Source of the DNA: an uncultured Methanoregulaceae archaeon
GTDB lineage: Archaea > Halobacteriota > Methanomicrobia > Methanomicrobiales > Methanospirillaceae
Length of the DNA stretch: 64,000 bases
NCBI GenBank assembly: GCA_963730355.1
Contig: CAVSRL010000007.1
Coordinates: 23,517 to 87,516, forward strand
Direction: 5' to 3'
A model generated the notes under the pieces. It was not told the DNA's origin and made no database searches. It worked only from the letters and a program-made list of their open reading frames with translations. This document shows, in pieces, positions 1 to 64,000 of the stretch. Numbering within the stretch: position 1 is the first letter of the stretch; each line of letters starts with the position of its first letter. The translations under genes and the position numbers were made by a program.

Positions 1-122
1 GGTTGCAGCGGTACGGACGCGCCGCAACACCTGACTCCGCCGCCCCGGAACCTCAATTCTTATACCTGCATCCATCCTTGAGGTAAATGCTGAGGGTACC
101 ATGACGATCACGGAGAGAGCCG

Positions 123-1589
123 ATGGCTGAAGGACTGCTGACATGGGAGACCGTTGTCTCCGTCATATCGCTGGTGAATATCCTGTTCATCATCATCGTC
201 GTCTTCTACGAGCGGAAAGACCCGAGTGCCACCCTGGCCTGGGTCATGGCCCTCGTGATCTTTCCCGTCCTGGGTTTCATCCTGTACCTCTTTCTCGGAC
301 AGTCGTTCAGCAAGCAGAAGATGTTCCGGATAAAGAAGGAGAAGGACCAGAGACTGCAGGAGCTCATCCAGTCGCAGATCTCGGAGCTGCAGAGAGAGGG
401 CATCCCCATCCAGGCCGGCGAGCGGCTCCCCGAGGGGCTCCAGAGCATGATCCTGCTCCTCCTCCAGAATAACGGTGCGTTCCTCACGTCGAACAACCGG
501 GTCAGGGTCTTTGTCGACGGCAAGGAGAAGTTCGCGTCCCTGCTCGCCGACATCCGCGAGGCGACCGACTTCGTCCACCTGGAGTACTTCATCTGGAAGG
601 ACGACGGGATCGGCAACGATATGCGGGTCGCGCTCACCGAGCGCGCCCGCGCCGGTGTCGAGGTCCGCCTCCTCTGCGACGGGCTGGGGTGCGCCGCCCT
701 GCCCCGGCACTTCTTCGACGAGTTCCGGTCGGCCGGCGGGAAGGTGGCGTTCTTCTTCCCGTCGTACCTGCGGTACCTGAACCCCCGGTACAACTACCGG
801 AACCACCGGAAGATCGCGGTCATCGACGGGAAGACCTGCTATATCGGCGGCTACAACATCGGAGACGACTATCTGGGCCTGGACCCGGTCTGGGGCTACT
901 GGCGGGACTGCGCGGTCCGGATACAGGGAGATGCGATCCTCGCCGCCCAGATCCGGTTCGTGCTGGACTGGAACTATGCGGCACAGGAGGATCAGCTGGA
1001 GCCGGAGCCCCGGTACTTCCCCCGCAGCCCCGATCTCCCGGGGACGCCCATTCAGGTCGTCTCGGGCGGGCCGGACACCGCGTTCAACCCGGTGAAGGAG
1101 GAGTACCTCAAGATGATCGCGCTCGCGCGGAAGACGGTGTACCTGCAGACGCCGTACTTCATCCCGGACGAGAGCGTGATCGACGCCCTCCGCATGGCCG
1201 CACTCTCGGGAGTCGACGTCCGGATCATGATGCCCGACCGGCCGGACCACCCGTTCGTGTACTGGGCGGGGATGTCGTACATCAGGCAGCTCCTCGATAG
1301 CGGTGTCAAGGCCTACACCTACGACAACGGCTTCATTCACGCGAAGACTATCGTCATCGACGAGCTGGCCGCATCCGTGGGGAGCGCGAACTGGGACGTG
1401 CGGAGCTTCCGCCTCAACTTCGAGACCAACGCGGTGATGTACGACGCCTCGATTGCGAGGGAACTGACGGAGGCGTTCATCAGGGACCTCGACGTCTGCA
1501 CCCCGATCACCCTCGAGCGGCTCGACGCCCTCCCCTGGGACAAGAAGGTCCGGCAGTCGATCGCCCGGCTCTTCTCCCCCATGCTCTGA
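123..1589 (+). CDS. cls: Cardiolipin synthase (phospholipase D superfamily)
   Basis: Intact 488-aa ORF. Two N-terminal TM helices and two HKD motifs (NHRKIAVIDG, IHAKTIVIDE). Confidence 0.9.
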   Translation: MAEGLLTWETVVSVISLVNILFIIIVVFYERKDPSATLAWVMALVIFPVLGFILYLFLGQSFSKQKMFRIKKEKDQRLQELIQSQISELQREGIPIQAGERLPEGLQSMILLLLQNNGAFLTSNNRVRVFVDGKEKFASLLADIREATDFVHLEYFIWKDDGIGNDMRVALTERARAGVEVRLLCDGLGCAALPRHFFDEFRSAGGKVAFFFPSYLRYLNPRYNYRNHRKIAVIDGKTCYIGGYNIGDDYLGLDPVWGYWRDCAVRIQGDAILAAQIRFVLDWNYAAQEDQLEPEPRYFPRSPDLPGTPIQVVSGGPDTAFNPVKEEYLKMIALARKTVYLQTPYFIPDESVIDALRMAALSGVDVRIMMPDRPDHPFVYWAGMSYIRQLLDSGVKAYTYDNGFIHAKTIVIDELAASVGSANWDVRSFRLNFETNAVMYDASIARELTEAFIRDLDVCTPITLERLDALPWDKKVRQSIARLFSPML

Positions 1590-1597
1590 GAGCGCCC

Positions 1598-1610
1598 TCT
1601 TTTTTCTCTC
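1598..1610 (+). terminator. Oligo-T tract downstream of cls
   Basis: ctcttttttctctc begins about 10 nt after the cls stop. Archaeal terminators are oligo-T runs. Confidence 0.4.
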
Positions 1611-1908
1611 GATTCGCTGACGAATGCCGGTCGTCCTCAACCCCGAGAACGACCCCCGATGGCCGGCCGGCGAACCCCCGGCTCCCGACGAGCGGAGCAC
1701 GTCGTTCGGCCTCGCTCCTGCATCCCCGGCAGTACTACGAGGTGTTCGACGATAACGGCAAGTGCCGCTCCGACTTCGCCGTTCACGTCGCCACACGTTC
1801 CGTCGGGATCACGATCGCTCCGACGGCAGCGCCCTCGGGGGGCTGTACCGTTGCCCTGGCGGCATCTTGATATTTTCAATGAGCGACGGTACTCTATGGT
1901 TGTAAACA

Positions 1909-2574
1909 ATGATTGATCGTTCACCCGGCATGATCCTGGCGTATATCACGCAGATCGCTGTCGCCTTCAACGTCCTGCTCGCCCTGCTCTTCAAGCCCTC
2001 GGACTTCGTCATCGGCGCGATTCTGTTCCTGCTGGGCATGGTCATCTACGTGGTGGCCTGGCAGACGAAGATCAAGTTCCCGTGGTTCGTGTACTTCCTG
2101 ATCTCGCTGGCCCTGCTGATCCATACCTCGGGCTACATCCAGGAACGGTACATCACGTACGAGAACTGGGACATGCTCGCGCACCTGGTATCGGGCACCA
2201 TCGTGGCCCTGCTCGGGTTCCTCTTGGTCCTGTACCTCGACAAGACCAGGAAGTACAACCTCGACCCCCCCTTCATCGCGCTCTTCATCGTCTTCTTCGG
2301 GATGGCCATGGAGTTCCTCTGGGAGGTCTGGGAGTTCTTCGTCGACACCTTCTTCGGCGGCTCCCTTGCCGGGCCGATGCAGGGCGGCAACACCGACACC
2401 ATGACCGACATGATCTTCGTCCTCATCGCCTCGATCATCGTCGGAGTGATCTGCTACTCTTACCTGAAGCGGAACACCAAGGAGGCGGTCGTCCACGAGA
2501 TGGTCAAGGACAGCCCGTACTTCCCCGCCGAGAACCCGGTCTCCCCCGCCATTGGTGAGCGCGCGGGAGCGTGA
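1909..2574 (+). CDS. Polytopic membrane protein, function unknown
   Basis: Intact 221-aa ORF with about 6 hydrophobic helices and strong G/C third-codon bias. No motif I can name with confidence. Confidence 0.6.
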   Translation: MIDRSPGMILAYITQIAVAFNVLLALLFKPSDFVIGAILFLLGMVIYVVAWQTKIKFPWFVYFLISLALLIHTSGYIQERYITYENWDMLAHLVSGTIVALLGFLLVLYLDKTRKYNLDPPFIALFIVFFGMAMEFLWEVWEFFVDTFFGGSLAGPMQGGNTDTMTDMIFVLIASIIVGVICYSYLKRNTKEAVVHEMVKDSPYFPAENPVSPAIGERAGA

Positions 2575-2891
2575 GAACGGGTCGCCCGCCGGCCCCTGCC
2601 GCACACTGCCGGGGTAACACCCGGCAGTCCCCCCTCTTCTGCTTCCGGTTCCCGGTCGCGTCTCCGGCAGACAGCCGATACCGCTGGACCGATCGCAGGA
2701 GAACGGCCTCAACGGGACCCTGACGGTGCAAGGTGAACGGTCAGGAATGACGGAGCTACGGGCCACGCGAGCTCGCGTCGACGATGAGGGCGGGATCGAG
2801 GTGGTGCGGATCTCGCAACTTGCCGGGTCGACGCGGACATACCCTATCTCCCCCTTCTTTTGTCGGCCACGGCAGACCAGGATGAGGAGGG

Positions 2892-3059
2892 ATGTACGAC
2901 GACATCAACAGCATCGATCGTATGGACTTCGCGGAGGTCGGGGGGTTGTTCAATACTCTCGACGCGATCGCAACCGATGACGACTGGTTTTGCCTCGACA
3001 TCGACGGCAACGGGCGGATCGACTTCGCCGACGTCGTCTGGCCCTTCAACCGCCTTTAA
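2892..3059 (+). CDS. Small (55 aa) protein with two dockerin/EF-hand-like Ca-binding repeats
   Basis: Hand-translated; below the 60-aa cutoff of the ORF track. The ATG is preceded by aggaggg, with an in-frame TGA at 2883. Repeats are DINSIDRMDFAEV and DIDGNGRIDFADVV. Confidence 0.4.
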   Translation: MYDDINSIDRMDFAEVGGLFNTLDAIATDDDWFCLDIDGNGRIDFADVVWPFNRL

Positions 3060-3293
3060 TCCATCTCTCGAACCCGGATCGATATCCCAGGTACGTCGCC
3101 GATACCATTCCTCGATCCACGCACTGCTGCCGAGCGTGCACGGCATCGGGGGCTGCATCGATCCGAAGACCTCAACCATTACACAAGATGTGTTCTTAAG
3201 GGGGCGGTCGAGGCAATCGCGATAGATTTTGCACCGGCATGCGCGCAGGACGAGCAAGCCATGGCAAATGATACCGCTGGTTGAAATCATTGA

Positions 3294-3377
3294 GAGAATT
3301 AGAAGTCATTTTGGCCCCCTCTCGGTTTGGGAACCCCTACATTTTCTCCTATAAGCCGTTGGAGGGAATAGGGATGG
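3294..3377. repeat. Repeat B copy 1, followed by a 15-nt duplicate of the tRNA-Thr 3' end
   Basis: 3294-3350 matches 4875-4932 with a few mismatches. gccgttggagggaat at 3355-3369 is identical to 7951-7965, the 3' end of tRNA-Thr. It is followed by aatagggatgg, which also occurs at 4857-4866 and 7881-7891. Confidence 0.6.
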
Positions 3378-3545
3378 CTATGGTTAGATTCCCTCGGCTT
3401 TGCTATTAAACAGAGACATCAATGTACCCACTCAAATGCGAACGGCGAATATGCCGTCATCTCACTTCCCGAAGAAAACGGGGGAGCCAGAGGAGGGAAA
3501 ATCTGTCCTCGCGTAAGCCCCTCAGGATAGCGCACCCGGCGCCGG

Positions 3546-4094
3546 TTACAGGGCGCTCGGTCCCGCGTCCCGAACCCTGACCTGGATCTTCATGCCGGTG
3601 ATCTTCCGGTAGATCCTCCGCTTCCTCCTCAACTGACGGTATTCGTACATGAAGTACTCGTACGTATGCCAGACGGTCACCCAGTTCAGGATGGTGATCA
3701 GACCGCCGAGAAGCAGAACGACCGGATTTTCGAAATCCAGATCCAGGTAAAAGACAAAGAGGATCGCGACGGTCGCGTTGAACGCGGCAATAATGATACT
3801 GATCTCTCCTTCCGACAGGGACAATCGCTTCTCGTGGTCCAGATCGTTCAACCGGAATGCGAAGTGGCGTCGAATGGTATCGGGAATGCGGGCGAGCAGG
3901 TCCCCGGTAACGGAGGCCTGCGGCAGGGAGACGGTCAGCTCCACCGGCCGTCTGACCGTGAACTCATCGACGTATCCCGCGATCGTCTCCTCGGCCAGTT
4001 CGGTCAGCTCCTTCTCCGGGAGGGGGGAGGGGTCCTCGGGATCGAGGAGCTCGCTCCAAGGCCTTGAACTCAAGGTCCAGATTGATCGTCCCAC
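3546..4094 (-). CDS. Membrane protein, function unknown
   Basis: 182-aa ORF with a soluble N-terminal part and two C-terminal TM helices. A protein-like frame continues upstream to about 4245 in another frame, so the 5' end may be truncated by a frame break. Confidence 0.5.
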   Translation of the reverse strand: MGRSIWTLSSRPWSELLDPEDPSPLPEKELTELAEETIAGYVDEFTVRRPVELTVSLPQASVTGDLLARIPDTIRRHFAFRLNDLDHEKRLSLSEGEISIIIAAFNATVAILFVFYLDLDFENPVVLLLGGLITILNWVTVWHTYEYFMYEYRQLRRKRRIYRKITGMKIQVRVRDAGPSAL

Positions 4095-4743
4095 CCGACT
4101 CCGATCTCTTCACAGCGATCTCTCTCATCGACGCGTCCTCCGCGATCCCGAGGTCTCGGTCCAGATCTGCCGGATGTTCATGGCTGATGTCACCGTCTTG
4201 CTGTAAATGGATAAACAGTATCGCCGGGAGAGCGGCGCACCGCATTCGAGGGGGGCCTGTGGTGGCCGGCCGGAGACCTGCAGGGTCGATCCGTCTGCGT
4301 CCGCCCGATCCTTTCCGTAGACGGGGATCCTTCGGGATATCTCTCCAACCCCGACGGTGTCAGCTCGCCATCCGGTCGATTGCAGCCGTGATCGCAAGGA
4401 CAAGCGCGTCGTCCTGTCCCGGGGCGATCTCCACCCCAGGCGTCGCGCCAGGCCTGTGATAGCGGGCGACGCTCGTCTTTCCAAGAAATATGGAAAAGGT
4501 TGAGGGTTCGCAGGAACCCGCGATTATGCCGTCTGGAGCTGCTCTGCCGCGTCGGCGCCCTGGGCAAGGGCCGCGCCGTCATCTCCTCCGTAATCCTGCT
4601 GATCGATGACTGGGTTCCTGCCGAGACTATCGACTCGCCAAAATTTCGCCTGCCTGCCACGCCCCCGGCTCGATCCGCAGACGTCGCCTCGTCCGGAGAA
4701 ATTATTGGCGGCAAGTACTCCGGCGCCGTGCGGGATCATCGCG

Positions 4744-4932
4744 CACGGATTTAAACCAGGAAGTCGTGGAATCCGGGCTGAGGAATCGGCGATCGTATCG
4801 GCATGGTGCCCGCTCGCGCCCCCGACGCGACGACCGCAGGACCGATGCCCGGTAGTAATAGGGATTAAATTCCCGAGAAAGATTAGAGGTCAAGTTGGGT
4901 CCCTTCTGGTTTGGGAGCCCTGCATTTTCTCC
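4744..4932. repeat. Composite repeat: A copy 1 joined to B copy 2
   Basis: cacggatttaa...aatccgggctgaggaatcggcgat (4744-4796) and aatagggatt (4857-4866) match 7785-7891. 4875-4932 matches 3294-3350. Confidence 0.6.
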
Positions 4933-5110
4933 TTCATGCTGCGGGCGGGCTTCCGGACCGTGGGTATGGAGCCCCAGGCACGTTCGCACATCACTCCCCC
5001 ATCGCGTCCGTAGAGCGCTTCGTGGGTCCGACCGCGAAGCAGTACATTTTTTGTGGCACGCTCGTCCATTAGAACGATTATCGAAAGACAGCGTGACAAG
5101 GTGCTTGCTC

Positions 5111-6316
5111 ATGGAAAACAGAGATGGTAAAGATATGAAATCGATCGACTCCGGGTCCATGTCCCTGCCGGCGCCGGCATTCGCGGGCGGAACGAAGGCG
5201 ATCACCATGACCCCGGTTGTCGGCGCGCCGCGACGGGAGTACGCCGGGATGTTCGTCCCCGGTGAAGAGCCGCTCGAGGACGGCGAGATGCGCGTGACGG
5301 TGCTCGGGAGCGGCAATCCCTGGGTGACGCGCGGCCAGGCCTCGGCCAGCATCCTCGTCGAGGTCGGCAACGCCGAGCGCGACCTCCTGGTCTTCGACCT
5401 CGGGAGCGGCTCCCTCGCGAACTTTGCGAGTCTGAAGCTGCCGGTCAACAGGCTCAACAAGGTCTTCCTGACCCACCTGCACGCCGACCATATGGGCGAC
5501 CTCATCACGCTCTCCGGGAGCTTCTCGAAGATAGGCCGGGCGGACGGACCGGTCTACGTGTGGGGGCCCAGCGGAACCGAGCCCCGCCTGGGCACGCGGC
5601 ACTTCGTCGAGTCGATCCAGGAAGCGCTCGCGTGGGACACCGTGGCCGGGCACGGCGCCATCAACCCGGACAGCATGAGGCTCGTGGCATCCGAGTTCGA
5701 CTTCAGCCAGACCGGGGTGGTCTACGAGGAGAACGGCGTGAAGGTGACGTCGTTTCCCGTCGTCCACGCGGCGAGCGGCGCTGTCGGCTATCGCATCGAT
5801 TTCGCCGGCCTGTCGTTCGTCTTCTCGGGAGATGCCCGAGCGTGCTGGCCGCTCGTGCGTGCGTGCGACGGCGGCGTCGACCTGCTCATCCACGAGTGCT
5901 TCCCGCCGGCTGCGGCGCTCGCGGCCGCGTCGGGCCTCTCCATCGAGCGGGCGACGATGGCGCTCAATGCCGCCCACACCTCGCCGCGGGCTGCTGGAAA
6001 GGTCTTCGGGCTCGTGAGGCCGCGCATGGCCGGCCTCTGGCATACGCTCCTCCTGCCCCAGGTCATCCCACTGATCTTCTCGGAGCTCGGCGCGGTGTAC
6101 GACGGCCCCGTCGTCCAGACCCAGGACCTGACGGTAATCAACGTGACGAAGGAAGCCGTGGTCGCCCGCCAGGCACAGGTGGTGGACGAGTTGCCGCCGA
6201 TCCCGGGCGAGCAGCGTGTCGCCTACACGCCCGTCGAGCCGGCGCCTCCCGATTGGTGGGCAGAGGCACTTATCCCGCTCGACGACGTTCCAGCATCCGC
6301 CGTACGGAACGTATGA
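5111..6316 (+). CDS. MBL-fold metallo-hydrolase (RNase Z / beta-lactamase-like)
   Basis: HxHxDH motif (THLHADHMGD) in a typical MBL context. ATG 5111 or 5135 is preferred over the TTG 4895 of the track ORF, whose first 72 codons lie over repeat B. Confidence 0.8.
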   Translation: MENRDGKDMKSIDSGSMSLPAPAFAGGTKAITMTPVVGAPRREYAGMFVPGEEPLEDGEMRVTVLGSGNPWVTRGQASASILVEVGNAERDLLVFDLGSGSLANFASLKLPVNRLNKVFLTHLHADHMGDLITLSGSFSKIGRADGPVYVWGPSGTEPRLGTRHFVESIQEALAWDTVAGHGAINPDSMRLVASEFDFSQTGVVYEENGVKVTSFPVVHAASGAVGYRIDFAGLSFVFSGDARACWPLVRACDGGVDLLIHECFPPAAALAAASGLSIERATMALNAAHTSPRAAGKVFGLVRPRMAGLWHTLLLPQVIPLIFSELGAVYDGPVVQTQDLTVINVTKEAVVARQAQVVDELPPIPGEQRVAYTPVEPAPPDWWAEALIPLDDVPASAVRNV

Positions 6317-6633
6317 GGAGATCCCTGGGAAAAATCTGGAGGGACGGTAGAACCGGTGCATCACGAACACGATGCACTCCGCAGGGAAGTCCGATCGATA
6401 GGGCGAAAACCATCTCATGTGTCTTCGCCTTGAGTTGCCACCGGAGTTTGTTGGTATTGACCGGTGGCCCGGGAGAGGGGCGCGAACGGCGACGATCAAC
6501 AGCGAGGGCCAAGGGGGAGGGGGCGATGCCGTCCGAAGAGGCGATTGTGGGCCGTCATCCGGCGATCAGTCCGTGACGAGGTATAAATCGGATGCACCCT
6601 CGCGGACAAAGCAGATGACGGAGATGGACGGCG

Positions 6634-7344
6634 ATGACGGCGGTGAATGAATCCACGCCCGAAGAACGAATGAACCTTGCACGGCAACGGCTCAAAGCAC
6701 CCCGCTCGGCGGCGATTGCCGGCATCGTGTTCGCCCTCCTGTACGGCTCGGCCATGACGCTCGTGGCCCTCGCGATCGGCGCCGACAACGTCGCTGCCGG
6801 CACCTGGCTGGATACCCACTCGAATAACCTTTCGTTCGCGATGCTGATGATCCCGTACGCCGGGATCGCGTTCCTCTGGTTCATCGGGGTGATCCGGGAC
6901 CAGCTGGGCGATGCCGAGGACCGTCTCTTCTCCACGGTCTTCCTGGGCAGCGGCCTTCTGTTCATGGCCCTCACGTTCATCGCCGCAGCCCAGGTGAGCG
7001 GCCTCCTCAGCAGCTATGCCCTTCTCTCGAACACGCTCATCGAGAGCGGCGTCTTCCTCTACGGCCGGTCGGTGATCTATCAGGTCCTCAACCTCTACGC
7101 GATCCGCATGGCGGGCGTCTTCATGATCACGCTGGGGACGATCTGGCTTCGGACGGGCGTGATGCGCCGCGCCTGGGCGATCCTGACCTATGTGCTGGCG
7201 CTGGTCCTGCTGCTCAGCATCGGTTTGTCCATCTGGGTGGTCCTGATCTTCCCGGCATGGGTGCTGTTGGTCAGCGTTATCGTGCTCGTCCGGAGCTTCA
7301 ACATCGGCTCGAAGGGGGCAGCTGTGGAGGCGGGAGCCGGCTGA
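6634..7344 (+). CDS. Polytopic membrane protein, function unknown
   Basis: Intact 236-aa ORF with about 6 TM helices and coding-type codon bias. Confidence 0.6.
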   Translation: MTAVNESTPEERMNLARQRLKAPRSAAIAGIVFALLYGSAMTLVALAIGADNVAAGTWLDTHSNNLSFAMLMIPYAGIAFLWFIGVIRDQLGDAEDRLFSTVFLGSGLLFMALTFIAAAQVSGLLSSYALLSNTLIESGVFLYGRSVIYQVLNLYAIRMAGVFMITLGTIWLRTGVMRRAWAILTYVLALVLLLSIGLSIWVVLIFPAWVLLVSVIVLVRSFNIGSKGAAVEAGAG

Positions 7345-7784
7345 TCCGCTCGAGAAGAGAGGCGTGGGGAAGAGATATTCACTCAGGGAGCTCAGGGAGA
7401 CGTCCACTCTCCGATGTCTCGGATTTCCTCTGGCTCCGAGTTTTTTTCCGTCCGCATGCCAGGAAGTGACGTGCTCTCCGACGACATTGCGCACCGGCGC
7501 CGCGGGACTGTCACGGGCGCTCATGGCGTGACTGTGCACCCGGGTCCACCGGGGTCAACGATCCTGGTCGGAGGAGCCCGTAGCTCAGCCCGCTTCGGCC
7601 CCACCTATCATGGTGGCCATCACTGCAGGAGTATCAACCGCGTCTCCGCAGGGAGGTCTCGGTGAGCGGTTAGAGCGAGGCCGGGACTCAAACGGGGACC
7701 GCAATCTTCCCGGTCATGAGCCCCGCAAGTAGCGCCTCCTTGTAGTAGATTATGGGTGGTTCGTACCATGGCGCAATCCGGGAT

Positions 7785-7891
7785 CACGGTTTAAGGCATT
7801 GAACCGAGAAGGTGTAAAATCCGGGCTGAGGAATTGGTGATAAATTCGACTTACTGCCGGTCTAAGCCTCTGTGCACGGCAATAGGATTGG
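7785..7891. repeat. Repeat A copy 2
   Basis: cacggtttaa...aatccgggctgaggaattggtgat...aataggattgg matches 4744-4866. It is followed by an AT-rich 60 nt and then tRNA-Thr. Confidence 0.6.
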
Positions 7892-7949
7892 TGAAAACTG
7901 ATTAAATAATAGTACTTGATAAATATAGATAGTTAAACATTTTTCCGAG

Positions 7950-8021
7950 AGCCGTTGGAGGGAATCGAACCCCCGACCTGTTGATTACGAATCAACCGCT
8001 ATACCGCTAAGCCACAACGGC
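7950..8021 (-). tRNA. tRNA-Thr (anticodon CGU)
   Basis: The reverse complement folds as a cloverleaf: acceptor GCCGTTG/CAACGGC, anticodon arm GTTGA-TTCGTAA-TCAAC, T arm GGGGG-TTCGATT-CCCTC. No encoded CCA. Confidence 0.9.
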
Positions 8022-8210
8022 GCGTGCGACCTCAATAAGTCTGCCCCGGAGACAGATAAAAGTAGTGACCTCGACCCGGTCGGACGCCCCCCCGTGCGTC
8101 CTGAAAGCCGTCGGGAAACGCCGTAACACCGCCGGGTCTTCCATCGGCGGGACACGAGGGATCGGCACGTTAATCCCCCCCATGACCGATACCAGTCCAG
8201 TGACTCTCCA

Positions 8211-8567
8211 ATGGCTGTACAAACGGTAAGGGTGAGGAGGATCGATCTGCTCGGCGCCGCCCTGCTCTCGACGGTGGCGTCCGCGATCGCCGGGCTGTTC
8301 ATCGGGATCCTCTTCCTGCTCTCGTCCCTCTTCCTGGGCTCGCTGGTGGCGGATATCCCCCTGATCGGCAGGGCGATCGCCGACCAGTGGACCTCGATGG
8401 GTGTCGTTGGGCTGATCGCGAGTCCAATCGTCTTCGCGATCCTCGGGTTCGTCGTCGGTGCCGTCACCGCGGTCTGCGTGAACGCAGTGCTGCCGAGGAT
8501 GGACGGACTCATGCTGGAGGCGGATCTCGACGTGGACACCACTCCTTTGGGCGGCGAAGAGAGGTAA
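8211..8567 (+). CDS. Small membrane protein, function unknown
   Basis: 118-aa ORF with three hydrophobic helices. Convergent with cooC. An imperfect inverted repeat (ccgtccggtaca / tgtaccgacgg, about 8627-8679) lies between them. Confidence 0.45.
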   Translation: MAVQTVRVRRIDLLGAALLSTVASAIAGLFIGILFLLSSLFLGSLVADIPLIGRAIADQWTSMGVVGLIASPIVFAILGFVVGAVTAVCVNAVLPRMDGLMLEADLDVDTTPLGGEER

Positions 8568-8695
8568 GGCGAGCGATCGCAGCGCGCTGTGTGGGTCGTC
8601 CGTGCCGCGAGGGTATCTGTTCGCCGTCCGGTACAGGCAAAAGGGCGGGAGACGGCCCACACCGTGTACCGACGGTCTCAAGGCAGGTGATCAAC

Positions 8696-9443
8696 TCAGC
8701 GAGCCATTCCGCGAATCCGCTCGGCGAGTCTCTCGATGGCCAGCCTTGCCGGGCTGTCGTCGGGGATCGTGACGATCGGCCGGCCCTCGAGGTCGGCCTC
8801 CTCGACGGCCGGGTCCGCCGGGACTTCGGCGATCAGCGGTACGGGCTCCCCACCGACATCGGCCGCGCCGGCCCGGACGCGGTTGACGACGAGATACATC
8901 CTCTCCTTCGGCAGTCCGAGCGAGAGCGCGATGTCGCGGATCCGGGTCGCGGTCCGCATGCCCCGCGCCCCCGGGTCCGAGACGATCAGCAGAAGGTCCG
9001 GCGTCCCGATCGTGCCGCGGGAGATGTGCTCCATCCCGGCCTCGGCGTCGATCACGATGAACCGGTACTCCGCCTGGAGGTCGGCCAGGCACTCGGAGAG
9101 GAGGTCGTTCGAGAAGCAGTAGCAGCCCGTCCCCTCGGGCCGGCCCATCGCGATCAGGTCCACGCCCGTCCCCTCGACCAGCACCTGGCGGAAGCGGAGC
9201 CGGACGTAGTCGTGGCGGGACATCCCGGCCGGGATCGCCTTCGTGAACGCCTCCTCGCGCATCGCGCCGAGGGACTCGGTCACCTCCATGCCGAGGGCCT
9301 CGTGGAGGTTCGCGTTCGGGTCCGCGTCGACGCCGAGGAGCGGGGTCTCGCCCATCCTCCTGAACGCGTCGATCAGGAGCGCGGCCGTCGTGGTCTTGCC
9401 CGTGCCGCCCTTGCCCGAGAGCGCGATCCGGAACGGGCGGCAT
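8696..9443 (-). CDS. cooC: CooC/AcsF-type Ni-insertion ATPase
   Basis: P-loop GKGGTGKTT and the CYC nickel motif (EGTGCYCFSN). ATG 9443-9441 overlaps the upstream stop (TGATG), but the body is in another frame. One extra C in a CCC run near 9435 separates them. Confidence 0.85.
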
Positions 9444-10471
9444 CAGGTCCCCTCCCGCCACGTGCGGGCGACGGCGGCGGCCGTCTGCTGGATCCGGCCG
9501 GCCTCCTCCTCGTTCGCGAACTTGATCCCGCAGCTCGGCGTGATCAGCGACTGCCGGACGAGGAGCGCCGGGTCGACGTACTCGGCCATCGTCGCGCGGA
9601 TCGCGGCCATGCGCGCCACGAGCGAGGCCTCGGTCTCCTCCGCGAAGAGGCGGGCGTCGGCCGGCACCACGCCCCACGCGACGATCCCGCCGCGCTCGAG
9701 GTACGCGGCCGCGTGCTCGGCGTAGAGCAGGAACTCCGTCGCGGTCTGATACGCGTCGAGCGAGATCACGGCCGGGTCGAGGTCCATCACGAAGGTCCAG
9801 TCCGTGTTCGAGCAGCAGTGGACCCCGAGGCCGCCGTTGACGAGGGACGCGATGTCCTCGAACGCGAGCCGGACCGTCTCGTCCGAGACCGGGACCACGG
9901 TCGAACCGAGGCTCGCCCAGTACGGCTCGTTCAGGACCACGAGTGTCTCGGGCACGCCCGTCGCGGCGAGCCGCTCCTCGACCGCGCGGGCCCGGAGCGC
10001 GAGCATCTTGCCGAGCAGGTCCGCGTAGGCCTCGTCGTAGAGGATCGGCCGCTTGTCGCGGTCGACCACCTGCATCCCGAACGTGACCGGCCCCGTCACC
10101 TGGGCCTTGACCAGGACCGCGGACGAGAGGTCGCGGGAGACGAGGTCGAGGAGGCCGGAGTAGGTCTCGGGGGCCGGCCCGTACGCCGCTGCGTCCTGCC
10201 CGACGAAGTCCAGGTAGACCCGTTCCATCGCCTCCGAGTGGTCGGCCGCGAGGTCGACCACGAGCCGGCCCTCGGTCACCTCGAGGCCGGGGAGGGTCCG
10301 GGCGTCGTTCCAGACGATCTGCTCGAAGGGGCCGCGGTTCGGCAGGCCCGGCGCGTACGGGACGTCGGGGAATGCGGCGAGCACGTCGTCGACCGCGCGG
10401 GCCGGGTCCGTGTGCGGCAGGCCGCCGACGCCGGTCGCGCGGCCGTCCGTGGGAGAGAGAAAGCGTGCCAT
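9443..10471 (-). CDS. Core-MetE-like methyltransferase (cobalamin-independent methionine synthase catalytic-domain family)
   Basis: Intact 342-aa ORF. LNEPYW, GVHCCSN (HxC), ISLDA and TPSCG resemble the MetE Zn/homocysteine site. Family call is from motifs only; an MtaA/UroD-like alternative is not excluded. Confidence 0.65.
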   Translation of the reverse strand: MARFLSPTDGRATGVGGLPHTDPARAVDDVLAAFPDVPYAPGLPNRGPFEQIVWNDARTLPGLEVTEGRLVVDLAADHSEAMERVYLDFVGQDAAAYGPAPETYSGLLDLVSRDLSSAVLVKAQVTGPVTFGMQVVDRDKRPILYDEAYADLLGKMLALRARAVEERLAATGVPETLVVLNEPYWASLGSTVVPVSDETVRLAFEDIASLVNGGLGVHCCSNTDWTFVMDLDPAVISLDAYQTATEFLLYAEHAAAYLERGGIVAWGVVPADARLFAEETEASLVARMAAIRATMAEYVDPALLVRQSLITPSCGIKFANEEEAGRIQQTAAAVARTWREGT

Positions 10472-10474
10472 GGG

Positions 10475-12408
10475 TCAGGCCTCCGTGTGATGGATCCCGT
10501 TCGAGTGCGCCCGGAGCCGGCACCGGTCGAGCATGGCCGAGACCCCGGGGAAGAGCTCGAGGTCCGTGTGCGGCAGGAACGAGGAGGAGGTGTACTCCTC
10601 CATGAACGAGGGCTCGGCGTTCAGCTCGATGTAGGCGATGTTGTCCGCGATCACGTCGAGCGTGCGCCGCTCGTCGCGGTTGATCAGCGCGATGTTCGCG
10701 CCGTTGACGGCGCCGTTGCCGATGTTCTTGATCCGGTCGAGCGGGACCTCGGGGATCAGGCCGATCGTGATCGCGTTCTGCTTGTTGATGTAGTTGCCGA
10801 AGCCGCCCGAGAAGTAGATCGTGCCGAGGTCGCGTGTGCGTGATCCCGGCCACGTTCATCAGGACCGCGCAGGCCGCGAGGACCGAGGCCTTGGACATGA
10901 TCAGGGACTTGATGTCGTTCTCGGTCACGACGAGGTCCTTGCCGATCCCGGTCTCGTCCGCGAACGCGACCACGTACTCGGGGGCGTACTCGCCCTTCCG
11001 GACGCGCGGGTGGTCGATGGTCGTGTCGATCAGGCCGTTCCGGTCGATCACGCAGGCCGTCAGGAGTTCGGCGAGCAGGTCGATCAGGCCCGAGCCGCAG
11101 ATCCCCTTCGGCTTGAGGTCGTTGATCGTCTTCCAGCTCGGTTCGAGCGTCATCGGGGTCGATGGTCACGCGCTCGATCGCGCCGGGGTTCGCGCGCATG
11201 CCGAAGAGGACCTCGCCGCCCTCGAGGGCCGGGCCGGCGGCGCCCGCGCACGAGAACATCCACTCGTTGTTGCCGAGCACGACCTCGAAGTTGGTGCCGA
11301 TGTCGATCATCAGCGAGACCTCGTCGCTCGTGCCCATGCCGCAGGCGAGCACGTCCGCGATGATGTCGCCGCCGATGAAGTCCGAGACGGCCGGGAACGC
11401 GAAGACGCCCGCGGTGGGTGCGACCGAGAGGCCCAGGTTCGAGGCCGCCGTGTTGATCGACCGCCGGACCACCGGGACGTACGGCTCGGAGATGATGTAC
11501 GCGGGGTCGATCCCGAGGAGCATGTGGGTCATGACCGTGTTCCCGGCGACCATCACCTCGTAGATGTCGTCGCGGTCGATCTTCGCGTGGTTCGCCGCGT
11601 TCGTGATCGCGGTGTTGATCGACTCGGCCGCGAGGGTCTGGAGCTTCGCGAGGCCCGACTTCCGCCCGAAGTTGACGCGCGAGAGGATGTCCTCGCCGCA
11701 CGAGATCTGGCGGTTGTAGTTCGAGGCGATCCCGGCGACCTTTCCCGAGACCAGGTCCCAGATGTAGGCCACGACCGTGGTCGTGCCGAGGTCGATCGAG
11801 ACCCCGTAGAGCCGGTCCGAGGTGTCGCCGGCCTCGACGTTCAGGAGCCAGTACTTGCCCGGCGGCTGGAGCCCGACCGTCGCGGTCACGTCCCAGTCGG
11901 CCGCGCGGAGGATCTCCGGGATCTGGCGGAGCACGCCGAGCGGCGCGAAGATCTTCTCGGGCGGGGGACCGTGCTGCCGGTGGATGGCGTCGAGCATCCG
12001 GTTCAGGTCGGGCGACGGGTCCTCGAGGGTCGGCGCCGAGAGCGTGACGTGGTACTTCAGCACCGACGGCCGGAACGCGGTCGTGATGTCGAGCCCCTCG
12101 ATCAGGATCTTCTGCTCCTGGATCAGCGAGCCCTCGGGCACGGTCACGTCGAGGTCCGAGACGACCGCGGTCGTGCAGGCCAGGCAGGCCCCGCGCCCGA
12201 GCTCGGCCGGCGTGAAGAACCGGCCGTACTTCTGCCGGTCGAACTCGGCCTTGCCGGCCTTGACGTAGACCAGGCACTTGCCGCACTTGCCCACGCCGCC
12301 GCAGACCACGTTCATCTGGAGGCCGGCGCGGCGCGCCGCGTCGAGGATGGTCGTGCCCGGCGGCACCTCGACCTTGCGGTAACTCGGGAGGAAGGTGACG
12401 ACCGGCAT
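10475..12408 (-). CDS. acsV: Reductive activator of corrinoid Fe-S protein (RACo/AcsV type)
   Basis: N-terminal 2Fe-2S ferredoxin fold (CGGVGKCGKC...C) plus an ASKHA ATPase body (IDLGTTT, DIGTN, YFSGGFGNY). Frame breaks near 11155 (G4 run) and 10840. Confidence 0.8.
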
Positions 12409-13747
12409 CTATCCCTTCCACTCCGTCTCGAGGAACGCGCCGATGTCGGCCGCGTCGCGGGGGCCGACCATCACCGTCCACTTGGTCGCGTCCTCGATCG
12501 CGCCCGAGAGCGGGGACGCGTACCCCGGGATGATCAGTTTCCGGTGCGTGACCGCGGTCTCGACCTCGAACTTCCGGATCGCGTCCGCGACCACGGTCTC
12601 GGAGAGCTTGCCGGCCGCCACCGCGGTCAGCACGGACTGCCCCTCGGTGTCGACGATCAGCATGTAGCAGGGGATCCGGGTCGACTCGAGGTAGCCCTGG
12701 AGCGTGAAGAAGGTGAGCGAGAAGTTCACGGTCATCAGCACCGGGGCCTCGGGGCCGGGGTTGCCGATCCGGTAGAGACCCGGCGTCATCTGGATCGGCT
12801 TCTGCGGATCGGTGTAGACGTTCTGCCGGAGGGTCAGGGCCGCGATCGTCTCGGGGCGCGAGAGCGGGCCGGCCACGAGGACCGAGCCGAACTTCAGGAT
12901 CCCGAGCGCGAGCGCATCCGGCGCGAGGGCGCCGACCTTCGAGCAGTCGTAGTAGACCGGGTAGCCGAGCTCGGGCACGGCCCGCGCGATGGCCGAGCTG
13001 CCGGACGGCCGAGGAGCGCTCCACGAACTCGGCCGGGGTCGGGGCGTCGAGGTCGAGCACGAGGTCCGCGACGCCGAGCGCGGTGCAGCGCTGCACGAGT
13101 GCCACGAGCGGCTCGAGGTCGGGGGCGCGGACCACGAGCGGGGCGCCGTGCTTCTTCGCGAGGGCGCAGACGGCCTCGGCGTTCGCCTCGGTGGCGCCGT
13201 CGAGGAGCGGGCGGAAGGTGCCGCAGTGGGCGAGCCCGGCCTCGAGCGCGGCCGGGTCGTCCGCGATCAGCACCTCGGGCAGGTCGGCGTTCGCCTCGAC
13301 GATTGCGACGGCCCGGCCGAACGCGGCCGGGTCGCCCGAGTCGTTCGCGACCGCGACCCCGTTCAGCAGGAGGTCCTGGCCGACCCGGGTCAGCTTGAAG
13401 TCGCGGACCTCGTGGACCACGCCCGTGATCGTGGCCTCGTCCCAGGTATCCGAGACCCGGAAGAGGATGGCCGGCTGGTGGTAGAAGGTCTTCTCGTGCC
13501 GGTAGAAGACGAACTCGTCGCCGACCCGGAACGAGCGCTCGCCGACCCCGACCTTCACGAGCCGGATCGGCGGCCGGGTCGAGGCCCCGAGCACGGCCTT
13601 CGCGTTCTCGTCGAGGTACGGGCAGAGCTCGACGTCGGCCTTGCCCGACGCGAGCTTCATGGCGAACGTCAGGCAGGTCGGGACGCCGCACTCCTTGCAG
13701 TTCTTCTTGGGCAGGAGCTTGTAGATGTCGAGGGCCTTGAGCGCCAT
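12409..13747 (-). CDS. acsC: Corrinoid iron-sulfur protein, large subunit
   Basis: N-terminal 4Fe-4S motif KNCKECGVPTCLTFAMKLA...LCPY. About 446 aa, the bacterial AcsC size. One frame break near 12993. Confidence 0.85.
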
Positions 13748-14685
13748 CAGGTCGACCCCCAGGTCGCCTCGATCGCGGCCTTGAGCGGCGCGACCGAGTC
13801 GGGGTGGCGGACGCAGACGATCGCGGCGCCCGCGACGGCCGCGGCCAGACCGGTCGTGACCTCCCAGGCGACCGCGGTCCGGTGGGCCTCGCCGGGCGGG
13901 GCGTCGCGGACCTCCTTGATCGTGAGCGAGTCCGGGGCCGACGAGATCATGGGCATGGCCAGGTCCGCGTCGCCCTTGAGGGCCGCGTACCGGATCCGCT
14001 CCATGGCCGAGTAGGAGTACTCGAACCCGTACCCGAGCGCGCCCGTGTACGGGTCGATCACGATCTGCTCGTGGGGCACGCCGATCTCCCGGAGCAGGAT
14101 GTTGAGCTGTTTTGCGAGGTTCACGTCGATCGGGGACTGCGCGATCACCGCGTGGTGGTACGCGAGGGCGGCGGCCGCGACCGATCGGTACCGGGCGGCC
14201 TCGGCCGTACCGAGCAGGAGGCGCTCGCCCTCGCCGGCCTCGCCGATCCGGCGGAAGGCCTCGGACTCGATCGCGGGCTCGTTCGGCCCCTCCACGATCA
14301 GCGGCAGGTCGGTCGCCTCGAGCACGGTCCGGACGGCCGTCCCGATGGCGTCGAAATCGTCGAAACCGCGCCGCTTCGTCGAGGTCAGGTAGAGCCGGAC
14401 CAGGTCGGCGCCGAGGTCCGTCCCGGCCATTCTCGCCCAGCAGGCGAGGTCGGCGGCCGTCGCGCCGAGGCGCTCGATCGCGAGCGGCGACCAGTACGTC
14501 GGGTCGTCGCAGAGCTCGTACGCGACGAGCGGGCGCGTCAGGCCGTCGTTCGGCTCGACGAACGGGAGCCCCGCGTTGCCGCCGATCCGGTACGAGACCC
14601 TCCGGGTTCCGCCTTCGGCCGAGGTCGCACCGATCTGGACCAATCCGATGGTGCCGTTCCAGTCCGCGGGTGGTGCGTACGCCAT
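13747..14685 (-). CDS. acsD: Corrinoid iron-sulfur protein, small subunit
   Basis: Intact, 312 aa (bacterial AcsD size). ATG 14685 is preceded by GGAGAC. Shares one base with the acsC start. Confidence 0.8.
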   Translation of the reverse strand: MAYAPPADWNGTIGLVQIGATSAEGGTRRVSYRIGGNAGLPFVEPNDGLTRPLVAYELCDDPTYWSPLAIERLGATAADLACWARMAGTDLGADLVRLYLTSTKRRGFDDFDAIGTAVRTVLEATDLPLIVEGPNEPAIESEAFRRIGEAGEGERLLLGTAEAARYRSVAAAALAYHHAVIAQSPIDVNLAKQLNILLREIGVPHEQIVIDPYTGALGYGFEYSYSAMERIRYAALKGDADLAMPMISSAPDSLTIKEVRDAPPGEAHRTAVAWEVTTGLAAAVAGAAIVCVRHPDSVAPLKAAIEATWGST

Positions 14686-14693
14686 GGGGTCTC

Positions 14694-16727
14694 CTAGAAG
14701 AGCTCCTTCATGGCGAGCGCGGGGTGGCCGACGGACTCGAGGTAGGTCATCAGCTCCTCGATGGTGTTCGCCTCGTGCTCGGTCGCGATCTTGTCGAAGA
14801 GGTCCGCGAGGCCCCGCTCGGCGAGCTTCGCCTTCAGGCGGGGCGCGAGCTCCTCCTTGAGGGCCGCCGGGAGCCAGACCAGCCGCTCGATCCCGCCCTC
14901 GGCCTGGAGGAAGCGGTCCGAGAGGAGGTAGCCCTTCGAGATCCCGGCGAAGCCCGGCGTCTGCGAGCCGCCGCCGATGGTGCCGGCGAGGGTCGAGAAG
15001 GTCATGCCCGAGGGGGTCTCGCCCTTGTACTCGCGGTTCACGACCATGATCCCGTTCACCTCGGGAAGCACGAGCGCGATCGCCTCGAAGCAGCCGCAGG
15101 CGGTCATGGGGTACTCGACCACCGCGTAGAGCCGGCACCGGTCGACCGCGCCGTGCGAGGCCTTCTTGATGAACCGGTTCACGCCCTCGAACTCGCCGCC
15201 GCTCCGGTCGATCAGCCCCTCCTTCTTGACCGGCTGGTTCGCGCCGGCCGGCGAGATCTCGTGGGCGATGCGCCCGTCGAGCCAGGAGATGGCGCCGCAG
15301 AGCGCGGGCCGCTCGGGCGTGATGACGCAGACGTGGTCGGGGGCGAAGGTCTGGCAGAGCGTGCAGGAGTAGAAGACGTCCACGTCGTCGTCCTTCATCC
15401 CGCGGATCCGGGCGTCGCGCTCCTCGTAGACCGCGTCGGCCTCCTGCTTGAGCCGCTCGACCTCCGCCCGGTCCGTGACGAGCGTCACCTGGACCGCGTC
15501 GAGCAGGTCGGGGAAGTCCATCCGGAACTTCGCGGCGAGGAGCTTGCCGAGGTGCTCGATCCGGAGGCCGTTCTTGACGGCCTCTTTGGAGATACGCACC
15601 CAGATCAGGTCCCGCTGTGCCGTGTGCCAGGAGCCCTCGCCGTAGTTGACGAAGTTGTGGATCCGCCGCTCGAGGACAGGCTCGTAGTCCTTCCGGAAGT
15701 TCGTGCCGGCCACGTCGACCAGGATCGCGAGCGGAACGGCCGTCCCCTCCTCGAGCTCCTCGATCTCGGGGCCGATCACGGTCACCCTGCCGTCCTCGAC
15801 CTCGGACGGGTCCTTCATCCGCAGGAGTTCGAACGCGGGCGACCGCCCGCCGCCGAACTCGACGTACATCTCCTCCTTGCGGATCGACTTGCCCTCGAAT
15901 GCGGGCGAGCAGCCCATCGGGATCGGGATCGCCGTGACCGTGACCCGGATGCCGAGGAGGTCCATGCCGGACCTGACCGCGTCCTTCCCCTCGGTCGCGG
16001 TCCAGTCGCCGCCCTCGTACCCGCCCGTGTGCAGGATCGGGATGCCGAGCATGCGGAGCGCGTCGACGCAGGCCACCTCCTCGTCCGAGAGGCCCGGGAA
16101 CGCGATCACCATCGCCCGGGCCCGCCGCTCGGCCGCGTACGCGAGCAATCGCGCCGCGTCGCCGGGCGTGACCCCGCCGAACATCATCGCGACGCGGGCG
16201 AGAATATCGGCGAAGTGGACGCCGTGCGACGGCGTCGGGCCGAGCGGGACAAGCCGGTACTCGAGCCCGACGCGGACGTGCGCCTCCTGGAGCGCGGGCA
16301 CGACCGGGCCCGCGAGGAAGGTCAGCATGTACTTCTCCTGGAGCTCGCGGCAGAGCGCGGCGGCCACGTCGGCGTGGTCGGGTTTGCCGACGATCAGGCA
16401 GAGCCCGAGGATCGAGCCGTCCACGAGCGAGTACCCGAGCTTCCGGATCTCGGCGTCGGGGATGAAGCCCGTGTACGGCGGGCCTTCCGGGCCGGACCCG
16501 GCGGCCCGGTGAGCCCGGACGCACTCCCAGGCGACGAGCGGGTTGTCGGCGGAGGCCGCGTACGCGGCCCGGGCCGAGTCGGCATCGGTCACCGGGGTGC
16601 CGGTCACCGCGAACGAGATCGGCAGGTGGTACGCGGTCTCCTCGTAGGCGAGGGGGCCGTCGAGCGCGGCCATCGCCGTTTCGAGCGCGGCACCGCCCGC
16701 CTCGACGGCCCGTGGAATATCGATCAT
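14694..16727 (-). CDS. acsB: Acetyl-CoA synthase, bacterial AcsB type (with N-terminal domain)
   Basis: Intact 677 aa. A-cluster signature PMTACGCFEAI and FYSCTLCQTFAPDHVCVITPERPALCG. Has the extra ~250-aa N-terminal domain absent from archaeal CdhC. The C-terminus ...GHPALAMKELF is clostridial-like. Confidence 0.9.
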   Translation of the reverse strand: MIDIPRAVEAGGAALETAMAALDGPLAYEETAYHLPISFAVTGTPVTDADSARAAYAASADNPLVAWECVRAHRAAGSGPEGPPYTGFIPDAEIRKLGYSLVDGSILGLCLIVGKPDHADVAAALCRELQEKYMLTFLAGPVVPALQEAHVRVGLEYRLVPLGPTPSHGVHFADILARVAMMFGGVTPGDAARLLAYAAERRARAMVIAFPGLSDEEVACVDALRMLGIPILHTGGYEGGDWTATEGKDAVRSGMDLLGIRVTVTAIPIPMGCSPAFEGKSIRKEEMYVEFGGGRSPAFELLRMKDPSEVEDGRVTVIGPEIEELEEGTAVPLAILVDVAGTNFRKDYEPVLERRIHNFVNYGEGSWHTAQRDLIWVRISKEAVKNGLRIEHLGKLLAAKFRMDFPDLLDAVQVTLVTDRAEVERLKQEADAVYEERDARIRGMKDDDVDVFYSCTLCQTFAPDHVCVITPERPALCGAISWLDGRIAHEISPAGANQPVKKEGLIDRSGGEFEGVNRFIKKASHGAVDRCRLYAVVEYPMTACGCFEAIALVLPEVNGIMVVNREYKGETPSGMTFSTLAGTIGGGSQTPGFAGISKGYLLSDRFLQAEGGIERLVWLPAALKEELAPRLKAKLAERGLADLFDKIATEHEANTIEELMTYLESVGHPALAMKELF

Positions 16728-17076
16728 CGCGAGATTCTCCCGAGTACCTCTCTTGGGTACGCGTCTATATCATGGCATCGAACATGGCGCACGGCCATGG
16801 TGACGGTGTCCGGCGCAGGGGATTTTGCGGTCGCGGAGGAGGAACTCCTCCGACGATGGCTGTCGAGAGGCGGCACCATTGCGGACGCGCCGGGGCGCCG
16901 ATGGCGCGCCCCGCAACGCGGAATTCAGCGAGCGCTCTGGCATCCAGCACGATAGAGACGTGATCGAGGAAGCGGCGATCCGGTGCGGTTTGGACCGATA
17001 CATTTTTCTCGGCTCGCCCGATAGAGACGGCTCGCCGCAGGCATGCCCCGGTCGTGGAGCGGAAGAATGTATGGAA

Positions 17077-17089
17077 AATATTTATATAC
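17077..17089 (+). promoter_or_regulatory. TATA box for cdc48
   Basis: aaatatttatatac lies about 50 nt upstream of ATG 17140. AGGAG is at 17128-17132. Confidence 0.45.
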
Positions 17090-17139
17090 TTTGTTACACT
17101 AACCTTAGGTGAATATAACTCAATTTACAGGAGATTTAC

Positions 17140-19566
17140 ATGGCAGATACCAGCAATTCCATCAACGTCACGGTCAAGGAGGCGGCGCGCGAGGACGCGG
17201 GCCGCGGCATCGCCCGCGTGAGCATGGATGCGATGCGTGCACTCGGGCTCGTCTCGGGCGACGTGATCGAGATCCAGGGCAAGCGGAAGGCGAACGCGAT
17301 CGTCTGGCCGGGCTTCGCCGAGGACACGGGCCGCGCTATCATCCGGATCGACGGCAGCACCCGGGGCAACGCCGGCACTGGCGTCGATGAGCAGGTCCAG
17401 ATCCGCAAGGTCCAGGCCGGCGTCGCGAAGAGGGTCGTGATCCAGCCGACGCAGCCGATCCGGCTCGTCGGCGGCGAGCAGTACCTCAAGCGCCTGCTCC
17501 TCGGCCGCTCGGTCATGGAGGGCCAGGCGCTCCGCGTCGACGTGATCGGCAACCCGCTCACCTTCGTGATCGCGAAGGTCGCACCGAAGGGGATCGCGAT
17601 CGTCTCGGACGAGACCGTGGTCGAGCTCAAGGAGACGCCGTACGAGCCGAAGGCCGACGAGGAGAAGGGCGAGCGGACCGACGTCCACTACGAGGACATC
17701 GGCGGGCTCGGGCGCGAGCTCGAGCAGGTCCGCGAGATGATCGAGCTGCCGCTCCGCCACCCGGAGATCTTCGAGCGGCTCGGGATCACCCCGCCGAAGG
17801 GCGTGCTCCTCTACGGCCCGCCGGGCACGGGCAAGACGCTCATCGCGAAGGCCGTCGCGAACGAGGTCGACGCCCACTTCCTGACGATCTCGGGCCCCGA
17901 GATCATGTCCAAGTACTACGGCGAGTCCGAGGGGAACCTCCGGCAGGTCTTCGAGGAGGCGACCGAGAACGCGCCCGCGATCATCTTCATCGACGAGCTC
18001 GACGCGATCGCGCCCAAGCGCGAGGACACCAAGGGCGAGGTCGAGCGGCGCGTGGTCGCGCAGCTCCTGGCCCTGATGGACGGGCTCAAGGGGCGCGGAC
18101 AGGTCGTCGTGATCGGCGCGACCAACATCCCGGACTCGATCGACCCCGCGCTCCGCCGCGGCGGGCGGTTCGACCGCGAGATCGAGATCGGCATCCCCGA
18201 TACGAAGGGGCGCGAGGAGATCTTCAAGATCCACACCCGCGGCGTGCCGCTCTCCAAGGACATCGTCGAGAACGACCGGATCAAGGCCTACGCCGCGACC
18301 ACGCACGGGTTCGTCGGCGCCGACATCGCGCTCCTGGTCAAGGAGGCCGCGATGCACGCGCTCCGCCGGGTGCTCCCCTCGGTCCCGGCCGACGAGCAGA
18401 TCCCGGCCGAGGTGCTCGACAAGCTCGAGGTCACGGACGACGACTTCACCGACGCGAGGAAGTACGTCGAGCCCTCGGGCATGCGCGAGGTGCTCGTCGA
18501 GGTGCCCGACGTGACGTGGGCCGACGTCGGCGGGCTCGAGGAGGTCAAGGCCGAGCTCCAGGAGACGGTCGAGTGGCCGCTCAAGTACGCCGACGTCTTC
18601 GAGAAGCTCCGGACCGAGGCCCCGAAGGGGATCCTGCTCTTCGGCCCGCCCGGCACGGGCAAGACCCTGCTCGCGAAGGCCGTCGCGAACGAGTCGGACT
18701 CGAACTTCATCTCGATCAAGGGGCCCGAGCTCCTCTCGAAGTGGGTCGGCGAGTCCGAGAAGGGCGTCCGCGACATCTTCAGGCGCGCACGCCAGGCCGC
18801 ACCGGCGATCATCTTCTTCGACGAGGTGGATGCGCTGGTGCCGGTCAGGGGTGCGTACCAGGGCTCGAGCCACGTGACCGAGTCCGTGGTCAGCCAGATC
18901 CTGACCGAGCTCGACGGGCTCGAGGAGCTCAAGAACGTGGTCGTGCTGGCCGCGACGAACCGGCCGGACATGATCGACACGGCGCTCCTGCGCCCCGGGC
19001 GACTCGACCGGCACGTCTATGTCCCGCCGCCGGACGAAGAGGGCCGGAAGAAGATCTTCGAGGTCTACCTCGGGCAGGCGGCCGACCTGCTCGCGGGCGA
19101 CATCAACGTCGACGACCTGGTCGACCGGACCGAGGGGTTCGTCGGCGCGGACATCGAGGCCCTCGTCCGCGAGGCGAAACTCGCCGCTATGCGCGAGTTT
19201 ATCACCGTCATGGGCAAAACGTCAGATCAGGAGCGGGCCGACGCGGCCGCGAACATCCGCCTCACGAAGGCACACTTTGACGCCGCGCTCGAGAAGGTCA
19301 GGGGCTCGCTCGACCGAGACGCGCTCGAGGCATCGGAACGCCAGGCCTGGGAGATGATGTACAACCAGGAGCAGCGGTCCGTCCTCGAGGAGGCGGCGGC
19401 CGTGGTCCGCCGGGCCGAGCTCGCGACCATGGGCGTCGGCCCCGAGAACGAACTGCGGCAGCAGGCCGACGCTCTGCGGAGGGCGGTCTTCGCCCGGAAG
19501 AAGGACTTCGCCGCCCTCCGCGACCAGACCGCGGCCCTGAGAGAACGTCTGGACACACCGAGATAA
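17140..19566 (+). CDS. cdc48: CDC48/VCP-type double-ring AAA+ ATPase
   Basis: Intact 808 aa. N-domain plus two AAA modules (two GPPGTGKT Walker A motifs, DELD/DEVD Walker B). About 75-100-aa helical C-terminal extension. Confidence 0.9.
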
Positions 19567-19580
19567 CCGAGACAGCCATA

Positions 19581-20009
19581 ATGAGCACCCACGCACACGA
19601 CAGCGACGAGCAGGAGATCGAGGCCCTGGTCAGGGAACTGATCGGGCGCCTCATGCAGAACCGGCAGGCGGGGGGGCAGGGACGGATGCCGATCGCGATC
19701 GGGTTCAAGATCTTCTACGGCCCGGAGGACGGAGACGACGAGACGCCCGAGGTGATCGAGCAGGTGCCCGAGGTCTCCACGATCGAGGACAAGGTCGTCG
19801 TCGTGACCGAGGTCCCGGGGATCGCCCCCGAGAATATCAAGATGGGCATGACCGGCCGGACCCTCCAGATCTTCGCAGAGGAGGACGGCCGGCGGTACCA
19901 CACGACGGCGCCGTTGCCGCCGTGCGACCCGGGCTCGGTCAGGACGCGGCTCAAGCACGGGATCCTCGAGGTCGTGCTCGACGCGGCCGATGTGGCCGCG
20001 CAGAGCTGA
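19581..20009 (+). CDS. hsp20: Hsp20/alpha-crystallin small heat-shock protein
   Basis: 142 aa. Alpha-crystallin core ...VVVVTEVPGIAPENIKM...RTRLKHGILEVVLD. Starts 14 nt after the cdc48 stop. Confidence 0.85.
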   Translation: MSTHAHDSDEQEIEALVRELIGRLMQNRQAGGQGRMPIAIGFKIFYGPEDGDDETPEVIEQVPEVSTIEDKVVVVTEVPGIAPENIKMGMTGRTLQIFAEEDGRRYHTTAPLPPCDPGSVRTRLKHGILEVVLDAADVAAQS

Positions 20010-20024
20010 GACCGCGACGATCGC

Positions 20025-20037
20025 CTCTCTCTTTTTC
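20025..20037 (+). terminator. Oligo-T tract after hsp20
   Basis: ctctctctttttc lies about 15 nt past the stop. Confidence 0.4.
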
Positions 20038-20140
20038 GAAGGTCTCACCGGCGACCGGACGGTCCGCTCTCCGCGGGAAGGAAGGTATATGTCCTCGACG
20101 ACCACAGTTGCTCGCCGGTTTCTACGGCGAGGGGACTGAG

Positions 20141-21322
20141 ATGACGAAGAGGACGGTCCAGGATCTGGACGTGGCCGGCCGGCGGGTGCTCGTACGGGTC
20201 GACTTCAATGTGCCGCTGAAGAACGGGATCATCACCGACGATTCCAAGATCAGGGCGGCGCTGCCGACGCTGTCGTACCTGGTCGGCCACGGGGCGAAGG
20301 TCATCGTCGGCTCGCACCTGGGCCGGCCGAAGGGCGAGGTCGTGGAGGCGCTCCGGACGGCCCCCGTGGCGGAACGGCTCGCGGCCCTCCTCGATCGCCC
20401 GGTCGCCGCGCTCCGGGACAGCATCGGGCCCGAGGTCGAGACGGCGATCGCCGGGATGCAGGACGGCGATGTGGCCATGCTCGAGAACCTCCGGTTCTAC
20501 CGCGAAGAGGAGGCGAACGACCCGGCCTTCGCGCAGGCCCTCGCAGCCCTCGCGGACCTCTACGTCAACGACGCGTTCGGCTCGAGCCACCGCGCCCACG
20601 CCTCCATCGTGGGCGTGCCGCGCCTGCTCCCGTCGGCCGCGGGCTGCCTGATGCAGCGGGAGATCGAGATGCTCGGCGGACTCCTCGAGCATCCCGAGCA
20701 CCCCTTCGCGGCAGTGATCGGCGGCGCGAAGCTGAGCAGCAAGCTCGGCGTCCTGAAGAACATCGTGCCCCTGGTCGACGTCCTGCTCATCGGGGGCGGG
20801 ATGGTGGCCACCGCGTACAGAAGCCGGGGGTACGGCGTGGGAAACTCGCGGGTGGAAGACGGGCTGCTCGACTACGTCCGCGAGCTCACGGAGCAGGCGG
20901 CGTCGCGCGGCGTCCGCCTGCTTCTGCCGACGGACGTGGTGGTCGCGGAGAGCCTGGAGGCGGGAGGCGGCGTGCGGACGGTGCCCGCCGACGCGATCCC
21001 CGAGGGATGGGTGATCGCGGATATCGGGCCCGCGACGATCGCAGAGTACTCGCGCGTTCTCGGGACCTGCCGGACAGTGGTCTGGAGCGGGCCGATGGGC
21101 GTCTTCGAGAACCCGGCCTTCGCGGAGGGCACGCGCGCCATCGCCACCGTGCTGGCCGATCTCGATGCCGTCACCGTCGTCGGGGGCGGCTCGACGGTCG
21201 AGGCCGTGACACGGATGGGCGTGGCCGACCGGATGTCGCATGTCTCGACGGGAGGCGGGGCCACGCTCGAGTTCCTCTCGGGCGAGACCCTGCCCGGTGT
21301 GGCCGCTCTCCCGGACCGGTGA
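20141..21322 (+). CDS. pgk: Phosphoglycerate kinase
   Basis: MTKRTVQDLDVAGRRVLVRVDFNVPL, SHLGRPKG. Intact. Internal ATG 20141 chosen over the longer track ORF. Confidence 0.9.
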   Translation: MTKRTVQDLDVAGRRVLVRVDFNVPLKNGIITDDSKIRAALPTLSYLVGHGAKVIVGSHLGRPKGEVVEALRTAPVAERLAALLDRPVAALRDSIGPEVETAIAGMQDGDVAMLENLRFYREEEANDPAFAQALAALADLYVNDAFGSSHRAHASIVGVPRLLPSAAGCLMQREIEMLGGLLEHPEHPFAAVIGGAKLSSKLGVLKNIVPLVDVLLIGGGMVATAYRSRGYGVGNSRVEDGLLDYVRELTEQAASRGVRLLLPTDVVVAESLEAGGGVRTVPADAIPEGWVIADIGPATIAEYSRVLGTCRTVVWSGPMGVFENPAFAEGTRAIATVLADLDAVTVVGGGSTVEAVTRMGVADRMSHVSTGGGATLEFLSGETLPGVAALPDR

Positions 21323-21371
21323 CCCGTCGACGACAGGATGTTATATCAGGTCCGACCGAAAGAGGGAAGGC

Positions 21372-22422
21372 ATGAACGAGTCTGAACGACGCCCAATCCG
21401 GTCGATCGGCGTGCTGACCGGCGGCGGGGACTGCCCGGGGCTGAACGCGGTCATCCGGGCGGTCGTCAAGACCGCCCACCGGCACAACTACTCCGTCATC
21501 GGGATCCGGAACGGCTGGAAGGGCATCGTCGAGGGCAAGGTCGAGCCCCTCACGGACTGCTCGGTCACCGGGATCCTGCCCAAGGGCGGGACCATCCTCG
21601 GCACGTCGCGGACCAACCCGTTCAAGAACGAGGAGGACGTCGCCCGGATGCTGATGTACCTCGAGAAGTTCGGGATCGATGTCCTGATCGCGATCGGCGG
21701 GGACGACACCCTGAGCGTCGCCGCCCGCCTCCACCAGATGGGCGTCCGGGTGATCGGGATCCCGAAGACGATCGACAACGACCTCTCCTGCACCGACTAC
21801 ACCTTCGGGTTCGATACCGCCGTCGCGATCGTCACGGACGCCATCGACCGCCTCCACACGACGGCCGAGTCCCACCAGCGGATCATGGTGCTCGAGGTGA
21901 TGGGGCGCCACGCGGGCTGGATCGCGACCTTCGCCGGCATCGCCGGCGGGGCCGACCAGATCCTCATCCCCGAGGTCCCGTTCGACTTCGACGAGGTCTG
22001 CGACAGCCTCAGGGGCCGGTTCAACCGCGGCAAGACGTTCTCGATCGTCGTCGTGGCCGAAGGGGCGAAGCCGAAGGAGATGAGCGAGGCGGTGACCTCG
22101 TCCCGGAGGCGTCGACGAGTTCGGCCACGAGCAGCTCGGCGGGATCGGCCAGCTCCTCGGCAAGGAGCTCGAGCGCCGGCTCGGCGTGGAGACGCGGGTG
22201 ACGGTCCTCGGGCACGTGCAGCGGGGCGGGTCGCCCACGGCGCACGACCGCGTCCTCGCCTCGCGCTTCGGGGTCACGGCGATCGAGCAGATCGCCGAGG
22301 GGAACTTCGGCGTCATGGTGGCCCAGCAGGGAGACCGGATCGTGCCCGTGCCGCTCGCCGACGTCTGCCGCCTGAAGACGGTCGACATGGACCTCTTCAA
22401 CATGGCGAAGATCTTCTTCTGA
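21372..22422 (+). CDS. pfp: 6-phosphofructokinase, PfkA family with PPi-type signature residues
   Basis: GGGDCPGLN, IGGDDT, PKTIDND, MGRHAG, HVQRGG. One frame break near 22100. Confidence 0.85.
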
Positions 22423-22425
22423 TCC

Positions 22426-22433
22426 CATTTTTC
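22426..22433 (+). terminator. Oligo-T tract after pfp
   Basis: cattttt lies immediately after the stop. Confidence 0.35.
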
Positions 22434-22612
22434 CGGCACTGCAGATCCCTCGGTGCCGCGGTACCGTGTGCGTCGCCGGGCGGATCGGCCGGCGGTTCGG
22501 CGGCGGGAGTCAACAGGGCCGGGAGAGGAGCACGACCTTCCCGCGATCCCCTCTTGAGAATTTCCAGGGTGACGGGCAGTCGTTTTTTATCCTGTTGGTA
22601 CCACTGGTAATC

Positions 22613-23537
22613 ATGGCACCGAAGGACCGGGTCTTCGTCCCCTGCGACGTCCCGTCGAAGGCGCGCGAGACCTACATCGAGAACTACCGGCTGGTCACCC
22701 ACGACAGCGGACGGCTGATGCTCTTCGCGGGCGACCAGAAGGTCGAGCACCTCAACGACGACTTCTACGGCGAGGGGATCCACGAGGACGACGCCGACCC
22801 CGAGCACCTCTTCCGGATCGCGGACCAGGCCCGGATCGGTGTCTTCGCGACCCAGCTCGGCCTCATCGCCCGGTACGGCATGGACTACCCGAAGGTCCCG
22901 TACCTGGTCAAGCTCAACTCCAAGACGCACCTCGTCAAGACGGCCCAGCAGGACCCGCTCTCGGGCGCACTCTGGACGGTCAAGCAGGTCGCGAAGTTCC
23001 GCGACCGCTCGGGCCTGAAGATCGCGGCCGTCGGGTACACCCTCTACCTCGGCTCGACCTTCGAGCCGCAGATGCTCCGGGAGGCGGCCGAGGCGATCTG
23101 CGATGCCCACAACGAAGGTCTTCTGGTCGTGCTCTGGATCTACCCGCGCGGCACCGCGGTCAAGGACGAGAAGGACCCGCACCTGATCGCCGGGTGCGGC
23201 CGGCGTGGCCTCGGCCCTCGGCGCGGACTTCGTCAAGGTCAACGCGCCCAAGAAGGAGGGAGAGAACCCGGCCCTGCTCCTCTGCGAGGCGACGAAGGCG
23301 GCAGGCCGGACCAAGGTCGTCTGCGCCGGCGGCTCGTCCACGGACGAGCGGAAGTTCCTCCAGGGGCTCTACGACCAGATCAACATCGGGTGCGCGTCCG
23401 GCAACGCGACCGGCCGGAACATCCACCAGAAGTCGCTCGCGGCCGCAGTCGCCATGTGCAACGCGATCTACGCGATCACGGTCGAGGGGAAGACCGTCGA
23501 GGAGGCGGCCGCCCTCCTCGAGACCCCCTCCGCGTGA
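22613..23537 (+). CDS. fba: Class I fructose-bisphosphate aldolase (DhnA/FbaB family)
   Basis: LMLFAGDQKVEH, ...ADFVKVN (Schiff-base Lys context), GRNIHQ. Frame break in a GGG run near 23192. I cannot separate it from the AroA'-type ADH synthase paralogue by eye. Confidence 0.75.
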
Positions 23538-23544
23538 GGCCTGC

Positions 23545-24435
23545 ATGGTCACGCTCCGCGAGTACCTCGACGGCACGGCCGCCTCCGAAGACCTCAAGGA
23601 CCCTGATCGAGCTGGTCGCGGACCAGGCCACGCCGATACGCGAGGCGTTCATCACGAACCAGGCCTATGTCGGGACCGAGAACGTCTCGGGCGACGACCA
23701 GGTCGCGATGGACCTCTGGGCCGACCGCCACCTGACGCAGGTGATCGGGGAGTCGGGGCTCGTGGCCGAGCTCGCCTCGGAGGAGCGCGAGGAGACTCGT
23801 CCGGTTCCCGAACGCGCGGGGCACGCGTCGGCCTGGTCATGGACCCGCTCGACGGCTCCTCGAACGTCAAGGTCAACCTGGCCGTCGGCACGATCGTCGG
23901 GGTCTTCGACGGCCCCGTCCTGCAGCCCGGCGAGCGGCTGAAGGCCGCGTTCTACCTGCTCTACGGCCCCATGACCACGCTGACCCTCTCCGTCGGCGAA
24001 GGGGTCCAGGTCTTCGCGCTGGCCGACGACGGCCAGTACCGCATGCTGCACGCGAACGTCCGGATGCCCGAGGGGAAGCTCTACGGCTCGGGCGGCGCGA
24101 AGCCGACCTGGACCGACGCGCACTGCCGGTTCATCGAGGGGATCGAGCAGGACGGCGGCAAGCTCCGGTATTCGGGCGCGTTCGTCGCCGACTTCCACCA
24201 GATCCTCACCTACGGCGGAGTCTACTGCTACCCGTGCGTGCCGGGCAAGGAGGGCAAGCTCCGCCTCCTCTTCGAGGCGAACCCGATGGGGTTCCTCGCG
24301 CACGAGGCGGGCGGCGTCTGCACGGACGGCGAACGGCTCCTGCTCGAGGTCCAGCCCGAGCGCGTCCACCAGAAGGTCCCGATCTACATCGGCAGCCGGT
24401 CGATCATCTGCCGGGTCACGTCCTGCTGCCGGTGA
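23545..24435 (+). CDS. fbp: Class I fructose-1,6-bisphosphatase
   Basis: DPLDGSSNVKVN, GTIVGVF, YGGVYCYP, KLRLLFEANPMGFLAHEAGG. Frame breaks near 23600 and 23815. Confidence 0.85.
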   Translation: MVTLREYLDGTAASEDLKDPDRAGRGPGHADTRGVHHEPGLCRDRERLGRRPGRDGPLGRPPPDAGDRGVGARGRARLGGARGDSSGSRTRGARVGLVMDPLDGSSNVKVNLAVGTIVGVFDGPVLQPGERLKAAFYLLYGPMTTLTLSVGEGVQVFALADDGQYRMLHANVRMPEGKLYGSGGAKPTWTDAHCRFIEGIEQDGGKLRYSGAFVADFHQILTYGGVYCYPCVPGKEGKLRLLFEANPMGFLAHEAGGVCTDGERLLLEVQPERVHQKVPIYIGSRSIICRVTSCCR

Positions 24436-24536
24436 AGCGCGGGAGCCGGGCCTCCCCGCCCGTGCTCCGGGTTTTCGTTCGAGCCGCAGGGAAACGGTGA
24501 AGAGCCGGAGTGCGGAAACTACTCCTTCGTGAAGGG

Positions 24537-25603
24537 ATGAAGACCACCATTTCCGTTATCGGGGCCGGTGTCGGGTCCTTCCCGGGCCGTTCCCGGGTCC
24601 ACCCGCGCCTGCTCGAGGAGGCGGCGAAGCGCCTGAAGGAGCAGGAGGGCGGACTGCTCATCGACTCGTTCGTCACCCGCTGCGGCGACGGCCTCGAGCT
24701 CGTGATGACCCACGCGCGGGGCATCGGCGACGAGGAGATTCGCCGCCTGGCATGCGAGGTCCTCCTGGCGTGCGCGGGGATCGCGAAGGGGATGAGGCTC
24801 CACGGCGTCGACCGGGAACTCTTCTTCCGACGCCGTCGAGGGCGCGGCCGAGATGGAGTTCGAGGAGCGGGAGTCGGAGCCGGTACTCCTGTTCATGGCG
24901 GCCGGAGCGCGGGCGGGCGCCTGGAACTCCCACCTCTACAGGACCTTCGCCGACCCGTTCACCACCCCCCGACTCGTGAGCGATCCGTCCATGCACGACG
25001 GGTTCGTCTTCGAGGTCCACGACCTCGCCGCGACGCCGGAGGGCATTTTTCCGAACGCCGGAGGAGTCGTACGGTCTGCTGGCCTGCATCGGGGCGCCGT
25101 CCCGGTACGTCATCAGGAACGTCTTCTCGAAGGAGGGCGCGGTCGCGGCCTCGACCTCGATCCGGTTACCGAACGATGTCGCGGGCAGGCACGTCGGCCC
25201 GGGCCATCCGGTCATGATCGTCCGTTCGGAGTCGGGGTTTCCCGCCGTCGGCGAGTGCCTGGCCCCGTTCACGACGCCGTTTCTCGTCGCAGGCGGACTG
25301 CTGGGAACCACGTACGCCCCGCTCGTGCCGGTCGCGGTCTGTGACGCGAGCAGTACCGTCTCCGACGGCCCGCCGCGCGCGACCTGCCTCGGGTTCCAGG
25401 TCTGCAACGGCCGGCTGATCGGGCCGGCGGACATGTTCGACGACCCTGCCTTCGATCCCGTCCGGAGGAGGTGCTTCGAACTCGCCGAGACGCTCCGCGA
25501 CCTCGGCCCGTTCGGACCTCACGGCCGCGCCCCCGGAACAGAGCCGATGGCCCCGCCTGCCACCCGGCCGGGGCTGAAGGACCGGTGGGAGCCGCTCGCG
25601 TAA
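24537..25603 (+). pseudogene. FBP aldolase/phosphatase (class V FBPase) homologue lacking the catalytic residues; pseudoenzyme or pseudogene
   Basis: End-to-end similarity to archaeal FBPA/P (MKTTISVI, EMEFEE, FADPF, DPSMHDGFVFEV, PVMIVR, FDDPAFD, GPFGPH). The Lys/Tyr/Asp catalytic positions are replaced (for example AGKYVGKDDP -> AGRHVGPGHP). Frame breaks near 24823 and in the T5 run at 25046-25050. Confidence 0.75.
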
Positions 25604-25632
25604 CCTCTCTTTTCACCGAACGCCTTATCTTG

Positions 25633-26338
25633 ATGAAGCACCATCCCCCTCACCGGGATGAGACGATGGCACCCGTCACGCAGTACAGCGCGGCCAACCT
25701 GATCGCGGACGCGAAGGTCGATCCCGAGCGGTGGAGCCGGATCCCGGACGGGGCGACGATCGACAGGACGGTCCGGGCGATCGAGGCACGAAACGTCCGT
25801 GTGGTCCGGGCCGCGACGGCCGATGCGGCACGACAGGCCCTGCTCGACGTGATCCCCGACGGAGCCGAGGTGATGAACGGCTCGTCGACGACCCTGAACG
25901 AGATCGGGTACGAGTCGCTGCTGAAGGAGAACCCGAAGGGGTGGCGCGACTACCACACGATGATCACGGCCGAGAACGACGAGGAGAAGCGGAACGCCCT
26001 CCGGCGGAAGGGGGTGGCCGCCGACTGGTTCCTCTCGGGCGTCCAGGCGATCGCCGAGACGGGCGAGCTCGTCGGGTGCGACAAGACCGGGAGCCGGGTC
26101 GGCGCCTGGCCGTACAGCGCCGGCCGCCTGATCCTGGTCTCGGGGGTGAACAAGATCGTGCCGACCATCGAGGAGGCCCTCGACCGATGCTGGCAGTACG
26201 CCCTCCCCGTGGAGCAGCAGCGGGCAAAGCGGGTCTACGGCACCTCGAGCGAGATCGGGAAGATCGTCGATCCTCGAGAAGGAGATGGCCGCGGATCGGG
26301 TCACGCTGATCCTGATCGGCGAGAGTCTCGGGTACTGA
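25633..26338 (+). CDS. LUD-domain protein (LutC/YkgG-like)
   Basis: The body resembles DUF162/LUD proteins (...SGVQAIAETGELV...SGVNKIVPT...). One frame break near 26268 restores the C-terminus ILEKEMAADRVTLILIGESLGY. Confidence 0.65.
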
Positions 26339-27140
26339 CCCGATCGGCGAACTCCTCGATGAGCCGCCGCGCGATCGAGCCCGGGGCCGGAAGAGGAGGC
26401 AGCGCGTCGGCCTCGAACCAGTCCGCGGCCTCGACCTCGACGCCGTCGGCACGGACCTCGCCGCCCGCGTACGTCGCGGTGAAGCCGAGCATCAGCGAGT
26501 GCGGGAACGGCCAGGGCTGCGAGCCCGCGTACCGAAGATCGGTTGCGGCAATACCGCACTCCTCGGCGAGCTCGCGCTCGACCGCGTGCTCGGCCGTCTC
26601 CCCGGGCTCGACGAAGCCCGCGATCGCCGAGTGAACGCCGGGGGGAAAGCGCGGCGAGCGCGCGAGCAGGCACGAGTCGTCCCGCTCGACGAGCACGATC
26701 ACGGCCGGCGAGATGCGCGGGTAGACCGTCGCGCCGCAGTCCGTGCAGACGCGAGCGTGCTCGACCCGGCTCGGCGCGGCCGGATGTCCGCACCGGCCGC
26801 AGAACCGGTGGTCCCGGTCGAACGCCGCGAGCTGAACGGCGCGGGAGGCCCACCCGAGCTCCTCGTCCGCGACCATCCCGAAGAGCTCGCGCAGCCCGAC
26901 GGGCTCGAGCATGCCGGGCATCGCGTCGCCGGGGCCGAGGAGGACGACCGAGACCGCCGCATCCGCGCGGCAGCCGAGGGGGAGCACACGGGCGTCGCCG
27001 GACGGCGGCACGGCGCTCAGGACCCGCTCCGCCGCCCGGTCGAAGAGAACGCGGTCGTCCTGCAGGTAGACGTAGCGGGCGTCGGGTCCGGGACGCCCGG
27101 GCCTGAAGGCGAGGTCAAGCGCGTCGAGTGCGAACGGCGT
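26301..27140 (-). CDS. nudC: NADH pyrophosphatase (Nudix, NudC type)
   Basis: Zinc ribbon CGRCG...CTDCG, Nudix box GFVEPGETAEHAVERELAEECG, SQPWPFPHS. The homologous frame stays open upstream of GTG 27011 to about 27140 with no start codon, so the 5' end is unresolved. Confidence 0.8.
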   Translation of the reverse strand, partial: TPFALDALDLAFRPGRPGPDARYVYLQDDRVLFDRAAERVLSAVPPSGDARVLPLGCRADAAVSVVLLGPGDAMPGMLEPVGLRELFGMVADEELGWASRAVQLAAFDRDHRFCGRCGHPAAPSRVEHARVCTDCGATVYPRISPAVIVLVERDDSCLLARSPRFPPGVHSAIAGFVEPGETAEHAVERELAEECGIAATDLRYAGSQPWPFPHSLMLGFTATYAGGEVRADGVEVEAADWFEADALPPLPAPGSIARRLIEEFADRVSTRDSRRSGSA

Positions 27141-27141
27141 C

Positions 27142-27468
27142 CTAGATCTCGACGACGTCGTCTGCGGCCCTCCCGACGCTCCGCCGCTCGGGGAAGAGGC
27201 CGTCGATCGCGTCCAGCACGCTCGCGACCTTCGGGTTCTCGAAGAGCCTGCGGAACGCTTCGAGCTCGTGGCCGCTCATGATCATGAGCCCCTTGCGCTT
27301 GATCGGCAGGCCGCTCTCGCCGATCGGGTTCAGCTCGAGCGCCAGCGAGGCGGAGCGGTTGCGGGTCTTCGGGAGCTTGATCAGGTACACGCCGGGAACG
27401 GTGGTGTTCTTTCGCTCCCAATCCTCTCCGTTCTCGAGAAAGGTTCTCAGGCTATCATTGATCTCCAT
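27142..27468 (-). CDS. Conserved hypothetical protein
   Basis: The ORF runs to 27564, but I prefer ATG 27468 (MEINDSLRTFL...). That start leaves a 95-nt lower-GC divergent intergenic region. No motif recognised. Confidence 0.45.
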   Translation of the reverse strand: MEINDSLRTFLENGEDWERKNTTVPGVYLIKLPKTRNRSASLALELNPIGESGLPIKRKGLMIMSGHELEAFRRLFENPKVASVLDAIDGLFPERRSVGRAADDVVEI

Positions 27469-27563
27469 GGCGGTGTGATGGTATCTCATCCTACAAGGGT
27501 TTTTGTGCCACCCCTCCGCGATTCGATACAGACTTATCGGCGGAGCGTTATTGTACAGAGACA

Positions 27564-27740
27564 ATGGATACGCGTCTCCTGGACCTCCTGATCGGGGTCG
27601 TCGCCCTACTCGTCATGATCATGCTGATCGTCGGCCTGCCGCTCATCCTGCCCTCCGGACTGGCGTACCTGCTCGCCATCGTGATCTTCCTCGTCCTGAT
27701 GAGCGTCGCGGGGTACGTGATCAACGAGAAGATCCGCTAG
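27564..27740 (+). CDS. Small (58 aa) two-helix membrane protein
   Basis: Hand-translated: MDTRLLDLLIGVVALLVMIMLIVGLPLILPSGLAYLLAIVIFLVLMSVAGYVINEKIR. Below the track cutoff. Coding-like codon bias. Confidence 0.45.
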   Translation: MDTRLLDLLIGVVALLVMIMLIVGLPLILPSGLAYLLAIVIFLVLMSVAGYVINEKIR

Positions 27741-28795
27741 GCGTCTCGCCCGGCGGCGGGCTCCCCTTCTTCTTCCGGTAATACCCGAGCGGGCCGCCTA
27801 TCCGTTCGCAGAGGGCGTCGCGGCGGACGCAGAGCCCGTTCGTCTCCATGGTCGCGCAGGACGGCGGGGTATACTCGGTCCCCGAGCGGCCCGAGATGTG
27901 CTCGACCTGGTAGAGGGTCTTCTCGATGTCGAAGTCGGGGGCGCGCTGGTAGACCTCGACGATCTGGGTGGTCGAGAGCCCGATGGTGTGGAGGAATGCG
28001 GTCAGCGCGAACCGGCCCATGTGCGTCAGGTTCGCGCCCCCCGCGAGCGCCAGGACCAGCGCGGCCATGCAGGGCGGGTACCGCGACTCGTCGATCGGCC
28101 CGAGGTTCCGGAGCATCTGCCCCTGGTGGACCGCGGTCAGCCGCTCGATCGCGGGCGCGAGGAGGGCGCAGACCTCCGCCGGAACCTTCGGCAACCCGCG
28201 GGCGCGGATCACGACGCGGATCCGCTCCCGGAGCAGGACCTCGAACTCGGTCGCGTAAACCCTGACGAGCCCGCCCGAGACCTCGCGGTTGACCAGACGC
28301 CAGAGGGGCTCGCGCAGGCCCGCCACCATCTCGATATATTGAGCGAGGGGGACAAGGACGGTGTCGCCATCGAGCCGAAGACCGAGCTGGGTGGCCACCG
28401 CATCGCGCTTGGCCGCATCGGCTTCCGCCGTCTCATCCGATTCGTCATTCATCAGGAAGAATGAGGAGCGACGGGCTTCGTAGGTGATCAGCCGCTCGAT
28501 CACGGTCCGGTCGTTGATGCAGGACGCGATGAGCCGCGCCATCCCGTAGGCGTAGAGCAGATCGAGCGCATTCACATTCTGCGAACGGGACTTGCGAAAA
28601 TGGTCTTCAAGTTCGCGTTGCGGAATCGTGATCGCGGCCTCGAGCCGATCGGCAGCAAGGTCGATGATCCGGCGGCCCGACATCACTCGCGAGAAAGGTC
28701 TCGAGACGGTTCAGCTCCGACCCGGCGATCTTCGCCTGGGCCTCCTGCAAAAACGGGTACCGGGCCAGGTCCTTCTCGTCGAACGCTGGCCGCAT
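27721..28795 (-). CDS. priL: DNA primase large subunit
   Basis: Fe-S Cys set (PPCMAAL, YTPPSCATM, GLCVRRDALC). ATG 28795 is preceded by GGAGAC. Frame break in a C3/G3 run near 28676. Confidence 0.85.
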
Positions 28796-28809
28796 CCGGT
28801 CTCCGGGGC

Positions 28810-29553
28810 TCAGTCGGCCTCGATCCGCGGCGCGAGCAGGTAGATCACGCGCCCCTTGCCGCCCGCGATCTCGAACGTGAACCTGACGGGGTGGTCCACC
28901 CCGATCCCGATCTCGATCTCGCTCGCCCGGCTCATGGTCTTCGCCATGTCCTTGAGGTAGTCGAGGCTGAAGAGGGAACGCGCCTTCACGTCCGCGAGCG
29001 ACTGCACGTCGTCCGGGCCGAGCTCGAGCCGGATGTTGTCCGTGTCGCCCTCGGCCTCCATGAAGAAGACCCGGGCCTCGGGATCGATCCCGAGCGCGAT
29101 CTTGTCCGAGACGACCGCGGCGGCCTTGATCGCGTTCGTGAGCTTCGCCCCCTCGAGGACGACCGTCCCCGGCAGCTCCAGGGTCGGCGCGTTCGGGTCC
29201 TTCCGGATCGTGTTCGGATCGAGGAGGGTCAGCGAGTACTGATAGCTCTGGAACGCCAGGTTCAGGCGCTGCGACCCCTCCGGGATCGAGAGCATGAGCC
29301 GTTCGCCGCGGTTCACCATCCCGATGATGTTCTTCAGCTTGGTCACGTCGATCCCGAGCGCGGACTCCGAGGCCTCGAAGACCTCGAATGCGTCCGGCCC
29401 GAGCTCGAGCGAGACCATCGCGACGTTCGCGGTGTCGACCGCCCTCGTCCTCATTCCCTCGCTGTCGACATGGAGGCGGCACTCGCTCACGAGAGCGGCG
29501 ATGGCGTCGACTGCCTCCCTGAAGACATCTGCGTCGATGGTGGCGCGTAACAT
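28810..29553 (-). CDS. pcn: DNA polymerase sliding clamp (PCNA)
   Basis: Intact. MLRATIDADVFREAVDAI...LAPRIEAD is typical archaeal PCNA. An alternative start lies at 29568. Confidence 0.9.
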   Translation of the reverse strand: MLRATIDADVFREAVDAIAALVSECRLHVDSEGMRTRAVDTANVAMVSLELGPDAFEVFEASESALGIDVTKLKNIIGMVNRGERLMLSIPEGSQRLNLAFQSYQYSLTLLDPNTIRKDPNAPTLELPGTVVLEGAKLTNAIKAAAVVSDKIALGIDPEARVFFMEAEGDTDNIRLELGPDDVQSLADVKARSLFSLDYLKDMAKTMSRASEIEIGIGVDHPVRFTFEIAGGKGRVIYLLAPRIEAD

Positions 29554-29697
29554 GGATACCCCTGACACTCTCTATTATAAACTGACTAGTCATAGTTTTA
29601 ATGATATCGCACCGGAGCGAGCAACCGGAAGGTTGATACGCTCCGGTTTCCGTGAACGCGTCACGGGAGAGGCACCAATCGGGAGCAGACATAAAAC

Positions 29698-30297
29698 ATG
29701 GGATCGCAGTGGGGAGAGGACCGGGAGTATCGTAGGGCCATGCGCGAGGGCTATCGCTCGCGGGCCGCATACAAGCTGATCGAGGTCCAGCAGCACGCCG
29801 GCGTGATCCGGCAGGACGACAATGTGGTCGACCTCGGGGCCGCGCCGGGCTCCTGGCTTCAGGTGATCCGCACGCTCACGGAGGGACGCGTGCTCGGAGT
29901 CGACCTGAACCCGATCGCGCCGATCGAGGGGGTCGAGACGATCGTCGGCGACTTCTCCGACCCCGCACTTCCGGCGCGCGTGAAGGAGGCGCTCGGAGTC
30001 GTGAACGTGGTCGTCGCGGACGCCTCGCCGAAGCTCTCGGGCCAGCGCTCGTACGACCAGGCCCGCTCTATCGAGCTCGGCGAGCAGGCGCTCGCGTTCG
30101 CCTGCGCGACCCTGAAGCCGGGCGGCAACTTCGTCGTCAAGTCGTTCCAGGGCGAGGACTTCGCCGAGTTCCTGGCAAAGGTCCGGGTGGCGTTCCGGTC
30201 CGGCAAGACGTACCAGGCGAAGGCGAGCCGGAAGGGGTCGCGCGAGATCTACATCATCGGCAAGAACTTTGTCGGGTGTGATGCCGGTGCTGACTGA
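29698..30297 (+). CDS. rlmE: 23S rRNA 2'-O-ribose methyltransferase RlmE/FtsJ
   Basis: Intact 199 aa. YRSRAAYKL and the SAM motif DLGAAPGSW. Confidence 0.85.
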   Translation: MGSQWGEDREYRRAMREGYRSRAAYKLIEVQQHAGVIRQDDNVVDLGAAPGSWLQVIRTLTEGRVLGVDLNPIAPIEGVETIVGDFSDPALPARVKEALGVVNVVVADASPKLSGQRSYDQARSIELGEQALAFACATLKPGGNFVVKSFQGEDFAEFLAKVRVAFRSGKTYQAKASRKGSREIYIIGKNFVGCDAGAD

Positions 30298-31163
30298 TCC
30301 GTCGGGCCGGACCGTCTCGAACATCCGGATCAGCCTGACGCAGGCCTGCAACCTCAACTGCATCTACTGCCACGCCGAGGGCGAGAAGAACCCCGAGCAG
30401 GAGCTCTCGGCCGAGCAGATCGCGGAGATCCTCCGCGTGGCCCAGTCCTTCGGGATCCGGTCGGTCAAGTTCACGGGGGGCGAGCCCCTGATGCGCCCCG
30501 ACCTCGCGCAGATCATCCGGTCCGTCCCGCCCGGGATGGAGATCTCGCTGACCACGAACGCGACCATGCTCGCGGACCGTGCACAGGAACTCAAGGACGC
30601 CGGGCTCAACCGGGTCAATGTCTCGCTCGACACGATGGACCCCGAGCGGTACGAGCGGATCGCGGGCAAGCCCATGCTCGGCGAGGCTCTGGCCGGGATC
30701 GACGCGGCCCTGAAGGCGGGCCTGACCCCGGTCAAGATCAACATGGTCGTGCTCTCGGGGATCAACGAGGACGAGGTCGACACGCTTCATCGACTTCGTG
30801 CGGGGCAACCCCAACCTGGTGCTGCAGCTGATCGAGCTGATGGACTTCCGCGACTGCGACCACCACGGCGACGTGAAGGGGATCGAGGACCGGATCGCGG
30901 CCATGGCGGACCGCGTCGAGACGCGGCGGATGCACCACCGGAAGAAGTACTTCGTTCGGGGGGCGGAGGTCGAGGTCGTCCGGCCGCTTCACAACACGGA
31001 GTTCTGCGCCTACTGCAACCGGCTCCGCCTCACCTCCGACGGGAAGCTCAAGCCCTGCCTGCTCCGCTCGGACAACCTGGTCGACGTCCGCGGGCTGCAC
31101 GGCGCCGCGCTCGAGGACGCGTTCCGCGAGGCCGTGAAGCGGCGGGCCCCGTACTTCGCCTGA
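30281..31163 (+). CDS. moaA: GTP 3',8-cyclase (molybdenum cofactor biosynthesis A)
   Basis: Radical-SAM CNLNCIYC and the C-terminal cluster CAYCNRLRLTSDGKLKPCL. One frame break near 30778. Overlaps the rlmE end by 17 nt. Confidence 0.85.
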
Positions 31164-31164
31164 G

Positions 31165-33014
31165 ATGTGCGGGATCGCGGGGGTCGTGGAGACCGGCGGC
31201 GGTGCCGCCGACGAGGCCCTCCTCGAGCGGATGAGTGCGCTCCTCGCGCACCGCGGGCCCGACGCCAGCGGGACGGTCGGTGGAGGGGGCCGTCGGGCTC
31301 GCCCACCGGCGGCTCGCGATCATCGACCTCTCGGACGAGGGCTGCCAGCCGATGACGAGCGCAGACGGCGCGCTCACGATCGTCTTCAACGGCGAGGTCT
31401 TCAACTACCTCGAACTCCGCGAGGAGCTCCGAGCCGCAGGGCACACGTTCCGCACCGGAGACCGACACCGAGGTGGTGCTGGCCGCGTACGCCGCGTGGG
31501 GGCGCGACTGCCTCGCCCGCTTCAACGGGATGTGGGCCTTCGCGATCCTCGACCGCCGGCGGGGCGAGGTCTTCCTCGCCCGGGACCGGCTCGGGGTCAA
31601 GCCGCTCTACTACGCCCGGGCAGGCGATCGTTTTCTCTTTGCCTCAGAGGTCAAGGCTTTGCTCGCCGACCCTGCCGTCGGAATGGTCCCGTGCGAGCCC
31701 GCGCTCGCCACGTTCCTCGCCTGGGGCGTCCTCGACCATTCGCCGCTCACGATGTTCGAGGGGGTGCTCCAGCTCCCGCCCGGCCACTGGATGGCGGTCG
31801 GGGAGGGCGGGGTCGAGGGACCGGTCCGCTGGTGGGACCTCGCGGTGAACCCCGCGGATCGCGTCGCCGCCCGCGCTCGAGGCCGACGCCCCGACGCGCC
31901 TGCTCGACGCTTCTGACCGATGCGGTCCGCCTCCGGCTCCGGGCCGACGTCCCGGTCGGGACCTGCCTCTCGGGCGGGATCGACTCCTCGACCATCGTCG
32001 CCCTGATCGCGCGCCTGCTCGCGACCGAGCATCCGGACTCGGTCGGCGAGCGGCAGCGGACCTTCTCGGCCGTCTACGCCGACCGCCGGTTCGACGAACG
32101 GGCGTTCATGGAGGTGGCCGCAGAGTCGGCCGGGGTGGCCGGCGCGTACGTCGAGCCCGACCCGGACCGGCTCCGCGACGACCTCCTCGACCTCGTCTGG
32201 GCCCAGGACGAGCCGTTCGGCTCGCTCTCGATCTACGCGCAGTACTGCGTGATGCGCCTCGCGGCCGAGTCGGTCACGGTCGTGCTCGACGGCCAGGGCG
32301 CGGACGAGCAGCTCGCGGGTACATCGCGTACCAGGGGACGTACCTTGTCCACGCTCGCCCGCCGCGGCCGGTTCGGCCGGCTCGTCGAGGAGGCGCTCGG
32401 GACGCTCCGGCACCACCGGGGCTTCTTCGCGGACGCGGCCCGGCAGCTCGTGGTCCGGCGGGGCCGGCGCGGGCTCCTCCGGGTCGACGCGCCGCCCGTT
32501 GCACCGCTACGCCGGCGACCTCGACCGCGTCCTCCGGCAGGAGACGGCCGTGACGAACCTGCCCGCGCTCCTCCACTACGAGGACCGGAACTCGATGCAC
32601 TTCTCGATCGAGGCCCGCGTGCCGTTCCTCGACTACCGCGTCGTCGAGTACCTCGCGTCCCTCCCCCTCGACCAGAAGCTCCGCCGCGGGGTCACGAAGC
32701 GGGTGCTCCGGCGCGCGATCAAGGGGCTCGTGCCCGAGGCGATCCGCTGCCGGATGGACAAGATGGGCTTCGTCACGCCCGAGGAGGTCTGGATGGGGCG
32801 CGAGCTCGGGCCGCTCGTGGAGGAGGTCTTCGCCTCGGACTCGTTCCGGTCGCGCCCGTACTGGGACGCCGAGGCGGTCGCGGCGGACTTCGCGCGGTAT
32901 CGGGCCGGCACGGCCGAGTACTCGCAGGAGGTCTTCCGGATCTTCGTGACCGAGACTCTGGCTCCGCCTCTTCTTCGACGATCGCGAGAAGACTCTCCGG
33001 AACGGTCCGCCTGA
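31165..33014 (+). pseudogene. asnB: Asparagine synthase (glutamine-hydrolysing), multiply frame-broken
   Basis: MCGIAG Ntn start and PP-loop SGGIDSS; conserved to the ...LWLRLFFD tail. About 8 frame changes (near 31278, 31462, 31866, 31912, 32322, 32350, 32495, 32955). The 3' end is uncertain (33014-33118). Confidence 0.8.
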
Positions 33015-33059
33015 GGGCAAAGAAAGGGGATCTGTGTCGACACAGCGGACGCCGATAGC

Positions 33060-34471
33060 TCTTCATCACTCATCGCGAGGATCGCGTAGCCCCCGTCCGC
33101 GGTCTGGATCACCCGTTTGACCTCGCGGATGGATCCGATCGAGAGCGGACGATCCCAGACGAGGGTCGCCCTCGGCATCGAACCGGAGGGCGTGAAAGCC
33201 AGTGTACGGGTTCGGACCGAGCGAGAGACTATCCGAATCGTAGCCGCTCGACTCCATTCGCAACGGGAACACCCACTGAGACGTACCCGCCGTCGCTCGT
33301 TCCGTTGAAGACACGGCTGGCATTCAGGGATCCGCTCCGCGATCACCTGTCCTGTCGGATCGAGGAGGGTCGAGGCGACACCGAGACGCGGGATACGGGA
33401 CTGCTCGGGCTCTCATGTACTGCGCACCACCTCGATCCCGTCGGGTCACGATCCCGCATCTCGAACGGCTCCCCTGATACTCGACCTGACCGAGTGGGAC
33501 TACTGGGTACCAGCAGCGCCGTCCCTGTCGGCTGCAGCAGCACTAGCTCTGGACCGGTACAATCCCTGCCGATGCTTCGGTAGGGGGACGGCCCTGCGAG
33601 CAGCAAGGCTGCCGTCCTCCTGGTCTTCGAGCGCGGACCATACGGCGACGATCCCCGTCATCGTACGTCCGCTGCCATACCAGCTCTCCGTCCGACGAAT
33701 ACTCTCACCGCCAGGGCTCTCTTCACCAGCCATACTGGGAGTGTATGACGGCATGGGAGTGGGCAGCGTGGTGACGCGACGGGCGCTGCCGACCGCTCCG
33801 GTGGACGAAAGAGTCGTCGTGATACCGGTATCGAGCAGGAGCGGGATTCTCCAGGGAAGCGTTCGAACCTCCGGGCGTGGCGGTGGTAGATCACTGGCTG
33901 CGGGACGAGTCTGCGCTCCTGTCACCGAGGAAGTCGTTCGTCGCCCAGACCTGGTAGACCGTGTATCCGCCGACGAGATATCCCCCGTCCCGGAGCCGTG
34001 TCAGCGAGGGCGCCTCCCACATCGCAGTCGAGCAGGTCCAGACCGCCGCTCCGGCCCGATCGAAACGTGTCACCTCGCCGCCCTGCATCAGGGTTGCAAA
34101 ACCGCCTTCAGGATCGGCGACCACCGCGCGGGGCCTATCGAACCGGTCCGTGCTCGTTCTGTCCGCGATCACCTTTCCGCTCGAGGACAGACGTATCACC
34201 CGGGGAGATTCGAACGTTCTCCGGCTCGTACCGTTCTGCCCGACGATGACGAGCTCCCCGTTCTCCAGCCTCGGCCATGTCTTCGCCGGCGTCGTCCTGC
34301 CCGCCGTCGATCGTGCGCGTCCATTCCTGCGATCCCGTCGCCATCCAGTTTGAGAACGACGATATCCCGTACCGGAGAATAATTGAAGCCCATGCATCCC
34401 GGCAGGAGCACGACAAACACTCCCAGTACGATGAGAAGAGCGACACCCGATATCCGAACTGCGGTTTCCAT
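33060..34471 (-). pseudogene. Secreted/lipobox repeat protein (DGGY-type beta-propeller-like repeats), multiply frame-broken
   Basis: The signal peptide ends in LLPGC. Repeated (K/R)xDxxGxxxW ... DGGY motifs (LKLDGDG, RFDRAGAAVW, LRDGGYLVGGYT, TSDGGYVSVG, QTADGGYAILA) are scattered over all three frames. At least 6 frame changes and one in-frame stop (33891). Ends approximate. Confidence 0.5.
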
Positions 34472-34549
34472 GCCCCTTCCTCCGGTTATTCTCCGGTGTG
34501 AACGCGGAACCGGGGAACTGTCGATCTGTTGATTGCTGGTGATACTATG

Positions 34550-36505
34550 TTAAATGCCCGAAATCGTTCGCCGCCGTGATGGATCTCTGTCTGGCGGTGC
34601 CGGACGACGGGGAAGGAAAAGAGAAAAAAACGGAAGAGATGACGGGTTGGTTCCGGTGTCGACGGCGGACGTCACCGCCCCCCGGCGCCGCCGCCGCCGA
34701 AGCCCACCGCCCCCACCGAAGCCTCCGCCGCCGAACCCGCCGCCGCCGAAGCCCCCGCCACCGCTCTGGACGGGCGGCGCGAAGAGGAGCAGGGGCACGA
34801 ACGCCCGGTTCAGGTTCATCGGCATCGCAATCTCCTCGGGGAGCCGGATGTTCAGCTCGCGCATGGCCCGGGCGACCTTGTCGCCGACGCCGAGGGCCGT
34901 GCCGTAGACCAGCCACTCGCCCCACATCGAGAGGTCGGCCGGCGAGTACTTCCGGAGCATGGCGAGGTCCGAGAGGAAGTTCGCGAACGCCTCCCACTCG
35001 AGCCGCTCGCGGTAGCCGTCGCCCTTCCAGTGGCCGAAGAGCGTGGACGGGAACGTGATCGCGATACCGGCCTGGGCGGTGCCGACCAGGAAGAGCGCGA
35101 TCGGGCCCATGAAGCGGCCGCTGAGGTTCGGATAGATGAAGATGAACAGGAGCGAGACGATCGCGAGGGCGGCCCCGATCAGGATCAGGGGGGCGATGTG
35201 CTCGCGGCCCGAGACGATGTACGCGGTCGTCACGGACGGGTCCGAGTGCGAGGCGATCGCGCGGTAGGTCCCGAGGTTGCGGATCATCTCGGACTGGAGG
35301 GCCGTATTGCTTTTCGCCTCCTCGTTCCGGAGCGCGAGCGCGGCCGTGTCGACCACGTTGTCGGTCGAGATCGCGTCGAGGAAGTCGAGCACCCGCTGCT
35401 CGTACGGGTCGTTCGAGGAGGCGCCGTGCAGCCGGATCCGGACGTCTTCGCCGCCCGCCACCTCCTCGACGCGGATCAGGCCGCGCCGGTGCAGGTCGAG
35501 CACGGTCGCGTAGAACCCGTCGGCGTCCGAGGTCCCCGCGTCCCCCTTGAAGAGGAGGTTCACGGTCCAGGGGGGCTTGGTCGGGTCCGGGACCGTGCTC
35601 AGGTACTCGGGCACGGTGAAGGCCTTCTCCCGGCCGTACCGCCGGTAGAGGAGGAGGAGGGCGACGGGCACGAGGAGCACGAACGCGATCCCGGCCCAGT
35701 AGAGGATCGTGGAGAGCGTATAGGGAACGCTCTCCCAGAAGTAGGCCGACCGTGCCTGTCCCTCGACATCGGCGACCGGGCTGGGGAAGCCCGCGACGGT
35801 ATCGAGGGCCGAGCGGTTCAGCAGGAGCTCGATCGCGACGTTCTCGCTCTCGCCGGCGGAGCCCGTGATCACGATCAGGTCGCCCTCGCGCGTCTGCCGC
35901 AGCGTGGGCGGATACGCGAAGACCTCGCTCACGTCGTCGGCCGGGAGCGTGATGCGGATAAACGAGTACGGCACGTGCTGCCCCTCTCGCGCGAGCTTCA
36001 GGTTCACGTGGACGAACGACGCGTCGTACTCGACCGGCGGGCGGACCACGAACCCGTACCGTCCCTCGTACGTGCCGCTCGAGAAGTAGCCGGGGTCGAC
36101 GAGCCCGACCTCGTTCCGCTCGGCCTGCGCCGCGACGAACGACGCCGTCCCGGGGTCGGTCGCCGGCCCGTAGAGCCGGACCGTGCCCGAGGCGTCGCGG
36201 GCGTACCCGGTCACGCCGTCAGGCGGCTCGATGCCGACAACCTCGATGTGGGGAGAGCCGGTCGCGTTGAAGACGAGCGGGACGTCGAAGGTCCGGAAGA
36301 GCATCCGGTAGGTGCCGGGCGCTTCGACGTTGTAGACGTACCGCTCCGCGAGGCTCCCGTTCAGCGCGTAGTCGGCCTCGTAGGTGTCGACCGAGAGGCC
36401 GCCCGCGAAGGTGAGGGTCGGCAGCCAGAGCGCGAGGGCTGCGGCCACGAGCCCGAGGGCGAGCGTGACCGCGACCAGGATCGCGAGCGAGCGTTCTTCG
36501 CCCAT
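34550..36505 (-). CDS. DUF2207-family membrane protein
   Basis: Intact 651 aa. N-terminal TM, large extracytoplasmic domain, three TM helices and a Gly-rich tail GGGGFGGGGFGGGGFGGGGG. Adjacent to lemA, a commonly seen pairing. Confidence 0.8.
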   Translation of the reverse strand: MGEERSLAILVAVTLALGLVAAALALWLPTLTFAGGLSVDTYEADYALNGSLAERYVYNVEAPGTYRMLFRTFDVPLVFNATGSPHIEVVGIEPPDGVTGYARDASGTVRLYGPATDPGTASFVAAQAERNEVGLVDPGYFSSGTYEGRYGFVVRPPVEYDASFVHVNLKLAREGQHVPYSFIRITLPADDVSEVFAYPPTLRQTREGDLIVITGSAGESENVAIELLLNRSALDTVAGFPSPVADVEGQARSAYFWESVPYTLSTILYWAGIAFVLLVPVALLLLYRRYGREKAFTVPEYLSTVPDPTKPPWTVNLLFKGDAGTSDADGFYATVLDLHRRGLIRVEEVAGGEDVRIRLHGASSNDPYEQRVLDFLDAISTDNVVDTAALALRNEEAKSNTALQSEMIRNLGTYRAIASHSDPSVTTAYIVSGREHIAPLILIGAALAIVSLLFIFIYPNLSGRFMGPIALFLVGTAQAGIAITFPSTLFGHWKGDGYRERLEWEAFANFLSDLAMLRKYSPADLSMWGEWLVYGTALGVGDKVARAMRELNIRLPEEIAMPMNLNRAFVPLLLFAPPVQSGGGGFGGGGFGGGGFGGGGGLRRRRRRGAVTSAVDTGTNPSSLPFFSLFLPRRPAPPDRDPSRRRTISGI

Positions 36506-36511
36506 GGCCGA

Positions 36512-37077
36512 TCAGAACTCGATCGTCGGCGGCCGCTCGATCGCTTCCTCGAACTGGAGGTACTCGAGCTTCTGCATCGCGATCAGGCGCGCCACGATGT
36601 TCGACGGGACGACGTCGACCATCGTGTTGAGCTGCTGGGCCACGTTGTTGTAGGTGTAGCGCTGGCGCGCGATCTCGTCCTCGACGCCCCGGACGGCCCC
36701 GGTCAGTTCCTGCACCACGGTCGAGGTCTTCAGGTCCGGGTAGGCCTCTGCCACGGCGAAGAGCGAGCCGAGGATCGACCGGCTCTCGCGTTCGACCGTA
36801 TCGAGCTGTGCCGGCCCGCCCTCGCCACGGAGGCGCGGAGCTCCGTCACCCTCGCGAGGGTCTCCTTCTCGAACGTCGCGTAGCTCCGGACCGCGCCGAG
36901 CAGCTGCTCGATCATGTCGAGCCGCTTCTTCATCGCGACCCGGATCTGTCCGAGGGTCGCCTCCGCCGAGTTCTTCAGGTTGAAGAACCGGTTGTAGATC
37001 CCGAAGAACCAGACGACGAGCCCGAGCAGGACGAGCACGACGACGGCGATGAGAACGATCGTGATCAGGTCAACCAC
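36512..37077 (-). CDS. lemA: LemA family protein
   Basis: N-terminal TM plus the LemA core ([29 protein letters not shown]...AYPDLK...RYTYNN). One frame break near 36820. Confidence 0.85.
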
Positions 37078-37151
37078 AGTGTCACCGTGGTACAGATGGG
37101 GACGTACCTATTTATGCGTTCGCCGCGGCAGTGGACGAAGAGAAGGGAGAG

Positions 37152-37599
37152 TCAGGCGCCCGTGACCACGGGATAGCCGGCGTCCTTCCACTTGGCGATC
37201 CCGCCCCGCATATTGTAGACCTTCGTAAAGCCGAGCTCGCTCATGATCTGCGCGGCGCGGGCCGACCGGGTGCCGCTCTGGCAGTAGACGAGGTAGGTCT
37301 TCTCCATGGTCCAGGCGGGCGACACGGTCGCTGAAGACGCCGGCGCTGACATCGAGATTCACGGCGTCGCGGAGGCGCTCGCGCTCGAACTCGGAAGGGG
37401 TCCGGACGTCCAGGATCGTGACCTCGCCGGGCTGCCCCTGGAACTGGTCGACCATCTGTTTGAACTCCTCGACCGAGAGGTCGGTGTGGCCCGATGTCGC
37501 GTTCGCCGCCGAGGTCTGGGTGCCGGTGCAGCCGGCGCTGACGGCGAGCGCGAGGACGAGCACGACGGGCGCGAACAACCGGAGGGTGCGGATCAACAT
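37152..37599 (-). CDS. Rhodanese-domain sulfurtransferase, lipobox signal peptide
   Basis: Signal peptide ...LAVSAGC and active-site loop YCQSGTRS. One frame break near 37320. Confidence 0.8.
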
Positions 37600-37665
37600 C
37601 CGATCAAGATCTCGGCCCGAATGGTTATACCCCTTTTGTTGGGGGAAGAGGGAGAGAAAGGGGGG

Positions 37666-40328
37666 TCAGAGGGAGCTGCCCGACTGGACGGCGGACTCGG
37701 GGACCTCGACCGTCCCGCCCGTGGAGAGCAGGCGGTACGGCCCCGTCGTGTGGACGTCGCCGGTGCTGCCGCCCGTCGCGTACGGGAGCACGAACTCGCC
37801 GTTCACGGCGGTGGCGCGCCACGTGAAGTTCCGGCCCGTGTTCGTGACGACCGGGACCTCGATCGTCCCCTCGCCGCGGAGACGGGCGCCCTTCACGTAC
37901 TCGAAGACCTTCACGTACTTCACCGCGAGGCCGCCCGCGTTCGTGGGCGACTCGTGGACGAGCCGGTAATGGCCGAGCGCGGGCACGGTCTCGACCGGCT
38001 GGTTCGGCTGGACCCCTGCGGCGATCGCGTGGGTGCCGGTTGCAGCCTGTGCGTTGTACGCGGCCGCCCGCGCGACCGCTGCGGTCGCGTTCATGGACTC
38101 GGCCCGGGTGATCAGCGGGAGCGCCGTCTTCGCCTTCGCCGGGTCCTGGTACTCGATGTAGTACGCGGTCCCGGGCGCCGTCTCCGCGCCGTCGAAGGTA
38201 TGGAGCCGGGCGACCGTGGTCAGGTAGTAGGTCTGGAGGTTGACCGTGACCGGGTCGAGGACGTTCGTGTTCTGCTGGTTCCGGGCGTACAGGGTCATCT
38301 GGTACGGCGCGGTCTGGGCCGTGGTGTTGTACCAGGTCGCCATCGCCCAGAACTTCGAGACGGCCATCTCGATATCCGTGACCACGTACCTGCGTCTCCT
38401 TCACGTCGAGGATCCGGTTGGACTCGGTCTCGTTCGTCGAGACGAAGTACGCGGCCGCACCGTCCGGGCCGGCGACGCCCTGCTGGAACGGGTTCGCGTT
38501 CGGGATCCGTTCGGCGATGTAGGTGATCATGTGGCCGTAGTCCCACCAGGACATCACGCCGTAGGCCTCGGACGGGTAGGTGAAGCCCTGCTTGGCGTAG
38601 ATCTTCTTCATGTCCATGCCCGTCGCAGGGGTGCCGTTCTGCATCCACTCGAGCGACTCCTTCCAGTCCGGGTTCATCCGGTTGACCTGCTGGCTCGCGG
38701 TCGCGTACGAGGTCGTGAAGTCGGCCTGGCCGTCTCCGTCGAGGTCGACCGGCAGGGTCGAGAAGTAGGCGAAGAGGAGCGTGACCAGGATCGTGCCGAT
38801 CACGAGCGCGGCCCCGGCCACGCTGTAGGACCGGTGGGCAGCGTGGGCGCGCTGCTTGCCGGTCGGGGTCTTCGCGGACGGCGCCTTCTTGCCGCCTTTC
38901 TTGGCCTTTTGCTCGGGCTCGGGGGCCGGAGCGGGCGCAGGCTTGGCCGCCTTCGAGCCGAGGCCGAGCATGCCCGCGAGGTCGGCGCCGCCGAGCTCGA
39001 ACGCGAAGGAGACGACGATCCCGGCGAGCAGGGCGATGTTGACGGCGAGATAGTACTCGGTACCGGACGTGCTGGACCGTGGAGAGGAGGATGATCGCGG
39101 ACCAGACGAAGACGAAGAGGTGGTCGGCCCGGTGCTCGCGCCAGAACCTGAACGCGAGCACGCCGAAGCCCGCGAACATCAGCACGAGCCCGAGCTGGAA
39201 CGTGGACCAGGCCGCCTCCAGCGACCAGCCGCGCGCCTCCTGGACCGTGTTCGTCACGTCGTACTGGCCGAAGAACGCGCCGAAGCCGCCGATGAGGATG
39301 TTGTAGACGTCGGGCAGGGCGACGAAGAGGATCAGCGCGATCACGACCCCGACCCCGGCAAGCGCGGCCGGGAAGTAGTACCAGGGGCGGCCCCGGAGAT
39401 ACCGGGCGAGCCCCCAGAGGATCGCCGTCCCGGCGATGATGCCGAGATACGCGATCACGTGGCCGACCGAATAGGCCGAGAGGTCGATGCCCGCGTTCTT
39501 GATGCCGAAGATCAGGTAGAGGACGAGCGTCACCGCGAACACGACGACATTGATCACCAGCAGCCCGTCGCTCGAGCGTCCGCGATAGGCGTCGTAGAGG
39601 AACTGGGCGAGCGTGTAGATCGCGACGATCATCGCGAAGAGGATCATCGTCGGCATCGCCACGAGCCCGACGAAGTACGCGACGCCCGCTGCGGCCCCGA
39701 GCAGGACAGGCCATTTCAGCCTCTCCCAGTTCAGGCTCTCCCTGCCGGCCAGCGAGACCTCGTGATCGAGCGTGTATCGGATCGCAACGATGTAGACCAG
39801 GCAGAAGACGGTCGAGGTGAGGGTCTCGGTCATGTGGTGGTCGAAGTACCCGAAGAGGGAGCGGAAGAAGTACTGGCCCGCGATGATCGCGATCAGGCCG
39901 GCCGCGACGAGCCCGCCCTTCCAGTCCGAGAGCCGCCGGCCGAGCAGGAACATCACCGGCACCATCACGGCGGCCATCAGCGGCGGGACCGTGAGGGACG
40001 TGAAGATGATCTCCGGGCGCGTGGCCGCCCCCGTCAGGAGGCAGAGGGTCGAGGCGATGAAGGTGGTCAGCGGCCCCCAGTAGAGGTCGGTGCCGTACGG
40101 GAAGAGGGTCATCGGCTCCCACCAGGCGTAGGTCGGGAAGTTGGCGAGCATCAGCTCGACCTGGCGGAGGTTGTAGAGCGGGTCGTCGGAGCCGACGAAC
40201 GAGAGGATATCCTGGTTCCCGATCTGCATGGCCGGGATCATCCGGATCCAGAACGCGAGGACTGCGAAGAGCGCGATCAGCGCGATGATGAGATACGTGC
40301 GGTACTTCGAAAGATCGGGCGGTGTCAT
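37666..40328 (-). CDS. aglB: Archaeal oligosaccharyltransferase (STT3/AglB)
   Basis: 13-TM N-terminal domain, TVQE (TIxE-type) loop motif and WWDYGH. ATG 40328 is preceded by GGAGGGA. Frame breaks near 39062 and 38393. Confidence 0.9.
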
Positions 40329-40363
40329 CCCTCCCTCCGCTGTACAGGTGCTCCGCAGGACCG

Positions 40364-40375
40364 TTAATATATTTG
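40364..40375 (-). promoter_or_regulatory. TATA box for aglB
   Basis: Minus-strand ccaaatatattaa, about 40 nt upstream of ATG 40328. Confidence 0.45.
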
Positions 40376-40504
40376 GATAGGTCTCGGATGGAGAGCGAAG
40401 CGTCGGGCAGCGCGGCGCTGATGGCATCCGTGGGCGAATCGGAAGAGGACCGACCAGGAACCGAGATCCGGCGGGGAGCGCCATCACGCCGCAGATCGGC
40501 GGTT

Positions 40505-41060
40505 TCACGCGCTGTTGTACACAGGAGAGGTGGCGGTCTCGAGCACGTTGTAGAGCAGGAAACGCCGGCAGCACACATTGTCCCGACACCCGCGAGGAAC
40601 GGCCCGAGGGGTCCGACGAGCGGGACGAAGCGGACATCGAAGATCGTGAGCCCGCCGCAGATCTCGAAGAAGGTGCAGGTGCAGTCGATGCACCTCCTGT
40701 CGAACGATATCGGGGAATCGGCGCAGGATGACGTTCAGGCCGAGGGTAGTTTCCGATCCAGCAGACGGCCGTGTCCTGGAGATCGCGACGGCGATGAAGA
40801 CGGCGAGAAGCCGGGACGGATCAGGTGCCCGGTGGCCGCCACCAGGCCGGAGACGAAGAGAAGGCGCGTCGCTGAGGAGAAGCGGCGTCACAACGAGGCC
40901 GGTTTTGAAGAGGATCGCGCTCGTGGCATACTGCCCGATCACGAGCAACAGGTTCTGGTCGAGGTGGAGGAAGAGGTCGAGCGGTCCGCGGAGTATGGAG
41001 GTCGAGTAAACGGGTGATGATGAAGGCCGGCCGGTCCTCCGTCGCCGGCCGAACCACCAC
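40505..41060 (-). pseudogene. Fragmented membrane protein gene with a Cys-rich segment, family not recognised
   Basis: Hydrophobic stretches (LLLVIGQYATSAILFKTGLVVTPLLL, LLFVSGLVAATGHL, LLAVFIAVAI, CIDCTCTFFEICGGLTIFDVRFVPLVGPLGPFLAGVG) are spread over three minus-strand frames. Stop at 40505. Confidence 0.3.
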
Positions 41061-41079
41061 CCGGTCGTTTAAGGAGGTT

Positions 41080-41238
41080 TTAAAGGAGTGTATCCAGCGC
41101 GAGCACGATCGCACCGATCAGGGCCGCCACAACGATCACGTAGTAGGGGTTGATGTGGACGGCGCGCCGGTCCTCGCTCTCGTAGTAGTTGACGAGCCCA
41201 GCCGACGAGATCAGCCGCCCGCCCCGCTTCTTCGCCAT
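41080..41238 (-). CDS. Preprotein translocase Sec61-beta (archaeal SecG)
   Basis: Hand-translated 52 aa: MAKKRGGRLISSAGLVNYYESEDRRAVHINPYYVIVVAALIGAIVLALDTLL. It has the conserved SSAGL(x)YY box plus a C-terminal TM anchor. Below the track cutoff. Confidence 0.7.
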   Translation of the reverse strand: MAKKRGGRLISSAGLVNYYESEDRRAVHINPYYVIVVAALIGAIVLALDTLL

Positions 41239-41279
41239 ATCAACCTATATCTGGGTCTGGTCATTTAAATAATCACGGG

Positions 41280-42315
41280 ATGACGCAGAGAGTCTACTCG
41301 GGCCTCGCCTTCACGGGCCCCTCGCTCGAGTGCCGGCCGGCCGACATCGTGGTCGAGCGCAACCGGATCGTCGCGGTCGAGGAGCGGACGCATGCGCCCG
41401 CGCGCTGGATCTGCCCCTCGTTCTTCAACGCCCACACGCACCTCGGCGACACCATCGCGATGGACGCGCCGTCCGACGGCGACCTCGCGTCGCTCGTGGC
41501 GCCGCCCGGCGGGCTCAAGCACCGACTCCTCGGTGCGGCCTCGAGCGCGGACTGCGTCGCGGGCATGCGGGAGAGCGTTCGCCGGATGGTCGGGGGCGGG
41601 ACGGGCGGATTCGCCGACTTCCGCGAGGGCGGCGCGCGCGGCGTCGGGCTCCTGCAGGAGGCCGTCGCGGGCCTCCCCTGCCGGGCCGTGGCCCTCGGGA
41701 AGAGACGGGGGGGAGGAGATCGCCGGTGGCGCCGGCATCGCGAGCACGCGCGATGTCCCGGAGTACAGGGACGTGGTCGACCGCGTCCGGCGCGCCGGCG
41801 GGCTGGTCGCGTTCCACGCGGGCGAGCGCGACGCCGGCGACGTGGACGACGCTCTCGACTGCGAGCCCGACTTCGTGGTGCACATGACGCATGCGACCGA
41901 AGCGCAGCTCCGGCGGTGCGCCGACGAGGCGATCCCGATCGCGGTCTGTCCGCGCTCGAACTGGCGCCTCGGGATGGCCGTGGACAGCGCGCACCCGCCG
42001 ATCGCGCGGATGCTCGAGCTCGGCTGCCGGGTGCTGCTGGGCACGGACAACGCGATGTTCGTCCCCCCCGACATGGCGGGCGAACTCGCGTTCACGTCGG
42101 TCGTCTACGGCCTCGAACCGGCAGCCCTGCTCCGTGCCGGGATCGACGGCGCCGCCGTCACCGGAAGCCCGACGTGGCTCGAACCGGGCGCAATCGCCTC
42201 CTTCTTCGTCGTGGACCCGCTCCGCGCAGGACTCTCGTTCAGCCGCGATCCCGTCGCGTCTCTGGTCCGGCGGCTCGACACGGGGTCAATCAAAACAAAT
42301 GTTTTTAACCAGTAG
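41280..42315 (+). CDS. Amidohydrolase-superfamily metal-dependent hydrolase (chlorohydrolase/deaminase-like)
   Basis: FFNAHTHLGD (HxH), FHAGE, HMTHA, LGTDN. One frame break in the G7 run at 41707-41713. Confidence 0.75.
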
Positions 42316-42350
42316 GACGAATCTATAAAGACTATTTTCTGAGGGTGTGT

Positions 42351-42779
42351 ATGTTCCGAAAGGTACTGGTAGCGATCGACGGTTCCAGCCAGAGTTTGCA
42401 GGCTCTGACGACGGCGATCGACGAGGCGAAGGTGTGGAGCGCCGAGGTGCATGCTGCCTACGTGATCGAGATCGGCCTCTTCTCCTCGCTCCCCGTCGAC
42501 AATACCTGGGAGGTCATGTACAGCCTCCTCGACAAGGAGGGCAAGGAGATCCTGGACGGTGCAGTCGCAGCGGGAGCCGAAGCCGGCGTTCCGTTCACGA
42601 CCCACCTCCGGCAGGGCCACGCGGGCCAGGAGCTCCTGAACCTCGCGGAGGAGGTCGGCGCCGATCTCATCGTGGTCGGATCGCTCGGAAAGAGCGGGAT
42701 CGAGCGGCTCCTGCTGGGCTCGGTCAGCTCCTTCGTGGTGACGAACAGTCCCGTAACGACGATGGTGGTGAGAAAATAA
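42351..42779 (+). CDS. Universal stress protein
   Basis: MFRKVLVAIDGS...DLIVVGSLGKSGIERLLLGSVS. Intact. ctataaag TATA-like box about 20 nt upstream. Confidence 0.85.
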   Translation: MFRKVLVAIDGSSQSLQALTTAIDEAKVWSAEVHAAYVIEIGLFSSLPVDNTWEVMYSLLDKEGKEILDGAVAAGAEAGVPFTTHLRQGHAGQELLNLAEEVGADLIVVGSLGKSGIERLLLGSVSSFVVTNSPVTTMVVRK

Positions 42780-42790
42780 GCCCGCAGCTC

Positions 42791-43633
42791 GTGCGCGATT
42801 ACATGACCCAGGACGTGGTCTCGGTCGAGATCCCCGGCAACCGGGACGACGTCCTGAAGATCCTGAAGCGCACAGGGATCAGCGGCGTACCCGTGATCAA
42901 GGACGAGAAGATCGTCGGGATCATCACCAGGAAAGACCTGCTCCGCAAGCCGGACGAGACCCAGCTCGGCCTCCTCATGACGCCCGATCCGGTCACCATC
43001 GGCCCCGACGCGACGATCGCCGATGCGGCCCGTCTCATGATCCGGCACGGCATCCGCCGGTTGCCCGTGGTCGAGGACCGGCGTCTTGTCGGCCTTCTCT
43101 CGGTCTCCGACCTGATCCTCGCGATCGCGCAGATGAAGTGCGCGGTTCCGATCCGGGAGGTCTACACGAGCCAGACCTTCGCGATCTGGGAGGAGACGCC
43201 GCTCACGGTCGTCGGCAGGGTCATGGAGATCTCGGGGTTCGACGCCATACCGATCCTGGACTCGGACAATACGCTCCGCGGGATCATCTCGGAGCGCGAT
43301 CTGATCCGAAACTCGGTGATCGAGGACTCGGTCGGGGTCTCGGACTTCTCGAACGGGACCGATGACGATGAGTGGACGTGGGAGAGCATCCGCGACAACC
43401 ATACGCTCTCGTACTCGATCTCGAAGGTCCAGATCCCGAAGAAGCCGGTCAAGCACGCGATGGTCAAGAACGTGATCGCCGTGCCGCTGAATGCAGAGGT
43501 CAGCGAGTGCGCGCTCAAGATGAAGCGGGCGCGGGTCGACCAGCTGCCCGTGATCAACGGGGACAAACGCCTGGTTGCCATGCTCTTCGATCGGGACCTG
43601 ATCCGGGTTCTCTGCGCACCCACGCCCCCATAA
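42791..43633 (+). CDS. CBS-domain protein (four CBS repeats)
   Basis: Repeated ...MTxxVxxV...GISGVPV / HGIRRLPVV / FDAIPIL / RVDQLPVI modules. GTG 42791 or ATG 42803. Confidence 0.8.
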   Translation: MRDYMTQDVVSVEIPGNRDDVLKILKRTGISGVPVIKDEKIVGIITRKDLLRKPDETQLGLLMTPDPVTIGPDATIADAARLMIRHGIRRLPVVEDRRLVGLLSVSDLILAIAQMKCAVPIREVYTSQTFAIWEETPLTVVGRVMEISGFDAIPILDSDNTLRGIISERDLIRNSVIEDSVGVSDFSNGTDDDEWTWESIRDNHTLSYSISKVQIPKKPVKHAMVKNVIAVPLNAEVSECALKMKRARVDQLPVINGDKRLVAMLFDRDLIRVLCAPTPP

Positions 43634-43722
43634 CAACCTATAAGACGGATCGCGATGTTGTATATCCTGGACAGCACTTTTATAGTGATTCATCCTATTC
43701 ACAGACTTTTTGAGGTACTCTG

Positions 43723-44361
43723 ATGGCAGAGCCGGAGATAATGATGGGGACCACGACGATCGGTATCGTCTTCAAGGACGGCGTGGTCCTGGCAACCGAG
43801 AAGCGCGCGACCATGGGCTACATGATCGCGTCGAAGCGTGCGAAGAAGGTCTACCAGATCGCGGACCGAATCGGGATGACAACGGCCGGCGGCGTCGGCG
43901 ACGCACAGCAGCTGGCCCGGATCATGACCGTCGAGTGCCGGCTCTTCCAGATGCGGCGGGCCAAGCCGATCACGGTCGGCGCGGCATCGACCCTCCTCTC
44001 GAACTACCTGAACCAGAACCGGTACTACCCGTACTACGTCCAGCTCCTGGTCGGAGGCGTCGACCGGACGGGGCCGTCGGTCTATTCGGTCGACGCGATG
44101 GGCGGGGCCACCCGCGAGGACGACATCGTCGCCACCGGTTCGGGCTCGCCGATGGCCTACGGCGTGCTCGAGGACCGGTTCAAACGCGACATGAACGAGC
44201 AGGAGGCGATCGAACTCGCCGTGCGTGCACTCCGCTCGGCCATGAAGCGGGACTCCGGCTCGGGCGAGGGCGTGCACGTGGTCGTGATCACGGCCGACCG
44301 CTACGAGGAACTCTCCGAGGAACGCGCCGATCAGATCATCGCCGCCGCCAAGGCGGCATGA
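43723..44361 (+). CDS. psmB: Proteasome subunit beta
   Basis: Intact 212 aa. Propeptide followed by the catalytic TTTIG. Confidence 0.9.
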   Translation: MAEPEIMMGTTTIGIVFKDGVVLATEKRATMGYMIASKRAKKVYQIADRIGMTTAGGVGDAQQLARIMTVECRLFQMRRAKPITVGAASTLLSNYLNQNRYYPYYVQLLVGGVDRTGPSVYSVDAMGGATREDDIVATGSGSPMAYGVLEDRFKRDMNEQEAIELAVRALRSAMKRDSGSGEGVHVVVITADRYEELSEERADQIIAAAKAA

Positions 44362-44367
44362 CGACTC

Positions 44368-44373
44368 TTTTTT
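44368..44373 (+). terminator. T6 tract after psmB
   Basis: tttttt lies 7 nt after the stop. Confidence 0.4.
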
Positions 44374-44384
44374 AGGACGACTAT

Positions 44385-46275
44385 ATGGGAATTGAAGAAC
44401 GGCTCAGAGATCTCAAAGATAAGATCAATAGCAAAGTGCCCCAGGGCATCTCCGTCTCGGAGGTCGAGTTCGAGGGGCCGGAACTCGTCATCTACACCGA
44501 CGACCCGAAGCGGTTCGCAGACGAGCCGGACCTGATCAAGACGCTGGCCCGGGACCTCCGGAAGCGGATCGTGGTCCGACCGACCGTGCTCGAGGACCCC
44601 GAACGCGCCGCGACCGAGATCCGGACCGTGGTCTCCGAGAATGCCGGGATCACGGATCTCTTCTTCGATCCCGACACGGGCGAGGTCCTGATCGAGGCCG
44701 AGAAGCCCGGCGTCGTGATCGGTAAGAACGGGGCGACGCTCCGCGAGATCACGAAGCAGATCGGCTGGACGCCGAAGGTCGTGCGCACGCCGCCGATCGA
44801 GAGCCAGACGATCAAGCAGGTCAGGCAGTATCTGCGCTCGGTCAACGACGAGCGCAAGGACTTCCTTCGCACGATCGGCCGGCGGATCCACCGCGAGGTG
44901 ACGAACAAGGACCAGTGGGTCCGCGTGACCACCCTCGGGTGCTGCCGCGAGGTCGGGCGCGCCGCGTTCCTGCTCTCGACGCCCGAATCGAAGGTCCTGA
45001 TCGACTGCGGCGAGAAGCCGGACAACACGAACGGGACGCCGTACCTCTACGTCCCCGAGATCCAGCCGCTCTCCCAGCTCGACGCGGTGGTGCTGACTCA
45101 CGCGCACCTCGACCACTGCGCCCTCGTGCCGCTCCTCTACAAGTACGGATACGAGGGCCCGGTCTACAGCACGCCCGCCACGCGCGACCTGGCGTCGCTG
45201 CTCCAGCTCGACTACCTCGACGTGATCCGGAAGGAGGATCGCAAGATCCCGTACACGCTCGAACGACGTCAGAGACTACCTCAAGCACTCGATCGTGCTG
45301 AACTACGGGTCGGTCACGGACATCGCGCCGGACATCAAGCTGACCTTCCACAACGCGGGCCACATCCTCGGGTCGGCCATCGCCCACTTCCACCTCGGCG
45401 ACGGGCTCTACAACATCGCGTTCACGGGCGACTTCAACTACGGGAAGAGCCGGCTCTTCAACCCGGCCGTCGCGCAGTTCCCGAGGCTCGAGGCGCTCGT
45501 GATGGAGTCGACCTACGGCGGATCGAACGACTTCCAGCCGGCACGGCACGACGCCGAGGAGAAGCTCTACGCGACGATCCAGACCGTGGTCGACCGTGGC
45601 GGCAAGGTGATCATCCCGGCCTTCGCGGTCGGCCGGTCGCAGGAGGTCATGCTCGCGCTCGAGGAGGGGATGCGGTTCGGCAAGATCCCGAAGGTCAAGG
45701 TCTACCTCGACGGCATGATCAAGGAGGCGACCGCGATCCACACGGCCTACCCCGAGTACCTGAACAGCGATCTGCGCAACCAGATCTTCAAGGAGGGGCT
45801 CAACCCGTTCCTGGCCGAGTGCTTCTGCCAGGTCGATTCGCAGGAGATGCGGAACGAGGTGATGGCCGGCGATCCCTGCGTCATCATCACGACGAGCGGG
45901 ATGCTGAACGGCGGCCCGGTCTTCGACTACCTGAACAACCTGGCCGCGGACGAGCGGAACGCGCTCGTCTTCGTCGGCTACCAGGCGGACGGGACGCTCG
46001 GGCGGCGGATCCAGAAAGGGTGGCGCGAGGTTCCGCTCGGACGGCGGGAATCGATCGTGATCAACCTCGAGGTGATCACCGTCGACGGGTTCTCGGGCCA
46101 TTCGGACAGGCGGCAGCTGATGAACTACGTCGGCCACGTCACCCCGCATCCCGAGAAGATCTTCACGATCCACGGGGATGAGAAGGCGACCCTCGACCTC
46201 GCCTCGTCGATCTACAAGCGCTACCGGATCGAGACCCATGCGCCGATGAACCTCGAGACCTATCGGATGGTCTGA
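44385..46275 (+). CDS. aCPSF1: KH-domain beta-CASP ribonuclease
   Basis: N-terminal KH domains, MBL motif [10 protein letters not shown] and beta-CASP C-terminal half. One frame break near 45261. Confidence 0.9.
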
Positions 46276-46288
46276 ACCTCTCCTTTTC

Positions 46289-47384
46289 ATGAACGCGAGG
46301 CTCGCGTGCTGCGCCGCGGTCTTCGTGCTCATGGCGCTCTCGAACGCGGTCGTGCCGGTGCTCGATACCTTCGCCGAGGGTGCGACCCTCCAGGGGCTCA
46401 TCTTCTCGGGCTACTTCTTCGGGGCGATGCTGACCGTGCTGCCGGCGGGCCTCGCCTCCGAGCGGTACGGACGACTCCGGTTGATGCGTCTCGGCATCGC
46501 CGGCACCTGTGCGGCCGGGCTCGCCATTGCCCTGCTCCCTTCCGCCCCCGTTGTCGCGGTGGCGCGCGTTGCCGAGGGGGTGGCAACAGGGCTCTTCGTC
46601 TCGGCGTCGCTCGCGTTCGTCAACAGCCAGCAGGACGACGGGCGGCTCTCGGGGCTGTACATGGCGTCCCTGAACGCCGGATTGCTGGTCGGCCTGATCG
46701 CGACCGGAGCCCTGGTGCAGGTCTCGGGCGTGCAGACAGCGGGGGTGATCGTCTTCACCGTCCTGGCCGTCGCATCGTTCGCGCTGGTCCGAGGGAAGGA
46801 CGCGGATACCGGCGCGAGGACGATCGACCCGGTGCCGCGCCTGGTACCCGTTCTCCGCCGGTACCGCTGGCTCTTCTATGCGACGGTCGTCATCTTCGGG
46901 GCGGGGGGAGCGGTTACCGGGCTGTACCCGGGATTTTCGCTGGCCGACCCGGGGCTTCTGGGGGTGCAGATAGCGCTCCAGAATATTGCGACGATCGTCG
47001 CGATCCTGATCGTCTCGCGCCTGCCTGCCGATCCGATTCGGACGATCCGGGCGAGCGCGCTGGCGATGGCGGCTGCGGTCGCGGATCTCGTTCTTCTCCC
47101 CTCTCGGCTTTGTCGCGATAGGGGCCGCGGCGGGCGCGGTCCAGATCAGCCAGCTCGCATTTCTGGCCCGGACCGGCGAACCGCAGGGGGTCGTGGTCGG
47201 GGTCTTCACCACGGCCTCGTACGCGGGGATGGCCGTGCTGCCGGTCGTTGCCGCCGCCGTGGTGCGATCGTTCGGGTACGCGGCAGCCTTCGGGCTGGTG
47301 ATCCTCGTCTCGATCAGCGTCGCCATGACAATAGGGCGGTGCACCCGTTGTGAGATCCGACAAGGGGCGCCACAGATGACCTGA
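46289..47384 (+). CDS. MFS transporter
   Basis: About 12 hydrophobic helices and an MFS-like loop (LASERYGRLRLMRLG). One frame break near 47085. Confidence 0.7.
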
Positions 47385-48100
47385 TCCCATCCGTCTTCCG
47401 GCACCGGGACCAGGAGTCGAGACTCTTCAACGCACAGCCGATCTCAACGACGATCGGTTCAGGGAGAACCGAGGGGCGCCACCTCCAGAAGGGGGAGTCT
47501 TTCCCCATGACCCCGCCGAAGGTGCTCATGGTGCGACGATTGGCCTCACGACGAGATGCGATCGCCAGGGTATCGAGATGAGCAGGGGACGACGCGTCCA
47601 TTCCCGATCTCCGGGCGGGCATCTGCCTCGACCATCAGCGCGGACCAGGCCCTTCCCGATCGATGTACTCGATCTCTTTCCCCATACTTCCGGGCGAGGT
47701 TTCTCGCATCGCCTGTCCAGGAGAGGCGGCCTCTGCACCGTCGGCGTGATGGATCTCCGATCGTACCGCAGAGAGGATGGCGGAAGGTACCAGTGAGTCG
47801 TGGATTGGATCGACCACTGTGCCGGCGAAAGGAACCTCCCATTCCACCGGGACGGGAAACAATGGGTCTCGCTTCTATCCTCGCCTGCCACCGCGGAGTA
47901 TCCGTGCATTCGTGAGCCGAATGCGGCACCGGATCGCTGGATAGCAGAACGTGATGTATACATGATTGTGCGGGTACTTCAGCGACCGCTATAATGGGTG
48001 TTGATGAGATCAGAGGAGGAGCACAGGGAGGTCTTGGAATCGGCTCTGGTTCGCTTCAGAGACTTGCGCAATCGGCGCAAGACAGGGAGAGAAATGTATA

Positions 48101-48118
48101 TCGTCGAGAGTTCGACGA
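48101..48118 (-). terminator. Hairpin plus T-rich tail downstream of 5S
   Basis: tcgtcga-gagt-tcgacga is a perfect 7-bp stem. On the transcribed strand it is followed by tatacatttctct. Confidence 0.3.
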
Positions 48119-48231
48119 ATCGGATCTCCGGCACGGGCATCGAACCCGAGGTTGTCCATGAACAACCGGATTGTTATGGCTTACGCTGGATGTGAATATC
48201 CGCTAGAACAGTCTGTGTGATAATGAAGTAG

Positions 48232-48357
48232 GATAATAGCAGCGCACCATAGTTCCCGAGGACTCGCGTACCTCAGTACAGTATGATACGTTATCCGGCT
48301 TAACTTCTGGGTTCGGAATGAGTCCAGGTGTTTCCCGAATGCTATGGCCGCTATTAC
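48232..48357 (-). rRNA. 5S rRNA
   Basis: The reverse complement reads ...AGCGGCCATAGC...TCCGAACCCAGAAGTTAAGCC...GTACTGAGGTACGCGAGTCCTCGGGAA..., with a pairing terminal helix. Ends are +/-3 nt. Confidence 0.85.
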
Positions 48358-48360
48358 CCA

Positions 48361-48432
48361 AGCCAAGGTCCGGACTTGAACCGGAGTGTAGTAGATCTGC
48401 AGTCTACCGCGTAGCCGCTCCGCCACCTTGGC
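48361..48432 (-). tRNA. tRNA-Cys (anticodon GCA)
   Basis: Acceptor GCCAAGG/CCTTGGC, anticodon arm GTAGA-CTGCAGA-TCTAC, T arm TCCGG-TTCAAGT-CCGGA. Confidence 0.9.
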
Positions 48433-48477
48433 ATGGCCGTGTGCCGACATACGTCTCCGTATGACGGCTTAAAGGTT

Positions 48478-48517
48478 AGCACTCTGGATTTCGTCTGGGT
48501 TCAACAATGATAAGCAC
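48478..48517 (-). other. 23S processing-helix arm (3' flank)
   Basis: agcactctgga and tgggttcaacaa are complementary to tccagagtgct and ttgttgaaccca at 51430-51459. Confidence 0.6.
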
Positions 48518-51423
<2,906 letters not shown>

Positions 51424-51459
51424 TGCTATTTGTTGAACCCATTTAACGTCCAGAGTGCT
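51424..51459 (-). other. 23S processing-helix arm (5' flank)
   Basis: Complementary to 48478-48517 (see that entry). Confidence 0.6.
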
Positions 51460-51577
51460 AACCCTGTACACGGCGTCGTCAGGTCGTTGACCTTCCGCCC
51501 TTCCCTGGGGATTCGCATTCCCAGGTGCATTGAGCGCACCATATGGTGCGCCCCACAGGAGTTGACTCCTGCGGGAG

Positions 51578-51650
51578 TGGACTCAATGGGAGTTGAACCC
51601 ATGGCCTCCGCCTCGCAAAGGCGGCGCTCTTCCAACTGAGCTATGAGCCC
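51578..51650 (-). tRNA. tRNA-Ala (anticodon UGC)
   Basis: GGGCTCATAGCTCAGTTGGAAGAGCGCCGCCTTTGCGAGGCGGAGGCCATGGGTTCAACTCCCATTGAGTCCA, in the 16S-23S spacer. Confidence 0.95.
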
Positions 51651-51658
51651 TCTGCCTT

Positions 51659-51697
51659 ATTGGTACTGGCAACTTTACGGTCTGCAGAGCAACTGCC
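51659..51697 (-). other. 16S processing-helix arm (3' flank)
   Basis: attggtactggcaa and tctgcagagcaactgcc pair with 53229-53242 and 53204-53220 (one mismatch). Confidence 0.65.
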
Positions 51698-51709
51698 TTG
51701 TCCATCGTT

Positions 51710-53176
<1,467 letters not shown>

Positions 53177-53203
53177 CACATTAGCACAATCTTATAAGGA
53201 GTT

Positions 53204-53242
53204 GGCAGTTGCTTTGCAGATTTCCGCATTGCCAGTACCAAT
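53204..53242 (-). other. 16S processing-helix arm (5' flank)
   Basis: Complementary to 51659-51697. Confidence 0.65.
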
Positions 53243-53290
53243 GTCAGAACCAACACCGGTCGCGCCGGGCACGTTGATTCTCCATCACAG

Positions 53291-53711
53291 AGGGTTACTA
53301 TATACGCATCGATGCGTATTAAAGGTTTTCATCATGCCCGCCGCCAGATGTCTGGCGAAGGTGCGCACAATGTTCGCATTGCACGGCAATGCGAGGTCAT
53401 TATATTGCACCTCTGGGCACTTAAACCCTTCTGTCGTGCACATCCTTACGAATGCGCACCCATCGGATAGGTGGCCAATCACCACCGTCGCGCCAGGGCG
53501 CGAGGTAATAATGAATGGCGTCAATCCATATAAGCGTTCCCACAACATCATTCACGATTCACATCCCATTTCGGATGCGACCATGAGGAGACGGGGGAAA
53601 CCTGTGTCACGGCGGTCGGATTCGACATCCGCCCATCCGATCGCCTTTCGACAATCGCTCGCATCGGGTGCGAGGTAACTATGTTGGAGACGTCACCATA
53701 TAAGATCTTCC
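53291..53711 (-). promoter_or_regulatory. Array of up to four TATA-box promoter candidates upstream of 16S
   Basis: Minus-strand TATA-like boxes at about 53297-53306, 53398-53407, 53526-53534 and 53697-53705. The two distal ones lie in a ~42-nt repeat (gcgaggtaa..atg..tgg.g.cgtca..ccatataag..ttcc at 53500-53540 and 53670-53711). Confidence 0.5.
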
Positions 53712-53873
53712 TCGAAGACGTCAATCCTGACAATTTCTCGCGTCCACATTCGCCGGATTGCGCACAAAGGAACCTGCCGAAGTCCCGTCACCACCACTGC
53801 GCGCATCGATTGCAATGGGGCGATTGCCACCCATATGCCGCCCGCACCTTCGCCTCTCCATCCCGGGGGCGCC

Positions 53874-54620
53874 TCACGACTCTCCTTCCGTCAGCGGTGC
53901 CCTGCCACCCGTCCCTTCCACCCGCGAACTCTGTCCAAGGGCCGGGAGAATGTCGATCTCGCCGAAGAACTCCTCCTGGACCAGGTCCACGGTTCCGTCG
54001 AGCATCAGGAAGAGCAGGGGTATGTACAGATCGATCACGCGCCATCCGCTCACCTGCACGAGCGACGAGATGGTCATCCCTCGCCCTTCCGCGAACCCGG
54101 CCAGGCACCACGCCAGCACCCGATGGGCCGCGTCGCGATACCCTTCCTCGTGAGCGATCCCGATCACCTCGTGCGGATCGATCTCCAGCGGCGGCGCCCG
54201 GACGCACCGGCGACGGCGCTGCTCGTCGCGTTCCATGAACCGGAGCACCGTGATCAGGTCGAAGAGCGTCTCGGGTCGCTTGCGGAGCCGTTTTCGCTCG
54301 AGCCGTCGGTGGATCTCGGCCTCGAGCCGTGCCATCGGCTCTCCCCCCAGCGGCTCCTCGAGCGTGTCCCAATCGACGATCTCGTCCTCCTCAAAGGCGT
54401 CGTCCTCCCCCTCGGGCGGGTCGAGCAGGTACTCGGACTTCATCCGGAGCAGGAGGGCAGCGTAAAAGAGAGTGCGGCCCGAGATCCGGAGGTCGAGGGT
54501 CTTCTGGTGCTCGAGCTCGGAGAGAAACCGGTCGGTCACCTCGACGATGTCGATCCGCCAGGGATCGATCTCGCCCCGTTCGGCCATGCCGACCAGGATG
54601 GCAACCGGCTCTTCAATCAC
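53874..54620 (-). CDS. scpA: Segregation and condensation protein A (kleisin)
   Basis: Intact 248 aa. GEIDPWRIDIVEVTDRFL...LFYAALLLRMKSE. The start overlaps the smc stop. Confidence 0.85.
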   Translation of the reverse strand: MIEEPVAILVGMAERGEIDPWRIDIVEVTDRFLSELEHQKTLDLRISGRTLFYAALLLRMKSEYLLDPPEGEDDAFEEDEIVDWDTLEEPLGGEPMARLEAEIHRRLERKRLRKRPETLFDLITVLRFMERDEQRRRRCVRAPPLEIDPHEVIGIAHEEGYRDAAHRVLAWCLAGFAEGRGMTISSLVQVSGWRVIDLYIPLLFLMLDGTVDLVQEEFFGEIDILPALGQSSRVEGTGGRAPLTEGES

Positions 54621-57600
54621 CGGTACGCACGCCCGTGACCAGTGTGGATTTGTCGGGCCGGACGGTCACACCGACGATCCGGTCCGCGCTGTCGATCATC
54701 GGCTTCCTCAGCGAGACGATGATGAACTGGGATTCGGACGCGATCGTCCGGATCATCGAGGCGATCCGCTCGACGTTCGATCCGTCGAGCGACATGTCCA
54801 CCTCGTCGAACGCGTAGAAGGGCGCCGGCAGGTACTGCTGGATCGAGAAGATGAACGCGAGGGTCGTGAGCGACTTCTCGCCTCCCGAGAGGGACGAGAG
54901 GAGATGGACCGCCTTGTCGCGCGGTTGCACCGCGAAGGTCAGGCCACCGTCGAAGGGATCCTCCTCGCACTCGAGCACGAGCCGGCCGTTGCCGCTTGTG
55001 AGCGTGGCGAAGATCCGCGAGAAGTTCTCGTTGATCGCGGCAAACGCGGTGCGGAAGGCCTCGAGCTTCTGCGTCTCGAAGTGAGCGATCCGCTCGAGGA
55101 GGGTCTCACGCTCGCGCGCGAGCACGCCGACCATCTCCGTCCGCTCCGTGACCCGCGCCCCGACCCGGTCGAACTCCTCGACCGCGAGCATGTTGACCGC
55201 GCCGAGGCGCCGGAGGGCGAACTCGGTCGCCGCGATCCCCTCGTTGATCTCGGCGAGCGTCAAGGTCGTGGTCCGATCGCCCGCCCGCTCCCGGAGCGCC
55301 GCGCACTCCTCATCCAGGGTCTTGCCGCGCTCGACGCAGACATCGATCTGGAACCGGACCCGCTCCAGTCGGGCCTCGAGCTCGAGCAGAGCCCGTTCCA
55401 GGTCGAGAATGGCCGTCTGCAGCTCGGCCCGCCGGCGCCGCAGGTCCTCGAGCTCGGCCGAGAAGGTCTGCTGGCGCGCCTCAAGTCCACGTATCTCCTC
55501 CTCGCCCGTCGCTATCTGTGCCTCGAACCGGCCCGTCTCCACGTCGAGCTGCCGGTTCTTCGCCTCGAGCCGTTCCCGCTCCGCCGCGAGCTCCTCGATC
55601 CGACGGGTAAAGTAGACCCGCTCGCGCTGGGTGTCCGCGATGTCCGACTCCTTGTTCCGGAGCCGCCGCTCGACCTCGTCGAGCCTCGGATCGAGCCCGT
55701 TCACGCTGGTCGGTGAGGGCCGGGATCTCGGTCTCCTCGAGTTCCTTCCTGAGCGAGGCCACGCGGCGATTGGCCTGCCCGATCTCGGTCCTGGAGCGCG
55801 CCAAGCGCCTGCTCGATCTCGGCGCGCTCGCCGACGGACGCGGCGCCCTCCTCTCCGAGCTCCCCCTCGGTCCGTACAAGCTCCGCCTCTTCGACCGCCA
55901 TCGCCTGAATGCGCCGTTCGTACTCCTCGACCAGGACCCCGCAGCGGGCCGCCTCCTGGTCGGCCCGCGCCCGCGCCGCCCGCAGCGACTCCGACTCCGC
56001 CGTGAGGCGGCGAATCGACTCGTCGAGCCCCGACGCCTCCGCCTCCTGGCCCGCGATCGCCGCGAGGAGACGCCGGACCTCGTCCTCGACCGATGCGGCG
56101 AACCCGCGAGCGGACCGCTTCTGGAACCCGCCCGTCATGGCGCCGGTCTTCTCGAGCAGCTCCCCCTCGAGCGTGACCATCCGGTGACGTCCGAGCAGTC
56201 GGCGCGCCTGCGCGAGGGTCTTCAGCACCAGCGTTCCGCCGAAGACGAGGCCGAAGGCCAGTTCGTACTGCGGGTCGAACCGGACCAGGTCGACCGCGTA
56301 GTCGACGATCCCGTCCCCCGAGACGGGCGGGCGCGGAACCTCGCGGAGCCGGTTGAGCGGCAGGAACGTGAGGCGCCCCGAGCGGGTCTCCTTGAGGTAG
56401 GCGATCGCCTGGCTGGCGACCTCGTCGTTGTCGACCACGACGTTGTTGAGCCGCGAACCGGCCGCCGTGTTCAGGGCCTCCATGTACTCGGGCGGCACCC
56501 GCCCGAGGCTGGCGATGGTGCCGTGGACCCCGTCCATGCCGAGCACGGCCTCGAGGGCTCGGCCTCCGGCGTCACCGTGGACCTGCTGCTGGGCCTCGCA
56601 CCGCATCAGGGCCTGCTCGTTCGCGCGCTGGGCCTGTCGCAGCCGATCGAAGGTCGACCGCTGCTCGAGCAGCGTCCGCTCCGACTTCGAGAGCGCAGCC
56701 TCGACCCGTCTGCGCTCCTCCGCGTGCGCCGTCCCCGCCGTTCTCGTCTCCTCGAGCGCGGCCCGATCCGCGGCGACGGACGCCTCGATCTCGATCCGGC
56801 GCGCGGCGAGCCGTTCGCGTTCGCGCGTCCGCGCCCGGCTCTGCTCGATCAGCCGATCCTGCTGCCTCAGCAGCTCCGCGCGCCCCGCCGTCTGCTCCTC
56901 GAGCGATTCGAGCAGAGCGAAGAGTTCGGTCTGGGCCGAGGCCGTCCCCGCCTGGCCCTCGGCAAGACGCCCCTCGATTCCCCGGAGCCGGGCCTGCACG
57001 GCCGCCTGCTCCATCGCGAGGTTCGTCCGGTCGATCGAGAGGCTTCGCACGAGGGCCTGCGCGGCCGCCGTCTTCTCCTCCATGCGTCGGACATCGGCGA
57101 TAGGCCCGGTTGATCGCCTGAAGGTTCTCCTCCCTCTCGCGCCGATGGGCTGTCGATCGAGAGCCGGCTCGAGCGGATGGTGCCCTTCACCTCCTCGAGC
57201 TGGCTCAGGAGTTCGAGGTACTCGGCGCCGCTCCGGCGGTGGATCTCCTCGTCGAGGGCCGCGAGGTCGCCCTGGAGGTACGAGAGATTGTGCGCCTCGT
57301 GCGACCGGTCCTCCTCGAGCCGCGCCGCCTCGACCCGATGGCCGTCGGTGAGCGACGCGAGCGTCGCCCGTTCCTTCTCCTTCTCGGCGAGCTCGGCCGC
57401 CGCTCGCGAGTCCTCGTACTCCGCGAGCTGGCGTGTCAGCTGCTGGTGGACCAGCGCCTGCTCCCGCTCGACGGCCAGCTCCTCGAGCCGGCGCGAGGCC
57501 TCCTTGAGCAGGAGCTCCTCGCGCTCGACCCGGTCCTTGACCACCTCGAGCTCGGCGAGAGCCTGGGTGCGCCGGAGGTCGAACTCGGCCACGCCGGCGA

Positions 57601-58060
57601 TCTCGTCGATCACGCGCCGACGCTCGAGGTCGCTCATCTCGATGATTCGCGTGATGTCTCCCTGCATCACGACATTGTACCCGTGCGGCCGAACGCCGAG
57701 CTGCCCGCCCAGGAAGTCCGCGATCTCGCTCTGCTTCGAGAGCCGGTCGTTCATGTAGAAGTAGCTGTAGTAGCCGTTCTCGGTCCGCTTGATCCGCCGG
57801 CGGATCCGGGTGCCGTCCGAGAATCGCAGCGCGACCTCTGCCGTAGAGCGGTTGCTCGAGATGTTGATGAAATCGGTCAGCTTCTCGGCGCGGAGCGAGT
57901 GGGACGACGAGAGTCCGAGCACGAAGAGGATCGCGTCGATGATGTTCGACTTGCCCGAGCCGTTCGGGCCGGAGACGACGGTGAAACCCTGGGAAAAAGG
58001 AATCCGGGTCTTCCGGGCGAATGACTTGAAGTTGTCGATCTCCAGCTCGCTGATGAACAA
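54613..58060 (-). CDS. smc: Chromosome segregation ATPase SMC
   Basis: Walker A GPNGSGKSN, hinge (...GTIASLGRV...), signature LSGGEKSL and Walker B FYAFDEVD. Four frame breaks (near 57125, 57098, 55812, 55705). Confidence 0.9.
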
Positions 58061-58072
58061 GGACGCGGGCCC

Positions 58073-58682
58073 CTAGCGTTTCTTCGGCGGACGGGGCGGT
58101 TCCTGCTCGTCGGCGAAGATCACTGCGTCCACGTGCCGCCCGCTGCGGTCTCCGGCCGTCCGCGGGCCCTGCCGTCGGTTCTGGGGTCCGTTGGACGCGA
58201 TGATATACTCGTTCTTGCGACGCAGCTCCGGCTTGATCGTCCCGTCGGGCTGCATGATCAGGTCCATCTCTCCGGCAGGGATCGCGGGCGCCGGTTCCGC
58301 GACCACCTGCGGCCGGGACGGGGACGGCGGCAGCGGCGCGAGCTTCCCCGCGTTCCGGGGGCGGACCAGGACCGTGGGCGAGGACGAGGGCGGCTCGACG
58401 GTCCGTCCCGGCCCCGCTCGGGCGGGTGACCGGCCCCTCGTGCCGCTCGGCCGTCTTGGCAAGTTTGAGCGTGAGCGCCTTCAGGTCCAGGACCTCCTCG
58501 GTCAGGCCCTTGACCACGGCCTCGAGCTCCCGAACGCGCCGCTCGAGCGCGCCGATACGGGCGTCCTCGGCGACGGGTGCCGGACCTGGCGTCCGATCGA
58601 CCTCGCGCATCTGCTCGAGCACCCGCTCCTTCTCCTCCAGCTCGTGCTCCAGGTATTTGATCTTCGCATCCTTCATGGCCAT
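58073..58682 (-). CDS. Coiled-coil protein upstream of smc, function unknown
   Basis: MAMKDAKIKYLEHELEEKERVLEQMREV...ELEAVVKGLTEEVLDLKALTLKLAK, then a Pro-rich linker and the C-terminal block EMDLIMQPDGTIKPELRRKNEYIIAS. One frame break near 58430. The stop lies 12 nt before the smc start. Confidence 0.55.
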
Positions 58683-58714
58683 GCGTGCCCTCCGGTGAAA
58701 GATGCGACGGGGAA

Positions 58715-58730
58715 GGTTATATTATTTACA
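58715..58730 (+). promoter_or_regulatory. TATA box for glyA
   Basis: ggttatattatttaca, 40-65 nt upstream of the candidate starts 58771/58795. Confidence 0.4.
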
Positions 58731-58794
58731 ATCCGTATCGGGCAACCCCGGGCCGAAGAAACACTCATACATGCCGGGCTCCAAAATTGTTTAT

Positions 58795-60036
58795 ATGTCG
58801 CACCTTGCCGATGTGGACCCCGAACTCGCGCGTATCATCGAATGCGAGCGGGTCCGCCAGGTGAACGGGCTCGAGCTGATCGCCTCCGAGAACCTCGTGA
58901 GTCGAGCCGTTCTCGAAGCGATGGGCTCGATCATGACGAACAAGTACGCCGAGGGTTACCCGGGCAAGCGGTATTACGGCGGGTGCGAGTTCCATGACCA
59001 GGCCGAGGACCTCGCGCGCGACCGGGTCAAGCAGCTCTTCGGCGCCGAGCATGCGAACGTGCAGCCCCACTCGGGCACCCAGGCGAACATGGCCGTCTAC
59101 TTCTCGGTCATGGAGTGCGGCAAGGACCGGATGATGTCCATGTCGCTGACGCAGGGCGGTCACCTCTCGCACGGCTCTCCGGTCTCGTTCAGCGGCAAGA
59201 TGTACGAGGTCCACCAGTACGGCGTGGACCTTGCCACGGAGACGCTCGACTACGGCGCCGTCGAAGAGCTGGCCCGGAAGGTGAAGCCGAAGGTGATCGT
59301 CTGCGGCGCATCGGCCTACCCGCGCGAGATCGACTTCGGCGCGTTCCAGGAGATCGCGGACGCGGTCGACGCCTACTGTATGGCCGACATCGCGCACATC
59401 GCCGGCCTCTGCGCAGCAGGGATCCACCCGAACCCGACGGGCGTGGTGGACTTCGTCACCTCGACCACGCACAAGACGCTCCGCGGGCCCCGGGGCGGGT
59501 TCATCCTCTGCGGGGCCGATCGGGCACAGCAGGTCGACAAGGCGATCTTCCCGGGGATCCAGGGCGGCCCCCTCATGCACACGATCGCGGCGAAGGCGGT
59601 CTGCTTCAAAGAGGCCCTCGAGCCCTCGTACCGCGACTATGCCCGGCAGGTCGTGAAGAACGCGCAGGCGATGGCCGGGGTCCTCGACGAGGCCGGCCTC
59701 CGGCTCGTCTCGGGCGGGACCGACAACCACCTGATCCTGATCGACCTCTCGAACCGGGGCATCACCGGGCTCGAGGCCGAGGTCGCACTCGGCAAGGCAG
59801 GGATCACGGCCAACAAGAACACGATCCCGAACGAGAACCGCTCCCCGTTCGTGACGAGCGGCCTCCGTATCGGCACGCCCGCGGTCACCTCGCGCGGCAT
59901 GAAGGAGGAGGAGATGCGGCAGGTCGGCGAGTGGATCGCCCGCGTACTCGCGGACATCACGAACGAGGCTGTCATCCGGGACGTCGGGCGCGAGGTCGAG
60001 GCGATGGCCTCGCAGTACCCGCTCCACCCGGCATAA
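58795..60036 (+). CDS. glyA: Serine hydroxymethyltransferase
   Basis: Intact. LELIASEN and the PLP-lysine context [12 protein letters not shown]. An alternative start lies at 58771. Confidence 0.9.
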
Positions 60037-60070
60037 CCCAGATATACGACGAGACGGAAGGGAGACAGAC

Positions 60071-60907
60071 ATGGCAACGATCCTCGACGGCAAGGCGGTC
60101 TCGGAGAGGCGGCTCGAACTCCTGCGCGAGACGATCGACGAGTCCGGCCTTCACCCGCGGCTTGCGACCGTGCTGGTCGGAGACGACCCGGCCTCGGCGC
60201 TCTATGTCCGGATGAAGCACCAGGCGTGCGAACGGGTGCATATCGGCTCGATCAACGTGACCCTGCCGGGGGATGCGACAACGGCGCGGATTGCGGAGAC
60301 CGTGCGGAGGCTGAACGAGGACCCCGAGATCAGCGGGATCCTGGTCCAGCTCCCGCTTCCGGCCGGGATCGACCAGGAGGCCGTGATCGGTGCCGTCTCG
60401 CCCGTGAAGGATGTCGACGGCTTTCACCCCTGCAACCTCGGTCGGCTCTTCTCGGGCCGACCGCGCTTCTCCCCCTGCACGCCGGCCGGGATCATGACCC
60501 TGCTCGCGGAGTACGGCATCGATCCGGCGGGCCGGCGCGCGGTCGTCGTCGGCCGGTCGATCGATGTGGGACGACCCATGGCCGCGCTCCTGCTGAACGC
60601 GGACGCGACGGTCACGGTCTGCCACAGCCGGACCGGGGATCTCGCGGCCGTGACCCGTGAGGCCGACCTCCTGGTCGCGGCCGTCGGCCGGGCGCGTTTC
60701 GTGACGGCCGATATGATCCGCGAGGGAGCGGTCGTGGTCGATGTCGGCACCAACCGGGTGGACGGGAAGCTCGTGGGCGACGTCGACTTCGAGACCGTGC
60801 GCGAGCGCGCGGGCGCGATCACGCCCGTGCCCGGCGGGGTCGGACCGATGACGATCGCGACCCTGATGGAGAACACGTTCGCGGCTGCGAGACGGCAGGC
60901 ATGTTGA
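60071..60907 (+). CDS. folD: Bifunctional methylene-tetrahydrofolate dehydrogenase/cyclohydrolase
   Basis: Intact 278 aa. ILDGKAVS...YVRMKHQAC...VQLPLP...GFHPCNLG...[13 protein letters not shown]...PGGVGPMT. Confidence 0.9.
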
Positions 60908-61714
60908 CCTGCACCATAGGCGGCGTCCGGATCGGCCCGGGCGAGCCGGCACGGCTGATGGGCGTCATCAACGGAAGCCCCGAGTCGTTCTACCCGGGCT
61001 CCTATGTGCCCCCGGCCTCGGTGCGGCGGGTGGCCGAACAGCAGGTGGAGGCCGGCGCCGCTATCCTCGACGTCGGCGCCCGCTCGACCGCGCCGGGCAG
61101 CCCCCCGATCACGGCGGCCGAAGAGGCCGGGCGCATGGATGCCCTCCTCGCGGAGCTCGACGGCGCGGGCTTCGTGATCTCGGTCGACACCTCTCGCCCT
61201 GCGGTTCTCGAGACCTGCCTCGGGCACGACGTCCACATGCTCAACGACATCGGCGGCCTCGCGGACCCGATCCTCACCGCGCGCGCGGGAGAGGCGGGCC
61301 TCGCCGCCTGCGGCATGGCCTCGTTCTCGACGCCGGGTGACGCCTGCGGAGTCGAGGCGACGCTCGAGGCGCTCGACCTCGTGGCGGCCAGGGCGGCGGC
61401 CGCCGGGATCGATCGCCTCGATCCTCGACCCCGGGGTCGGCCTCTGGACCGCCGAGAGGACAGTCGAGCACGACTGGGCGCTCTGCTGTGCCTTCGACCG
61501 GTTCACGGCGCTCGACCACCCGGTCCTCGCGGCAATCTCGCGCAAGACGTTCCTCGGAGCGCTGATTCGACGGCCGCCCGAGGAGCGGCTCGCCGCCTCG
61601 CTCGCTGTCACGGCGTCGCTGCTCGCGAAGGGAGCGCACCTCGTCCGCACGCACGACGTCGCCGAGACGGCGGACCTGCTCCGGGTGCGAAACCGGATGG
61701 AGGCCTGCCCGTGA
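60901..61714 (+). CDS. folP: Dihydropteroate synthase (classical DHPS fold)
   Basis: [53 protein letters not shown]. One frame break near 61422. Overlaps the folD end by 7 nt. Confidence 0.8.
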
Positions 61715-62492
61715 CCACCGCCTTCGCGGTCCACGCGCTGGGCACGCGGATCCTCGTTCCCGGCGACGACCTCGCGGGTGCGCTCCTCGACGCGGTCGCC
61801 CGGACCGATGCGGGCGCGCTCCGGGAGGGGGATGTGGTCGTGGTCGCCGAGACTGCGGTCGCGACGGTCGAGGGGAGCGTGATCGCGCTCGACCGAGATC
61901 ACGCCCACGCCCGAGGCGGACGCGCTCGGCCGCCGGTACGCCCTCGACCCGCGGGTCGCACAGGTGGTTCTTGACGAGTCCGACCGGATCGTGGGCGGCA
62001 TCGACGGTTTCCTGCTCTGCCTCAAGAATGGAACCCTCCTGCCGAACGCGGGGGTCGACGGCTCGAACGCCCCGCCGGGGCACGTTACGCCCCTGCCGCG
62101 GAACCCGGACGACTCCGCCAGGCGGCTCAGGGCCGAACTCGAGGCGCGCACCGGCGTTCAGCGTCGGCGTCGTCGTCGCCGACTCCCGGACCCACGCGAT
62201 GCGGCTCGGTTGCTCGGGTGTCGCGATCGGCTGCGCGGGAATACGCGCCGTGATCGACGAGCGGGGGCGGGCCGACCTCTACGGCCGGGTGCTCGAGGTG
62301 ACCAAGCGGGCGGTGGCCGACAACATCGTCTCGGCCGCCGAGCTCGTGATGGGTGAGGCCGACGAGGCGGTCCCGGCCGCGCTGGTCCGGGGCCTCGACC
62401 TCCCGATCGGCGACTGGAGCGGGGTCGAGGGGATCGCGGCCGACGAGTGCCTCTTCATGGGGGCGCTCCGGCCAAAAGAGCAGGGGGAGTGA
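61711..62492 (+). CDS. cofE: Coenzyme F420-0:gamma-glutamyl ligase
   Basis: GTG overlaps the folP stop (GTGA). LPNAGVDGSNAP, VVVADSRTH, ELVMGEADE. Frame breaks near 61896 and 62157. Confidence 0.8.
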
Positions 62493-62494
62493 GG

Positions 62495-63833
62495 GTGGCC
62501 GGCGCCCTCGCGATCCCGAGGATCGTGGTCGGCGCTGCGACGAGCGGGGCCGGCAAGACCACGATCGCGGCCGGGCTGATGGCCGCGCTCACGGCCAGGG
62601 GTCTCGTGGTCCAGCCCTTCAAGGTCGGCCCGGACTTCATCGACCCGACGCACCACACCCGCTGCTGCGGCCGGGCCTGCCGGAACCTCGACCCGTTCAT
62701 GATGGGCGAGGACGGGGTGCGCGAGACCTTCGCCCGGGCCGTCGCCGGGGCCGATATCGCCGTGATCGAGGGCGTGATGGGCCTCCACGACGGCGTCGAC
62801 GGGACCGTGCTCGGGTCGACGGCCCATGTCGCGCGGCTTCTCGAAGCCCCGGTGCTGCTCGCGGTCGATGCAAAGGGGGCGTCCCGGACGGTCCACGCGG
62901 TCGTCCGGGGGGTGGCCGGGTACGATCCCGCTGTCCGCGTGGCCGGCGTCGTCTTCAACCGGATCGGGAGCGCCCGCCACCGCGAGCTGATCGAACGGGG
63001 GCGCGAGCTCCCCGTGCTCGGCTGGATTCCGCGCGACGACGCGCTCTCGGTCCCGAGCCGCCACCTCGGGCTCTCGCTCGCGGACGAGCTCGAATCGCAC
63101 GACGCATTCGGGGACGTGGTCGGCGCGCACGTCGACCTCGACGGAGTGGTCGCGATTGCGCGGTCGGCCCCTCCGCTCACGGTTCCGTCAACGGCCCCTG
63201 TCGCCGGGGGCGATACTCGCCATCGGTGTCGCGCTCGACCGCGCGTTCTGCTTCTACTACGCGGACAACCTGGACCGGCTCCGCGATGCCGGCGCGCACC
63301 TCGTCTTCTTCTCGCCCGCCGCCGATGAGCTTCCTGAGGTCGATGCACTCTATATCGGCGGCGGCTACCCCGAGCTCCACGCCGGGGCACTCGAGGCCGG
63401 TCGGGCGCGCCCTGCAATCGCGCGCGCCGCGGCGGACGGGATGCCGGTGTGGGGCGAGTGCGGCGGGCTCGTCTACCTCTCGCGGTCCCTCGAGACCGAT
63501 GGACGGTCGCACCGGATGTGCGGCGTCCTCCCGGCCGACTCGGCCATGACCGGGGGCATCCGCGGGCTCGGGTACGTCGACGCCACCTGCACCGGAGGCC
63601 CGCTTCCGGTCCTCCACGGCGTCGGCGTGCGTGGCCACGAGTTCCACTACTCGGACTGCTCGCCCGATGCGGACGCGCGGTACGCCCTCGCCCTCTCGCG
63701 CGGGCGCGGCCTCGGCGACGGGCGGGACGGGCTCTGCGAGTACACGACGGTCGCCGGCTACACCCACGCGTACTTCACGGATCGCTTCTGTTCGGCGCTG
63801 GTCGGTGCCGCACGGGCGTACTCACGGCGCTGA
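62495..63833 (+). CDS. cbiA: Cobyrinate (or Ni-sirohydrochlorin) a,c-diamide synthase
   Basis: P-loop SGAGKTT and the C-terminal glutamine amidotransferase WGECGGLVYL. A frame break in the G5 run near 63208. CbiA versus CfbB cannot be decided by eye. Confidence 0.8.
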
Positions 63834-63890
63834 CCGAGACCATTCCATATATATCCGCCTCGCCAACCATTCAACTGGGGAGTTACGTTC

Positions 63891-64000
63891 ATGCGCACCG
63901 GGTTCGCCATCTCATCCTTCTGTCTGAACGACATGCCGCTCGAGATGGCGCTCGACCGCCTCTCAACGCTCACGGACAGCGTCGAGATCATGGACGAGGG
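63891..64000 (+). CDS. Partial ORF, possibly a xylose-isomerase-like TIM-barrel (sugar phosphate isomerase/epimerase) protein
   Basis: Only 36 codons (MRTGFAISSFCLNDMPLEMALDRLSTLTDSVEIMDE) before the window ends. catatatat box about 40 nt upstream. Confidence 0.35.
   Translation, partial: MRTGFAISSFCLNDMPLEMALDRLSTLTDSVEIMDE

Follow-up and report, generated by a model that had tools for sequence, protein, structure and literature searches.

A six-gene cluster on the minus strand of the 64-kb stretch of DNA analysed here (the window) joins a bacterial-type acetyl-CoA synthase (ACS) and its corrinoid protein to a homologue of the MesB-type core methionine synthase. We lean towards reading it as an operon-like module, made up of AcsB, AcsC/AcsD, RACo, the MesB-like protein and a CooC/AcsF-type ATPase, that would pass the methyl group of acetyl-CoA to a thiol, with homocysteine as the likeliest acceptor. 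The linkage had been thought undescribed for methanogens in a preliminary description of this DNA, which was mistaken: Price 2021 (PMC7857596) had already reported MesB in Methanomicrobiales (6 of 12 proteomes), described methanogen operons of MesB with acsC/acsD and proposed CoFeSP as the methyl donor of MesB, which leaves the central claim without novelty. The sole new detail, as judged from alignments, is that the Methanomicrobiales clade appears to have exchanged two residues that normally hold homocysteine. The features are as follows.

8696-9443, minus strand: gene for a CooC/AcsF-family P-loop ATPase (GKGGTGKT and CYC motifs; Pfam CbiA and AAA_31)
9443-10471, minus strand: mesB-like gene, putative zinc thiol methyltransferase with a predicted MetE fold (342 aa, intact)
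10475-12408, minus strand: RACo/acsV, ATP-dependent reductive activator of the corrinoid protein (643 aa after frame repair)
12409-13747, minus strand: acsC, large subunit of the corrinoid iron-sulfur protein (445 aa after frame repair)
13747-14685, minus strand: acsD, small subunit of the corrinoid iron-sulfur protein (312 aa, intact)
14694-16727, minus strand: acsB, bacterial-type acetyl-CoA synthase, A-cluster subunit (677 aa, intact)
16728-17139, no strand assigned: intergenic region between acsB and the divergent cdc48 (from reading of the sequence)

Gene content, order, strand and junctions agreed with the preliminary description when the coordinates were checked. acsB and acsD are separated by 8 nt, acsC and the stop codon of acsD have one base in common (13747), RACo begins immediately past the acsC stop, 3 nt lie between RACo and the 342-aa ORF, and the latter overlaps the cooC-like gene in the sequence TGATG. 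About 40 nt upstream of the acsB start codon lies the hexamer ATATAG (16765-16770), which might serve as an archaeal TATA box. The order acsB-acsD-acsC-RACo-mesB-cooC recurs in about 40 species-level genomes of Methanomicrobiales, including the genera Methanoregula, Methanosphaerula, Methanolinea, Methanoculleus and Methanofollis as well as Methanospirillaceae. In Methanomassiliicoccales the same genes are linked in a different arrangement, which argues for a functional link between them.

All six gene identities proposed earlier were correct, five being confirmed by Pfam and NCBIfam and the 342-aa protein being placed through its fold and family. AcsB carries the CGC motif PMTACGCFEAI and the Cys-rich CTLCQTFAPDHVCVITPERPALC, and matched Pfam CdhC and ACS_CODH_B_C as well as NCBIfam NF040764 (884 bits, cut-off 800). 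Its best PDB match was the ACS of C. hydrogenoformans (632 bits, residues 23-676), whereas archaeal CdhC (9c0s_E, 397 bits) spanned residues 269-672 only; AcsB thus retains the N-terminal domain that archaeal CdhC does not have. AcsD matched Pfam CdhD and NF003376 (330.6 bits, cut-off 280), with the small CFeSP subunit of M. thermoacetica (4djd_D) as its best PDB match. After repair of the frameshifts described below, AcsC matched NF003195 with 533 bits over residues 1-444, the Pfam FeS domain, Pfam CdhD (2-386/387) and PDB 2h9a_A over its full length. With the best matches of AcsC and AcsD among bacterial CFeSPs, the bacterial type claimed for all three Acs proteins was borne out. Repaired RACo contains Fer2, RACo_linker, Raco_middle and RACo_C_ter (1-260/261) domains, and its 565 bits against NCBIfam AcsV lie under the cut-off of 800.

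The MesB-like protein and its thiol substrate

Searches of the 342-aa protein against Pfam, NCBIfam and PDB sequence models gave no match, even at E<=10. Its AF2 model (pLDDT 88) had MetE structures (1xpg and 4ztx, E about 1e-8) as best Foldseek matches, ahead of URO-D, with E 1.4e-8 for MetE and 3.7e-5 for the MtaA-like 4ay7. The model thus supports a MetE fold and, together with the HxC...D...C zinc site that has been kept, upholds the earlier view that the protein resembles the catalytic domain of MetE; the URO-D Pfam model did not match the window protein and gave a weak match in only 2 of 64 family members. Homologues from Dehalococcoidia, Anaerolineae and Methanomassiliicoccales scored 199-246 bits. 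These comparisons support its placement in a Methanomicrobiales subfamily of the MesB/core-MetE family, whose prototype is the Dehalococcoides core-MetE (cbdbA481/DET0516), in line with the kinship suspected beforehand. The comparison ran through Dehalococcoidia homologues such as L074 of Dehalococcoidales, with cbdbA481 entering by its published residue numbers: L074 has S15, D178, H215, C217, D236 and C312, and the last four bear the numbers published for the cbdbA481 zinc ligands. cbdbA481 carries out methylcobalamin:homocysteine methyl transfer (Deobald 2020, PMC7005905), and bacterial homologues of the 342-aa protein often lie near metK and are named 'methionine synthase' by NCBI. Within the family, the Methanomicrobiales subfamily has diverged most, with 35% identity to other members compared with 42% between Methanomassiliicoccales and Chloroflexota members.

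The preliminary description would have given up its reading if the 342-aa protein lacked homocysteine-binding residues, and the aligned residues gave a divided answer. The zinc ligands are present (H218, C220, D239 and C314) and invariant in homologues. On the other hand, hhalign to E. coli MetE and a residue table placed Gly17 and Asn181 at the equivalents of Ser433 and Asp599, the two homocysteine contacts that MesB proteins conserve best, which in usual MesB serve the carboxylate and amino groups of homocysteine. Asn occupies position 181 in all 119 Methanomicrobiales homologues, and Ala or Gly occupies position 17 in 117 of them, whereas bacterial and Methanomassiliicoccales MesB keep Ser and Asp. 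Further clade-invariant changes adjoin conserved motifs (I52, V53, N55, D56, Q134 and S221). With two homocysteine contacts changed but every zinc ligand kept, the identity of the thiol substrate is uncertain, and we counted the clade-wide change of the Ser and Asp contacts against the methionine reading.

The route from acetyl-CoA through methyl-CFeSP to homocysteine, which had been put forward for this cluster, is the published model for the MesB family. In the module that we favour, AcsB would exchange the methyl group between acetyl-CoA and the corrinoid protein's cobalt, with CO and CoA being released or consumed, and RACo would re-reduce cobalt that had become oxidised to Co(II). The zinc site of the MesB-like enzyme would activate the thiol, and methyl would then pass to it from the methylated corrinoid protein; with homocysteine as the most likely thiol, the product would be methionine. 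The CooC/AcsF-type ATPase may mature the nickel site of AcsB by nickel insertion. MesA was present in 12 of 12 Methanomicrobiales proteomes examined (PMC7857596), so that there is no obvious need for a second, acetate-fed methionine synthase.

It is conceivable, though we think it unlikely, that the Methanomicrobiales MesB-like protein has ceased to be a methionine synthase and transfers methyl between the corrinoid protein and another thiol such as coenzyme M. The bacterial-type ACS would then have a direct tie, needing neither H4MPT nor AcsE, to the methyl pool of methanogenesis, and methyl groups might flow from acetyl-CoA to methyl-CoM or from a methyl-thioether to acetyl-CoA. The two replaced contacts, the many other clade-invariant changes beside conserved motifs, the divergence of the subfamily and the MesA already at hand would all fit such a switch, as would the position of the mesB-like gene in the slot that a corrinoid methyltransferase occupies in bacterial acs operons. 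However, Asn could still hydrogen-bond the amino group, and part of the role of Ser433 is played by its backbone, so that homocysteine might still bind, and the predicted fold is nearer to MetE than to the MtaA-type coenzyme M methyltransferase 4ay7. To our knowledge there is also no report of acetate-derived methane in Methanomicrobiales, which we counted against another thiol.

CODH, AcsE and the direction of methyl flow

The cluster had been called CODH-less, a label that the results support for the operon and the window only: tblastn with Methanoregulaceae CooS and a motif scan found no CODH in the 64 kb, and a Pfam search with corrected reading frames gave none in 15 of the 19 chunks that lie outside the cluster. 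For the remaining four (Cdc48 with a small neighbouring ORF, a 55-aa ORF, the C-terminus of asparagine synthase, and SMC) and for the stretches called non-coding, the coverage was by the tblastn and motif scans only. Across Methanomicrobiales a cooS-cooC unit is widespread; two Methanoregulaceae (L029 and L031) carry it, on the same strand, about 2 kb downstream of this cluster. As had been stated, the window has no AcsE, and neither do the clusters of relatives. The sole pterin-binding ORF in the window (60882-61703) was considered as AcsE and rejected, being a dihydropteroate synthase (TIGR01496, 177.7 bits, cut-off 162.6).

Because the cluster is without AcsE and CODH, the simplest direction would be cleavage of acetyl-CoA feeding methyl groups to the thiol, in the manner put forward for Dehalococcoides, with CO handled by a separately encoded CooS. 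The reverse, in which the module is the carbonyl branch of autotrophic acetyl-CoA synthesis with a stand-alone CooS elsewhere and the MesB-like protein diverts some methyl groups to methionine, strikes us as quite improbable. The widespread CooS-CooC pairs, including the two close to the cluster, and the N-terminal domain of AcsB, which is the CODH docking site in bacteria, speak for it, but there is no evident enzyme to methylate a bacterial-type CFeSP from methyl-H4MPT, with AcsE absent as described, and an acetate requirement has been described for many members of these genera.

Frameshifts in the cluster

Three of the six genes, acsC, RACo and the cooC-like gene, are not open as written and contain four frameshifts in total, which the preliminary description overlooked. 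Using a 92%-identical relative (L001) as the reference for placing indels, we located +1 nt shifts at about 12994 in acsC and at about 11151 and 10833 in RACo, each a frame switch and a single-base insertion relative to L001; deleting one base per site restored full-length profile matches for both genes. In the cooC-like gene, an indel within a C-rich stretch (about 9437-9440) puts the ATG at 9443 and the P-loop in different frames; the alignment to L001 has an 8-nt gap there, at about 9440. The cluster genes are intact in L001-L004, and in these and L029 the cooC-like gene encodes 253-254 aa. Frame switches also break phosphofructokinase, two fructose-bisphosphatases, aldolase, MoaA, asparagine synthase, AglB, aCPSF1/FttA, SMC, DHPS and CofE, among others, at about one per 2-2.5 kb across the window and at a similar rate inside the cluster. 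Since housekeeping genes are similarly broken window-wide and the relatives' genes are intact, the four frameshifts are best read as assembly errors. That they are genuine mutations in a pseudogene cluster decaying in this particular genome, as three interrupted genes might suggest, is very improbable given the similar rate of frame switches across the window, the lack of in-frame stops in the cluster genes beyond the four indels and the 90-96% identity of the cluster proteins to intact relatives.

Comparison with known systems

The machinery resembles that of bacteria. AcsB has three domains including the N-terminal one, as in C. hydrogenoformans (1RU3) and M. thermoacetica (1OAO), although it is about 50 residues shorter, the alignment beginning 25-35 residues further into the bacterial chains. 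AcsC (445 aa, N-terminal [4Fe-4S] motif) and AcsD (312 aa) resemble bacterial CFeSP (2H9A and 4DJD), and RACo with its 2Fe-2S and ASKHA domains and the CooC/AcsF-type ATPase are likewise of bacterial kind, but unlike bacterial acs operons this one has neither AcsA/CODH nor AcsE. The archaeal ACDS complex (CdhABCDE) uses the same A-cluster chemistry, its CdhC being homologous to AcsB residues 269-672; it differs in that CdhC is without the N-terminal domain, and in having CdhA/B (CODH) and obtaining methyl from methyl-H4MPT via its own subunits, which are absent from the cluster.

With MesB/core-MetE the 342-aa protein has in common a single-domain MetE-like barrel of about 340 aa without the folate-binding domain, zinc ligands His/Cys/Asp/Cys with identical spacing and an invariable accompaniment by acsC and acsD, while being only about 35% identical to bacterial MesB. 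MtaA, MtbA and MtsA (URO-D family) share zinc-thiolate methyl transfer from a corrinoid protein and a related TIM-barrel superfamily, with 4ay7 as a weaker structural match than MetE. As Zhuang 2014 is cited in PMC7005905 and PMC7857596, the incomplete Wood-Ljungdahl pathway of Dehalococcoides mccartyi has ACS and CFeSP without AcsE or MetF, and acetyl-CoA is cleaved, its methyl group going to methionine with CO as by-product. In contrast to D. mccartyi, the host here lives by hydrogenotrophic methanogenesis, has a complete H4MPT methyl branch and belongs to an order that generally has MesA and commonly encodes CooS, and whereas mesB in Chloroflexota lies near metK and not near acs genes, the methyltransferase gene here sits within the acs operon.

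Gene content and conservation of the acs cluster

The cluster consists of six closely packed minus-strand genes:

14694-16727, minus strand, acsB (677 aa)
13747-14685, minus strand, acsD (312 aa)
12409-13747, minus strand, acsC
10475-12408, minus strand, RACo/acsV
9443-10471, minus strand, mesB-like open reading frame (342 aa)
8696-9443, minus strand, gene for a CooC-like P-loop ATPase

In this order the junctions are an 8-nt gap, a one-base overlap, an abutment, a 3-nt gap and a TGATG overlap. Both the gene content and the junctions reported in the preliminary description were borne out by our translations, with Pfam and NCBIfam backing five of the six identities, and we have almost no doubt about what the module is. 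AcsB is a full-length acetyl-CoA synthase of the bacterial type, including the N-terminal domain. It scored 884 bits against the NCBIfam model for the bacterial alpha/beta enzyme (NF040764; cut-off 800; residues 8-676), aligned over residues 23-676 with PDB entries 1ru3 and 7zkj, and its translation displays the A-cluster cysteine motifs CGC and CxxC...C...C. Pairwise scores were 632 bits to C. hydrogenoformans ACS (residues 23-676) and 596 bits to M. thermoacetica ACS, whereas the archaeal CdhC chain 9c0s_E aligned only to residues 269-672, with 397 bits. The best PDB matches of AcsC and AcsD were likewise subunits of bacterial CFeSP (2h9a, 4djd). The large subunit AcsC carries an N-terminal Fe-S motif and a CdhD domain and reached 533 bits against NF003195 (cut-off 306) once one frameshift was repaired, and the small subunit AcsD reached 330.6 bits against NF003376 (cut-off 280). 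Architecture and similarity, as judged from PDB and NCBIfam scores, thus support the view that AcsB, AcsC and AcsD are of bacterial type. After repair of two frameshifts, RACo contained the Fer2, linker, middle and ASKHA C-terminal Pfam domains at full length, with 565 bits against the NCBIfam AcsV 'exception' model, which is under its cut-off of 800. The repaired translation of the CooC-like ATPase includes GKGGTGKT (deviant Walker A P-loop) and GCYC (CxC metal motif); its Pfam matches were general (CbiA, AAA_31), and no specific curated model in Pfam or NCBIfam was matched.

A one-genome-per-species scan returned 594 loci, the best 80 of which we searched locally with the six window proteins. 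Among these 80, the order acsB-acsD-acsC-RACo-342aa-cooC was found in every long-enough Methanomicrobiales contig, in about 40 species spanning Methanoregulaceae, Methanosphaerula, Methanolinea, Methanoculleus, Methanofollis and Methanospirillaceae. Methanomassiliicoccales have the same partners in another arrangement, with RACo followed by the homologue and cooC, and with acsB, acsD and acsC nearby on the opposite strand. Genes for AcsC and AcsD adjoin the mesB-like gene in the window, in about 40 Methanomicrobiales genomes and at the Methanomassiliicoccales loci. In Chloroflexota (Dehalococcoidia, Anaerolineae) the homologue lies away from the acs genes, and a SAM-synthetase motif is often found a few kb off on the same strand.

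The MetE-like protein and its thiol substrate

The 342-aa protein found no match in Pfam and NCBIfam, in Pfam at E<=10 or in a phmmer search of the PDB. In particular, it did not reach the gathering score of Pfam Meth_synt_2 (PF01717) and had no match to this model even at E<=10, although 10 of 64 diverse family members gave weak Meth_synt_2 matches (best 7.8e-6); a family profile searched against the PDB gave a marginal match only (3rpd, E 0.64). Its AF2 model, computed with 29 homologues, is a confidently predicted single barrel (pLDDT 88, pTM 0.90). When this model was used as a Foldseek query, the MetE structures 1xpg, 4ztx and 1xdj ranked first (E ~1e-8, TM ~0.62), with uroporphyrinogen decarboxylases and the MtaA-like 4ay7 below them; the model spans only roughly half the length of the MetE chains of 720-770 aa (TM-score normalised to the target ~0.3). 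The protein thus comprises one catalytic barrel and lacks the folate-binding N-terminal domain. Membership of the methylcobamide:CoM methyltransferases (MtaA/MtbA, URO-D family) was not supported: 4ay7 matched with E 3.7e-5 compared with 1.4e-8 for MetE, and Pfam yielded no URO-D match.

Two published studies define the family to which the protein can be compared. In D. mccartyi, the 343-aa 'core-MetE' cbdbA481 methylates homocysteine from methylcobalamin, has the zinc ligands His215, Cys217, Asp236 and Cys312, and is encoded in an operon with SAM synthetase (Deobald 2020, PMC7005905). Price, Deutschbauer and Arkin (2021, PMC7857596) named the family MesB, found it confined to organisms with AcsC/AcsD and proposed CoFeSP as the methyl donor; their S1 table lists MesA in 12 and MesB in 6 of 12 Methanomicrobiales proteomes. 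Their cut-offs for MesB were at least 130 bits in phmmer comparison with DET0516/cbdbA481 and 173 bits in profiling (PMC7857596). As a proxy for this comparison, in a set that does not include DET0516 itself, the 342-aa protein scored 199-246 bits to 39 homologues from Dehalococcoidia, Anaerolineae and Methanomassiliicoccales. One Dehalococcoidales homologue (L074) has H215, C217, D236 and C312, the same residue numbers as the published zinc ligands of cbdbA481, and its N-terminus, MTDTNF, resembles the MTKTDF of cbdbA481 deduced from a primer sequence. D. mccartyi was not among the matches listed in a search seeded with a Dehalococcoidales homologue, which were filled by metagenome proteins of at least 75% identity. 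Close homologues of the 342-aa protein number more than 1000; the named ones belong nearly all to Methanoregula, Methanospirillum, Methanomicrobiaceae and their relatives, and carry the label 'hypothetical'.

Zinc ligands of the MesB pattern His/Cys/Asp(Glu)/Cys are present in the 342-aa protein as H218, C220, D239 and C314, which show no or almost no variation in alignments A1 and A2 or among 400+ homologues. In an hhalign comparison of the clade alignment with the single E. coli MetE sequence, which has low power (probability 2%) and was used only for motif agreement with the published mapping, these residues pair with H641, C643, E665 and C726 in the C-terminal half of MetE. Together with the Foldseek ranking, the preserved zinc site shows that the MetE-like assignment made in the preliminary description was right. 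Since the zinc site is untouched, the protein is predicted to be an active thiol methyltransferase.

The picture at the homocysteine contacts is different. [quoted passage not shown] We counted residues in an alignment of ~410 family members. At the Ser433 position, the 119 Methanomicrobiales proteins have Ala (85), Gly (32) or Ser (1), the window protein having Gly17, whereas Ser occupies this position in 91-100% of bacterial MesB and in 5/5 Methanomassiliicoccales MesB. At the Asp599 position, all 119 Methanomicrobiales proteins have Asn (Asn181 in the window), compared with 94-100% Asp elsewhere in the family; hhalign also aligned N181 with MetE D599 (probability 2%). Scoring of both sets of ligands, as the preliminary description had proposed, hence gave a split result: the zinc ligands are kept, but the equivalents of Ser433 and Asp599 are replaced. 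Around 30 further positions are fixed differently in the Methanomicrobiales clade, where the family motif E-x-M-Y-x-Q-[FY] reads E-x-I-V-x-N-D. In the 342-aa protein, clade-invariant substitutions fall at residues 17, 52-56, 134, 181 and 221, both conserved homocysteine contacts among them. Within the family this clade has moreover diverged furthest, sharing 35% identity with the other members versus 42% between Methanomassiliicoccales and Chloroflexota. We did not find these clade substitutions discussed in the two key papers (PMC7005905, PMC7857596).

In the MesB-CoFeSP model, the corrinoid protein of the acetyl-CoA pathway would give its methyl group directly to homocysteine, yielding methionine. 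This mechanism, which is also that of the preliminary description, is the best supported for the module, and a role as methionine synthase is probable, albeit with considerable room for doubt. Homocysteine cannot be taken for granted as the thiol of the Methanomicrobiales protein: it is less certain because the Ser and Asp contacts have changed, especially as the organisms also have MesA. An altered thiol substrate for the Methanomicrobiales MesB-like protein is nevertheless unlikely. In a more specific version, the acs-linked protein would be a corrinoid-protein:thiol methyltransferase acting on another thiol, CoM being the most attractive, and would form an acetyl-CoA/methyl-CoM shunt. In favour of this proposal, the zinc site is kept while Asp has become Asn and Ser has become Ala/Gly, so that the charged and polar contacts to the amino-acid moiety of homocysteine are lost; we judge it quite unlikely.

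CODH, AcsE and the integrity of the reading frames

No CODH was detected in the 64-kb window by tblastn with a relative's CooS, by a cluster-motif scan or by Pfam, and neither the operon nor the window holds an AcsA/CooS-type CODH to accompany AcsB. Of the 19 chunks beyond the cluster, 15 entered the Pfam scan as translations with corrected frames; for the other four and for sequence called non-coding, coverage is by tblastn and motif scan alone. In relatives, no CODH was found within 10 kb of the cluster except in two Methanoregulaceae (L029, L031), in which a 651-aa CooS is encoded ~2 kb downstream on the same strand and is followed by its own CooC:

L029, 13878-16711, same strand as the six-gene cluster, CooS and second CooC
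L031, about 12913-15701, same strand as the six-gene cluster, CooS and second CooC

The relatives' CooS scored 677 bits against TIGR01702 (cut-off 478). CooS of the same type occurs widely among Methanomicrobiales, including Methanoregula, Methanolinea, Methanofollis and Methanolacinia, where cooS and cooC mostly form a pair at an unrelated site (L086, L087, L088). The preliminary description had called the system 'CODH-less', which is true of the operon and the window but unlikely as a statement on the order, as CooS is widespread there. These separate loci would fit a module that runs towards synthesis and relies on a CooS from another part of the genome, an alternative that we consider decidedly unlikely. 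Among the best 120 CooS matches, none was attributable, by amino-acid composition, to the high-GC lineage of the window. Because CooS brings its own CooC, we infer that the in-cluster ATPase is more likely to act on AcsB, as AcsF does. The absence of a pterin-binding AcsE from the window was confirmed: the sole pterin-binding ORF (Pterin_bind, 60882-61703), considered as a hidden AcsE, is a dihydropteroate synthase (DHPS).

The observation in the preliminary description is real, but it overlooked that three of the six cluster genes (acsC, RACo and the cooC-like gene) have no continuous reading frame in the assembly. The frame changes at ~12994 in acsC and at ~11151 and ~10833 in RACo, and the ATG of the cooC-like gene is out of frame with the P-loop, with an indel at ~9437-9440. 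Alignment with a relative of 92% DNA identity and an intact cluster (L001) revealed three single-base insertions in the window exactly at the acsC and RACo shift sites, and, where cooC begins, a gap of 8 nt within a C-rich tract. Removal of one base per site regained full-length domain matches in Pfam. Codon-position G+C segmentation of the whole window uncovered the same switching in many other genes, namely those for PFK, a DeoC-type aldolase, two FBPases, MoaA, AsnB, AglB, an amidohydrolase, aCPSF1/FttA, an MFS transporter, SMC, DHPS and CofE. Examples of switched stretches are 21353-22418, 22439-23533, 23602-24430, 24536-25611, 30278-31161, 31279-32954, 38388-40292, 41274-42285, 44354-46279, 46280-47327, 55788-58060, 60882-61703 and 61704-62489. 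The switches lack stop codons, and for most genes Pfam domains span the junctions when the segments are joined; the split in SMC was seen in segment translations. Outside the cluster the shift rate is ~1 per 2-2.5 kb, in line with that inside. Because essential genes are also affected and the genes in relatives are intact, we read the cluster shifts as assembly errors and not as operon decay. True pseudogenisation of the operon in the source genome, to which the three interrupted genes might point, is highly improbable and was set aside, as frameshifts of this sort also disrupt numerous housekeeping genes elsewhere in the window. The assembly seems to contain many indel errors, so that annotation based on ORFs would come out badly broken up in this window.

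By protein similarity, the source organism falls outside the named genera, in a Methanomicrobiales lineage of high G+C. G+C is ~68-70% over most of the window, which includes a complete archaeal rRNA operon (48234-53176, minus strand: 16S, tRNA-Ala in the spacer, 23S, 5S and tRNA-Cys) suited to placing the organism. On the plus strand, 20106-25611 is a single-strand gluconeogenesis/glycolysis block encoding phosphoglycerate kinase, phosphofructokinase, a DeoC-family aldolase, class I FBPase and archaeal class V FBPase (FBPase_3). A further plus-strand run, 58813-63831, encodes serine hydroxymethyltransferase, FolD, dihydropteroate synthase, CofE and a CbiA/CobB-type a,c-diamide synthase; its FolD is bona fide (NF010775, 496 bits, cut-off 465). 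A tetrahydrofolate-type FolD adjoining GlyA suggests a folate-dependent C1 side branch in this methanogen, such as is reported for Methanosarcina. Beside the cluster, ~640 bp (8022-8695) separate cooC from tRNA-Thr (7949-8021), which in L001 directly follows cooC, and this extra stretch holds a small hydrophobic ORF (8211-8567, plus strand, 118 aa). Past tRNA-Thr, window positions 1-8000 have a G+C of 59-64% and encode a cardiolipin-synthase-like PLD protein and a metallo-beta-lactamase-fold protein; synteny with L001 stops at the tRNA, and only a DUF2238 fragment (1918-2150) matches again, ~9 kb away in L001. Positions 1-8000 may be a variable island beside the tRNA.

Significance and relation to the MesB model

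Interest lies mainly in two features: the role of a bacterial ACS in methanogens that live by hydrogenotrophy, and the loss, specific to the clade, of two contacts to homocysteine. In this order of hydrogenotrophic methanogens, an ACS/CFeSP set of bacterial type that lacks a CODH and AcsE of its own is stable and widespread. Its physiological role is puzzling, as these organisms possess MesA too and in many cases require acetate; we found nothing specific in the literature on a bacterial-type or CODH-less ACS in Methanomicrobiales. There is also value for annotation, as MesB-like proteins are 'hypothetical' in most Methanomicrobiales genomes and are missed by Pfam and NCBIfam. If CoM were the thiol, the six genes would represent a soluble shunt linking acetyl-CoA and methyl-CoM, in which a horizontally acquired bacterial ACS is plugged into methanogenesis without H4MPT, Mtr or AcsE. 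Given the two clade-wide changes in homocysteine contacts, it is thiol specificity that separates a redundant methionine synthase from a novel connection of acetate to the methyl pool of methanogenesis. The linkage had been thought undescribed for methanogens, yet both it and the mechanism were already published as the MesB-CoFeSP model (Price 2021, PMC7857596). If that model holds, the cluster would be a further case in which the acetyl-CoA pathway's corrinoid protein directly supplies the methyl group of methionine.
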